Positions 1 through 37,342 are shown, counted from the first letter of the stretch. The stretch is DNA of 37,342 nucleotides from Desulfobacteraceae bacterium (GCA_027032655.1 JALVMZ010000269.1:1-37342), one strand, 5' to 3'. A program made the numbers and translations. Notes: generated from the sequence alone by a model not told the origin.

Positions 1-394
1 CAACAACCAGAACCTCTAACCTGTTTTCCTTGAAACGACCGAATGAGTAAAGGCCGTTCTTTATATCCTCTTTGATGTTTTCTACCATAAGGTTGAAAAA
101 TTCGTCTTCTAATGTTTTTTCTCCGGCCGATACAAGTTCAAGTATGGGGGTATAGAATCTGAACTGATGGAGCTTAATGGCCTCCTCAAAATCCCGGATG
201 CTATCAACTATTACTTTTCCGTTTTCCTCTCTGAAGTTGAGGCTGGACTTGTTGATTATAAGAAGTTCTAATTTTGAAAACATTGGTATAGCTCCATCGT
301 TATAAGAAACAGTTACTCTGAACCTCTTGTCTTCTGCAAAGAGGAGTTTTCCTCTGTAGCTGTCTAAGAGCATATAGATCTCTGTTGTTGGCAT
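1..394 (-). CDS. hypothetical protein, N-terminal part only (runs off the left edge)
   Basis: Minus-strand frame is open from ATG at 394 to the window edge with no stop, so it is absent from the ORF track. AAGGAG lies 6 nt upstream. It begins MPTTEIYMLLDSYRGKLLFAEDKRF and starts 10 nt after the stop of the upstream GGCT-like gene, so it is likely co-transcribed. No family recognised. Confidence 0.55.
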   Translation of the reverse strand, partial: MPTTEIYMLLDSYRGKLLFAEDKRFRVTVSYNDGAIPMFSKLELLIINKSSLNFREENGKVIVDSIRDFEEAIKLHQFRFYTPILELVSAGEKTLEDEFFNLMVENIKEDIKNGLYSFGRFKENRLEVLVV

Positions 395-404
395 GATTTT
401 CTCC

Positions 405-812
405 TTAGCGTAGTATCTCTTTAACCCAAGGTTTCCATCCTTTCTTTGTCCACCAATGTGGAACCTTTTTTTCAGGGAGCTCCCAACTGAAAAGTCCATT
501 TGGTTTTTCCATAAAGTAGAGTATGGCCGGTATTGTTTCCTTATCTGTTCTAAAAGAAAAAGAGTCCCTTTTGTAGAAAGTAGGAACTCCTTCCAGCCTG
601 TCCAGCTGCATGAGCGTTCTACCGGATACGCTGTATAGCTCAACCACTATAGGCACTCCGTTTTTATGGGGAACAACGGTAGGGAAGCTTGAATGTCCCA
701 GGAGAAAACTTCCAAGGGACACTCCTTTTCCCAAAAATTCAGAGTCTGTGAGGTAGTAGTGGTTTCCGTGTCCTTGTTTTAATGTTCCGTAAACGGCGAC
801 GATGTTCTCCAT
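405..812 (-). CDS. gamma-glutamyl cyclotransferase-like (AIG2/GGACT family) protein
   Basis: 135-aa ORF. N-terminal VAVYGTLKQGHGNHYYL and central VELYSVSGRTLMQLDRLEGVPTFYKR match the YGTL...LD.lEg..Y.R pattern of the GGACT/AIG2-like fold. Confidence 0.65.
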   Translation of the reverse strand: MENIVAVYGTLKQGHGNHYYLTDSEFLGKGVSLGSFLLGHSSFPTVVPHKNGVPIVVELYSVSGRTLMQLDRLEGVPTFYKRDSFSFRTDKETIPAILYFMEKPNGLFSWELPEKKVPHWWTKKGWKPWVKEILR

Positions 813-921
813 TGTTCTCCTCCTGTTCTCTAATATATTTCTGTAAAACAGGAATGCAAGCTTTATTTTTTCTTAGATTTGATTTAATTTCATTTAATAA
901 ATACTGTTCCAGGGGTGTATT

Positions 922-1644
922 ATGGTGGAGCTCCCGAAAAATGCTATGAGGGCCTTAAAGCCTGAACAGAGGGAACTTATAAAGGAGTACAAGAGTTGGC
1001 TTCTCAGAAACGGCTATAAAGAGGGAAGCGTTCAAACTTTGGGTAGGAAGGCGGCCAGATACCTGTATCTTTGCGAACAGGAAGGGCTGGATCCAGCTGA
1101 TGAAGTTTCCCTTCTTAAGGTTCGGAAGATAAACCACGACTTGGCCGTTAGAGCGAAAAAGTTTGTTGAATTCCTGCAGGAACGAAAGCGGATGAAGGAA
1201 GAGTTTTCCGGCAAGGAGAAGGTTCCTGCTCAGGCTGGACCTGTAGAGGAAATGGAGCAGATGCAAAGTTGGGTAACTGAAGTGATTAGAAGGCTTGATT
1301 CACTTGAGGTTCTCCTGAAGGATTCTTTATCTGTTGTATCCGGTAGAAGGACTAAAGGTTTTAACTTTGATATGCTTGTCGGAAAGCCCGTGACAGTTAG
1401 AACGGTAGATAATAAGTTATACACAGGAGAGCTCCTCGGATATGACGAGGACATGATATATGTTCTCTCTGTTGAGAACAGAACAGAGGAAAAACGTTTC
1501 CACTCAGGAGGCAAAAGAGCTCCTTATGTTAAAAGGGTTCCGCAGGAGCCTCAATCTTTCGTTTACTCTATCAGTAGGCAGGTTATTGAGTCACTGGAAA
1601 CTCCTGCCAGCTTCTTTGATTTTGGTTCTGAGCCTGAACGCTAA
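922..1644 (+). CDS. hypothetical protein; N-terminus resembles an integrase SAM-like helical domain, C-terminus resembles an Sm/LSm fold
   Basis: 240-aa ORF. The C-terminal segment GKPVTVRTVDNKLYTGELLGYDEDMIYVLSVE ... SFVYSISRQVIESL has an Sm1/Sm2-like pattern. The domain calls are pattern recognition only. Confidence 0.6.
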   Translation: MVELPKNAMRALKPEQRELIKEYKSWLLRNGYKEGSVQTLGRKAARYLYLCEQEGLDPADEVSLLKVRKINHDLAVRAKKFVEFLQERKRMKEEFSGKEKVPAQAGPVEEMEQMQSWVTEVIRRLDSLEVLLKDSLSVVSGRRTKGFNFDMLVGKPVTVRTVDNKLYTGELLGYDEDMIYVLSVENRTEEKRFHSGGKRAPYVKRVPQEPQSFVYSISRQVIESLETPASFFDFGSEPER

Positions 1645-2098
1645 CATTCAAGCTGCTTCTACCGAGGAGATTCTTGTTGATGCCGTTTATAAGCTTATTC
1701 AGCGTGTTAATCTGCTTGAAGAGAAATTGCAGGAACTCCAGTCCCGGTGTCAGTGTTTAGGCGTACAGAATACAAGGAATACAGGGAATACAAAAGATAC
1801 AGGACGATTACGGCCAGAACGCTTTAGAGTGATTATAGGGACCTTCAGGAGCAGGAGGGGGGCGGAGAGGTTTGCTCAGAAATACAGGAATAAAATTCGT
1901 GCATGCATAAATATTAGAAAGACAACCTGCCGAAACTGGAAGTGTTTCGTTGTTTACACTGATGTTCCTACAGAGGAATACAGAAAAATTAAAGCTTTAA
2001 TTCCTGATGCCTTTATCTCAAGGACTACATTACAGTTACACACAGGAGCTGAACAGGGATTCCCTACAGCTACACAGACTACAGGTATACAGGACTGA
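1460..2098 (+). CDS. SPOR-like (peptidoglycan-binding) domain protein; start uncertain
   Basis: The ORF overlaps the previous gene by 185 nt, so the real start may be ATG 1526 or later. No ATG/GTG/TTG occurs between 1646 and about 1727. The C-terminal FRVIIGTFRSRRGAERFAQKYRNKI ... NWKCFVVYTDVPTEEYRKIKALIPDAFI fits the duplicated beta-alpha-beta-beta SPOR pattern. Confidence 0.45.
   Translation: MFSLLRTEQRKNVSTQEAKELLMLKGFRRSLNLSFTLSVGRLLSHWKLLPASLILVLSLNANIQAASTEEILVDAVYKLIQRVNLLEEKLQELQSRCQCLGVQNTRNTGNTKDTGRLRPERFRVIIGTFRSRRGAERFAQKYRNKIRACINIRKTTCRNWKCFVVYTDVPTEEYRKIKALIPDAFISRTTLQLHTGAEQGFPTATQTTGIQD
1763..1804 (+). repeat. imperfect 9-bp tandem repeat (GAATACA core, period 9, 4-5 units), in frame inside the SPOR-like ORF
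   Basis: GAATACA occurs at 1768, 1777 and 1786, and GATACA at 1796. The repeat translates to NTR-NTG-NTK-DTG. Confidence 0.7.
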
Positions 2099-2101
2099 TT
2101 A

Positions 2102-2130
2102 CAGAACGTTTGTTCTGAATTTCTGTTCTG
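2102..2130 (+). promoter_or_regulatory. inverted repeat CAGAAC-GTTT-GTTCTG plus a third GTTCTG copy, just upstream of the dsbC-like gene
   Basis: A perfect 6-4-6 palindrome lies at 2102-2117, and GTTCTG occurs again at 2125-2130. It sits between the stop at 2098 and the GTG start at 2140 (RBS GGAGGA). It could be an operator or a weak terminator/attenuator. Confidence 0.35.
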
Positions 2131-2139
2131 GAGGACGTT

Positions 2140-3339
2140 GTGAGAAAGTCTTTGGGATTGGTCGCTCTTCTGGTTATGTTTTCTTCCGTTTCTTTGGCCG
2201 GCAGTGGGGACTCTTCTCAGGTTAAGCAAGTAGAAAGTCTCCTCAGGAAGAAACTTCCGAATTTGCGTTTTGACAGGGTTGAACCTTCTCCTATTAAAGG
2301 ACTCTACGAAATCCATGCAGGTAGCAACATTATCTACGTTGACCCTCAAGTGGAACACCTTGTTTTTGGAGCTATATACAACTTACAGGGAAAAAACCTT
2401 ACAGATGAGAAGAAAAAGCAGCTTTTCAGGCAGCTTGCTGACGAGATGGCCAGAACGTTTCCTGTCCGTTCTGCAGTTCATATAGTTGGAAGTAAGAAGC
2501 CTACGGTCTTTCTGGTTGCGGATCCAGACTGTCCCTACAGCAGGGAGCTCCTGAAGTTTCTGCTAAGCAGGAATGTTGATTTCTTCGTTATCTTCGCCGA
2601 TATGCGCAGGAATTCCTATCCACATATTCTCTATATCCTATCCAACAAGGACAGAAGGAAGGCTATTGAAGAAGTTGTTAGCGGTAAGCTTGACGATGAG
2701 GCTGATGTTCAGAAGGTGCTAAAGAGTGCATCTGAGGCAAACAAAGAGGAGACTAAACGTTTGCTCGGGAAGTGGAACCAGTGGATGCGGAAGTACAGCA
2801 TCAGGGGAGTTCCCTTTGCAGTTATTCCCAGAAATCAGCAGGTTGTTCAAGGGTTCCGAAGAGAAGTGTTTGAGTCCCTTTATCCGTTTGACATCAGCAA
2901 ACTAAATCTTTCGGATGCGCCGGTTATAGTCGGTAGTGGGTCGGGTAAGAAAATAGTGGTCGTTACAGACCCTACCTGTCCGTTTTGTAAGAGGGCCTGT
3001 AACGCTTTAAGACATCTGGCAAAAGAAGGAAAGGCTACCTTCTACGTTTACCTGTTCCCTATTCACGGTGATTTCTCTATGAAATACATAGCGGACATAA
3101 TGAATTCTCCTAAGGGAGAGAGAGCTCTTCTCCTTGAAAGATTTTTTGAGGGAAAAGCCTCTCCTTCTGGGGAGCCTATGACTCCTGAGGCTGAAAAGGA
3201 ATTTCAGAAGCAACTACAGGTTATCAATAAGCTTGGTGTAACAGGAACTCCAACTTTCTTCTCTTGGCCTGACGGGAAAAAGATAGTGGGAGCTAACGTT
3301 AGGGCTGTGGAAAACCTTGTTAAGGGAGGCAATAAATGA
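2140..3339 (+). CDS. periplasmic thiol:disulfide interchange protein, DsbC/TrbB-like, with two thioredoxin-like modules
   Basis: GTG start with a GGAGGA RBS and signal peptide MRKSLGLVALLVMFSSVSLAG. A DsbC-type N-terminal segment is present (KGLYEIHAGSNIIYVD). The first module has CPYS (2530-2541) and the second has CPFC (2977-2988) plus GVTGTPTFF. Confidence 0.7.
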   Translation: MRKSLGLVALLVMFSSVSLAGSGDSSQVKQVESLLRKKLPNLRFDRVEPSPIKGLYEIHAGSNIIYVDPQVEHLVFGAIYNLQGKNLTDEKKKQLFRQLADEMARTFPVRSAVHIVGSKKPTVFLVADPDCPYSRELLKFLLSRNVDFFVIFADMRRNSYPHILYILSNKDRRKAIEEVVSGKLDDEADVQKVLKSASEANKEETKRLLGKWNQWMRKYSIRGVPFAVIPRNQQVVQGFRREVFESLYPFDISKLNLSDAPVIVGSGSGKKIVVVTDPTCPFCKRACNALRHLAKEGKATFYVYLFPIHGDFSMKYIADIMNSPKGERALLLERFFEGKASPSGEPMTPEAEKEFQKQLQVINKLGVTGTPTFFSWPDGKKIVGANVRAVENLVKGGNK

Positions 3340-3533
3340 GTAAGAAAGAGGAACATACTTTGTTTCTTTCCTCTGCCCGTAAGGGAATGTCTTTTCATTC
3401 TTGGAATTCCTTGCCTGTGTGGGTTAAAGCTCCTCTAAAACCTATGAGTTCTTATGTCCTTTTTGCCCCGCAATATAGGACATTAGAGACACATACTGAA
3501 ATGTCTAATCAGAAGACTGTGGAGGAGGAATAG
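3336..3533 (+). CDS. hypothetical small protein (65 aa), weak call
   Basis: ATGA overlap with the stop of the dsbC-like gene. No signal peptide and no recognisable motif. It could be non-coding spacer. Confidence 0.25.
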   Translation: MSKKEEHTLFLSSARKGMSFHSWNSLPVWVKAPLKPMSSYVLFAPQYRTLETHTEMSNQKTVEEE

Positions 3534-3535
3534 CT

Positions 3536-3901
3536 ATGAAAAAGTGTCTCGCACTGCTTACTGTCTGCCTGGCTTTTGGCCTTCAGAGTGCAAAGGCTGA
3601 ATGTAATGGTGAAGTCGTGGAAAATTGCGGCAAAGGGATTAATGAGGAAGTATGTAAACAGAAAGGGAGCCTTTACTATCTTTGCCTGATGGGAAAGATA
3701 GCTCCTTCTTTGTCAGGGGCGTTTGTGGACTGGCTCGTCAAGCACAAGGTGGATGTTTGTAAGGAAAACGTTGACCAGATTAGCTCTTTCTTTTCCAAAG
3801 CAGTCAAGGACGAGGACTTCATAGTAGCTTTCCTGCTCCGTGCTAAGCCTGGCATCTCACGGGAAAAAGCGCTTGAACTGGCCAGGAGGATGGCTGAGTA
3901 G
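3536..3901 (+). CDS. small secreted Cys-containing protein of unknown function
   Basis: 121-aa ORF with a GGAGGA RBS and signal peptide MKKCLALLTVCLAFGLQSAKA. It lies in the tra operon directly upstream of traV. Confidence 0.6.
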   Translation: MKKCLALLTVCLAFGLQSAKAECNGEVVENCGKGINEEVCKQKGSLYYLCLMGKIAPSLSGAFVDWLVKHKVDVCKENVDQISSFFSKAVKDEDFIVAFLLRAKPGISREKALELARRMAE

Positions 3902-3914
3902 AGAGGGGGTGGCT

Positions 3915-4286
3915 GTGAAAAAACTCTTACCAATTGCAGTTCTGTTTTTTTCAAGCTGTTCTATCTTCTCTCCCTATTCCTCTGAGTTTTCCTGCCCCGG
4001 TTATCATCCCGGAACGTGTGCTTCCATACCTGACGTTTATCGGATGTATAAAAGGGGAGCTTTTTCAGATACTCAGGAGTCTGAGGGAACCCAGGAGAGC
4101 TCTGCTTATAGACCCTTAAGGTGCAGCTATAAAACTGTCTGTAGCAGTTGTGGAGATCCTCTTATAGGTGAGAGGAGGTGTTGCAGGCAGGAAAAATATT
4201 GCGTTCCTGATAGCGTTTCCAAACACATTGACTATAGAGCAGAAGCTGTAAAGGACAACGCTAATGAAGAGACGGTGGTATGGTAG
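3915..4286 (+). CDS. traV: F-type T4SS outer-membrane lipoprotein TraV
   Basis: GTG start at 3915 follows GAGGGGG. The lipobox is in VKKLLPIAVLFFSSC. SSEFSCPGYHPGTCASIPDVY matches the TraV pattern (..EFeC......tC...), and the position immediately before traC fits the F gene order. Confidence 0.6.
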   Translation: MKKLLPIAVLFFSSCSIFSPYSSEFSCPGYHPGTCASIPDVYRMYKRGAFSDTQESEGTQESSAYRPLRCSYKTVCSSCGDPLIGERRCCRQEKYCVPDSVSKHIDYRAEAVKDNANEETVVW

Positions 4287-6937
4287 GTTTAGGTGGAAAA
4301 CGTAAGAGAAAGCACAGGAAGATAGCGGGTTTTATTGCTACGCCGTGGAAACAACTTGTTGAGCTTTATGAGAGCATGCCTCTTTCTCAGTTTCTTCCTT
4401 ACGTTGCCTACGATTTTCAAAGGGAGCTCTACATACTGGCTGACGGTAGGGCAGCTGTCTGCTACGAGGTCCCTCCGCTTATCGTGGCCGGTAACGACTT
4501 CCTAAACGGTTGTCGCTCTCTGCTTTCTGAGGTTGAAGATGGAACAATAGTTCAGTTTACGATGTACGCCTCTCCTAACATCTATCCCTTTATCAACAGA
4601 TGGCAGAAGGTTGAACATGAGAATGAGGCTATAACGGAAGTTTTTAAGAGAAGGGCCAAGTTCTATGAAGAATACATTCGCAAGCCTCATCCGTTTACTG
4701 GTGTGCCTTTTAGGGATTTTCGCCTCTTTATCTCAATTATCTTTCCGCCTCAGAAAGTTACCAAGATAAAGAACTTTATTGACTGGCTTAAAGCCTGGAG
4801 CGGTATAGGTAAGCTTGAAGAAGAGGGAGTTGACGATTTTGAAAAGTATCTTGACCGCTGCCATGACCAGGCTGTCAGCTTTAGGGGAACTATTGAGTCT
4901 ATGGGCTTTATCAGTAAGGTGCAGAATACGTTGCCTCCAGACTTTTTCCTGGCCACTCTCCGAGAGATTTTCAATCCGTCTCACGAAATCGTTGAGAGAG
5001 CCCCCTACGACCCGGAAAGGGAAATTAGAGAGCAGATGATATTTGCCGACAACGCCATAGTCGTGGAAGATCCTGAGTTCATAAAGATAGATGGGAAGTA
5101 TCTTGCTTCATGGACTGCTAAGAGCTTTCCTTCTGGATCCTTTCATATATCCCGAATGCTTGAGGTCATGGGGGCAATCCTCCGCCGGGATAAAGCTAAC
5201 CAGATTAAGTATCCCTTTGCCATCAGTACCACTATTTACAAACTTCCAGAGGTAGAAGAGGCCAAGATACTGGCCAAGATATATAGGTATAAGAGCACTT
5301 ATGCTGAAGAGGCTATCCAGAAGTCCGTTAAGATCAGGGACCAGGTCAGAGAGCTTGAAATCTACGAGACTATCCGGGCCAGAAATAAAGCAGCTGCAAG
5401 GCTCGTTAAGATTCTGGTGTCAGGCTTTTTCTACGTTGATGCCAGAGATAAGGGAGAGGCCAGAAGGGAAATACAGAACACTTTTAGGACCTTGAATAAG
5501 CTGTGGAGCTCCGCCGGATTTGAGCTCCAGATAGAAAAGTTTAAAACGATTCCTACCTTTATCTATTCCCTTCCTATGGCTCCTATCAAAGAGACTATGG
5601 ACTTCCTCAACAGGGCCAAGACGGTTATTATCTCGTCGGTTCCTAATCTCGTCGTGGTCCAGTCTGACTGGAAAGGAACCGGTTGGTACAAGAGACCTCA
5701 GTATCCGGGATTTGTTTTCTTCTCCCGAAGGGGTCAGGTTCAGCTCATATCCCTGTGGGACTCAGAAACTAACTATAACCTCTTTATAGCTGCTCAATCA
5801 GGAGCCGGTAAGTCGTTTCTTATGAACGAATTCATTACAAACTTTCTCGGGAGAGGAGGACTTGTTTACGGCATAGACGTTGGAAGGTCCTACATGCGGG
5901 CCGTGAAGGTTTTTGACGGCCAGATGATAGTTTTTGACAGCAAGCTTTGTATCAACCCTTTTACCAACAGTGTTCTTGGAAGGCTTGACAAAATAGCTCA
6001 GGAGCTCGGTGAGGACGAGGCCAGAAAGGAAGCTACTGCTGAGCTTGAGCAGCTCGTAAGGCTCTTTGCTACCATGTGCGGACTCCCTGCAAGCGGATAT
6101 ACAGACTATAAGGGAGTTCTGGAGCAGGCTATTCGCATAGCTTGGGAGAGGGAAGGACCAGATGCTTCCGTAAGGCTTGTAAGGGATGTTCTCCGAGAGT
6201 TTATGAAGGATGAAACGAAAATAGAAATGCGTCCTCAGATAGCAAGAATGATAGAGGCTCTTTACCCTTACGCTGAGGGCCGTTTTGCTCATTTCTATAA
6301 CGGCAGGGCTAACGTTGACATCAATAAGCCTTTCGTTGTTCTGGAACTTGAGGAAGTTAACCAGTACGAGTCAATGAAGGAAGTTGTTCTTATGTCCATT
6401 ATGATGATTCTCTCTCAGAAGATCTACTTGGGAGACAGGTCTATTCCGAAATTGTTCTTTGTTGATGAGGCCTGGGACCTGCTGAGGGGGGAACATACAG
6501 CTCGCTTTATAGAGACAGGTTACCGTAGGTTCCGTAAATACAATACTGTTGCAGCAACTATTACTCAATCCATTCTTGACTTTTTTATGGAGGAGAACAA
6601 AGCAGTAGGCCAAGCCATTATTTCAAACTCCGAGTTTATGTTCCTTCTAAACCAAAGGGAATCTGACCTCCAAAGGGCCTACAAAGAGAACATCCTGACG
6701 ATAGATGATTTTGCCAAGGAGATGCTTCGGACAGTTATGACCGAGAAGGGAAAGTATTCAGAGATATTCGTCAAGAACTCTGTTACTTGGGGAGTTATGA
6801 GATTTATGGTTGACCGTTTTAGTTACTATCTCTACACCACGGATCCTAAGGAGACTGCTGAAATAGACAAGCTCGTTGAATCAGGAATGAGCTTGAAGGA
6901 GGCCATTGAATTCATGATAGAGAAGGAGAAAGCCTGA
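4280..6937 (+). CDS. traC: F-type T4SS ATPase TraC (VirB4 family)
   Basis: 885 aa, a size typical of TraC. Walker A is AAQSGAGKSFLMNEF and Walker B is KLFFVDEAWDLL. The start overlaps traV. Confidence 0.9.
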   Translation: MVGLGGKRKRKHRKIAGFIATPWKQLVELYESMPLSQFLPYVAYDFQRELYILADGRAAVCYEVPPLIVAGNDFLNGCRSLLSEVEDGTIVQFTMYASPNIYPFINRWQKVEHENEAITEVFKRRAKFYEEYIRKPHPFTGVPFRDFRLFISIIFPPQKVTKIKNFIDWLKAWSGIGKLEEEGVDDFEKYLDRCHDQAVSFRGTIESMGFISKVQNTLPPDFFLATLREIFNPSHEIVERAPYDPEREIREQMIFADNAIVVEDPEFIKIDGKYLASWTAKSFPSGSFHISRMLEVMGAILRRDKANQIKYPFAISTTIYKLPEVEEAKILAKIYRYKSTYAEEAIQKSVKIRDQVRELEIYETIRARNKAAARLVKILVSGFFYVDARDKGEARREIQNTFRTLNKLWSSAGFELQIEKFKTIPTFIYSLPMAPIKETMDFLNRAKTVIISSVPNLVVVQSDWKGTGWYKRPQYPGFVFFSRRGQVQLISLWDSETNYNLFIAAQSGAGKSFLMNEFITNFLGRGGLVYGIDVGRSYMRAVKVFDGQMIVFDSKLCINPFTNSVLGRLDKIAQELGEDEARKEATAELEQLVRLFATMCGLPASGYTDYKGVLEQAIRIAWEREGPDASVRLVRDVLREFMKDETKIEMRPQIARMIEALYPYAEGRFAHFYNGRANVDINKPFVVLELEEVNQYESMKEVVLMSIMMILSQKIYLGDRSIPKLFFVDEAWDLLRGEHTARFIETGYRRFRKYNTVAATITQSILDFFMEENKAVGQAIISNSEFMFLLNQRESDLQRAYKENILTIDDFAKEMLRTVMTEKGKYSEIFVKNSVTWGVMRFMVDRFSYYLYTTDPKETAEIDKLVESGMSLKEAIEFMIEKEKA

Positions 6938-7395
6938 TGGAGGAGCAGAAGAAAGGTCTATTTGACTGGCTGTTCGTCGGAACTCCGTTTCTCCTTACAG
7001 TGGCAGTTTCCCTTCTGATATCGGGAACAATGTTCTACTTCTTGGTTCCTCAGCCTCCAAGAGTTATTTACTCGTTTGATGCCGAGAAGTTCAGGAAGGA
7101 CCTGACTGCAAGGGCTGCTGTAGAGGAAGCTTCGGTTGCAGTGGTAAGCAACATAACATCGGAGCTCCGCCTTCTTCTTGATGAGTACGCTACTCGTGGT
7201 CAGACTCTTGTTGTGAACAGGAGAGCTTTCCTCGCTAACGGACTAAGTAACGTCCGGATTGTAGACATTACCGGTGAACTGGAGAAAAGGCTCTTTTCAA
7301 AGTACTTCTCTTCTGGGAACCCGGACAGGAGGTTAAAAGAGGAACTATTCATACAGGGAGAGAGGAAGGTTGGCGGAAACGCTGAGAGCTTTTAG
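6937..7395 (+). CDS. trbI: TrbI-like single-pass membrane protein of the F-type T4SS
   Basis: ATGA-type junction with the traC stop. It has one TM helix (LFVGTPFLLTVAVSLLISGTMFYFLV), then VIYSFDAEKF ... VRIVDITGELEKRL, which resembles F TrbI. The position after traC matches the F order. Confidence 0.45.
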   Translation: MEEQKKGLFDWLFVGTPFLLTVAVSLLISGTMFYFLVPQPPRVIYSFDAEKFRKDLTARAAVEEASVAVVSNITSELRLLLDEYATRGQTLVVNRRAFLANGLSNVRIVDITGELEKRLFSKYFSSGNPDRRLKEELFIQGERKVGGNAESF

Positions 7396-7939
7396 AGCTT
7401 GGTTAATGGAGCTCCCTCCCTGGAAGAGGGCCCTGTTTTTACCGCTGTCTGTTGGCTTGTTTACTTACCTATTCTGGCAAGGAGCTATCGGTATTTTTAA
7501 TCACTTTTTCATTCTGGTTCATACTAGGACCAACTCAGATTACTTCACCTCGTTTGTGTGTACACGAAGAACATATCCAGTGAGTGAGCTGAATGTAGGG
7601 GATTACGTTTACTTTCCCTACCGTGGAGAGAGGCAGTATCCCCAGTATGGCGTTGCTAATGGGGAGCTCTTGGTGAAGATGGTTGCAGCTTTGCCTGGTA
7701 TGAAAGTTAAAGTAGATGACTACCATGTTTACATAAACGGCCAGATAAAAGGAGCTGTTCTACATACAGATAGGAAAGGTAATCCTATGGATTACTTTCA
7801 CTACGATGGCCCTGTTCCAAGCGGAAAAGTCTTTGTCATGGCTCCGCATCCAAGGTCGTTTGACAGTCGCTACTGGGGTTTTGTTGACGAATCTTGGGGA
7901 TTGCGTAAGTGCTGGCCATTACCATTCTCTGATAGATAG
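7370..7939 (+). CDS. S26-family signal peptidase-like protein (conjugative TraF/TrhP-type peptidase)
   Basis: The Lys box LLVKMVAALPGMKV and C-terminal FVMAPHPRSFDSRYWGFV are typical S26 motifs. The Ser box is not clearly recognisable (TNSDYFTSF). The start is TTG 7370; ATG 7406 is an alternative. Confidence 0.6.
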   Translation: MAETLRAFRAWLMELPPWKRALFLPLSVGLFTYLFWQGAIGIFNHFFILVHTRTNSDYFTSFVCTRRTYPVSELNVGDYVYFPYRGERQYPQYGVANGELLVKMVAALPGMKVKVDDYHVYINGQIKGAVLHTDRKGNPMDYFHYDGPVPSGKVFVMAPHPRSFDSRYWGFVDESWGLRKCWPLPFSDR

Positions 7940-9441
7940 CCTGTAAAGAATAGTTTCTTAACAAACAATGCCAAATATGCAGGAGACGAAAAAGAGGTTC
8001 CTTTTAGTGTTGTTTTGGCTCCATTATCAAAGATAACTTTGGCTATGCCGTCTATATTCACTTCTCCCGGCTGGAATCTTTTAGCATCTCCTACGGTGTA
8101 GAGGTTTTCTAATAGGAACCCCAAAGCTTCAGTGACTCCAAGGCTGGTTATGGTGTGTTCTTCTTTGTTTCCTGCTGACTTAACCAGAATAATTCCTTTG
8201 TTGTTAAGTTCTATAAACTTTTCTATTCTCTGATCTGCTACAGGGGAAAAGTAGTTCCTTCCAAAAGACATATTAATGAACACAGGTGTGTTTGGATTTT
8301 CTTTTTCTATACGGGTAAGGATTTCAACTAATGGATCTTTAAAGGGATCTAATAGATATGCGTTCTTAGTTTCAGATGTTAGGTTTGGGAAATTAATTTT
8401 TTTTATGGTTACTAAATCTTTTTCAAGCTCATCATGTAAGATGCTTTCAATTATCTTTTCTACGATGTCTCCGTGGTAGGTTATTGTAGGGATGGGAATA
8501 ATTCCGTAAATGTATGCTACGGTTGGATTAGCTCCATGAAAGCTGTCTATTACATATATGATTGGTTTCTTTCCTGACTTAAGTCGTTTTTGAAAGGCTG
8601 TTCTAGCGACTTCTTGATCTCTGATTTTGAAGTCATGTTTAATTTTGCTTAGGTATTCGTAAGCTTCTGATGCAGAAACCTCGTAACTTTGGAATGGATA
8701 TTTATCTTTGGCCTGAAGGGCAACAGGATTGTAAGCATTTACTACGTTTACTGATAATTTTGTATATGTAAGCAGTAACATTACAAGGTATAAAAGAGCT
8801 GTTAAAGCGAGGGTTCTAAGGGAGAAACTGACGTTTGGTAGGGGCTTCTGTACCAATAAAGAGTGAATTTCCTTTTGTTTTTGTTCTTTATTCTTAATTA
8901 TTAGAACCGTGATGAGGCTTAGACCTAAGAGTACTGCTATGCTGATTAGTAATAAAGGATTATGGATAATGTAAGTTAGTATTAGAGAGATAAATATTAG
9001 TAGAGGGATAATGAATTTCAGGGCGTTTACAATCTGTTTATCTTTAAAAATGATACTTTCCTCTGTTTTGGGGCAGAATTTCCGATAGAAAATGGGAAAA
9101 TGGGAAAGTTTAAGGATAATGTCTTTCTTTGTTTTCAAAAACTTACAAAGTGAAGGTTTGAAGAGTTTATAGAGTAAATGTGCTGATATCAGCGATGTAG
9201 AGATGCTAAAGGCCAGGATTAATTGAAGGATTGCTACAATGGCTAGAAGTGTTGTGAAATTATCAACCGGGTTTCGCATAGTTCCAATTAATGCTTTGGG
9301 ATTGTTTTCCCTTGTCAGGGTTAGTAGCTTGGTAAGTGAGATGTATTGGAACACTATGAATAATGCTACTATAGCAATAATTGGTAAAATCGAAAGCATA
9401 GCAGGGTGTTCGGAGAGTAGTTGCTTAATCTTCCTTTTCAA
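7870..9441 (-). CDS. polytopic membrane protein with a C-terminal S8 (subtilisin-like) serine protease domain
   Basis: 523 aa, with about 5 TM helices in the first ~230 aa. S8 motifs occur in canonical order: YVIDSF (Asp), TYHGDIVEKII (His), INMSFG, KSAGNKEE and GTSFSSPAYLA (Ser). The last 70 nt overlap the convergent S26 gene. Confidence 0.7.
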   Translation of the reverse strand: MKRKIKQLLSEHPAMLSILPIIAIVALFIVFQYISLTKLLTLTRENNPKALIGTMRNPVDNFTTLLAIVAILQLILAFSISTSLISAHLLYKLFKPSLCKFLKTKKDIILKLSHFPIFYRKFCPKTEESIIFKDKQIVNALKFIIPLLIFISLILTYIIHNPLLLISIAVLLGLSLITVLIIKNKEQKQKEIHSLLVQKPLPNVSFSLRTLALTALLYLVMLLLTYTKLSVNVVNAYNPVALQAKDKYPFQSYEVSASEAYEYLSKIKHDFKIRDQEVARTAFQKRLKSGKKPIIYVIDSFHGANPTVAYIYGIIPIPTITYHGDIVEKIIESILHDELEKDLVTIKKINFPNLTSETKNAYLLDPFKDPLVEILTRIEKENPNTPVFINMSFGRNYFSPVADQRIEKFIELNNKGIILVKSAGNKEEHTITSLGVTEALGFLLENLYTVGDAKRFQPGEVNIDGIAKVIFDNGAKTTLKGTSFSSPAYLALFVKKLFFTGYLSENGNGQHLRNPQDSSTKPQ

Positions 9442-9752
9442 TTTCTCCCTCCTAGTTGTAATTTGAATACAGATCTGACTGTTTTCTTTCTTACCTTATC
9501 AAGTTCTTCTCCAAGCTCGTTTTCTAAGAACCTTGCCTCTTTGCCGTTAACTTGAAGGTAATCTAACGGATTGTATCCCTTTGCCTTTAATAGCTTAACA
9601 AAGGCTTTGACATCCCGCGAAGTTCTCTCTTGATAAGTCCAGCCTATTTTCTTGCCTCTGTATTCAATCGTTCCACTGATTAGCTGTTTTAACTGCTCCT
9701 GTATCATCTGGGTTTCTGTTTGGATTTTGCTATATCTGTCTAATAGTTCCAT
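9438..9752 (-). CDS. hypothetical 104-aa protein (coiled-coil N-terminus)
   Basis: The ORF sits between the Cas4-like gene and the S8 gene, and its stop overlaps the S8 start by 4 nt. No family recognised. Confidence 0.55.
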   Translation of the reverse strand: MELLDRYSKIQTETQMIQEQLKQLISGTIEYRGKKIGWTYQERTSRDVKAFVKLLKAKGYNPLDYLQVNGKEARFLENELGEELDKVRKKTVRSVFKLQLGGRN

Positions 9753-9773
9753 TATGAGTTCTGCGTTCTCGTG

Positions 9774-10520
9774 TTAAAGGGTGGTGTTGGTGCTTTCTGA
9801 GCCGTTGCAAAATCCGTGCTGACGGTAGATGCAGTATTGGCATTCCCAGTTGGCCCGGGGACGAGGGTCATTTCTGAACATTCTGATTATCTCCTCAAGT
9901 TCTTCTCGGGAGATAGATTCTGTAGTCGGGAGAACGACTATGCTTTTACCCATTTTGTAGCGTGTTCTAAGGGTTGTCTTGATGACAAGGTAATGCTCTA
10001 TTTCTTTATCGGGATACTGCCATTCAAGTAAGGCTCTCTGTATTTTAGCTTGTAGTGTGTACTTGTAGTTAATGCTTATTCTCCTACTATTTGGTTGGAG
10101 AATTATCAGTTCCTCTGGACGACCAGAAGTTTCGTTGTCAAATGATAAGACCGTATGTTTAAGTTCCAGTCCCACTATTTTATTGCTGTTATACTGGATA
10201 AAGCAGTCTAAATGTCCGTCAATGGAGAAAGGCTCACCGTCAACTGTAAAGTCGTGGCTGAGAACTTTCTCTTCCTCAAACCTGTTGCCGAATATTTTCC
10301 TGAGGACTTCCTTTACTGTTTTCTCAAACAAGAAACCGTCGTCTATGGCAATGTTTCTAACCTCTAAGTCTGGATGTTGACGGCGGAGTTGGGCTTTCTT
10401 GGGACAGCTTATGATTTCGGTTATTCCGTAGGCTCCATCACGGTAAGATATTTCCCTTCCCTCTCTAACGTGAGCAGATAGTTCTGAGAGAATTCTCTCA
10501 AACTCTTGGAGAAATTCCAT
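9774..10520 (-). CDS. PD-(D/E)XK nuclease of the Cas4/RecB-like type with a four-Cys cluster
   Basis: 248 aa. An N-terminal Cys lies in ISCPKKAQL. The nuclease core is IDGHLDC ... GLELKHT (D...ExK). The C-terminal CQYCIYRQHGFC provides three more Cys, as in Fe-S Cas4/AddB nuclease domains. Confidence 0.6.
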   Translation of the reverse strand: MEFLQEFERILSELSAHVREGREISYRDGAYGITEIISCPKKAQLRRQHPDLEVRNIAIDDGFLFEKTVKEVLRKIFGNRFEEEKVLSHDFTVDGEPFSIDGHLDCFIQYNSNKIVGLELKHTVLSFDNETSGRPEELIILQPNSRRISINYKYTLQAKIQRALLEWQYPDKEIEHYLVIKTTLRTRYKMGKSIVVLPTTESISREELEEIIRMFRNDPRPRANWECQYCIYRQHGFCNGSESTNTTL

Positions 10521-10631
10521 GACTCCCTCCTTGGATATGGCTTAAGTAGTAATATAATCCTGTAAAAAAGGAATATCAATGTTGTAATGTTGTAATTAAT
10601 ATAATGAACCATATGGATATATGGGGTAAAG

Positions 10632-11354
10632 ATGTTTGATTACCTAATCACCGGTTTATCAACGGCCATATCTGTTTATGCCACGATGAAATTTTCCTCT
10701 TACTATCGTGTTAGGGAACCTGGAAAAGCTCGTGAGAAGTATATGGTGGTAGAAAAGCTATCTCATCATGCAAGGAACAAAGTGGATGACATTACGAGGA
10801 TTGTAATCGTTAAAAGTAGTGTTAAGAATGCACTCGGATTTATGGATATAGAAGCGAGTTACAAAAATAATGACCAAGTTATTGTTAAAAGGTATGCTTT
10901 CATTCATACGTTTACTCATGTGTGGTTCGCCCCAGGAAAGGTGATTTTGAAGAAAGAACAAACTTGGACTGAGAAAGTAGAAAGTAATTATTTTAAGAGT
11001 TACTACATATCTTGTAAAAAAAATCTCATGTTGCCTGCAGATTTATTATCTAAGAGTTGGATGAAGAAAATCAGGAAAGTGTCGAAAGAATTCCTAACTG
11101 TTCAATGTACTTTCAGGTATCCTAAGACCTATACTGGTCCGAGATATAGAGAAAGAATTATTGTGTTTGCTAAAGGAGTGGGTATAGTATATGCTAAAGT
11201 AATCTACTCCGATGGTGATATGGATGTATACATACTTAGAGATTTTAAGGTTAGGGAGAATGCACTCTGGTTTCCTATACTTGATGTAGGTAATTGGTGG
11301 ATATATGACATAGAATATTCAAAGCCTCCCAGTTCTGTAAATATTCAAGAGTAA
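10632..11354 (+). CDS. hypothetical protein with an N-terminal TM anchor, directly upstream of the SIR2 gene
   Basis: 240-aa ORF with N-terminal MFDYLITGLSTAISVYATMKF. A 16-nt gap separates it from the SIR2 start. A+T-rich codon usage. No family recognised. Confidence 0.6.
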   Translation: MFDYLITGLSTAISVYATMKFSSYYRVREPGKAREKYMVVEKLSHHARNKVDDITRIVIVKSSVKNALGFMDIEASYKNNDQVIVKRYAFIHTFTHVWFAPGKVILKKEQTWTEKVESNYFKSYYISCKKNLMLPADLLSKSWMKKIRKVSKEFLTVQCTFRYPKTYTGPRYRERIIVFAKGVGIVYAKVIYSDGDMDVYILRDFKVRENALWFPILDVGNWWIYDIEYSKPPSSVNIQE

Positions 11355-11370
11355 ACTTGGGGGGATAAAA

Positions 11371-13103
11371 GTGGCTTCTGCTGTAATAAGATTATTGAAT
11401 AATTTGCTTAAGAGTGATGGGCTAAGGTTTTGTGAAGGAAATACGGTAATAGTAGTGGGAGCTGGGGTGTCAATTCCGAGTGGATTACCTTCTGGTTTTT
11501 CTATCTTGAGTGATTTGCTTCATTGGTTGGGTTTAAAATTGCTTTTAGAATTTTATGTTCAATTGGGAGAAGGAGTGATAAAACCAATATTTGGATTAAT
11601 TCCTGATTTCATTCGCTATCCGAGATTGGAAGTTCTATTCTTTGCAATGAAGAGTTTTTTAAGAAATCTGGAAATTATTCGATTTATAGAAAGATTTTGG
11701 AATCTCTGTTTCTTCAAGGTGAGCCTAATTATTTCCATTATCTTATGGCAGATTTTATAAGAAGAGGAGGGGTAGTTGTAACATCTAACTTTGATTTGTT
11801 GATAGAAAATGCTTATAAAGAACTTTATGGTAGAGAACTATTGAAGATTGCATTTCCTATAGGCGAGGAGGATATTGTTAGTCGTTCAAATTTGGATAGT
11901 CTATTAATTAAGTATCATGGATGCGTTTCTTCGATTGATAAGATTGGCATAGATGTGGAGAATCTTGAATTTGAAGGCTTTAAAGGGAGGGAAGAAGTTC
12001 TATTTAATAAAATTTTTCAAGATAAGGAGAATTTAGTTTTTATAGGTTCATCATTATCAGATTCGTTGGATTTTCTTCCTTCTGTTGGTAGATTGAAGCA
12101 GAGTTTCAGAGTAGTCGTTTTTGATTACGATCCTACTTGTGAAAGTAGTTATAGTGTGTCAAAAGCAAGTGTTACTAATTTGCGTAATTCTTCTAAGTTT
12201 TTTTCACTTTATTGGTTTTTAGGGGAGAAAATAGATGATGCTGTTGTAATAGTGAAAGACAAAGATAATTCTGTATTTGCTAAGTTTATAAATAATCGTA
12301 AGGCGCTTGCTGAAAAAACGAAAAATAGGAGTTATTTTCCAAATTTAGATTCTCGGACAATGGAAGTATTAAGACTTTATGTTTTGAAAGTAATGGGACT
12401 TTTAACTCTTGTTGGAGAGAAAGATATTAGGAAATTGGAAGGTATTAAAGATTCAAACTTAGATGCTATTGTGGATGAAATAATATCTTATTGGGAGAAT
12501 ATCGTGGGGAATTACAAATATAATCTTTCGAGGCGCAAGAATAGATGTGATTATTTAGATTCCTTAACGGAGGTTGTCTTTTATTCGGATGCTAATATAA
12601 TGGAAAGAATTTTGGGATATTTTTTAGGTTTGTTTCTGAGTGTTAAGTGCTACAAGAGTTGGAAAAAAAGGAAGAGGGATATTAGGCTTTTTAGGAGTTG
12701 GTTTCATTTTATGTTGAGAAATTTCTATATTTTTCCCTTTCTTGCTGCGATCATAAGAATTGATAAATTTATACGATTTCAAAAGGATTTATCTCTGCAT
12801 AAGAAGGATATCTATTTGTATAGATTTTCTCTCAAGGAAGAAGTGAGGTATTTGCTCAAGAGAAATAGATTTGAAGAAGCTTACAAGAAATGGAAAGAAG
12901 CTTTTATTTTGTCTGTGGATACAGATTATTTTATAGAAGCTTCGAATTTGCTTAGGCTATGGTATATGGAAACAAAGGATAGGAATATCAGGAGAGAAGC
13001 GGTATATATGCCATTTTTGTATAGGGATTCGCTTAATTTGGGAAAAATTTTAAGATTCCTTTCTAAGGAAAGTGTGCCTATTTGGTTAAGGTATGTTATT
13101 TAG
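11371..13103 (+). CDS. SIR2-family (SIR2_2/ThsA-like NADase-type) protein, about 577 aa, split into two ORFs by a -1 frameshift
   Basis: Frame 1 (11371-11760) carries VVGAGVSIPSGLPSG. Frame 3 (open from 11607, to 13103) carries GEPNYFHYLMADFIRRGGVVVTSNFDLLIENAY. One protein needs a -1 shift, most plausibly at the T6 run at 11655-11660. The C-terminal ~300 aa look helical and are not obviously SLOG. Confidence 0.7.
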
Positions 13104-13104
13104 G

Positions 13105-13168
13105 GGGGGTGTTCACTCAAGTATGTAAAGATTTTTAACCTTTAACTTAAAGGATAGTGGACACTCCC
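13105..13168. terminator. nested hairpin between the convergent SIR2 and TIR genes (candidate bidirectional terminator)
   Basis: The outer stem pairs GGGGGTGTTCAC (13105-13116) with GTGGACACTCCC (13157-13168): 12 bp including 2 G-T wobbles. An inner perfect palindrome CCTTTAA-C-TTAAAGG lies at 13139-13153. Confidence 0.4.
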
Positions 13169-13583
13169 TATAAAGAACAACTTCTGATAGCTCTTATAAT
13201 GCTTTGTGTGTTCCATCCTACTAATTCACAGGCTACATTTTGAATAAGTTGGGGTGTTCTTTGATGTCCCCAAGGTTTCACTCCTACTATTGGTTTTTCG
13301 TATTTTAAAGCGATTTCTATTTCTTTTTGTATCCAGTACCTGTGGGAGACGTATATACCTGAGATTACTATTACTACGTGAACGGGTTTTATCTGATCTT
13401 CAAGTTCTTTCAAAAGTTTTTTCGGTCAGTTTCATCTTCAGGGTCTAAAACAGGATCGTGTTGTGGTACAGAGTAGTTTCTCCACTTGAAATAGGGAGCA
13501 TTATTTAGCATTTCAACGAGGCGGTAATAGTCTTCGCTATATCTCCAAGCATGGCTAATGAAAATGTTGTATGTTTTGTTCAT
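13168..13583 (-). CDS. TIR-like protein of the DUF1863/ThsB type, about 138 aa, split by a -1 frameshift
   Basis: The N-terminal piece runs from ATG 13583 (RBS GGAGG): MNKTYNIFISHAWRYSEDYY...ETDRKNF, ending at stop 13410-13412. The C-terminal piece (13413-13168) reads LKELEDQIKPVHVVIVISGIYVSHRYWIQKEIEIA...VGWNT. The two pieces join at the A6 run at 13417-13422. Confidence 0.7.
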
Positions 13584-14095
13584 CTGATACCTCCGATGGA
13601 GTTTAAGTTATCTGTTTGAGTACTTGTTCTTTGAATATACATTCTCCACTCGGTATTTTCTTCCGATATTAGACTTTCAACTCGTTCTACTAATTTTTGA
13701 AATGCTTCTTCATTGCTTAATCCTTTATATGGGCCTGCTTTAGATAAATATAAGAAAAGCTCATGTTTTAAAGTCTCTGCTGTTGTTCTATACTCCAACC
13801 AATTTTCTTGGTATTTATTTAAGGTTTGGATGCCGCTAATTATTGCCAGTATGATACTTAATAAGACCGTTATGTACTTTGCAGAACTCCAAGTAGTAGA
13901 AAAAGTAGAGGATAAGACGATTAAGCCAGTTACAATATATTCTGTAGTTTTAAGGCGTTTAAACCATTTTTGATTTGATACTGACTTTTCATCATACCAG
14001 TTAAATTGGTCAATTAGTCTGTTTTCAATATACTATCTTTCTTTTTCAGAAAGCCTATTAAATTCTTCAAATTTCTGGAGCTTCTCTATATCCAT
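13580..14095 (-). pseudogene. DUF4231/SLATT-type 2-TM protein with an in-frame TAG at codon 21
   Basis: ATG at 14095 is followed by 20 codons, TAG (14033-14035), then YIENRLIDQFNWYDEKSVSNQKWFKRLKTTEYIVTGLIVLSSTF..ITVLLSIILAIISGI..NWLEYRTTAETLKHELFLY. No ATG/GTG/TTG occurs between the TAG and 13798, which lies after both TM helices. The stop TGA overlaps the TIR ATG (ATGA). Confidence 0.65.
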
Positions 14096-14245
14096 CTTTC
14101 TAGATCTTTATCTCATAATTAATCTAAGATTAGTTTAACAGATCTATATTTGCTTTGTAAAGTCTATGTGTAAATATTGAAAATTGCTCAAACCAAATAA
14201 AAAGATTTGAGTTGGTCTAAATTTCTGACTTAAGTTTTGATATGA

Positions 14246-15469
14246 TTACCATTCTTTCAATTCATGTAAAATGTTCTCTAAGAGTTTTTCTAAAATATTG
14301 TAGGCTTCTTTCAAGTTGTTAAGCAATTTTTTGTGTTGTTGATTCGATGATGGGTTTTTGATTTGATTTGTTAGGGATTCAAAAGATACTTCTACTATAT
14401 TTTTTACTCCGAGTTTATCTGCTATAGTAGAAAACAATAGGCTAAGAGCTTCTTCAACTATCAAATTATCTATTGCTATTTTTACTTTCTGTTGCAATAT
14501 AGATTTTATTGTTTCAATAAACATAGTTCCAAATAACGAATATAAGAATATGGAGAGACTTCTCCTGAAACTGAAGTAATCTTGTGTAGTTTTTAAGATT
14601 TCGGAAATTGCACTGTCTATATCTGTGAATGCTTGGTCATAGGCTCTGCTTATTTTAAAGTACTTGTCTCTGAAGAGAGTGATGTATTGGTTAAGTCTTT
14701 TTATGTCTTTTATAGAAAGTAGATCAATACTACCTAGCCCAAGTTTTCCTATTATTATTTTAGTTATTGCGTTGACTACTTCAAAAGCATACATAGGGTT
14801 ATATGCTGGAGGTAAATCTAAATAGCCGGTTGGTGGGACTATAGCATTGTTTCCTTCCTTTCCAGCGAAGTGGTAAGCCGTCATAAGTATACCGTAAGTT
14901 TGACTTTTTGTGTTTGTGGAAAGCTCATTCATTGGTAATTGTTGTATGACCTCCTCATGTCTTGGTTTCTTTTTTATTAATTCCAAAATTTCTTTATTTA
15001 TCTCTTTAGGTATCTTTTCAATGTTATTCTTTAGGAAGAATGCGTACTGTTCCCTTTGAAATATTTCATCTCTGTAGAATGTGGCCAGTCTTATGATCGG
15101 AAAAAAGAGCTTTTTAAGATCTGTATCTATCACTTTGTCAAGATCTGAATAATATTCTATAAGTTCACCCACGGTGGAAATGTTGTCCTCTGTTGCAGTA
15201 AATAAAATGATTTCATCTATTGGGATACTTTGTAGTTCTGAATTTAGGAAAAATTTGCTGTTTTGTAGAGCAAATTCACGATTGATAATGTCATGGGGAG
15301 GAATTACTATTTTATCAGCGAAGAGAAGATACGTTTTAAATCTTTTTAAATCTCCTTGATTTAGAGGTCTCTTTTTGTTGGAGATTTTATTCCTTAGAAA
15401 GGGATAGTATAGTTTTATGCAATCAACCTTCCTTATATCCTTTGGGTTTTCCGTATTTTGACTATTCAT
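14246..15469 (-). CDS. hypothetical 407-aa protein
   Basis: A long, A+T-rich ORF that starts 28 nt downstream of the recombinase gene on the same strand. No motif recognised. Confidence 0.6.
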   Translation of the reverse strand: MNSQNTENPKDIRKVDCIKLYYPFLRNKISNKKRPLNQGDLKRFKTYLLFADKIVIPPHDIINREFALQNSKFFLNSELQSIPIDEIILFTATEDNISTVGELIEYYSDLDKVIDTDLKKLFFPIIRLATFYRDEIFQREQYAFFLKNNIEKIPKEINKEILELIKKKPRHEEVIQQLPMNELSTNTKSQTYGILMTAYHFAGKEGNNAIVPPTGYLDLPPAYNPMYAFEVVNAITKIIIGKLGLGSIDLLSIKDIKRLNQYITLFRDKYFKISRAYDQAFTDIDSAISEILKTTQDYFSFRRSLSIFLYSLFGTMFIETIKSILQQKVKIAIDNLIVEEALSLLFSTIADKLGVKNIVEVSFESLTNQIKNPSSNQQHKKLLNNLKEAYNILEKLLENILHELKEW

Positions 15470-15497
15470 TGGACTTGGTAAATAAGACTCTCAGAGC

Positions 15498-16340
15498 TTA
15501 ATTCAATCCGTGCCGTGAAATATTTTTCACGGCTTGAACTTTCTGTTCGTCAACTATTTTAACATATCCTATCGTGGTAGCTGGACTTGAGTGTCCCATC
15601 AGTTCCTGAATGACCTGAATAGGAACTCCTTTACGGGACAGCATTGTTCCGTATGTGTGCCTCAGCCGATGAGGGGTTACGTTCGGATCTCCAGCTTTCT
15701 TTCCGATAGATTGAACAGTTTGATAAAGTGTCTGATAGTGCACTCCCAAAGGTAAGACTTTTTGCCTGTTTTCCCAGAGCCATTCAGTATACTGGTTCTT
15801 CGGCATAGGAATACGCCTCTCTTTCCGTCCCTTTCCTCTGACTCTTACCCAGATAACTCCTTCGCTGTCTTTCTCCAGGCTTAATTGGTTGACTGACAGA
15901 GCCTCACTTGCTCTTAATCCTGCCAGTCCCATCAGTATAATGGCTGCCAGCTTCCAAGGGAAACCTTCTTTTGCTCTTTTCTCTGCAATCTTTATCATTT
16001 TCCAGAATACTTCTTCGGAGACAGGTTTGGGGAGATCTTTTTGGGTTTTCGGCTTTATAAAGTCTGGAACTTCTGGAAGTTCTATCTCGGAAAAGTCTCT
16101 GAGAAACTTCCTCAGGGACTGATAGGCTGCTATCGTCTGTTCCCTAACGGAGCTTGAAATGATATTTCCTATTGCGTGAGCGACTTCTGGCTTTGAAAGG
16201 GGGAGCTCTCTGTCTCCGATAGTGGAGAGGAGCTCCTTTAAACGACGGCGGTAAATTTGGAAAGTTCTGGGAGATAGTTTATGTAGTGCGTAAGTTTCCC
16301 AGTTTGATATGGCTTTCTGGAGAGTCATCTTACTTACCAT
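15498..16340 (-). CDS. tyrosine recombinase (XerC/XerD-like small integrase)
   Basis: 280 aa with catalytic motifs GLRASEAL (Arg), HRLRHTYGT (HxxR) and GHSSPATTIGYV (His...Tyr). The N-terminus is SAM-like. An alternative start at ATG 16328 lies 1 nt after the upstream stop. Confidence 0.85.
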   Translation of the reverse strand: MVSKMTLQKAISNWETYALHKLSPRTFQIYRRRLKELLSTIGDRELPLSKPEVAHAIGNIISSSVREQTIAAYQSLRKFLRDFSEIELPEVPDFIKPKTQKDLPKPVSEEVFWKMIKIAEKRAKEGFPWKLAAIILMGLAGLRASEALSVNQLSLEKDSEGVIWVRVRGKGRKERRIPMPKNQYTEWLWENRQKVLPLGVHYQTLYQTVQSIGKKAGDPNVTPHRLRHTYGTMLSRKGVPIQVIQELMGHSSPATTIGYVKIVDEQKVQAVKNISRHGLN

Positions 16341-17352
16341 CCTTTAGGACCGATAGGAGTTTCGCTACCTCTTCAAGAGGTAATCTTTCTTCTTTAGAGT
16401 AAAGTGTTTGTAACCTTTGGTTTTCGAGGATTATGGTCTTAATGAGTTCATATTTGTCTTTATCGTCTTTCAAGAAGTAATTGAGAGCAGGAAATGTAGA
16501 TAGGACTAAAGCTTTATATCTATATTCATCTTTTTGCTCAAAGAGGTGGATTGTATATCGTAATAAATAGAATGATATACCTCCCAGAACTAAAGTAATG
16601 GTTGATCTGATCAAAAGGGTGTGGATATTACCGTCTTTAATGGTAAATAGATGTAAAATTGCTTGGTAAGTTTCATAGAAAAGGAAGGATGTAATGGTAA
16701 TAAATATTATAAATATTATTATTTGAAGCCATAGCCACCAAGCTTTTTTGTTGAACTCTTTGCTGAAAACATCAAGACTTTTTCCTCTGATGAGACTTTC
16801 TATCTCCTCTTTAGCTTCTTTGAGTTCCTGGAGTTTTCTTTCAACATAAGCCTTATAAGATTCTATTTGAGCAAGAGCATCTGATTCGGTCATTAAGGAT
16901 TCTTCCACACTACCATGAATTCCTAAAATCTTTAAAAGAACTTTGGAGATTTCTTCCCTATTCTGAGAATGAATGGTTATTGATATTGCGTTAGCACCTT
17001 CTTTGGTATAGACAATCTGAAAACCGTATACTACGTCAGATCGTCCACCTGCGGTATTTTTATCCAGGTTATTAAATATCATTAGTTTGTTGGTAAACGT
17101 TCTGACTGTAGTCAAGACTTCTTCCTGTATCCTGTTTTTAACGTTTTCGTTGGGAATATTTAAGCTCAGGACTATTAAACCTTTTAGAGAACGAATTAGA
17201 TTAAGGAGAAGTTCTTCGTTTCCAGTATGTTTGACGGTAAACTTAAGTCCCTCCTGAGTTACTTCTCTCTTTTCTAAGAGTTCTTTTAAGAAATTGAGTT
17301 TCCTCTGTTCTTCCAGCAACTGGGCTTGCTGGTTATCAGCTGGCCTGTTCAT
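16330..17352 (-). CDS. coiled-coil protein with a C-terminal 2-TM module (possible SLATT-like effector)
   Basis: 340 aa. A coiled coil (AQIESYKAYVERKLQELKEAKEEIESL) is followed by WWLWLQIIIFIIFITITSFLFY and LIRSTITLVLGGISFYLL, then FEQKDEYRYKALVL. Its end overlaps the recombinase start. Confidence 0.55.
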   Translation of the reverse strand: MNRPADNQQAQLLEEQRKLNFLKELLEKREVTQEGLKFTVKHTGNEELLLNLIRSLKGLIVLSLNIPNENVKNRIQEEVLTTVRTFTNKLMIFNNLDKNTAGGRSDVVYGFQIVYTKEGANAISITIHSQNREEISKVLLKILGIHGSVEESLMTESDALAQIESYKAYVERKLQELKEAKEEIESLIRGKSLDVFSKEFNKKAWWLWLQIIIFIIFITITSFLFYETYQAILHLFTIKDGNIHTLLIRSTITLVLGGISFYLLRYTIHLFEQKDEYRYKALVLSTFPALNYFLKDDKDKYELIKTIILENQRLQTLYSKEERLPLEEVAKLLSVLKDGK

Positions 17353-17385
17353 CCTTAGTTCTCCTAAGTAGTTTTTTTCTGAATT

Positions 17386-17413
17386 TACATAGATAAGTTA
17401 TCTTATCTATGTA
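17386..17413. promoter_or_regulatory. perfect 28-bp palindrome TACATAGATAAG-TTAT-CTTATCTATGTA upstream of the 340-aa/recombinase operon
   Basis: Read directly from the sequence. Two 12-bp arms flank a 4-nt centre, 34 nt upstream of the ATG at 17352. It is a candidate operator or recombinase site. Confidence 0.6.
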
Positions 17414-17518
17414 GTATTTTATTGCTACTTTGGTCGTATGTCAATCACCGGTGCTTTTGTAAATATGGAGTTTATACATTTAAACGCTAATAAAAGTTTG
17501 TTGCAAATAAGTAAACTA

Positions 17519-17547
17519 TTGACATTGTTGCTTTGTAGAAATAGAAT
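17519..17547 (+). promoter_or_regulatory. sigma-70-type promoter (TTGACA - 17 nt - TAGAAT)
   Basis: TTGACA lies at 17519-17524 and TAGAAT at 17542-17547, with an exact 17-nt spacer. It is about 80 nt upstream of the ATG at 17630, which has a GAGGAG RBS. Confidence 0.55.
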
Positions 17548-17629
17548 AAAACAAAAGTTGCGTGTCTTAGAGGGAGGTGTGGTTAATATTGACCTCATTG
17601 CGAAAAAGATGAAATAGAGGAGCTTAGTT

Positions 17630-17917
17630 ATGTATGAAATACTTCGTCTCAAACCAAAAGATAGAAAAGCTGATTGGATAGACCGGTTAGTAATCCTTCT
17701 CCGTGGGAGGGAAGTCTTGGAGTTACTTACTACTGGTTTCTTTAAGATTGATGATGGAGAAAATCTGCTCAGAATACGTTTACTTGATGTATTCCCTGAG
17801 GAAGGAACTATCCTACTTCACGTAGATGGCCATGCTCCCGAAGGACGTATAGATGTAAAAAGGCTTTATGAACCAGTAGGAAGTCTGTCTTTCCGTTTAG
17901 GCCAGTTGAGTCTATAA
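17630..17917 (+). CDS. hypothetical 95-aa protein
   Basis: The ORF has a GAGGAG RBS and lies downstream of the consensus-like promoter. No family recognised. Confidence 0.55.
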   Translation: MYEILRLKPKDRKADWIDRLVILLRGREVLELLTTGFFKIDDGENLLRIRLLDVFPEEGTILLHVDGHAPEGRIDVKRLYEPVGSLSFRLGQLSL

Positions 17918-17936
17918 TCCCTAAAGGAGGCTGACT

Positions 17937-18524
17937 ATGGAATGCGTAATTCCTCTCTCTGTTTTAGCTAAGCTTGGCAAATACGGGGTGAAACAGTACA
18001 AGCCCTATAATGATGCCAAGAAGATCCTGCCTGAAAAATATCAGTTAAATGTGACAGAGGACCCAGAGGTAGGCAAGATCATTAAAATAGAAAGTGAGGA
18101 GGACTTTCACAGGTTCTTTACTTACTTTGTTGAAGAGCTCCTGGGTAGGGGGGAAGCTGTTGGCCAGCGGATTACTTATGAGGGCGTTCCTCTGGATAAG
18201 TATGAAAAGCTGTATAGGGAGCTCCTTGAGTGTGAAAGAGACAAGAGTCTTTACTGGGAGAAACTGCAAACGACTGAGAAACTGGCCAGAACCCTTGAGA
18301 AAGAAATAGAGGAGCTCCGCAGGGAAAGAGAGGACCTAAAGAAGGAAAATCAGCAGCTTTTAGACAAGATAGAGGAACTGAAAGAGAAGCAGGAGCGTTT
18401 AGAGCTTACCAGAAAAATTGAAAAACTACTGAAGCTGGCCGAAAGGCTTCCAGAGGGAGAACGAAAAGAGGTTGAAAATCTGGTTAGGGAGCTCCAGGTA
18501 AAACTTAACAAGGAAAGGAAATGA
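17937..18524 (+). CDS. hypothetical 195-aa protein with a long C-terminal coiled coil
   Basis: RBS AAGGAGG. The C-terminal half is heptad-like and E/K/L-rich (LEKEIEELRREREDLKKENQQLLDKIEELKEKQERLEL). Confidence 0.6.
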   Translation: MECVIPLSVLAKLGKYGVKQYKPYNDAKKILPEKYQLNVTEDPEVGKIIKIESEEDFHRFFTYFVEELLGRGEAVGQRITYEGVPLDKYEKLYRELLECERDKSLYWEKLQTTEKLARTLEKEIEELRREREDLKKENQQLLDKIEELKEKQERLELTRKIEKLLKLAERLPEGERKEVENLVRELQVKLNKERK

Positions 18525-18586
18525 AATTAAAGAGATCCCTACCACCAGACAGGTAGTCAGACAGAGTTTCAAAACAACTTGTACTC

Positions 18587-18991
18587 CTATGTTTTTGGTT
18601 TTCTCTTTCTACTGTTTCTATTGTCTGCTTTCTTGCTTCCTGGTTGAGGAGCAATTGTGGGTTCTTCAGATACCTGGACCCTGTAGTAGATTTCTGCTTC
18701 GTCGCAGATTCCGATAACCCTAAAGTTAGCAACAGCTCTACTAAGCATGGAAGCCATCAACCCGGCAGGCAGTAATTTACCTGCCTCGGGCTTCTGTTTT
18801 CCAAAGACTTTATTTAAGGCCTCTTTCATAATATATTTTTTAGTTTCTCCTTTACTAGAGAACTCACGAGGTAATTCTCCCTTCCTATAGACAAGAAAAA
18901 CTTTTGGAGATAATTCCTTAGTGCAAACTTTACGCTTCATCCAATGAACACCAACAGGTATTAGCCCTATGGTTGGTTTGTTCTTAGTCAT
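18587..18991 (-). CDS. hypothetical 134-aa protein with a basic C-terminal tail
   Basis: The ORF overlaps the upstream 70-aa ORF by 8 nt. No family recognised. Confidence 0.5.
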   Translation of the reverse strand: MTKNKPTIGLIPVGVHWMKRKVCTKELSPKVFLVYRKGELPREFSSKGETKKYIMKEALNKVFGKQKPEAGKLLPAGLMASMLSRAVANFRVIGICDEAEIYYRVQVSEEPTIAPQPGSKKADNRNSRKRKPKT

Positions 18992-19196
18992 CTTTACCTA
19001 CCAATTCCGTTTTTTCCAAGTCAAAGATGCTAACGGCCTTTAATTTCTTCATTATTTCCTTGAAAAACTTTTCGGCCTCTTCGGCCGAATTGAAACCAAC
19101 AGTCCATTCTTCTCCTCCTCCACAAAAGTGAATTTGATCGCCAATAAGGACTATTTTTCCCACCTTGATAAGCTTGTTCCCGTTTGCTATCCACAT
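18984..19196 (-). CDS. hypothetical 70-aa protein
   Basis: The ORF has a GGAGG RBS (plus-strand CCTCC at 19204-19208) and is coupled to the 134-aa ORF. Confidence 0.5.
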   Translation of the reverse strand: MWIANGNKLIKVGKIVLIGDQIHFCGGGEEWTVGFNSAEEAEKFFKEIMKKLKAVSIFDLEKTELVGKDD

Positions 19197-19413
19197 GGCT
19201 ACCTCCTTACTTCCAATATCTGTTTACAAATTACTATTCTACTATGTAGCCGCCGGAACTACCTTGCGAGGCCGTTTTACTTTCCTGGAGCTCTAAGAGT
19301 TCAATTTTCTTTCTACACTCACGGAGTTTTCTCTCTGTCGGAAAGTTCCTTTTTCCTCATCTATCTCTTTGAGCTTCTCCTCACGGAGTTCCCTTTCTTT
19401 CTCAAAGTTTGGC

Positions 19414-19920
19414 CTATTTCAGTTTAAGTTTGTTTACTTCAGCCAACTTCTGAAGTTCGTAATGATTCAACTCCCAATAGTTTCCATACTCTATTATGGT
19501 TCCGTCCAGAACGACTATTTCAAACTCTTCTGCGAGGAAATCAGAGGTTTCAAATCCACAACTGTGGAGTGTATATATATGCTTTTTCCGGAGATACTGC
19601 ATAATATTTCCTTCAGGGTTTCTAATGACATCTTCTTCAAATCTTACTGACCAGTTCTTTGTAGAAATGGCTTCAATTTGCAGGCATCTTGGACAGCCAA
19701 TAAGTTTTTGTCTTCCATCGGATATACTTATAAGGTCTTGTGTTATTGATACTTCCAGCTCGTCTATTAATTTGATATCACGTAGTTGTTGAGGTAGAAG
19801 TAGTATGGCCTTGAACAAAGCTTTGGGTTGGGTCAGGAGCTTACCATCCTTGTATGAAGCTTCTTCGCCGAGTTCACGGCAATTAAGGAAAAGAGCTTCA
19901 ATCAGTTCAACCTTCTTCAT
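19414..19920 (-). CDS. hypothetical 168-aa protein (CPRC ... HSC, possible zinc site)
   Basis: The ORF is divergent from the XRE gene. No family recognised. Confidence 0.5.
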   Translation of the reverse strand: MKKVELIEALFLNCRELGEEASYKDGKLLTQPKALFKAILLLPQQLRDIKLIDELEVSITQDLISISDGRQKLIGCPRCLQIEAISTKNWSVRFEEDVIRNPEGNIMQYLRKKHIYTLHSCGFETSDFLAEEFEIVVLDGTIIEYGNYWELNHYELQKLAEVNKLKLK

Positions 19921-20039
19921 GATGCCCCTTAGCAGTTATAGTGATTCCCCTCCTTCTGTTATAACTGGAATGATTGCTAACTCTGAAAATAGCTCACAAT
20001 TGAGCGTTGTCAAGCAAAAATGAGCGATACGGGGCAAAA

Positions 20040-20387
20040 ATGATAGGCAGGCGATTAAAGAAAATCAGGAGAAAGCTTGGTCTTACGCAGAAAGAATTTG
20101 CTACCTCTATAGAAATTTCCGAGGCTACTCTTAGAAGATATGAGTCAGGCCAAAACTTTCCTGATGCGGAAGTTTTGGAAAGGATTGCTGATAAATACGG
20201 AGTTAATATACATTGGCTGGTTACTGGGAAAGGACCAATGTTCTTGAGAGATTCATATAAAAACATTGAGCCAGAGCTCCTTGAGATACTGACTTCTCTG
20301 TCTCCTGAGCATCAAAGAAAGTTGATGGAAATATTGGGGGAACTTTCTGATGTTTTGTGCAGGTTTAAGCGGAAGGAAGAAAAATGA
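20040..20387 (+). CDS. XRE/Cro-CI family helix-turn-helix transcriptional regulator
   Basis: IGRRLKKIRRKLGLTQKEFATSIEISEATLRRYESGQNFPDAEVLERIADKYGVNIHWLVTGKG is a classic HTH_3 pattern. I prefer ATG 20040 to the TTG at 20007 used by the ORF track. Confidence 0.85.
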   Translation: MIGRRLKKIRRKLGLTQKEFATSIEISEATLRRYESGQNFPDAEVLERIADKYGVNIHWLVTGKGPMFLRDSYKNIEPELLEILTSLSPEHQRKLMEILGELSDVLCRFKRKEEK

Positions 20388-21100
20388 CTGATAGCCGATT
20401 TTTTCTTTCCTGCCTAAAATTTCCTCTTGGTCTCCTTCCGGCTGTTGTCTTTGATTTAGGGAGAATTCCAGGAGCCGCAAGATACTCTGTTTCTCGTTTG
20501 ATTATTGTTCTGGTGCACCTCTATTCTGTTGCAAGCTTTGCAGGAAACCGGAGGGTTTCCGTGTCGTATGAGGAGCTCCAGAATGTTTTGTCTCTGGAGA
20601 GCAGAACCAGGGTTCATTCGGTTCTTGCTTTTCTAAGGGAAAGGGGGATATTGACAGGTAAGTTAAGGGAAGGCTTTTTCACCTCTCTTCATCTTCTCCC
20701 TTTGCCTTTGTTACCCAAGGTTTTTCTTAAAGTATTGCCGTCACTTGACAGGATGGATTCCTTCTTCTCTTATCCGGTTTTTCTTACTGTTCTGCCTGTG
20801 GATGTTTATACAAAAGCAGTGTACCTTTATCTGATATCTCGCTCACAGCAAGAAGGCATCCCTTTGAAAGTGTCTTTTGAGGATCTGAAAGGAGTTTTAA
20901 AACTGAGGAAAAAGAAAATTGAGGAGAGCGTTTCCTGGCTTGAGAAAAAGGGACTTATAGAAGTTCGTGTTAGAGATTCCGCTATTTTTGTATCAGGCTT
21001 GAACTTTCGCTGGCCTAAGGGATTGCTCAGGAGGAGCCGTGAACTGTATCCGGGGCATCTCTTTTTCCGAGTATTTACCGGAGGGAAGAATGCAGATTGA
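20384..21100 (+). CDS. tandem winged-helix DNA-binding protein (possible plasmid replication/maintenance protein)
   Basis: 238 aa with an ATGA overlap with the XRE gene. It has two similar segments, VSYEELQNVLSLESRTRVHSVLAFLRERGILTG and VSFEDLKGVLKLRKKKIEESVSWLEKKGLIEV. The function is inferred. Confidence 0.5.
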   Translation: MTDSRFFLSCLKFPLGLLPAVVFDLGRIPGAARYSVSRLIIVLVHLYSVASFAGNRRVSVSYEELQNVLSLESRTRVHSVLAFLRERGILTGKLREGFFTSLHLLPLPLLPKVFLKVLPSLDRMDSFFSYPVFLTVLPVDVYTKAVYLYLISRSQQEGIPLKVSFEDLKGVLKLRKKKIEESVSWLEKKGLIEVRVRDSAIFVSGLNFRWPKGLLRRSRELYPGHLFFRVFTGGKNAD

Positions 21101-21353
21101 TAAGAACTTTGAAAACTTCCTCTTACGTAGAATCGCTGAGTTAAGGTTACCTATTGATGTTTCTATAGGTCTTGGAAGAGTTAAGCGCAATGTAAGAATA
21201 AGGGATGTAGACGTTGATGGGAGACAACTTGTTCTCTCAGATAGAACGGTAGTTAAGTTTCCGGATATAAAAGCTCTGCGGTTCAGGAAAGGGATAGGGA
21301 GGAAGTCTGGGCTAATCCTCTTCTTCTTAAAGCAATGTTCAGCGACGGCGTAA
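21090..21353 (+). CDS. small Sm/Hfq-like protein (87 aa)
   Basis: ATG at 21090 follows GGAGGG. FENFLLRRIAELRLPIDVSIGLGRVKRNVRIRDVDVDGRQLVLSDRTVVKFPDIKAL resembles the Hfq pattern of an N-terminal helix plus Sm1/Sm2 strands. The ORF track starts it earlier, at 21039. Confidence 0.45.
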   Translation: MQIDKNFENFLLRRIAELRLPIDVSIGLGRVKRNVRIRDVDVDGRQLVLSDRTVVKFPDIKALRFRKGIGRKSGLILFFLKQCSATA

Positions 21354-22600
21354 GCCGTTGTTCCGGTTGAGTGCTGAATATAAATTAACTGGAAAGACTG
21401 AGGAATAAGCAAATGCTATACGTTTACAGGTTCAGGCTTTATCCTAAAAAGGAGCAGGTAGAATTTCTGAACCGTCAGATAGGGCATTGCAGGTTTGTTT
21501 ACAACAAGCTCCTTGAAATAGCAAAGAAGGATTACGAAGCAGAGGGTAAAAAGTGGAATTACTACGAATATAAGAAGCTCCTGCCTAAACTGAAAGGGAA
21601 GTTTCCCTTTCTCAAAGAAGCTAACAGTCAATCACTCCAAGAGGCTGTAAAGTGGCTTGATAGAGCGTTCAAAAACTTCTTTGAAGGAGTAGCTGGATTT
21701 CCAAAATTCAAGAGCAAAAAGAGAGTAAACAGTGTATCAATACCTCAGCACTTCCGCATAGAAGGAAACGAAATCAAAATACCGAAACTCACAACACCGA
21801 TAAAGTTCAAAAAGCATAGAGATGTAGAGGGAAAGATAAAAAGCGTTTCTATAACCAAACTTCCATCGGGCAGGTTCTACCTCAACGTTCTCGTTGACAG
21901 AGAGATAGAACCACTACCGGAGACGGACAAAATAGTAGCGATAGATGTAGGACTTACCCACTTCTGCACTCTGTCAACGGGTGAGAAGGTAGAAAACCCA
22001 AGGAACCTGTTAAAAACAGAGAAGAAACTCAAAAAGCTCCAAAAGAAACTCTCAAGGAAAGTAAAAGGTAGCAATAGATACCTTAAGCTCCAGAGAAAGA
22101 TAGCGAAACTTCACGAGAAGGTAGTAAACCAAAGGAACGATTTTCTCCACAAGCTAAGCAAGAGGATAATCGGCGATAACCAAGCCGTGATAGTAGAGGA
22201 CTTAAACGTCAAGGGATTACTCAAGAACAGCAACCTTGCCAAACACATAGCAGATGCGAGCTGGAGGAGGTTCATTTCCTATCTGGAGTATAAAGCGAAG
22301 CTCTACGGAAGGAAACTCATCAAAGTAAACCCGTTCTATCCCTCTTCAAAGCTCTGCTCTAAATGTGGATACAAGGACGAGAACCTCAAACTGTCTGATA
22401 GGAAGTGGAAGTGTCCCAACTGTGGAACGGAGCATGATAGGGACTACAATGCAACCCTAAACCTGCTGAAGGAAGGACTGAAAATACTAAAGGGGTCGCT
22501 CACCTTACGAGCGGTAGGGCTGGAACAGCCCGAACTTACGCCCGTGGAGAGTGCAGTTGCACTCGTTGAAGCGGGAAGCTCCTCTTTGCAATGAGGAGCA
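21354..22600 (+). mobile_element. IS200/IS605-family element carrying only tnpB (IS1341-like); ends approximate
   Basis: Contains an intact tnpB and no tnpA. A hairpin lies at the left flank (21341-21362) and two hairpins lie at the tnpB 3' end (22549-22564 and 22578-22599). The exact LE/RE positions cannot be fixed without a comparison sequence. Confidence 0.55.
21413..22594 (+). CDS. tnpB: TnpB (IS200/IS605 OrfB) RNA-guided endonuclease
   Basis: 393 aa starting MLYVYRFRLYPKKEQ. The RuvC triad appears as AIDVGL (D), VIVEDLNVKG (E) and HDRDYNATLN (D). The zinc finger is CSKCGY...CPNCGTEH. The C-terminus ...VEAGSSSLQ is typical of TnpB. Confidence 0.9.
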   Translation: MLYVYRFRLYPKKEQVEFLNRQIGHCRFVYNKLLEIAKKDYEAEGKKWNYYEYKKLLPKLKGKFPFLKEANSQSLQEAVKWLDRAFKNFFEGVAGFPKFKSKKRVNSVSIPQHFRIEGNEIKIPKLTTPIKFKKHRDVEGKIKSVSITKLPSGRFYLNVLVDREIEPLPETDKIVAIDVGLTHFCTLSTGEKVENPRNLLKTEKKLKKLQKKLSRKVKGSNRYLKLQRKIAKLHEKVVNQRNDFLHKLSKRIIGDNQAVIVEDLNVKGLLKNSNLAKHIADASWRRFISYLEYKAKLYGRKLIKVNPFYPSSKLCSKCGYKDENLKLSDRKWKCPNCGTEHDRDYNATLNLLKEGLKILKGSLTLRAVGLEQPELTPVESAVALVEAGSSSLQ

Positions 22601-22620
22601 GTTCACGGAGATTCGCCGTC
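22440..22620 (+). ncRNA. putative omega-RNA (reRNA) scaffold overlapping the tnpB 3' end; limits approximate
   Basis: Established TnpB biology places the guide RNA over the 3' end of tnpB and the right end. Two perfect stems lie there: GAGTGC-AGTT-GCACTC (22549-22564) and GCTCCTC-N8-GAGGAGC (22578-22599), the second spanning the TGA stop. Confidence 0.4.
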
Positions 22621-22817
22621 TTCTTTTGAAAAGTTTGAAATCTCCGGTTCCTTGTACGTTTGTTATGAGAGATGGGAGAGAGTTTACAGGAATTCCTTCT
22701 ATAAAGGACCTCAGGAGAAATAGTTATACTCTAAGGCTGTTTCTTTCCGATAGGGGAAACTCGTCCCACAAAGTGTTTATCCTTGCTCATGCTATAGAGG
22801 ATTTTTGGGAGACATAG
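22551..22817 (+). CDS. small Sm/Hfq-like protein; its 5' end lies inside the tnpB 3' end, so the start is uncertain
   Basis: EEQFTEIRRLLLKSLKSPVPCTFVMRDGREFTGIPSIKDL..YTLRLFLSD...HKVFILAHAIEDF resembles Hfq (VPVSIYLVNGIKLQGQI...YKHAIS). The only in-frame starts upstream of the helix (GTG 22551, TTG 22557, TTG 22566) are within tnpB. Confidence 0.4.
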   Translation: MQLHSLKREAPLCNEEQFTEIRRLLLKSLKSPVPCTFVMRDGREFTGIPSIKDLRRNSYTLRLFLSDRGNSSHKVFILAHAIEDFWET

Positions 22818-22975
22818 CCGAAGAGCTTCTTTGTCACCGCTAAATTTATACAACACCTTATATAAAAGGGAAATAGCCTTCACTGGGATGAACCCAATTT
22901 GTTTGTGTAGTTGTGTTGTTTCTTTTTTAGAACTTACGTTGTATAAAATTAACTAAACCGCCTTAGGAGAAAGAG

Positions 22976-23272
22976 TTGAAAAGTAATAGGGAAAAACGGG
23001 TAGGAAGACGGATAAGGCCTGAAAGCCTTAAGTTAGAGGAGTTTCTCAAAGAGGAGATAAAGAAGGAATTTGCCAAGCACAACGTTATCCGTATTTTGTG
23101 CGACGAGAGGGGCTGGTCTCGTTCTGACTATGACCGAATCTTTAAGTGGCTTGACAACTATAACAGACGGGTGGAGATAGGGCTTCTCATTGACGCCTTG
23201 TGTGCAGTTGGAGCCGATTGGAAGGAAATATTCAAGAGGGCCCTGGAGAGGAGAGGAGGCGACTGCAAGTGA
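22976..23272 (+). CDS. hypothetical 98-aa protein
   Basis: TTG start follows AGGAGAAAGAG. The sequence is K/E/R-rich. No family recognised. Confidence 0.45.
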   Translation: MKSNREKRVGRRIRPESLKLEEFLKEEIKKEFAKHNVIRILCDERGWSRSDYDRIFKWLDNYNRRVEIGLLIDALCAVGADWKEIFKRALERRGGDCK

Positions 23273-23279
23273 GGTTTTC

Positions 23280-23501
23280 TTACGCTTTGTCCTCTGAGGG
23301 CATCAGAGACTCCTCAATCAGTCTATTAGCAACTTCAAGTGCTTTTTGTTTTGCAAGTTTCAGCAGTTCCTCGTGATTCGGCATGTGCTTAAGGGATTTA
23401 ACAAATGCTATGGTTTCTTCAAAAATTCGTTCTCTTTCAGATTCTAAATATGCTACCTTAGTTATAAAGCGTTTCATACTCTCGGTTAGCTCTTCTGTCA
23501 C
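23280..23501 (-). CDS. hypothetical 73-aa helical protein
   Basis: GTG start is preceded by GGAGGAGG on the minus strand. The ORF is convergent with the 98-aa ORF. Confidence 0.5.
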   Translation of the reverse strand: MTEELTESMKRFITKVAYLESERERIFEETIAFVKSLKHMPNHEELLKLAKQKALEVANRLIEESLMPSEDKA

Positions 23502-23609
23502 AACCTCCTCCAGGGCTTTAGGATAGAGCTAATTATAAGCTGCCTACAGTAAAACTACTTGCAATCCTGTTATACAGGAGTATTTTCTTTAGTTAAAGAG
23601 AGGTGAGGA

Positions 23610-24437
23610 ATGGATTTTCCAACAGCTCAGGAGAAAACAGTACTGGTAGCGAAAAATTTCCGGAATTACCTGGCCAGCTTAGAACTTTTAGAGGTTCTGA
23701 AGGAGAAGTTCGGTATCAAAACGACACCTTACAGTCCGGGAGCGGCTTTCCGAATTGTAAGAGGGAGGAAATTGTTAAACCGAGAATACAGACCTTTAGG
23801 AACAGTTACCTTCACAGGTAATAGTGAAATGGGATTTGCAATCTTTGCAGGTGGAAAAAGAATCGGTAGAGCGGTGCTTATCGAGGGGGAACTTTTACTT
23901 CACAGAGAAAAAGATCTGGAGCCTGAAGAGTTAAAAGCTGTAGACAGACTATTTGAGGATATTCAAAACCTGTACCACAGAACACGGAATTTCGTGGTAA
24001 CTGAGAAGGTTACGGAAATTACCAATTCTTTTTTCAAGAAACTCGGAATGCTTCCGTTAAGGCCAGAAAGGGGAGATTTTTATCTCTTAGAGGACTCAGA
24101 GAAGCTGCGGAACTTTATGAAAACAATTGAGGATATGAACCTTTCTGCGGGAGCTCCCCCTTGTTTCATACTTCTTAAACTGGAGCCTTCCGCTATTGAA
24201 GTTGTCAGATTATCTGTGCGAGAACGTTTAAGTTCCCTGTGGAGGCGTCTGGAGTCACCAGGAGAAAGTGCGTGTTTCTTCAACAACATCGTTATAGAGG
24301 CACGGAGCCTACTTAGAGGGCTGTCCACTGTTGGAAAATATATTTTTACAGATGAAGAAAGAGAAGCTTTTCAGAGTGAACTTAAATTGATTATAAAGAC
24401 TGCTAAGGAGAAATCAAAAAGGGGAGGAAAGTCGTGA
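23610..24437 (+). CDS. hypothetical 275-aa protein
   Basis: ATG with a GAGGTGAGG RBS. Its stop overlaps the GTG start of the next gene. No family recognised. Confidence 0.6.
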   Translation: MDFPTAQEKTVLVAKNFRNYLASLELLEVLKEKFGIKTTPYSPGAAFRIVRGRKLLNREYRPLGTVTFTGNSEMGFAIFAGGKRIGRAVLIEGELLLHREKDLEPEELKAVDRLFEDIQNLYHRTRNFVVTEKVTEITNSFFKKLGMLPLRPERGDFYLLEDSEKLRNFMKTIEDMNLSAGAPPCFILLKLEPSAIEVVRLSVRERLSSLWRRLESPGESACFFNNIVIEARSLLRGLSTVGKYIFTDEEREAFQSELKLIIKTAKEKSKRGGKS

Positions 24438-25933
24438 GAAGGCTTTTAGTACTGGCCACTGTGGTACTTCTGTCCTCCTGTACCAGTGAAATAGTTAAGG
24501 AGATTCAGGCTTTACCACGTGGAGGCAAGCCTGCTCCTGAAGTCTCAGCTGACGAATTGAGCAAGATAAGAGAAAGTAACAGTATCAGAAAATATCTGAG
24601 GGCCCTCGGCTATGAAAGGTTTGCTTCAGTAGGTGACAGTCTTACGGTTATTGCCGCCAGGGAACTTGACTCAGGGGTTGATGCAGTCTGGAACTACATC
24701 CCGGAGCTCTATAATTTCTGCAAAGCTCACGGAGGGGATCTTGTCGTAGGAAAAGGCATAGAAAAGATTTCTTACTCTTCCGTAGAAAACAGTAGTGCAA
24801 AGTTTCGCTATTTTGGACCTGGAAGGACCTTTAGATGCGAAGGGAGCACTTATCCGTTCCAGGTGGAGCATGTTAAAGGCAGAGCCTGGGATTCAAGCAG
24901 TGTATTAGGTACTATCTACGAGGCCATTCTTGTGGTAAAGCATAAGCCAGAACCTATTGTAAAAACCGATTTTGGTTTCTACAGTAAAGACGTAGAACTC
25001 TTCCCGAAGCTTAACCTTTCTGAGTTCATGGAGAGGGAAAGGAAGGAAAACTACATAGTCGGCTATCTAAAGCTCGGGCCTCAGAGGTGGAGAGCAAGGT
25101 TAGGAGCAGACAATCCTATGCCTTTCAGTGTTCCTAAGGATATGGTTTACAGAATTGGTTTTCTCTGGCATGCCGTTGAATACTGTCAGCTCCACGGAGG
25201 GGAGCTCCAGAAAGACGGGAAACCTCTTGAAGTGTGGTTCAGCGAACTGGCAGAAAAGGACGGACTTTATGGATACCCTTACGAGACCTACGATAAAGCT
25301 GGAAGGAAAGTTATGAAGTATCCCCTTAAAGGGTTCTACAGATGCGTGGGAAGTGATCAACCGTTTGAAATGAAGGTTAAGCCTTACAAGTTTGTTAACG
25401 ACCAATTCCAATACGAGTTTTTCCTCCAGGCCGGCAATAGCGGTTCTTCATCTTTGACTTCCGAGAGCGAGGAGCCGGCAGTTGAAACTCCGCATATTCC
25501 TTTAATGGTTGGTGGATTATTTACGAAGTTGTTTGCTGTTCAGGCAGCGAATGAAAAAATGGACCTTGTAAGGCAAAAAGGAGCTGTCATATACAGGGCC
25601 TTCTACAACGGAGAGGACTCTTTGGGCTGTGATCTTGTTAGCGTTGCAGTCAACAATGCTGGTAGCGTAGAGGTATATAACTACAAAGTCTGTAACGGTA
25701 AGCCTGTTCCCTTAGGCAATACAGAGCTGAACTTACCCGTACCTTCAGAGGTAGAAAAAGCAGAGAAAGCTGTAGCTAAACAAGCAGCAGATTATGGTAA
25801 GTTTTCAATGGAAATCAACGGCTACAGGCTTATGGGGAAAGCTTTAAGAGACGAACATTTCTGTAAGGTTGAAGTGAGAGTGCTTAGAGATGGCAAACTG
25901 GTAAGGATTGACAAAGTAGATGCCTGCAGGTAG
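24434..25933 (+). CDS. lipoprotein of unknown function (499 aa)
   Basis: GTG start follows GGGGAGGAAA. The lipobox signal peptide is MRRLLVLATVVLLSSC. No family recognised. Confidence 0.65.
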   Translation: MRRLLVLATVVLLSSCTSEIVKEIQALPRGGKPAPEVSADELSKIRESNSIRKYLRALGYERFASVGDSLTVIAARELDSGVDAVWNYIPELYNFCKAHGGDLVVGKGIEKISYSSVENSSAKFRYFGPGRTFRCEGSTYPFQVEHVKGRAWDSSSVLGTIYEAILVVKHKPEPIVKTDFGFYSKDVELFPKLNLSEFMERERKENYIVGYLKLGPQRWRARLGADNPMPFSVPKDMVYRIGFLWHAVEYCQLHGGELQKDGKPLEVWFSELAEKDGLYGYPYETYDKAGRKVMKYPLKGFYRCVGSDQPFEMKVKPYKFVNDQFQYEFFLQAGNSGSSSLTSESEEPAVETPHIPLMVGGLFTKLFAVQAANEKMDLVRQKGAVIYRAFYNGEDSLGCDLVSVAVNNAGSVEVYNYKVCNGKPVPLGNTELNLPVPSEVEKAEKAVAKQAADYGKFSMEINGYRLMGKALRDEHFCKVEVRVLRDGKLVRIDKVDACR

Positions 25934-25966
25934 GGAGCTCCCTGCCTGCTTTAGCTGGAGGGTAAT

Positions 25967-26470
25967 GTGCTTTGGAAAGATAAGATAGTTAAGCGTTTAG
26001 ATAAGGTTAAAGGAGAGAAGACAGTAAAGGATTTCATAGACGGACTCCGTAAACAGGGCAGAGATGTATACAGTTATGGGAAGTTCTGTGCCGTTGTATA
26101 CGGCGGAAATGTCACTTTGACCGAAAAGTTCTTAAACCTTCTTCATGAGCTCGGATTCACAAAAGAGGAAATACAAGATATAGTAGTTGATGCCATTAAA
26201 TACCGCTATGGACTGAGGGAAAGCAAGAAAGAAATCCGCAGGGCTTTAAAAGAGGCCAACTCCGTGGACCCTAACCAGTTTATCAGAGAAAACGCTACAG
26301 TTCTAAGACGTTTCTTTGATTCTGGTCAGCTCCACAGGATGAAAACAGAGACCAAAAGAATGAGAATATCGGCTGCAATGAGAATCTACAAAGCATTGGG
26401 TCGGAAGGCTCTACCTGCAATTTTTAAGTTGACTTTACCTGAGGAATATATAAAGTTGTTTACAACTTGA
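25967..26470 (+). CDS. hypothetical 167-aa protein
   Basis: GTG start follows GGAGGG. No family recognised. Confidence 0.55.
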   Translation: MLWKDKIVKRLDKVKGEKTVKDFIDGLRKQGRDVYSYGKFCAVVYGGNVTLTEKFLNLLHELGFTKEEIQDIVVDAIKYRYGLRESKKEIRRALKEANSVDPNQFIRENATVLRRFFDSGQLHRMKTETKRMRISAAMRIYKALGRKALPAIFKLTLPEEYIKLFTT

Positions 26471-26589
26471 GGTGGAGAAGAATTCATGTACGGTTAAAGA
26501 AAGGAATCAATTTTCAGAACTCAGAACATGTAGACAAAAGTTAGTATTTACTCTAATTTTCAGTGTGTTAACATATCTATATACTGCTT

Positions 26590-27615
26590 TTGAGGAAAAC
26601 AGGAAATATGAAACTGATAGAAGGGAACCTTCAGAAGAAATGGGAAGAGCTTAATCTACTCATAGCGGACTATATTGATATGTACGAGAACCATCTGGAC
26701 TTCCTTGAGATTGATTTGGAATCCGATGACCAATCGTGGCTTAATATTTTCGATATAAGGACAAGGCTTCTTGGACTGTTTACAGATAGTGGGTATGTTA
26801 ACCTCTCTATAGCTCTGAATAAAAGAAAAATCTACCAGAAACATTGCGAGAAGTTACGCTACCTTGACAGAATTCTCATTAGGAAGGCTCCTTTGATAGT
26901 TAGCAACTTTGATATTTTCTCGTTCAGGCAATATCTAATAGGAGAAACAAGTAAAGGGTTAGGAGAAGAAGTTCCTGAACCTCTATTTAATCAGGTATTT
27001 TGGTGGTGGGCATTAGATCTTATTCTTTCCAAGAAGCTAAGATTTCCCGATTATGTTCCTTCTTGGCTCAAGAAGCCGAAAACGTACAATCTTGATGCTG
27101 TTATTGTTGAAGGAAGGACCAAAAATGAGAAAAAGTATGTAGTCTTGCTTTTTCTTCCTTCTAAGGATATTCCGCGTGTTGTGAAAAAAAGGTTGCTTGA
27201 AGAGCTTGCAGATAATCTCCTTTTTGATGTAACTTCGTTGATAGACAAGGTTTCCGTAACAGAGAAAAAAGAAACAGAGACGTATTTGATTCTCCTACTT
27301 TCTGGATTCATAGGAAAGCTACAAATAAAAACAGATCTCCAATCAGATGTTTTCAAGGGTAAAGAATTCCTGGTTGCCTTCCCAAGAAAGGACTCTATTT
27401 TTTTCAGCACTTTCTTCGAGGAACTTGAAGAAGCAGTTAAAAGTGGGAATACCAAATTCCTAAACCACAGAACACTAACTCAAGAACAGTTCATCATAAA
27501 ACAGCTTGATTATGTAGGTTTTTCCATCCAGATAGACTTCGAAAAATCCAAACCTGTACCTTCTTTTTCTTTGAACACTAAGGTTCCATCAGAGGTTACT
27601 CTTGTGTCTGATTGA
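26590..27615 (+). CDS. hypothetical 341-aa protein
   Basis: A long ORF with an AGGAAA RBS. No family recognised. Confidence 0.6.
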   Translation: MRKTGNMKLIEGNLQKKWEELNLLIADYIDMYENHLDFLEIDLESDDQSWLNIFDIRTRLLGLFTDSGYVNLSIALNKRKIYQKHCEKLRYLDRILIRKAPLIVSNFDIFSFRQYLIGETSKGLGEEVPEPLFNQVFWWWALDLILSKKLRFPDYVPSWLKKPKTYNLDAVIVEGRTKNEKKYVVLLFLPSKDIPRVVKKRLLEELADNLLFDVTSLIDKVSVTEKKETETYLILLLSGFIGKLQIKTDLQSDVFKGKEFLVAFPRKDSIFFSTFFEELEEAVKSGNTKFLNHRTLTQEQFIIKQLDYVGFSIQIDFEKSKPVPSFSLNTKVPSEVTLVSD

Positions 27616-27625
27616 TGGAAATTTG

Positions 27626-28234
27626 ATGAACAAAGCCTTACTTATTCTCGCTATGATTCAGCAAGGTAAATTTTACTGGCGAGAAGTTGACTGCAATTCA
27701 AACTATGCTCAGAGCCTTTTCCAAAAGTACAATCGTAAAACTTCTCCAAGGGCTAAAACATGTAAGAACCTTGAAGAAAAATGTGTAAACGGAAAGATAA
27801 CAGAAAGGGAACTCCACTTTTGTAAGAGAAAAGTAGAGGATAAGATTCCCCTAAATCATCCAAATGATCTTGATATAGTAATTAAGACAATAGTCAAGAG
27901 CAAAGATGCGATGATAGCTTACCTTCAGATGGAATCTGAAGAAGAAAAATTGTTAATAGGGAAAGTATTTACTTATAGAGAAGTAAAAAGTCACTCTTTT
28001 CCTGTCTTAACTTACCCAGAACCAACAACAGTATGGTTTCTCTCGTGCAAATTAATAGATGGAGAAGATGAGGTTCAAGTTCTCACGATATATCCATCAA
28101 GATTTAATATGAATCTTCGGGAATGTTTTCATTATGAGATTGAAAGGCTAAAGAGAACAACAAAGTCATCTACAAAGATAGTAAAAATATTAATGCCTCC
28201 AATGTTTGTGGAGGATGTCCATAGAACTGTGTAA
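27626..28234 (+). CDS. hypothetical protein of about 202 aa
   Basis: I prefer ATG 27626 (MNKALLILAMIQQGKFYW) to the TTG at 27602, which overlaps the previous gene. No family recognised. Confidence 0.5.
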   Translation: MNKALLILAMIQQGKFYWREVDCNSNYAQSLFQKYNRKTSPRAKTCKNLEEKCVNGKITERELHFCKRKVEDKIPLNHPNDLDIVIKTIVKSKDAMIAYLQMESEEEKLLIGKVFTYREVKSHSFPVLTYPEPTTVWFLSCKLIDGEDEVQVLTIYPSRFNMNLRECFHYEIERLKRTTKSSTKIVKILMPPMFVEDVHRTV

Positions 28235-28330
28235 ATTCATACTATATTCTCCTCCAAAGGCTGAGGACAAACCCGTTCTTGAAGGGATCCCCCAACATCT
28301 GAAGTAGGAGTTCTAAGTAGTCTTCTACCC

Positions 28331-30283
28331 TCAACCTTTCCTCCTTCCCCTCTTCTTCTTTTCCAGGCTCTTGAAAAACCCGTCCAGCCACCTGCGGCAG
28401 TAGCCATAATTCCCCTCTTGCAGAGCTTTCTTAACCTTCTCATCTCCGTTTTTCTCTATAACGGCCTTCTGCTTTTCGCTCAAGGGAGCTTTGGTCTTCT
28501 GCTGAGCTATTTTCTCTCTGGCCTTTGTAATCCACTCAGAGAGTTTCTTCTTTGAAATAAGAACCTCTCCCGGAATTTCCTCTTTAAGCCGTTCAGATAA
28601 CGTTCTGGCAAAAGAAAGCTGTTTCTCCGTTGGTGTATCGTTAGGTTTTTCATTCAAGAGAGGTAAAAGCTCCCTGACCTTTTCTGCTGTTTCCAAAACC
28701 GGCCTTCTCCAGTCCAGCTTTCCCTGTTCTACGAGGTCTAAATGTTTTTCCATCTCAGCCGTAAGTTCCGGGGAAAGCATCCAAGGGTGTTTCTTCTCAA
28801 GAAACTCTATGACCTTAAACGCCGTATCCGTCGGTACCATCTTTCCAGACTTAACGACTACGTAACCTCTCTTTTTCAGGGTCTTCACGGTAGAGGCATA
28901 CGTAGAGGGACGGCCTACGCCTGTCTTCTCCATCCACTTAACGATGGAACCTTCTGAATAACGGGATGGCGGCTTAGTTTTGTCTTCTTTCAGCTTTACT
29001 TCTGCCCGCAGGAATTCACCTGCTTGCAAGTCAGGTAGGATTCCTTCCCCTTCCTCGTCCACTTCAGCGTTATAGACTCTTCTCCATCCCTCAAAGACAA
29101 GGGCCTTCCCTTTGGCCGTGAACTTTGTTCCCAGATCGTTCTGCAGGACAACGGTTTGGGTATTCCAAACGGCCGGAGACATCTGGCAGGCTACTGCTCT
29201 TTTCCAGATAAGTGTGTAGAGCTTGAGCTGTTGCGGAGTGAGCCTGCCCCTGAGAACTTCTGGAGCTCCCTGCGGAGTCAAGTTAGTTGGTCTTATAGCC
29301 TCGTGAGCGTCCTGAGCGTCCCCTTTGGCCTTGTAAATATAAGGCTTTTCAGGCAGGTATTCCTTGCCGTAGAGCTGATTTATCAAGTTTCTGAGCATTA
29401 AAACGGCATCTTCAGATAGCCTCGGAGAGTCTGAACGGTGGTAGGTAATGTAACCGTTCTCAAAGAGCTCTTGAGCAATTTTCATTGTGAACTCAGGACT
29501 CCACCTAAAGAGCCTGTTAGCCTCTTGCTGTAAGACTGAGGAAGTAAACGGTGATTTTGGTTTCTCAAGTCTCCTCCTCTTCTCAGCCTTGACGACCTTA
29601 AGAGTTTTATAAGACAGGTTCTCTTGAGCCTTTTCCTTTTCCCAGAACTTATCCGTTCTGGCAATAAACCTCTTTCCGTCCTTTTCAAGCTGAGCTTCTA
29701 CAATCCAGAAAGGCTTTGGGACAAACTTTTTTATTTCTTTTTCTCTCTTAACTATCTCGGCTAAGACGGTTGACTGAACCCTACCGGCAGATAGGGAACT
29801 CCTGCCGAGTTCTTTCTGGAGCTCCGGAGAAATCAGATATCCCAATATTCTGTCTATGGCCCTACGGGCGAACTGCGCATTAACTCTGTTCCTGTCTATT
29901 TCCCGGGGCTCTTTAACAGCCCTCTGGATCGCCCTCTTAGTTATCTCATGGAACTCTATCCTCTTGATTTCCTTAGCGTGAGGTTTAAGAAGTTCTGCTA
30001 TGTGCCATGCTATCGCTTCTCCCTCCCTGTCAGGGTCAGAGGCACAGAGGACGAGCTGTCCTCTGGCCAATTTTTTAAGCTCCTTTACTATCTTGCCTTT
30101 TCCCGGAAGGAGGGAAAATACGAAGGGGAAGCTCCCTTTTTTTAACTTCTCCAGATCTACGGCAAACTCGTTTGATGGTAGGTCCCGGATATGGCCAAGG
30201 CTTGCCTTTACCGTAAATCCCCTTCCGAGAATGGCCTGTATTTTCTTAGCTTTCGTTGGAGATTCCACAATTACTAACGCCAT
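28331..30283 (-). CDS. type IA DNA topoisomerase (plasmid-borne Topo III/TraE-like) with C-terminal repeats and no zinc fingers
   Basis: The Toprim start is MALVIVESPTKAKKI, with DPDREGEAIAWH following. The active-site Tyr lies in GYITYHRSDS. The C-terminus has two (T/S)EKQ... helices (PTEKQLSFARTLSERL and LSEKQKAVIEKNG), like the topoisomerase C-terminal repeat. ATG 30283 lies 1 nt after the upstream stop. Confidence 0.9.
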   Translation of the reverse strand: MALVIVESPTKAKKIQAILGRGFTVKASLGHIRDLPSNEFAVDLEKLKKGSFPFVFSLLPGKGKIVKELKKLARGQLVLCASDPDREGEAIAWHIAELLKPHAKEIKRIEFHEITKRAIQRAVKEPREIDRNRVNAQFARRAIDRILGYLISPELQKELGRSSLSAGRVQSTVLAEIVKREKEIKKFVPKPFWIVEAQLEKDGKRFIARTDKFWEKEKAQENLSYKTLKVVKAEKRRRLEKPKSPFTSSVLQQEANRLFRWSPEFTMKIAQELFENGYITYHRSDSPRLSEDAVLMLRNLINQLYGKEYLPEKPYIYKAKGDAQDAHEAIRPTNLTPQGAPEVLRGRLTPQQLKLYTLIWKRAVACQMSPAVWNTQTVVLQNDLGTKFTAKGKALVFEGWRRVYNAEVDEEGEGILPDLQAGEFLRAEVKLKEDKTKPPSRYSEGSIVKWMEKTGVGRPSTYASTVKTLKKRGYVVVKSGKMVPTDTAFKVIEFLEKKHPWMLSPELTAEMEKHLDLVEQGKLDWRRPVLETAEKVRELLPLLNEKPNDTPTEKQLSFARTLSERLKEEIPGEVLISKKKLSEWITKAREKIAQQKTKAPLSEKQKAVIEKNGDEKVKKALQEGNYGYCRRWLDGFFKSLEKKKRGRRKG

Positions 30284-30284
30284 G

Positions 30285-30950
30285 TCAGCACACACTCAGA
30301 ATGGATACAAGAACTTGCTTAGTCAAGGGAGTCCTGAATCTTCCAAAACTGACTATAATATCTCTTAAACGAGCAGCATTCTCAGAAGATATCAGCTTAA
30401 ATTTACCCTCTCTAAAAGCCACGTTTGTTGCTTTCTTAATCAAGACTCTTAATAGGACTTCCCTAAGAAGAAAAACTCCTGATAGGTCAAAACTTTGGCT
30501 TTGACTACCGTCAGACATTAACAACTGATCCACATCTGGCGTGAGTATCAAAACAGCCGTTCCTTCTAAGGAGTAGACTTCTTCCACATACCTTGCTGAC
30601 GGTTTCAAGGCCTGATATAGAGGGATAGCCCTTCCGTAAGGAACGATAAAGGAAGAACCTTTTTTCTCATCCTCGTTAAAGAGGCGAATCTTAATTCCTC
30701 TTTGATTTGGAGTTAGAGAGACAGTACACCCGGCAAAAGAAATGGGAGGCATTTCTAAACCTGCAAGTGCTGATATCAGAGCCTTTCTTATCAGAAAGGC
30801 TGTAAAAGAACTGACAGACAACCTCAAAGAAAGAGAGGAAACTTCCTCTATAGGAATACCCGAGTCAGCAGGCAAGAACACGTTCCCTCTTTTCGGAAGG
30901 AACTGAAGGAACTCTTTGTCAACTTTGATTTCTCCCCCTGGAACAAACAT
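30285..30950 (-). CDS. hypothetical 221-aa protein between traH and the topoisomerase gene
   Basis: The ORF is tightly packed in the operon, 9 nt after the traH stop. No family recognised. Confidence 0.55.
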   Translation of the reverse strand: MFVPGGEIKVDKEFLQFLPKRGNVFLPADSGIPIEEVSSLSLRLSVSSFTAFLIRKALISALAGLEMPPISFAGCTVSLTPNQRGIKIRLFNEDEKKGSSFIVPYGRAIPLYQALKPSARYVEEVYSLEGTAVLILTPDVDQLLMSDGSQSQSFDLSGVFLLREVLLRVLIKKATNVAFREGKFKLISSENAARLRDIIVSFGRFRTPLTKQVLVSILSVC

Positions 30951-30959
30951 CTGTTCTCC

Positions 30960-32447
30960 TTACAGAGATGTAAAGATGTCCTTATTGGCAAGAGAAGTAA
31001 CAACAGCCTTCTCATAGTGGTTAACGAAGTTGGCGAACTGGTTAAAGGTCTTTATAGGAAACTTTGTTTTCTCTCTGATATCCTGAAGTTCCTTTAATCT
31101 TCTCCCGGCCATGCTGTAAAGGACCTTTATGAAGTCTCTCTGCTCCTCACTCATATCTTTCCATGGCAGGCCAGAGATACCATACAGTCCGTCCCTTATC
31201 AGGGCCTCAACGTAGTAAGAGGCGATGTAATCCTTACTTCCTTCGATAAAGTTCTCACCAACTCCAGGGAAGTAAGCAAGGGTATTAAGCCACTTTAGAA
31301 TAGGCAGAGGTGTAGCTCCCACGAACTGCTTTTCCTTATCGCTTAAGGGAGTATGGGTTTCTATTTTGTGAAGAATGCTATACATGTATGCTTTCACAAG
31401 CCCTGGGAATCCTGGCTCGCTGGTGCAATAGGACTGATAAGAGGGAGGAGCAGCTGAACAAAGATCTTTCATTACTGTGTATAGGTCTTCTTTTCCTGAC
31501 ACATCTACACCTCTAAACTCGCCAAGAGCATCTTTGTAATCCTTAATCCCGTATACATACCCGATACCAGAACTGTCCACGTGAAAGAGTCTGGCTACGT
31601 TGAGCACTGGCGATACATATTGAACATTGTAAAGCTGACTACTTCCTGGGTCACTTCCCGCTTCGTCTGTTTCCTTACGGGAAATAATGACGTCACCTAT
31701 TAATGAAGCAATCAAACGGAACTGGACTGCAGCCCATGTGTTGCTTTTATCAAAATCCTTTCCAAACTTTTTCTCAAGCTGCCTGTAAAGTAGGTCACCC
31801 CTTATCTCCGCTATCTCTTGTTGATACGCTTTCCCTTCAGACGTAGACAACCAATCCTTCAAAGACTGATTAAAATCCTTCAGAGCCTTATTAAGCGACG
31901 CAAAGAAATCATCAGCATTACCTGTTTTAGCGTTATCATTCATACTCTTCTGTTGTTCCGCCTCGGTCATTTTAGATGAGAAACCAAATAAGTGATAGAC
32001 AAGAGCCTTACTGGCCTGACAGGAGTCAACTCCCATCTGGTTAACAAGCTGAGCCGTAGTTGAAAGCTCGTTCAATACGTTAGCAACTCCAGGAAGGAAC
32101 TTCTTCAACGCAATTTCAAAAGCAACTCCAGGGGCTGCCTGAAGAATCTGTTTTAACCACTGAACTATCTGGTCAAGATTAAGGTAGGACAGTGAACCAA
32201 AAGTGAGGTCTATTCCAGAACATCCCGCTCTAATTTTTGGGGGCTGAAAGGTAACAAGATTCAGGGTTGAATGAGGCACTCTGTAGTACACAGAACCTAA
32301 AGTAACATACCCCCTTTCCTGTCCTTGAACAACTTTGGGATTTGTAGTGTTTTTGAGAATATCGTCGTATGCCTCCTTAAGGTCCAGACCTGACGCACTG
32401 GAGCTAAAGACAATTACCGTAGTCAAAGCGGCCAATAGCTTTCTCAT
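30960..32447 (-). CDS. traH: F-type T4SS protein TraH
   Basis: Signal peptide present. GSVYYRVPHSTLNLVTFQPPKIRAGCSGIDLTFGSLSYLNLDQIVQWLKQIL ... MGVDSCQASKAL aligns by eye with F TraH (..INAGCGGIDAYLGSFSFINGEQL...LSSCQAAQGI). Confidence 0.85.
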   Translation of the reverse strand: MRKLLAALTTVIVFSSSASGLDLKEAYDDILKNTTNPKVVQGQERGYVTLGSVYYRVPHSTLNLVTFQPPKIRAGCSGIDLTFGSLSYLNLDQIVQWLKQILQAAPGVAFEIALKKFLPGVANVLNELSTTAQLVNQMGVDSCQASKALVYHLFGFSSKMTEAEQQKSMNDNAKTGNADDFFASLNKALKDFNQSLKDWLSTSEGKAYQQEIAEIRGDLLYRQLEKKFGKDFDKSNTWAAVQFRLIASLIGDVIISRKETDEAGSDPGSSQLYNVQYVSPVLNVARLFHVDSSGIGYVYGIKDYKDALGEFRGVDVSGKEDLYTVMKDLCSAAPPSYQSYCTSEPGFPGLVKAYMYSILHKIETHTPLSDKEKQFVGATPLPILKWLNTLAYFPGVGENFIEGSKDYIASYYVEALIRDGLYGISGLPWKDMSEEQRDFIKVLYSMAGRRLKELQDIREKTKFPIKTFNQFANFVNHYEKAVVTSLANKDIFTSL

Positions 32448-33487
32448 TATTCACTCCACAATTGGTTCTCTATAGCTTGGCTAATTTCCTGTTCCTTCTT
32501 CTTCTCTCTTACTTTATTTAGGAGAGATGCTATCTTCTCAAGCTTTTCAGGGATAGAGACCTCCTTGATTTCGGGTTTCTCCTTAAGCTCCCAATCCTTT
32601 TTCTCAACTTCCGGGGGATGGCCATTCTCAATCGTATAGAGAATTTCGTAAACCGTTCTTTTAAGTGAATCAAGAGTTACAAGTCCATAGGAAACCGGCT
32701 GAATCAAAGGCTTACCATCCTTGAAGTCAGGAATAACAAGAAAAATCGCAGGAAAGACGGGAACTCCAAGCTTTTCTGCAAGACGGCCATAATCCTGAGT
32801 GCAGTCAGGAAATTCCCTCAAACAACCTCCTGTAGTAGAAATAGCCAAAACTTTCCAGCCTGAAAAACGCTGAAACCTTTTTAAGATTGGAGCCTGAGCT
32901 TCACAGAAGGTACAGCCTTCCTGGAAAAAGAAATACAATCCCGCTCTATCCTTCCACTTCTGTAGCATCTGAGAAATCCTCTCTTCCTTAGCTAAGAAAT
33001 CCACGCGGCGGCCAAACGTTGAAGGGGGATGCGAAACAGCAGGGTTCCACTCCGGATGCTCCCTGAGAACTTTCTGTAAAGCCACCGTATAAGCCACTGA
33101 CTTCCTCATTGCATAGTTCTGGATAAGCAAAATGTTTTCGTAATCAGCTACATTCGGTTTGTAGAGAGCTCTCTCTACATACAGACTATATAGCTCTCCT
33201 ATCTGGACCGGGGTTAACTTCTCCAAGTCTTTCTCCGTTAGTTTGACGGGCAGAGACGCTAAAAGCTCGGCGTCTTTGTTTTTCAGCTCTTTAGACTGTT
33301 TAATTTCTGCATGCACAAATTTCTTGGCTCTTTTCTCTCTCTTCTTCGCTTCCTCCTTCTTTTCCTGGCTTTCCTGGCCCTCTTTCTTCCAGAACCATCC
33401 CGTTTCTTTATCTGAACCAAAGAACCCGCCTCCAAAAGAAGACACAGGAAACACAAGCATAAAAAGGAAAAGCAACCCTTTCCTCAT
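32447..33487 (-). CDS. traF: F-type T4SS thioredoxin-fold protein TraF (retains a CxxC)
   Basis: Signal peptide present, followed by GWFWKKEG. YFFFQEGCTFCEAQAPILKRF ... VLAISTTG ... LGVPVFPAIFLV ... PVSYGLVTLDSL matches F TraF/TrbB-type proteins. Confidence 0.8.
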   Translation of the reverse strand: MRKGLLFLFMLVFPVSSFGGGFFGSDKETGWFWKKEGQESQEKKEEAKKREKRAKKFVHAEIKQSKELKNKDAELLASLPVKLTEKDLEKLTPVQIGELYSLYVERALYKPNVADYENILLIQNYAMRKSVAYTVALQKVLREHPEWNPAVSHPPSTFGRRVDFLAKEERISQMLQKWKDRAGLYFFFQEGCTFCEAQAPILKRFQRFSGWKVLAISTTGGCLREFPDCTQDYGRLAEKLGVPVFPAIFLVIPDFKDGKPLIQPVSYGLVTLDSLKRTVYEILYTIENGHPPEVEKKDWELKEKPEIKEVSIPEKLEKIASLLNKVREKKKEQEISQAIENQLWSE

Positions 33488-33495
33488 GGCGTCTC

Positions 33496-36246
33496 CTAAT
33501 ACTTCTGGAGGTTCTCGTAGTAGTTTTGAATTTTCCCCGGCATTTCATTCTTAAAGACATTGAGGTTCTCCGTGATACGTTTTTGAAGATCCTCATACCA
33601 CTCGGAAAAGTCAATCTTTGAGAAGTCTATCCTCTGGAATTCCTCAGGAGTAAAACCACGACAGTTTGGAGACTTAGGTTCACCCCAGTCTATACCAAGT
33701 TGCTGACGCCCCTGTTCCTGGATAATGCGTGCTAAAACGGAATGAAAACAACAGTATGTCTTTTTCTTTTGAATACAGAGCTTAAATACCTTAACAGCAC
33801 AGTAGCTTCCTACATAATGACACTGGCCATCAAGCTTCCCCCAGGAGCGTAACTTGGCAAGGATTTTCTCTCTTTCATTACATTGACCGAGACCAAACCA
33901 AGTTGTTGTTTTCTTACAACAGTTAGACCCTCCCGTCTGTAATCCCGGAGGTCTGCAACGATAATCGTTTCCATTAAAGATGTAAATAGTTCCATGACAT
34001 CCGTTTTCATCTACCTGACCGTCTGCTTGCTTATCGTTTGCGCCCTCCTGAGTATCATCATATTCAATAGCAGAACTCCATTGCTCACAAGGATTGGGAG
34101 AACAGTAGTTCTTTCCACCAACAGGTAAACAAGGATAGTCTCCAACCGGACAAGTTAAGTCGCCGACGTAGCAGCCGTTCGTCTCTGGAGTAAAGACTCC
34201 ATCCTTACAGATAGGAACAAGCTCACACTTCAGGACACTCCTGTTCCACGTATAGGTGTAAGTGTCTCCGGACGGACAGATGTGTTCTGCTTCGGAAACA
34301 CATTTATCAAGCTCTGCCGAATAACCTATTGTATCCTTGAGGGAGAATGCTGTATCAACAGGACACTTAACAGGAAGGTAGCATACCTTGTTAACACTAT
34401 CATAAGTATAGGTTCCACAGTTCCTTGAAACTGTAGCAACGCACTTACGTAAATCCTCGTTGTAAAGGCCGTAAGAACATACAGGGCTTGAATAACAAAC
34501 ATTCAGATTGCTGTCGTAAGTCCAGCCTCCACAGTCTTTGTTTGCTACAAGCTCGCACTTGTCTGTGTCAGGATTCAGAGTTCCAGAACTACAGATAGGC
34601 GTTGCTACACACAGATTGGCATTACTGTCATAGGTAGTTCCAGCAGGACAAACAGGAGTATAGTTAGTCCAGCAGACATCTGCATTCCCGTCAAAAGTCC
34701 CTCCAGATGGACAAGATGGATTGGCCACGCAAATTCCGTTAGAGAGAACAGAACCGGGAGGACAGCTGCCTACTTGGGAGCAGGTTCCAGTAGTTACACA
34801 GTTAGCCTGACAGGTTGAGAGGTCAGAATAGGATTGTCCGTTAAGAGAACAGGTGTAGCTAAATTTTGCACAAATATAAACAAACAAAGGATACCCAGAA
34901 GCCTGTGGTATTTCTGCACAAACAGAGCATTTGTTTACACTTTCAGAACAAGCGGGATAATCCCTAAAATTCGAACAATAGCCTGATAAGCTATCATCTA
35001 CAGTTACACCTAAATCATATGGAGGAACTGGAATCATCATTCCACACAAATATTGCTGAGTTTCACTACAACTCCCACTCACCTTACAGTTAGCTTGACA
35101 CGTAGTTAGACTTGAATAAGTCTGGCCGTTAGAGGAACACCTGTAGCTAATGTCTGCCTGCTTTTCACACCTGTTAGTGTTTCTGTTGTAGATAAAACCG
35201 CTTGGACAAACAGGATTTGCCTCACACCTGTTAGTTGAAGGATTGTATGTATATCCTGATGGACAGTCTTTAGTAAACGACTCCACACACTTGTTGTAAG
35301 TCGGGTTATACGTAGTCCCAGAAGGACAAGCAGGATCAGCTACACACTTATCACCAACCAGAGTGTAGCCAGCGGGACAGGTAAGAGTCACGGACTTTTC
35401 ACACCTGTTCCTTTCAGGAATAAATACTCCGTCTCCACAGTCAACGCTCTTAACGCAAATATCGTGAACGCTGTCGTAGGTATAACCTTCCGGGCACTCA
35501 TTTATAACTGTCTTCTCACACCTATCTCTGACAGTATTCAAAACTCCGCCGTCAGGACAGGTAGGAGTTAAAACGCACTTATCAATTGAGGAGTCCCAAG
35601 TATATCCGCTCGGACACTTAACAGTAACATCAGCCTGACACATGTGTCTTTGCGTGTTAAGAGTTCCTTCAGGACACAGAGGTTTCTCGTAAGTGGCCCC
35701 ACAAGCCACTTTGTCTATTGGACAGATGTATTTCCCGTTATCAGCTTTAATGCATTGCTGAATCTCGCCTGCACTATCAAAGAAATCATCACCATTCATA
35801 TCTTTTGCACAGTAGTAAGCTCCTTCTTCAGGAGTAAAGTTGAGATATGAGGTCTCTTCGGTAGAACTTGAATTTTCCTCATCTTCAGGAAAAATCGGAC
35901 ATGAAACAAAAGCTCTGAATTTTTGATTTTCGGGAAGGAAACTTCCGCCACATTCAACATACTTTTTCCCTGAAAGCTCAGTAATTGAACAAATCTGTTT
36001 TGAGTTAGCATCAACCACACTATTACCACAGATAAAGTAGTTAGCAGAATAAGTTAGGTTACCAATGTACTTAACTGCTTCTGAACAAGGAACAAGAATA
36101 CAATTCTCAGGAAGAGTAATGTTCCCTATCTCGGAAACTGAATAAAACTCATCTGTGAGACCATATTCTCTATCATTTTGAAAGAAGCTACCGGTTAATG
36201 CATAAGCAGAAGTAGTAAAAAGAAGCGCCAGTAAAACAGCCCTCAT
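33496..36246 (-). CDS. traN: F-type T4SS mating-pair stabilisation protein TraN, expanded (916 aa)
   Basis: Signal peptide MRAVLLALLFTTSAYA. The conserved TraN C-terminus is present: GGSNCCKK...GQCNEREKILA...GQCHYVGSYC...KKKTYCCFHSVLARIIQEQGRQQLGIDWG...NCRGFTPEEF..IDFSKIDFSEW. The middle is filled with Cys repeats. Confidence 0.85.
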   Translation of the reverse strand: MRAVLLALLFTTSAYALTGSFFQNDREYGLTDEFYSVSEIGNITLPENCILVPCSEAVKYIGNLTYSANYFICGNSVVDANSKQICSITELSGKKYVECGGSFLPENQKFRAFVSCPIFPEDEENSSSTEETSYLNFTPEEGAYYCAKDMNGDDFFDSAGEIQQCIKADNGKYICPIDKVACGATYEKPLCPEGTLNTQRHMCQADVTVKCPSGYTWDSSIDKCVLTPTCPDGGVLNTVRDRCEKTVINECPEGYTYDSVHDICVKSVDCGDGVFIPERNRCEKSVTLTCPAGYTLVGDKCVADPACPSGTTYNPTYNKCVESFTKDCPSGYTYNPSTNRCEANPVCPSGFIYNRNTNRCEKQADISYRCSSNGQTYSSLTTCQANCKVSGSCSETQQYLCGMMIPVPPYDLGVTVDDSLSGYCSNFRDYPACSESVNKCSVCAEIPQASGYPLFVYICAKFSYTCSLNGQSYSDLSTCQANCVTTGTCSQVGSCPPGSVLSNGICVANPSCPSGGTFDGNADVCWTNYTPVCPAGTTYDSNANLCVATPICSSGTLNPDTDKCELVANKDCGGWTYDSNLNVCYSSPVCSYGLYNEDLRKCVATVSRNCGTYTYDSVNKVCYLPVKCPVDTAFSLKDTIGYSAELDKCVSEAEHICPSGDTYTYTWNRSVLKCELVPICKDGVFTPETNGCYVGDLTCPVGDYPCLPVGGKNYCSPNPCEQWSSAIEYDDTQEGANDKQADGQVDENGCHGTIYIFNGNDYRCRPPGLQTGGSNCCKKTTTWFGLGQCNEREKILAKLRSWGKLDGQCHYVGSYCAVKVFKLCIQKKKTYCCFHSVLARIIQEQGRQQLGIDWGEPKSPNCRGFTPEEFQRIDFSKIDFSEWYEDLQKRITENLNVFKNEMPGKIQNYYENLQKY
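34087..35676 (-). repeat. about 20 tandem 18-20-aa Cys repeats (C-P-x-G-x-x-Y-[DN]-x3-5-C) in two blocks inside traN
   Basis: Examples are CPSGYTWDSSIDKC, CPEGYTYDSVHDIC, CPSGTTYNPTYNKC, CPSGYTYNPSTNRC, CPAGTTYDSNANLC, CGGWTYDSNLNVC and CGTYTYDSVNKVC. The two blocks are separated by duplicated modules CSSNGQTYSSLTTCQANCKVSGSC and CSLNGQSYSDLSTCQANCVTTGTC. Confidence 0.75.
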
Positions 36247-36255
36247 CCCATCCTC

Positions 36256-37342
36256 TTAAGGTGGAGAACTTGAACAAATAATGTCATGAGCCATGTTATT
36301 CATCGTCTCTACGACAGCAGCTGCTCTCCACGCCTCATCTGAAGTATCACAGTAACAGTCCTTAATCACCTTCTCCCCGGAACTTACAGGACACACGAGA
36401 TCCAAACTGCCGTCTCCACTTACTTGCTGTTTACAGGTCCTAAACTCATAGGTAGCTTTCTCTTCAGAACTGGTATCTACTCGGTTAGGCTCAGAGTCTT
36501 CTCCACTTTCATAACTATAGGTATCCCCTTGAGATTCCATCCTGACATCTCCTCTAAGAACACGAATCTGCCTACCTGTTATGGCAACCTTACAGACATA
36601 CACTCCCTCCGAATCGTTGACAGAACAGACTTTATAAGGTGCATTGGGAACGATTGCTGAGGCTTCCATCTGACACTCGGCCTTACATTCCTGCATGGAG
36701 GAATAGGCTTTGTTGTTTGCATAGCAAACCCATTTACCGTTAACCTCCGCACATCCTACCTGGCCAGAGAAACCAACTTTGTTTTCCTTTAGGTAGGAGT
36801 GCTCTTTGATATAGGTCCCCCTGTTAATAGCCTCATCTATGTTCAGTCCTTCTTCTTTGGGACAGGTATAGACACGCTTTATGTAAGTCCATCCCTTGGG
36901 AAACTCATAGCCTCCAAGCTTGTAAACCTGCCCGTCTGGAGAAACAGCAGTTATTTCTTCTCCGTTCATACAAACTTTCCACTTCAGGCCCATGTTAGAG
37001 GACCTAAAGTCGTAACAGATAGGTTTGTTATAGTAAGTAACAACGTGATAGTTTGAAACCGTTTTTATGCAGTAGTCCTCCTGAATACCAGAGTAATTCG
37101 ACACGGGAGGATAAAAACACACCCATTCCTCCTTTAGCTTGCAGTCTTCTGGAATAGCCTTGCAGCTGTCAGAATGGCTGACAGAAACATCCGGTATCTC
37201 TTTCACATAAGCCCGGAAGCTCCCTTTACCGGGACCGTTACACCCCCCGTTGTTCCAGATGGCAAAACTTACTTGAGCGCAACCGGAAGGTTGCTGTACA
37301 TTAAAATCCGAACAACTAAATGCGGCTGTTCCTGACACACTG
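36256..37342 (-). CDS. Cys-rich protein upstream of traN, partial (N-terminus outside the window)
   Basis: The frame is open to the right edge of the window, with more than 360 codons and many Cys. It is not recognisable as TraU, TraW or TrbC. It shares a NNKAYSSMQECKAECQ module with TraN. Confidence 0.6.
   Translation of the reverse strand, partial: SVSGTAAFSCSDFNVQQPSGCAQVSFAIWNNGGCNGPGKGSFRAYVKEIPDVSVSHSDSCKAIPEDCKLKEEWVCFYPPVSNYSGIQEDYCIKTVSNYHVVTYYNKPICYDFRSSNMGLKWKVCMNGEEITAVSPDGQVYKLGGYEFPKGWTYIKRVYTCPKEEGLNIDEAINRGTYIKEHSYLKENKVGFSGQVGCAEVNGKWVCYANNKAYSSMQECKAECQMEASAIVPNAPYKVCSVNDSEGVYVCKVAITGRQIRVLRGDVRMESQGDTYSYESGEDSEPNRVDTSSEEKATYEFRTCKQQVSGDGSLDLVCPVSSGEKVIKDCYCDTSDEAWRAAAVVETMNNMAHDIICSSSPP

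Follow-up and report, generated by a model that had tools for sequence, protein, structure and literature searches.

The locus described here is, in our reading, a translationally coupled two-gene operon in the backbone of a pTHEAM01-like F-type element of vent thermophiles, joining a mobile Cas4-family nuclease to a periplasm-facing S8 protease with a likely exclusion role. We give this reading as a whole a probability of roughly 45%. The stretch of DNA analysed, referred to below as the window, comprises 37,342 nt from a Desulfobacteraceae bacterium (GCA_027032655.1 JALVMZ010000269.1:1-37342), with positions counted from its first letter. Its host is a hydrothermal-vent bacterium, and the element itself is conjugative, with genes for TraC, S26, DsbC, TraH and TraN inside the window. 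The initial annotation had placed three minus-strand ORFs at 9774-10520 (248 aa), 9438-9752 (104 aa) and 7870-9441 (523 aa), and all of these coordinates are right. It had taken them for a three-gene operon, however, whereas the 104-aa "gene" is a piece cut off from the nuclease, namely its C-terminal domain, which is always fused in homologs. The features of the locus are listed below, where L-numbers denote related elements.

10551..10579, minus strand: promoter-like TTGATA-17-TATATT preceding the nuclease gene (consensus scan, 10/12 matches; a pattern match only)
10523..10530, minus strand: Shine-Dalgarno GGAGGGAG before the nuclease ATG (10520), spacer 2 nt (read directly from the sequence)
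9774..10520, minus strand: Cas4-family [4Fe-4S] PD-(D/E)XK nuclease core, 248 aa, ending at a premature TAA (profile, fold and invariant residues)
9774..9776, minus strand: in-frame TAA that splits the nuclease, where L001 has GAA (Glu) (read-through translation; DNA alignment with L001 and L002)
9438..9773, minus strand: severed nuclease C-terminal domain, made up of the 104-aa ORF and the 7 linker codons before it (part of the nuclease in every homolog found)
9445..9452, minus strand: Shine-Dalgarno GGAGGGAG before the protease TTG start (read directly from the sequence)
8761..9441, minus strand: polytopic membrane anchor formed by protease residues 1-227, N-terminus inside, with 5 TM helices predicted (hydropathy, K+R bias)
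7873..8760, minus strand: divergent S8 subtilase domain spanning residues 228-523, with a predicted periplasmic location (invariant D/H/N/S; hhalign)
8545-8547, 8473-8475, 8167-8169 and 7993-7995, minus strand: codons of the catalytic D299, H323, oxyanion N425 and S483, respectively
7370..7939, plus strand: S26 (TraF-type) signal peptidase, flanking backbone gene (Pfam PF10502, E=1.8e-19)

A split nuclease coupled to a protease gene

The 104-aa ORF (9438-9752, minus strand) lies in frame with the nuclease, seven codons past the TAA, and the match returned by a genome sequence search with the nuclease contains "1 TAA". All of the more than 20 nuclease homologs found are single fused proteins of 348-407 aa. 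The ORF is thus the C-terminal domain of the nuclease and not a separate gene, so the module has two genes rather than three. Its ATG has no Shine-Dalgarno sequence, which both the nuclease ATG and the protease TTG do have. The GAA-to-TAA change in the window would leave a 248-aa core with all catalytic and cluster residues still in place, and the C-terminal domain is unlikely to be produced. In the AF2 model of the intact L001 orthologue (residues 253-353, pLDDT ~72-89), this domain has a long helix followed by a beta-hairpin, three further helices and a last strand. Searches of Pfam, NCBIfam, PDB sequences and PHROG with it returned only coiled-coil noise and weak phrog_69 matches. A Gam/Gp157-like identity for the domain was considered and dropped as unsupported.

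Because the nuclease is truncated, the window copy may be decaying: the locus would then be a remnant with a nuclease pseudogene and no current function, whatever intact pairs do elsewhere. The in-frame TAA and the lack of a Shine-Dalgarno sequence before the downstream fragment fit such a history. We consider it decidedly unlikely, since the shortened product keeps the whole Cas4 core with its four Cys and its D/E/K residues, and the protease ORF is unbroken and encodes every catalytic residue. The TAA could, moreover, be a minority variant or a consensus error, the contamination of the source MAG being 7.7%.

The stop of the 104-aa ORF overlaps the start of the protease gene in the tetranucleotide TTGA (9438-9441), just as first annotated. 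A 4-nt overlap also joins nuclease and protease in L001, and the gaps are 3-21 nt in L002, L011, L020, L023 and L025. These junctions support translational coupling of the two genes.

A Cas4-family nuclease outside CRISPR

By sequence and predicted fold, the first protein is a non-CRISPR, mobile-element member of the Cas4 family of Fe-S nucleases. D105, E119, K121 and Q157, which make up the PD-(D/E)XK motif, are invariant in 20 homologs. The same holds for C39, C227, C230 and C238, whose 1+3 pattern predicts a [4Fe-4S] site. The family profile matches Cas4 SSO0001 (PDB 4ic1) at E=1.7e-9; the segments that contain D105, E119 and K121 can be aligned with 4ic1, and the CxxC aligns to that of SSO0001. 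For the intact L001 orthologue, AF2 gave a pLDDT of 86, and the top Foldseek match of the model was again 4ic1 (TM 0.70-0.73, E=4e-12). Further Cas4 matches were found in PADLOC, TIGR00372 and PHROG. The Cas4-like Fe-S nuclease with a 1+3 Cys arrangement recognised by the initial annotation is therefore borne out by profile and fold. The single sequence scored 17.5 bits against TIGR00372, below the equivalog cut-off of 65 bits, so the protein is a relative within the Cas4 family rather than an equivalog.

The resemblance to SSO0001 covers the PD-(D/E)XK core, the D, ExK and Q motifs and the 1+3 Cys site. By contrast, the window family adds a C-terminal domain of ~100 aa that is conserved in all relatives, has no cas1, cas2 or array nearby, and is paired with a membrane protease. 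The window contains neither a Cas1 gene nor a CRISPR repeat array, the MAG having its two Cas1 genes on other contigs, and the nuclease was not found in the 40 relatives of the MAG that were searched. Phages and a clade on conjugative plasmids carry Cas4 outside CRISPR loci (Hudaiberdiev et al. 2017, PMC5704561), and the window nuclease, on a mobile element outside any CRISPR locus, resembles this solo group. Cas4-like nucleases are common on plasmids and phages; here one is persistently coupled to a rare subtilase.

The best viral structure matches are two-domain Cas4-like/RecB-like/DUF2800 phage exonucleases of 300-400 aa, and the BFVD matches are likewise phage exonucleases. Sequence similarity to these proteins is weak (E 1e-4 to 1e-7); 13 and 5 of the 20 family members had PHROG matches to such exonucleases (phrog_69, phrog_1706). 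Distant relatives occur in phage-like contigs, including a 167-kb IMG/VR genome. Unlike the phage exonucleases, the window nuclease has no adjacent annealing protein, and the conjugative-element clade has gained a protease partner. Homologs without the protease occur in phages and other mobile elements, in replication, recombination or nucleotide-metabolism contexts. Membership in a plasmid or phage recombination module was the alternative that the initial annotation had named for the nuclease, and to this extent it applies. The nuclease would act in the cytoplasm on DNA ends or ssDNA, either in recombination or in the processing of transferred or invading DNA.

A divergent membrane-anchored subtilase

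The second protein is supported as a polytopic membrane S8 protease with a complete set of predicted catalytic residues. The motifs VID299, H323G, INMSFG, SAGN425 and GTS483FSSP do not vary among 10 family members with identities as low as 25%, and they contain Asp, His and Ser in the S8 order together with the oxyanion Asn. The complete subtilase motif set reported at the outset is thus present. An hhalign comparison of the family with bona fide S8 proteins, which themselves match PF00082 at E 1e-24 to 1e-29, gave a probability of 97.5% (E=5.6e-12) with D, H and N aligned. Against Pfam PF00082 itself, the window protease scored 14.9 bits, under the cut-off of 21.8, and its relatives P0023 (21.9) and P0024 (29.0) scored above it. 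AF2 modelling of the full-length protein from a 4-sequence alignment reached a pLDDT of only 44, and its Foldseek matches (KaiC, flavodoxin-like) were uninformative; the fold assignment therefore relies on sequence and profiles. No I9 propeptide was recognisable in the protein.

The anchor contains 5 predicted TM helices, in line with the estimate of about five in the initial annotation, which had also called for a topology prediction. The positive-inside bias (22 K+R inside vs 4 outside in the window protease, whose AF2 helices are of low confidence) suggests a 5-TM inner-membrane protein with its N-terminus inside and its S8 domain facing the periplasm, on the opposite side of the membrane from the nuclease. 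Across the family, 9/11 members have an odd TM count, with 7-24 K+R inside vs 1-5 outside, and an AYNP motif is conserved after the last TM helix. The protein would accordingly display an active-looking serine protease in the periplasm from the inner membrane. Because nuclease and protease would work in different compartments, they probably do not form a tight complex.

The protein shares with the subtilases (PF00082) the Asp-His-(Asn)-Ser order and the xIDxF, HG, NxSxG, AGN and GTSFxxP motifs. The T7SS mycosin MycP is a membrane-anchored subtilase with a single C-terminal helix, and the window protease is similarly membrane-tethered beside secretion-system genes, a likeness in pattern. Compared with both, it is very divergent and compact, and it is anchored by a hypervariable N-terminal block with 3-5 TM helices. 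The clade is a previously undescribed and very rare one of putatively membrane-anchored subtilases: 9 family representatives at E<=1e-10 were found among 1.84 billion sequences, and a word search yielded 3 clusters among 5.8 billion. Searches with the 4-sequence alignment A2 detected no relatives in GTDB representative genomes (pattern search) or in IMG/VR.

The pair belongs to the conserved backbone

The nuclease gene is directly followed by the protease gene in 7 sequence-distinct elements (the window, L001, L002, L011, L020, L023 and L025), a count inflated by shared descent because all of them are related. The co-occurrence suggested for checking in the initial annotation thus extends to the nuclease-protease pairing, although not to a trio, as there are only two genes. 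The pair occurs in three contexts: in 4 elements it converges with S26; in L002 it is inverted and runs collinear with S26; and in L011 and L020 it lies next to Topo/SSB/HU. No inverted repeats flanking the pair were found that would account for the inversion in L002. In the window, the S26 gene is convergent with the protease gene and overlaps it by 70 nt, and this neighbour is also present in L001, L002, L023 and L025.

Between L023 and the window, nucleotide identity is 97% in the tra block and 91% in the nuclease gene, and the protease gene has no similarity detectable by blastn. The nuclease gene and its promoter region are 84-91% identical to those of L001, L023 and L025. The conserved block includes the promoter-like site, and similarity ends at ~10574-10587; upstream of the nuclease, the cargo varies among the same three elements. 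The bordering slot holds SIR2/TIR/SLATT in the window, CBASS genes in L001 and SLATT-TIR/MTase/SNase/HNH in L025. The identity of tra block and nuclease, together with this variation of the cargo, places the pair in the conserved backbone of the element, at the edge of a defence-cargo slot, rather than opening the A+T-rich cargo as previously proposed. In this it behaves like the rest of an MPF_F, pTHEAM01-like conjugative backbone, which keeps its T4SS synteny while its cargo varies. The element would keep nuclease and protease together and co-expressed.

Protease alleles are exchanged between elements

Protease alleles have been swapped between otherwise near-identical elements. For the same element pairs, amino acid identity is 93-96% in the nucleases and 31-72% in the proteases. 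The anchor is hypervariable, being either unalignable or 30-57% identical in nucleotides to that of L001, against 78-93% for the flanks. Between L023 and L025, dS is 1.5-1.8 in the protease and 0.4-0.6 in the flanks; between the window and L001, it is 1.46 in the TM part of the protease against 0.60. A synonymous divergence about three times that of the flanks indicates that old alleles have been exchanged. The protease gene, its anchor above all, may therefore be a long-lived polymorphism exchanged by recombination. Mean dN/dS is 0.14-0.26 for the protease and 0.04-0.07 for the nuclease in close pairs; the protease average, being below 1, does not directly indicate positive selection. Recombination together with weak constraint on the anchor could produce a similar picture.

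The combination of polymorphism and exchange points to a role in recognition or conflict at the cell envelope. The gene resembles a balanced polymorphism in a conserved transfer backbone, a pattern otherwise seen in exclusion and immunity loci. We infer that its most likely role would be to cleave a protein, either periplasmic or incoming, and so to exclude related elements entering the cell or phages that target the pilus or envelope. If so, this would be a new enzymatic mechanism controlling DNA entry.

Comparison with exclusion and defence systems

TraS and Eex are entry-exclusion proteins of F-like and SXT/R391 elements and carry no enzymatic domain. In this type of exclusion, an inner-membrane protein of the recipient blocks transfer from the cognate donor, with a specificity matched to the donor's TraG. 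By analogy, the window protease would be a polytopic inner-membrane module in the transfer backbone with discrete old alleles between near-identical elements; it differs in bearing an enzymatic domain, and the likeness is confined to the polymorphism pattern and the predicted location. A more specific version, which we consider quite unlikely, would make the hypervariable anchor a TraS/Eex-like specificity module that recognises an incoming mating-apparatus or phage protein, the periplasmic subtilase the enzyme that cleaves this protein, and the Cas4-type nuclease the destroyer of DNA still entering. If true, the backbone of thermophile conjugative plasmids would carry a two-layer barrier, at the envelope and at the DNA.

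The pair matches no described defence system. PADLOC had no family matching the protease at E<=0.1 and none for the 104-aa ORF, which argues against an IetS-like protease. IetAS combines the IetA ATPase with the S8 protease IetS, and the window locus likewise has an S8-type protease encoded in a gene pair that lies on or near defence islands. However, the partner here is a Cas4-type nuclease rather than an ATPase, and the protease is membrane-embedded with its domain predicted to be periplasmic. No subtilase-based exclusion system and no Cas4-subtilase defence pair were found in the literature. The initial annotation had not recognised a membrane-embedded subtilase coupled to a nuclease from described modules and had pointed to the ATPase partner of ietAS, and the comparison agrees.

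The pair might nevertheless be an integrated two-component anti-phage or anti-plasmid defence, with a logic like that of Zorya or Kiwa, with the protease as sensor or processor of an envelope signal and the nuclease as the cytoplasmic DNA-degrading effector. Tight coupling, a gene order kept in the 7 elements through an inversion and a relocation, the neighbouring SIR2/TIR/SLATT, CBASS and SLATT-TIR/MTase/SNase/HNH genes and an allele diversity typical of conflict genes are all what such a system would show. We still judge it unlikely. Besides the missing PADLOC match, a nuclease that is 93-96% identical next to protease cytoplasmic loops and TM segments that are unalignable speaks against a specific interface between the two proteins. 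Phages and other mobile elements also use the nuclease family with no such protease, the pair sits in the conserved backbone and not in variable cargo, and the two genes are unlinked in pTHEAM01.

Both families on a cultured plasmid

The plasmid pTHEAM01 of Thermovibrio ammonificans HB-1 (NC_014917.1) is the only replicon of a cultured organism found to carry both families. It is of the MPF_F type and shares TraC, TraU, TraK, Topo, DUF5131, DUF2997 and an integrase with the window-type elements. Its protease (WP_013524937, identical to P0028) and nuclease (WP_013524980) are ~26-36% identical to those of the window. A distance of 32 kb separates the two genes on the plasmid, which shows that they need not be coupled. 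The nuclease gene is grouped on one strand with ssb and a gene for a Rad52/Rad22-family (annealing) protein, and the protease is downstream of the TraK and VirB10 genes.

This separation suits another explanation: two unrelated housekeeping functions on one transcript, namely a Red-like recombination or DNA-processing exonuclease (working with SSB and a Rad52-like annealing protein) and a protease that matures or trims T4SS, pilus or envelope proteins like the S26 TraF. The SSB and HU genes adjoining the pair in L011 and L020, the S26 peptidase adjoining the protease in 5 elements, the nucleotide-metabolism or replication contexts of the phage homologs and the phage exonucleases among the PHROG and BFVD matches agree with it. 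A maturation protease with a fixed substrate, however, should not have alleles that are 31-54% identical where the tra genes are 90-97% identical, nor would a dS three times that of the flanks be expected of it. The pair has also moved as a unit in L002, L011 and L020, and a search of the window, an incomplete element, yielded no SSB or Rad52 homolog. On balance, we consider this explanation somewhat unlikely and favour the backbone operon with an exclusion role.

The annotation lists the two pTHEAM01 proteins as hypothetical, and the paper describing the genome calls most of the plasmid's genes ORFans. Since the cultured T. ammonificans HB-1 carries both families, the question of their role is testable.

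Two genes encode a Cas4-family nuclease and a membrane subtilase

Three open reading frames (ORFs) lie exactly where the initial annotation had placed them:

9774-10520, minus strand, nuclease core, 248 aa
9438-9752, minus strand, 104-aa ORF
7870-9441, minus strand, protease, 523 aa, TTG start

The proposed three-gene operon nevertheless reduces to two genes. Translation of 9438-10520 in one frame gave a single frame with one stop, ...NTTL*HENAELIMELLD..., and alignment located a TAA at 9774-9776 in the window assembly where the related locus L001 has GAA. In L001 (360 aa) and a second related locus, L002 (354 aa), one continuous ORF spans both the nuclease and the "104-aa protein". Likewise, all 18 database homologs of the nuclease are single proteins of 351-407 aa, as are those of L020, L023, L025, the plasmid pTHEAM01, a Thermotogaceae MAG and an Aquifex MAG (348-370 aa). 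The start codons of the nuclease (ATG) and of the protease (TTG) each have a strong SD sequence (GGAGGGAG) ahead of them; none was found upstream of the ATG of the 104-aa fragment. Because the homologs are fused, L001 carries GAA and the fragment's start has no SD, the supposed 104-aa coiled-coil protein is the nuclease's C-terminal domain, cut off by the stop, and the Cas4-like gene of the window assembly, disrupted by the TAA, is not intact.

The assignment of the first gene to the Cas4-type Fe-S nucleases was confirmed. A profile of 20 family members matches the Cas4 SSO0001 structure 4ic1 (E=1.7e-9), which was also the top Foldseek match (E=4e-12, TM 0.70-0.73) of the structure that AF2 predicted for the intact L001 orthologue (pLDDT 86.3), followed by AdnAB, Exo5, ACE1 and RecE-type nucleases. 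Residues C39, C227, C230, C238, D105, E119, K121 and Q157 are invariant in the family alignment, and the PADLOC, TIGR00372 and PHROG (phrog_1706, phrog_69) matches are concordant. Among viral structures, the top matches are phage exonucleases of the Cas4-like, RecB-like and DUF2800 types, and neither a Cas1 gene nor a CRISPR array was found in the window. The nuclease is therefore a member of the mobile-element Cas4 group, which includes a clade on conjugative plasmids (Hudaiberdiev et al. 2017, PMC5704561). Its C-terminal domain is modelled as a helix (253-280), a hairpin, three helices and a strand; family and profile searches gave this domain no assignable family.

The protease family is rare: when 1.84 billion representatives were searched exhaustively with its profile, only 9 members came up at E<=1e-10, and the hits ranking after them were bona fide S8 proteins. 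The window protease alone scores 14.9 bits against the Pfam S8 profile, under the cut-off, and 2 of the 9 members exceed the PF00082 cut-off. Aligned with bona fide S8 proteins by hhalign, the family profile gave a probability of 97.5% (E=5.6e-12) with the Asp, His and Asn motifs in register. The AF2 model is poor (pLDDT 44), and the putative S8 fold is thus assigned from sequence. The subtilase motif set noted initially is present and, at identities as low as 25%, invariant across the family (D299, H323, N390-x-S-x-G, A-G-N425, G-T-S483-F-x-x-P). That the window copy of the pair, its nuclease interrupted and its protease motifs complete, is a decaying remnant seems to us quite improbable.

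Hydropathy and the positive-inside rule predicted an inside N-terminus and five TM helices, in line with the earlier estimate of about five for the 523-aa protein, and three in L002. Predicted counts are odd in 9 of 11 family members, and the family's loops carry 7-24 K+R "inside" versus 1-5 "outside". Since the counts are odd, the N-terminus is inside and the charges are biased, the S8 domain is predicted to be periplasmic, across the membrane from the Fe-S nuclease. Directly after the last TM helix, most members carry an AYNP motif (VNAYNP, DRAYNP, TDAYNP, NSWNP; window 8730-8760, residues 228-239). It could conceivably be a processing site that frees the protease domain, for instance by the adjacent S26 (TraF-type signal) peptidase or by self-cleavage.

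The pair recurs in different gene contexts

Across genomes, the co-occurrence of nuclease and protease holds for the two genes: nuclease then protease are adjacent in seven sequence-distinct elements, with junctions of -4 to +21 nt. These are the window, L001, L002 (with L003-5), L011 (with L010 and L012), L020, L023 (with L024) and L025, all of them metagenome or sequencing-run assemblies, at least L011 from a hydrothermal-vent metagenome.

Placement of the nuclease-protease pair
Window, L001, L023, L025: convergent with the S26 gene
L002: inverted, collinear with S26
L011, L020: between Topo/AAA genes and SSB/HU

As adjacency is kept in three different contexts, the pair has relocated as one unit; it is real, rare and conserved.

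The only cultured replicon found with both families is pTHEAM01, an MPF_F plasmid of Thermovibrio ammonificans HB-1. Its nuclease and protease genes lie 32 kb apart, an arrangement that counts against obligatory coupling. Both copies carry the annotation "hypothetical", and most genes of the plasmid were termed ORFans in its genome paper. The two genes could have unrelated housekeeping functions, as a recombination exonuclease and a T4SS or envelope maturation protease. Beside the separation on pTHEAM01, where the protease follows TraK and VirB10 genes, stands the joint relocation elsewhere, and we regard this explanation as unlikely. At 67996-76324 of pTHEAM01 (L027:238-8566), one strand encodes the nuclease homolog together with ssb, two AAA ATPases and an annealing protein of the Rad52/Rad22 family; this conjugative plasmid of a thermophile may carry a Red-like recombination block.

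Nuclease homologs also occur without the protease, in a 167-kb IMG/VR phage, other phage-like contigs, a Thermotogaceae mobile element and an Aquifex plasmid-like contig; none was found among 40 relatives of the source MAG. In the 167-kb contig, a large phage-like genome (L006/L030, IMGVR_UViG_3300026488_000013), a 389-aa homolog lies near an Rpb2_6-domain (RNA polymerase) gene and a dUTPase-like gene, and most genes around it have no Pfam match.

The pair borders a cargo slot and its protease is allelic

The window carries F-type transfer genes (DsbC-like, TraV-like, TraC, S26 TraF-type peptidase, TraH, TraN) and a topoisomerase gene; together these enclose a lower-GC stretch with SIR2, integrase, TnpB and other genes. 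The operon had been thought to open this A+T-rich cargo. Between the window and L023, however, nucleotide identity is 97% in the tra block (365-7933) and 91% in the nuclease gene (9456-10574). Conservation upstream of the nuclease stops at about 10574-10587, slightly past a promoter-like site, and the content beyond varies by element.

Cargo in the slot
Window, 10632-14095: SIR2/TIR/SLATT island
L001, 5198-6811: CD-NTase_C and Cap15-like (CBASS-type) genes
L025, 471-6153: SLATT and ThsB_TIR, N6 methyltransferase, SNase, HNH_5

Because conservation covers the nuclease and then ends, with different cargo beyond, the pair is the edge of the backbone adjoining a defence-cargo slot and is not itself cargo. 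In the window, L001 and L002, a tyrosine recombinase is encoded close to the slot, and L001 and L002 also have a DUF5131 gene there. The slot upstream of the nuclease promoter is suggestive of a recombinase-served cargo hotspot.

For the protease gene, no nucleotide similarity was detectable between the window and L023. In the same element pairs, nucleases are 93-96% and proteases 31-72% identical, and sliding windows placed an identity trough over the membrane anchor of the protease. Between L023 and L025, dS is 0.59 for the nuclease, 0.38 for S26 and 0.50 for a 184-aa gene, versus 1.5-1.8 for the protease; between the window and L001, the protease anchor has a dS of 1.46 and the catalytic part one of 0.60. 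In the close pairs the nuclease has a dN/dS ratio of 0.04-0.07; that of the protease is 0.14-0.26. Since synonymous divergence is raised, the protease variants are old alleles that have been exchanged, beyond mere fast protein evolution. The 184-aa gene, whose product has a single N-terminal TM helix, separates the type-B protease gene from S26 (L023:5532-6086, L025:8913-9467). L023 and L025 share 93% identity in this product but only 54% in the adjacent proteases. The product had no match in a family search, and the gene is absent from the window.

Possible roles of the pair

The view that the nuclease-subtilase combination fits no described defence module still stands: PADLOC gave no match for the protease, none of the described defence systems matches the pair, IetAS has a different partner and a different location, and neither a subtilase-based exclusion system nor a Cas4-subtilase pair was found in the literature. 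An integrated sensor-effector defence system would join the two products next to a defence-cargo slot. The nuclease, however, hardly changes while the cytoplasmic loops of the protease are replaced, so the two probably do not form a tight complex, and we judge such a system improbable. Our favoured joint reading, to which we give a probability of roughly 45%, is that the nuclease would act as a DNA-end or ssDNA-processing enzyme of the element and the protease as a conflict or recognition factor on the envelope side. TraS and Eex are polymorphic polytopic inner-membrane modules in conserved transfer backbones, and by analogy with this pattern the role of the protease would most plausibly be exclusion-like. 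Gene anatomy, family membership, nonsense split, synteny and exchange of alleles follow directly from the data, whereas enzymatic activities, topology and biological role are inferred. Mobile-element Cas4 nucleases and S8 proteases are known kinds; the polymorphism signature of the pair is unusual, and makes a conflict role testable.

The window is one entire contig (C269, 37,342 bp). The MAG to which it belongs spans 2.94 Mb in 660 contigs, and its contamination is 7.7%. The nearest cultured relative of the window is an Aquificota plasmid, and the genomes of most order-level relatives of the MAG (up to 5.4 Mb) are larger than that of T. ammonificans (1.68-Mb chromosome). Given this relative, the size contrast and the contamination, the binning-based host assignment of this mobile contig may be unreliable. 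A small ORF at 22991-23242, about 12 kb from the pair, is 51% identical to a 95-aa protein encoded directly upstream of the L020 nuclease.

Follow-up and report, generated by a model that had tools for sequence, protein, structure and literature searches.

Between the genes for a tyrosine recombinase and a Cas4-like protein, the stretch of DNA that we analyzed (37,342 nucleotides, hereafter the window) carries genes for a SIR2-family protein, a ThsB-like TIR protein and a SLATT membrane protein, together with a 240-aa ORF and a 407-aa gene (Table 1). The arrangement is as an earlier note on this DNA had described it: the gene positions hold, the SIR2 and TIR genes are convergent, the stop codon of the SLATT gene and the start codon of the TIR gene share an ATGA at 13580-13583, and 16 nt separate the 240-aa ORF from the SIR2 start. 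The three domain calls of that note were borne out by the profile searches it had proposed, with Pfam matches to SIR2_2 (E=7e-6, above the gathering score), ThsB_TIR (2e-18) and DUF4231 (6e-23). So was the presence of a conjugative element, whose backbone is of the F type (TraC, TraH, TraF, TraN).

Table 1. Genes and lesions in the cargo region of the window
Feature	Position	Strand	Remarks
Cas4-like PD-(D/E)XK backbone gene	9438..10520	-	other slot edge; PADLOC Cas4 matches; broken
Lesion in Cas4-like gene	9776-9774	-	GAA to TAA
240-aa orphan ORF	10632..11354	+	16 nt upstream of SIR2; no homologue, domain or clear TM helix
SIR2 + TPR-like alpha-solenoid gene	11371..13103	+	577 codons when repaired; -1 frameshift
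SIR2 frameshift lesion	11655..11660	+	T6 vs T7 in homologue, one T lost
thsB-like TIR gene	13168..13583	-	138 codons when repaired; -1 frameshift giving 57 + 81 aa
TIR frameshift lesion	13417..13422 (13422-13417)	-	A6 run, 1 nt shorter than in relatives
thsH-like SLATT/DUF4231 gene	13580..14095	-	171 codons, 2 TM segments, amber at codon 21
SLATT nonsense lesion	14033..14035	-	TAG at codon 21; TGG (Trp21) in relatives
407-aa gene, unannotated family	14246..15469	-	intact; same direction as SLATT-TIR and 150 nt upstream of it
Tyrosine recombinase (Phage_integrase)	15498..16340	-	Pfam 2e-22; one slot edge

What lies between the integrase and the Cas4-like gene differs from relative to relative. 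The integrase is kept at the edge in four related loci (L005, L007, L008 and L091), D. crinifex and locus L093 have other cargo in the same slot, and relatives of the Cas4-like protein measure 354-355 aa. We interpret the region as probably the variable cargo slot of a conjugative element of the F type, its host being a hydrothermal-vent bacterium of the Aquificota that resembles Desulfurobacterium. Megablast of the island against plasmids gave no match, nor did tblastn with the SIR2 and 407-aa proteins; a promoter and terminator scan of the island performed no better than on shuffled sequences, and no Rfam families or tRNAs were found.

The SLATT and TIR genes make up the best defined part of the cargo. 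Besides DUF4231, the SLATT protein matches Pfam SLATT_1 (3e-15) and SLATT_3 as well as NCBIfam SLATT_1 (4e-35), and it is 84-92% identical to intact proteins of 171 or 188 aa; its hydrophobic segment spans residues 68-93 and is preceded by a weaker one. The TIR protein is matched by PADLOC ThsB1 (3e-14) and falls into a cluster of at least 90% identity with intact 138-aa proteins (P0049-P0052). Over 134 aa it is 34% identical (E=1e-30) to the TIR domain of the validated type VII ThsB of Pseudohongiella, and it shares 36% and 32% identity with the type VIII ThsBs of Yersinia and Pseudomonas, the E values for the three ranging from 1e-30 to 1e-25. The Glu of its WIQKEI motif aligns with that of WVRYEI in the type I ThsB of B. 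cereus and with that of the validated type VII and VIII TIRs. The Glu of this W-x-x-x-E-I motif has a catalytic role in B. cereus ThsB and may have one here.

Type VII Thoeris consists of ThsB and ThsH, uses cADPR as its signal and has been validated as a phage defense (Yirmiya et al., bioRxiv 10.64898/2025.12.03.692087). In the same work, the ThsBs of Pseudohongiella, Yersinia and Pseudomonas were placed in one TIR cluster and all three were found to make cADPR, and ThsH was modeled as a hexamer. The window pair has the type VII layout, a two-gene operon in which a 2-TM SLATT gene is followed by an adjoining, co-oriented gene for a short TIR of the ThsB kind, a pairing that recurs across many phyla; the full length expected of such genes is missing in both. 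The likeness of the SLATT protein to ThsH lies in domain family and operon layout, the direct sequence comparison with validated members being that of the TIR. The window copy differs from the known systems in its Aquificota host, in its location on an F-type conjugative element and in the inactivation of both genes. Judged by sequence, the pair is the remnant of a type VII Thoeris member, non-working unless its lesions are errors. In its original form it would have been a translationally coupled operon, thsH then thsB; by homology with the validated systems, infection would be sensed by the TIR, which would then use NAD+ to produce canonical cADPR, and the SLATT protein, on binding cADPR, would oligomerize into a membrane-breaching assembly and halt the infected cell. 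The earlier note had recognized the logic of Thoeris in this locus and had thought the system undescribed. The first idea holds for TIR plus SLATT, and not for SIR2 as part of one system, against which conservation speaks; the second does not stand, the TIR and SLATT pair being type VII Thoeris already (10.64898/2025.12.03.692087) and a new three-part system finding no support.

The pair travels on its own. In six closely related vent-metagenome loci (L005-L010), the overlapping SLATT and TIR genes are intact and lie beside the integrase, followed by a MTase-SNase-HNH group in place of SIR2. DNA homology between these loci and the window is limited to 14099-13169, from four nucleotides before the SLATT ATG to the TIR stop, which are the exact borders of the pair. 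Among 80 SLATT loci from GTDB species representatives of other species, a ThsB-type TIR gene abuts the SLATT gene on the same strand in 37 and a TIR_2 gene is its neighbor in 9 more, so that at least 46 of the 80 have an adjacent TIR gene; a relative of the window SIR2 within 6 kb was found in none, and neither was the 407-aa family. Conservation of SIR2 as an effector next to ThsB, which is a trait of type I Thoeris, was not found: the relatives of the pair are devoid of SIR2, and most contexts of the SIR2 family have no TIR gene. The conservation of the neighborhood, which the earlier note had suggested checking, fails on both counts: the closest relatives keep the pair without SIR2, and none of the 80 SLATT loci carries the SIR2 family.

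The SIR2 protein belongs to a rare family: a search of 1.84 billion representatives yielded about 12 clusters of full-length members. The product of some 577 aa announced in the earlier note is obtained after repair; as sequenced, the gene yields pieces of 129 aa (11371-11760) and 468 aa (11697-13103). An intact homologue of 586 aa (P0002) is 60% identical. The catalytic Asn and His are invariant in 13 family members (N136 and H180 in P0002, N140 and H183 in the repaired window protein), and the C-terminal domain has conserved motifs of its own (RF..KE, DTNYFIE..NLLR, D.LN..K). The C-terminal half had been thought helical and not of the SLOG kind. Both points are upheld: AF2 models (pLDDT 85.8 and 90.0) fold this half into an all-helical solenoid (pLDDT 90.0), and the protein has no SLOG family match in Pfam or NCBIfam. 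A transmembrane hairpin in this domain was considered and is not supported for the window protein.

In a Foldseek search against the PDB, the top matches of the SIR2 model were chains of DSR2 (E=3e-5, TM-score about 0.3, large rmsd). The protein resembles DSR2 of Bacillus subtilis in having an N-terminal SIR2 domain with the catalytic Asn and His followed by a predicted alpha-helical solenoid, and in the habit of its family, whose members mostly stand alone in defense islands (for example in L112, with type I RM and GmrSD); a scan of viral contigs found no relative. It differs from DSR2 in size (about 580 versus about 1000 aa), in sequence (12-14% identity) and in having no evident MID domain. 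With ThsA, the SIR2-SLOG effector of type I Thoeris, it shares a SIR2_2-type NADase domain encoded beside a ThsB-type TIR gene. In contrast to ThsA, however, it has no SLOG/STALD domain, its gene is convergent with the TIR gene rather than operonic, and its closest relatives are unlinked to ThsB; PADLOC ThsA1 matches are weak and cover profile positions 72-198 of 478 only, within the SIR2 part. A further parallel is ThsI of type VIII Thoeris, a CMP hydrolase with TPR-S repeats, which likewise joins an enzyme to TPR-like repeats and whose ThsB partners resemble the window TIR no less than the type VII ThsB does. Here the enzyme is SIR2 instead of CMP hydrolase and the repeats give no TPR-S signal: TPR-S (PF20308) was not detected at E<=1 in the C-terminal domains of three family members, whereas a ThsI-like protein from pKMi029_2 matches it at 1.5e-17, and hhalign gives a probability of 0.2% for the SIR2 C-terminal domain against a ThsI-like protein. 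Taken alone, the C-terminal half weakly resembles only generic TPR solenoids (E>=8e-3). We envision a rare single-protein sirtuin, with a predicted N-terminal SIR2 NADase and a TPR-like alpha-solenoid. From fold and context, it would most probably act in the manner of DSR2, the solenoid recognizing a phage or plasmid protein and unleashing NAD+ depletion.

The remaining two genes may represent further cargo. The 240-aa ORF gave no match in Pfam, PADLOC, NCBIfam or PHROGs, is the sole member of its 90% cluster and has no homologue among the comparison loci; it falls within the segment 10580-13168 that is missing from the relatives. It had been described as TM-anchored, a view not shared by the hydropathy profile, in which no 19-residue window reaches a Kyte-Doolittle value of 1.6. 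The notion of a conserved small partner upstream of SIR2-family genes was also discarded, the proteins at this position in the window (240 aa), L112 (251 aa), L102 (256 aa) and L109 (380 aa) being mutually dissimilar. The 407-aa gene, missing from L005-L010, belongs to a family with 7 homologues whose alignment (A4) shows invariant motifs.

We consider it probable that the slot holds independent, decaying and mostly known defense modules, namely a type VII Thoeris pair and a DSR2-like sirtuin, both dead, and not one system. Some observations count against this modular reading. The structural match to DSR2 is carried by the SIR2 domain, multi-effector Thoeris operons and islands are on record, and in the window the SLATT-TIR cassette has the SIR2 segment on one side and the 407-aa gene on the other. 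Moreover, TIR genes accompany these two rare families twice, at loci distant from each other. In the second of these, L094, a SIR2-family member (35% identity) comes directly after two genes with TIR_2 domains and a homologue of the 407-aa protein; the genes share a strand, are separated by short gaps and seem to form an operon that reads 407-family, TIR_2, ATP-grasp/TIR_2 and SIR2-family, and a ThsB_TIR fragment is found upstream. These facts hint at a link between the SIR2 family, the 407-aa family and TIR genes. The earlier note had held that homologues never co-occurring in other genomes would mean chance juxtaposition of unrelated cargo; for SIR2 and TIR genes, co-occurrence was indeed nearly absent, the exception being the SIR2-family member, TIR_2 genes and 407-aa homologue of L094.

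One could thus imagine a composite, Thoeris-like system with several effectors, in which the SLATT pore and the SIR2-solenoid NADase both respond to a single signal made by the TIR, probably cADPR, the solenoid taking the place of SLOG as sensor of the signal and the 407-aa protein acting as a further effector or accessory. This comes near the idea of the earlier note, to which it adds the 407-aa gene. Beyond the L094 operon itself, such a system would account for the linear order in the window, which is the same as in L094 (407, then SLATT in the window only, TIR, SIR2), and for a double co-occurrence not expected by chance of two families that are very rare. It also has precedents in operons with two effectors per signal and in ThsI, an enzyme with TPR repeats that answers to cADPR (10.64898/2025.12.03.692087), and the cluster to which the window TIR belongs includes TIR partners of both types of effector. 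However, neither the SIR2 nor the 407-aa gene accompanies the pair in its closest relatives, and the validated systems work without them; both families are absent from all 80 SLATT loci, and a TIR gene is lacking in 10 of the 12 SIR2-family contexts and in 2 of the 4 contexts of the 407-aa family. The C-terminal domain is devoid of TPR-S and bears no relation to ThsI-like repeats in the comparisons described above, the SIR2 gene of the window is on the opposite strand, the TIRs beside SIR2 in L094 are of the TIR_2 and not the ThsB type, and the case rests on two loci. We regard a composite system as distinctly unlikely. We give just as little credence to its corollary, by which the window would hold the ruins of a Thoeris island with several effectors, one ThsB serving a SLATT pore and a non-SLOG sirtuin, the SIR2-solenoid and perhaps the 407-aa proteins would be undescribed effectors of a TIR signal, and L094, with TIR_2 and ATP-grasp/TIR_2 genes at its core, would be another such island that is still intact.

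Whichever way the cargo is grouped, none of the three genes (SIR2, TIR and SLATT) is intact as assembled. With an amber codon in SLATT and -1 frameshifts in TIR and SIR2, both modules of the preferred, modular reading would be dead in the contig. Alignment with L005, L006 and L008 reveals the TIR lesion as a one-column gap, across which P0052 reads ...DRKKLLKELED..., and the SLATT lesion as a change from TGG to TAG. Against intact relatives, dN/dS stands at 0.08 (SLATT), 0.10 (TIR) and 0.05 (Cas4-like gene); values around 0.1 indicate that the lesions are recent. Stop-codon reassignment and programmed frameshifting were rejected, as close relatives have sense codons and in-frame sequence at the lesion sites. 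Could the genes be intact in the organism, and the two homopolymer frameshifts and two stops be artefacts of sequencing, assembly or strain mixture, so that the island encodes a working defense? Both frameshifts are one-base losses in 7-base T runs (read on the + strand), a classic error site, and each gene has exactly one lesion while being otherwise under strong purifying selection. Yet two of the four lesions are substitutions to stop (G to A and G to T) and not homopolymer errors, and all four are confined to 4.7 kb while comparable genes and long ORFs are unbroken: the genes for TraC, DsbC, S26 peptidase, integrase and others match their relatives at full length in a single frame, and ORFs of 885, 916 and 654 aa run through the window uninterrupted. 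Records of the 57-aa TIR fragment come from NCBI and ENA and also from the Logan assembly, which suggests that the frameshift is not peculiar to a single assembler, although the underlying reads may be identical. Two ORF pairs (922-2098 and 3536-4286) that might have passed for split backbone genes, and hence for signs of poor assembly, are separate full-length genes in D. crinifex. On balance, artefacts appear an unlikely explanation.

The frameshifts might also be viewed as phase-variable ON/OFF switches that reversibly silence costly abortive-infection genes on a plasmid. Two toxic-effector genes are indeed turned off through a T7 to T6 change in slippage-prone runs, and the relatives have the in-frame length. 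For slippage to be efficient, however, 6-7 bases make a short run, and in an AT-rich window with 42 runs of at least 6 bases, 11 of them of at least 7, chance would be expected to place lesions in such runs. Furthermore, the substitutions that disable SLATT and the Cas4-like gene are irreversible, and the TIR site of L005-L008 has an interruption (CGTAGAAAA) and contains no long run. Phase variation strikes us as very improbable.

Read as decaying modules, the locus extends type VII Thoeris to the Aquificota and to the conjugative element of a thermophile, and offers a clear example of a recombinase-flanked slot in which defense cassettes are swapped at gene-exact borders. Every recognizable toxic effector in the slot was lost to a single recent mutation, a pattern in keeping with abortive-infection genes being costly to carry. 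Finally, the repeated co-location with TIR genes of two small uncharacterized families, the SIR2 plus TPR-like solenoid proteins and the 407-aa proteins, makes both of them candidates for new Thoeris effectors.

The SLATT-TIR pair is, to judge from its sequence, a degraded member of a known system, type VII Thoeris. This system comprises ThsB, a TIR protein, and ThsH, a SLATT effector modelled as a membrane-spanning oligomer; phage defence was shown for three operons, canonical cADPR is made in a phage-dependent manner, and toxicity is cADPR-specific (Yirmiya et al., preprint, December 2025, 10.64898/2025.12.03.692087). The ORFs named in the earlier note are present and their domain assignments hold: ThsB-like TIR (Pfam ThsB_TIR, 2e-18; PADLOC ThsB1, 3e-14), DUF4231/SLATT (Pfam DUF4231, 6e-23; SLATT_1, 3e-15) and SIR2 (Pfam SIR2_2, E=7e-6), the last protein also matching PADLOC ThsA1 weakly, over its SIR2 portion only. 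The geometry is likewise as described, with 16 nt separating a 240-aa ORF from SIR2, an ATGA overlap of SLATT with TIR, and SIR2 convergent with the pair. All three genes are broken, however, and we found no support for the transmembrane anchor that the note gave the 240-aa protein. The note's appeal to Thoeris logic was sound; its suggestion of an undescribed system was not, the pair being the two-gene type VII already on record. When the computationally repaired TIR was compared with the validated TIR-domain sequences of Table S1 of that preprint, it proved 34% identical over 134 aa to the Pseudohongiella type VII ThsB (E=1e-30) and 36% and 32% identical to the two type VIII ThsBs, which share the TIR cluster of the Pseudohongiella protein (10.64898/2025.12.03.692087); identity to the remaining two validated type VII TIRs is only ~21%. 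The W-x-x-x-E-I motif retains its Glu.

The pair appears to be autonomous. Its TIR fragment clusters at at least 90% identity with intact 138-aa proteins, one of which is encoded by six related vent-metagenome loci (L005-L010) in the order integrase, SLATT (171/188 aa), TIR, N6-MTase, SNase, HNH and Cas4-like gene, with a SLATT/TIR overlap of 4 nt. Window DNA homologous to these loci falls into three blocks (see table), the middle one beginning 4 nt upstream of the SLATT ATG and ending at the TIR stop codon. Conservation does not bear out a single system of SIR2 with the pair: SIR2 is missing from all six loci, and among 80 SLATT loci surveyed across many phyla (GTDB species representatives), none has within 6 kb a gene related to the window SIR2 or to the 407-aa protein (product of an unannotated window gene). 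A ThsB-type TIR abuts SLATT on the same strand in 37 of the 80, frequently overlapping it, and 9 further loci have a TIR_2-type neighbour.

The window is an entire contig of 37,342 bp carrying F-type conjugation genes (TraC, TraH, TraF, TraN) along with a topoisomerase and a DsbC-like protein; its TraC shares a 90%-identity cluster with that of Desulfurobacterium crinifex (Aquificota), and related contigs come from hydrothermal-vent metagenomes. GC content falls from ~0.44 to 0.30-0.39 over ~8-18 kb. From the Cas4-like gene to the tyrosine recombinase (~9.4-17.4 kb) lies a slot whose cargo differs in every relative, with breakpoints at gene borders: an AAA_15/AAA_21 ATPase and a 326-aa gene in D. 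crinifex (L091), different MTase/SNase genes in L093. This slot is evidently a hotspot of cassette swapping. Elsewhere on the element, no ORF of at least 100 aa occurs in the ~1 kb 3' of an IS605-family TnpB gene, and an Rfam search of the window returned no match.

Each of the three broken genes carries one lesion, and a fourth single lesion affects the adjoining Cas4-like gene, a conserved PD-(D/E)XK backbone gene. The backbone genes comparable with D. crinifex (two small genes, DsbC, TraC, a 152-aa gene, S26 peptidase and integrase) match it full-length in a single frame; within that comparison the lesions are therefore limited to 4.7 kb of cargo region. Values of dN/dS against intact L005 copies (SLATT, 0.08; TIR, 0.10; Cas4-like gene, 0.05) indicate that these genes were under constraint until very recently, so that the lesions are either young or errors. 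Genuine mutations are favored, since two of the four are substitutions and the truncated TIR fragment is recorded from the Logan assembly too.

Features of the window and of comparison loci
Feature	Position	Details
SIR2 frameshift	11655-11660	T6 vs T7 in 60%-identical intact 586-aa homologue P0002; reads 129 + 468 aa
TIR frameshift	13422-13417	one base short in A-run; reads 57 + 81 aa
SLATT nonsense	14035-14033	TAG vs TGG in three relatives
Cas4-like gene (10520-9438, -) nonsense	9776-9774	TAA vs GAA in relatives (354-355 aa there)
Homologous to L005-L010	16334-15559	integrase
Homologous to L005-L010	14099-13169	SLATT-TIR
Homologous to L005-L010	10579-9464	Cas4-like gene
Window only vs L005-L010	14100-15558	407-aa gene
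Window only vs L005-L010	10580-13168	240-aa ORF + SIR2
407-aa family, window	14246-15469 (-)	
407-aa family, L094	1001-2197	398 aa
407-aa family, L105	2066-3274	
407-aa family, L107	6724-7845	
TnpB	21413-22594 (+)	OrfB_IS605 + Cas12f1-like TNB domain
523-aa protein	7870-9441 (-)	N-terminal half multi-TM, C-terminal half weakly subtilase-like; last ~270 aa only match (39%) 520-aa L005 gene at equivalent position; 357-aa gene there in D. crinifex
340-aa orphan	16330-17352 (-)	2-3 hydrophobic segments; no family match; singleton in its 90% cluster; stop overlaps integrase start by 11 nt
SIR2 context, L001-L004 (P0002)		ParE-like toxin-antitoxin pair
SIR2 context, L095		lactonase, thioredoxin
SIR2 context, L097		CI repressor, DnaB
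SIR2 context, L100-L102		ResIII/HsdR-type helicase gene in L100; rest housekeeping genes
SIR2 context, L103/L109-L111		FRG, second SIR2-like gene, DUF4062
SIR2 context, L112-L114		type I RM, GmrSD
SIR2-like gene row, L110	2494-6571	same row in L109 and L111
Two Thoeris-type modules, L115	2776-5972	TPR-S effector + TIR pair (type VIII-like) and second TIR + double-SLATT; E. coli IncP plasmid pKMi029_2, NZ_CP147111.1

Most likely the SIR2 gene constitutes an independent, DSR2-like cassette, which would by chance occupy the neighboring position in the swap-prone slot. Apart from P0002, a word-indexed search yielded a single weak Vibrio match; exhaustive HMMER scanning of 1.84 billion representatives gave ~12 full-length relatives (26-37% identity) and many matches to the SIR2 domain only. 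The sirtuin Asn and His are invariant in the family alignment (N136 and H180 of P0002), and C-terminal motifs are conserved (R-F..KE, DTNYFIE..NLLR, D.LN..K). A confident AF2 model (pLDDT 85.8, pTM 0.87) joins an alpha/beta SIR2 domain to an all-helical C-terminal half, in keeping with the earlier view of helical repeats rather than SLOG; modelled alone (pLDDT 90), this half has only weak matches, to TPR solenoids such as LGN, Rap receptors, APC subunits and IFIT5. The top Foldseek matches of the whole model are DSR2 chains (E=3e-5, ~700 alignment columns but TM-score ~0.3), followed by SPARSA, KomC/HAM-SIR2, ThsA and SIR2-HerA, all defence NADases. Fold class and context make a DSR2-like single protein, which would act as both sensor and NADase, the most economical mechanism. 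Because the type VIII effector, an enzyme with TPR, answers to cADPR (10.64898/2025.12.03.692087), we compared SIR2 C-terminal domains with a ThsI-like protein of E. coli plasmid pKMi029_2 (Pfam TPR-S, 1.5e-17). Three such domains gave no TPR-S match at E<=1, and hhalign against the ThsI-like protein reached 0.2% probability. On that conjugative plasmid (L115), a second ThsB-type TIR, convergent with a 287-aa double-SLATT gene (SLATT_3 + SLATT_1), adjoins the TPR-S/TIR pair, placing two Thoeris-type modules side by side.

Contexts of the SIR2 family (see table) include no conserved upstream partner gene, the window 240-aa ORF being an orphan. In L109, L110 and L111, downstream of FRG and DUF2971 genes, a SIR2-like gene of 380-394 aa, a SIR2-solenoid member (588 aa) and DUF4062 (319 aa) lie in a row; the first has GAG..STNWD..LHG motifs by eye and no Pfam match. 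The nearest SIR2 relative after P0002 (P0175, 35% identity) closes a co-directional array in L094, in which a 398-aa protein is followed by TIR_2 (370 aa), ATP-grasp + TIR_2 (482 aa) and SIR2 (570 aa); a ThsB_TIR fragment stands at the start of the contig. The 398-aa protein and the window 407-aa protein are homologous, with 31% identity over 242 aa (E=4e-19). Only 7 clusters of their family were recovered from the indexed database; it lacks a match in Pfam, NCBIfam, PHROGs or PADLOC and has strongly invariant motifs (K.YYPFL, D..I.PP, R..Q..Y, P.H, Y..G..GN.A..P, N..Y) that suggest an enzyme. TIR and SIR2 are both absent around its members in L105, within a Lactamase_B operon, and L107, where a DpnII-type REase and DUF6414 occur and an R2K ATP-grasp lies nearby.

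One could envision a composite system in which SIR2, the SLATT-TIR pair and perhaps the 407-aa gene work as one. Two rare families, SIR2-solenoid and 407-aa, do recur with TIR genes in the window and L094, at ~31-35% protein identity, which is more than we would expect by chance; this recurrence, however, amounts to two loci, and islands crowded with ThsBs and effectors are documented (10.64898/2025.12.03.692087). We regard such a joint system as unlikely and prefer an independent SIR2 cassette beside a type VII pair. The SIR2-solenoid and 407-aa proteins represent small uncharacterised families that deserve testing at the bench.
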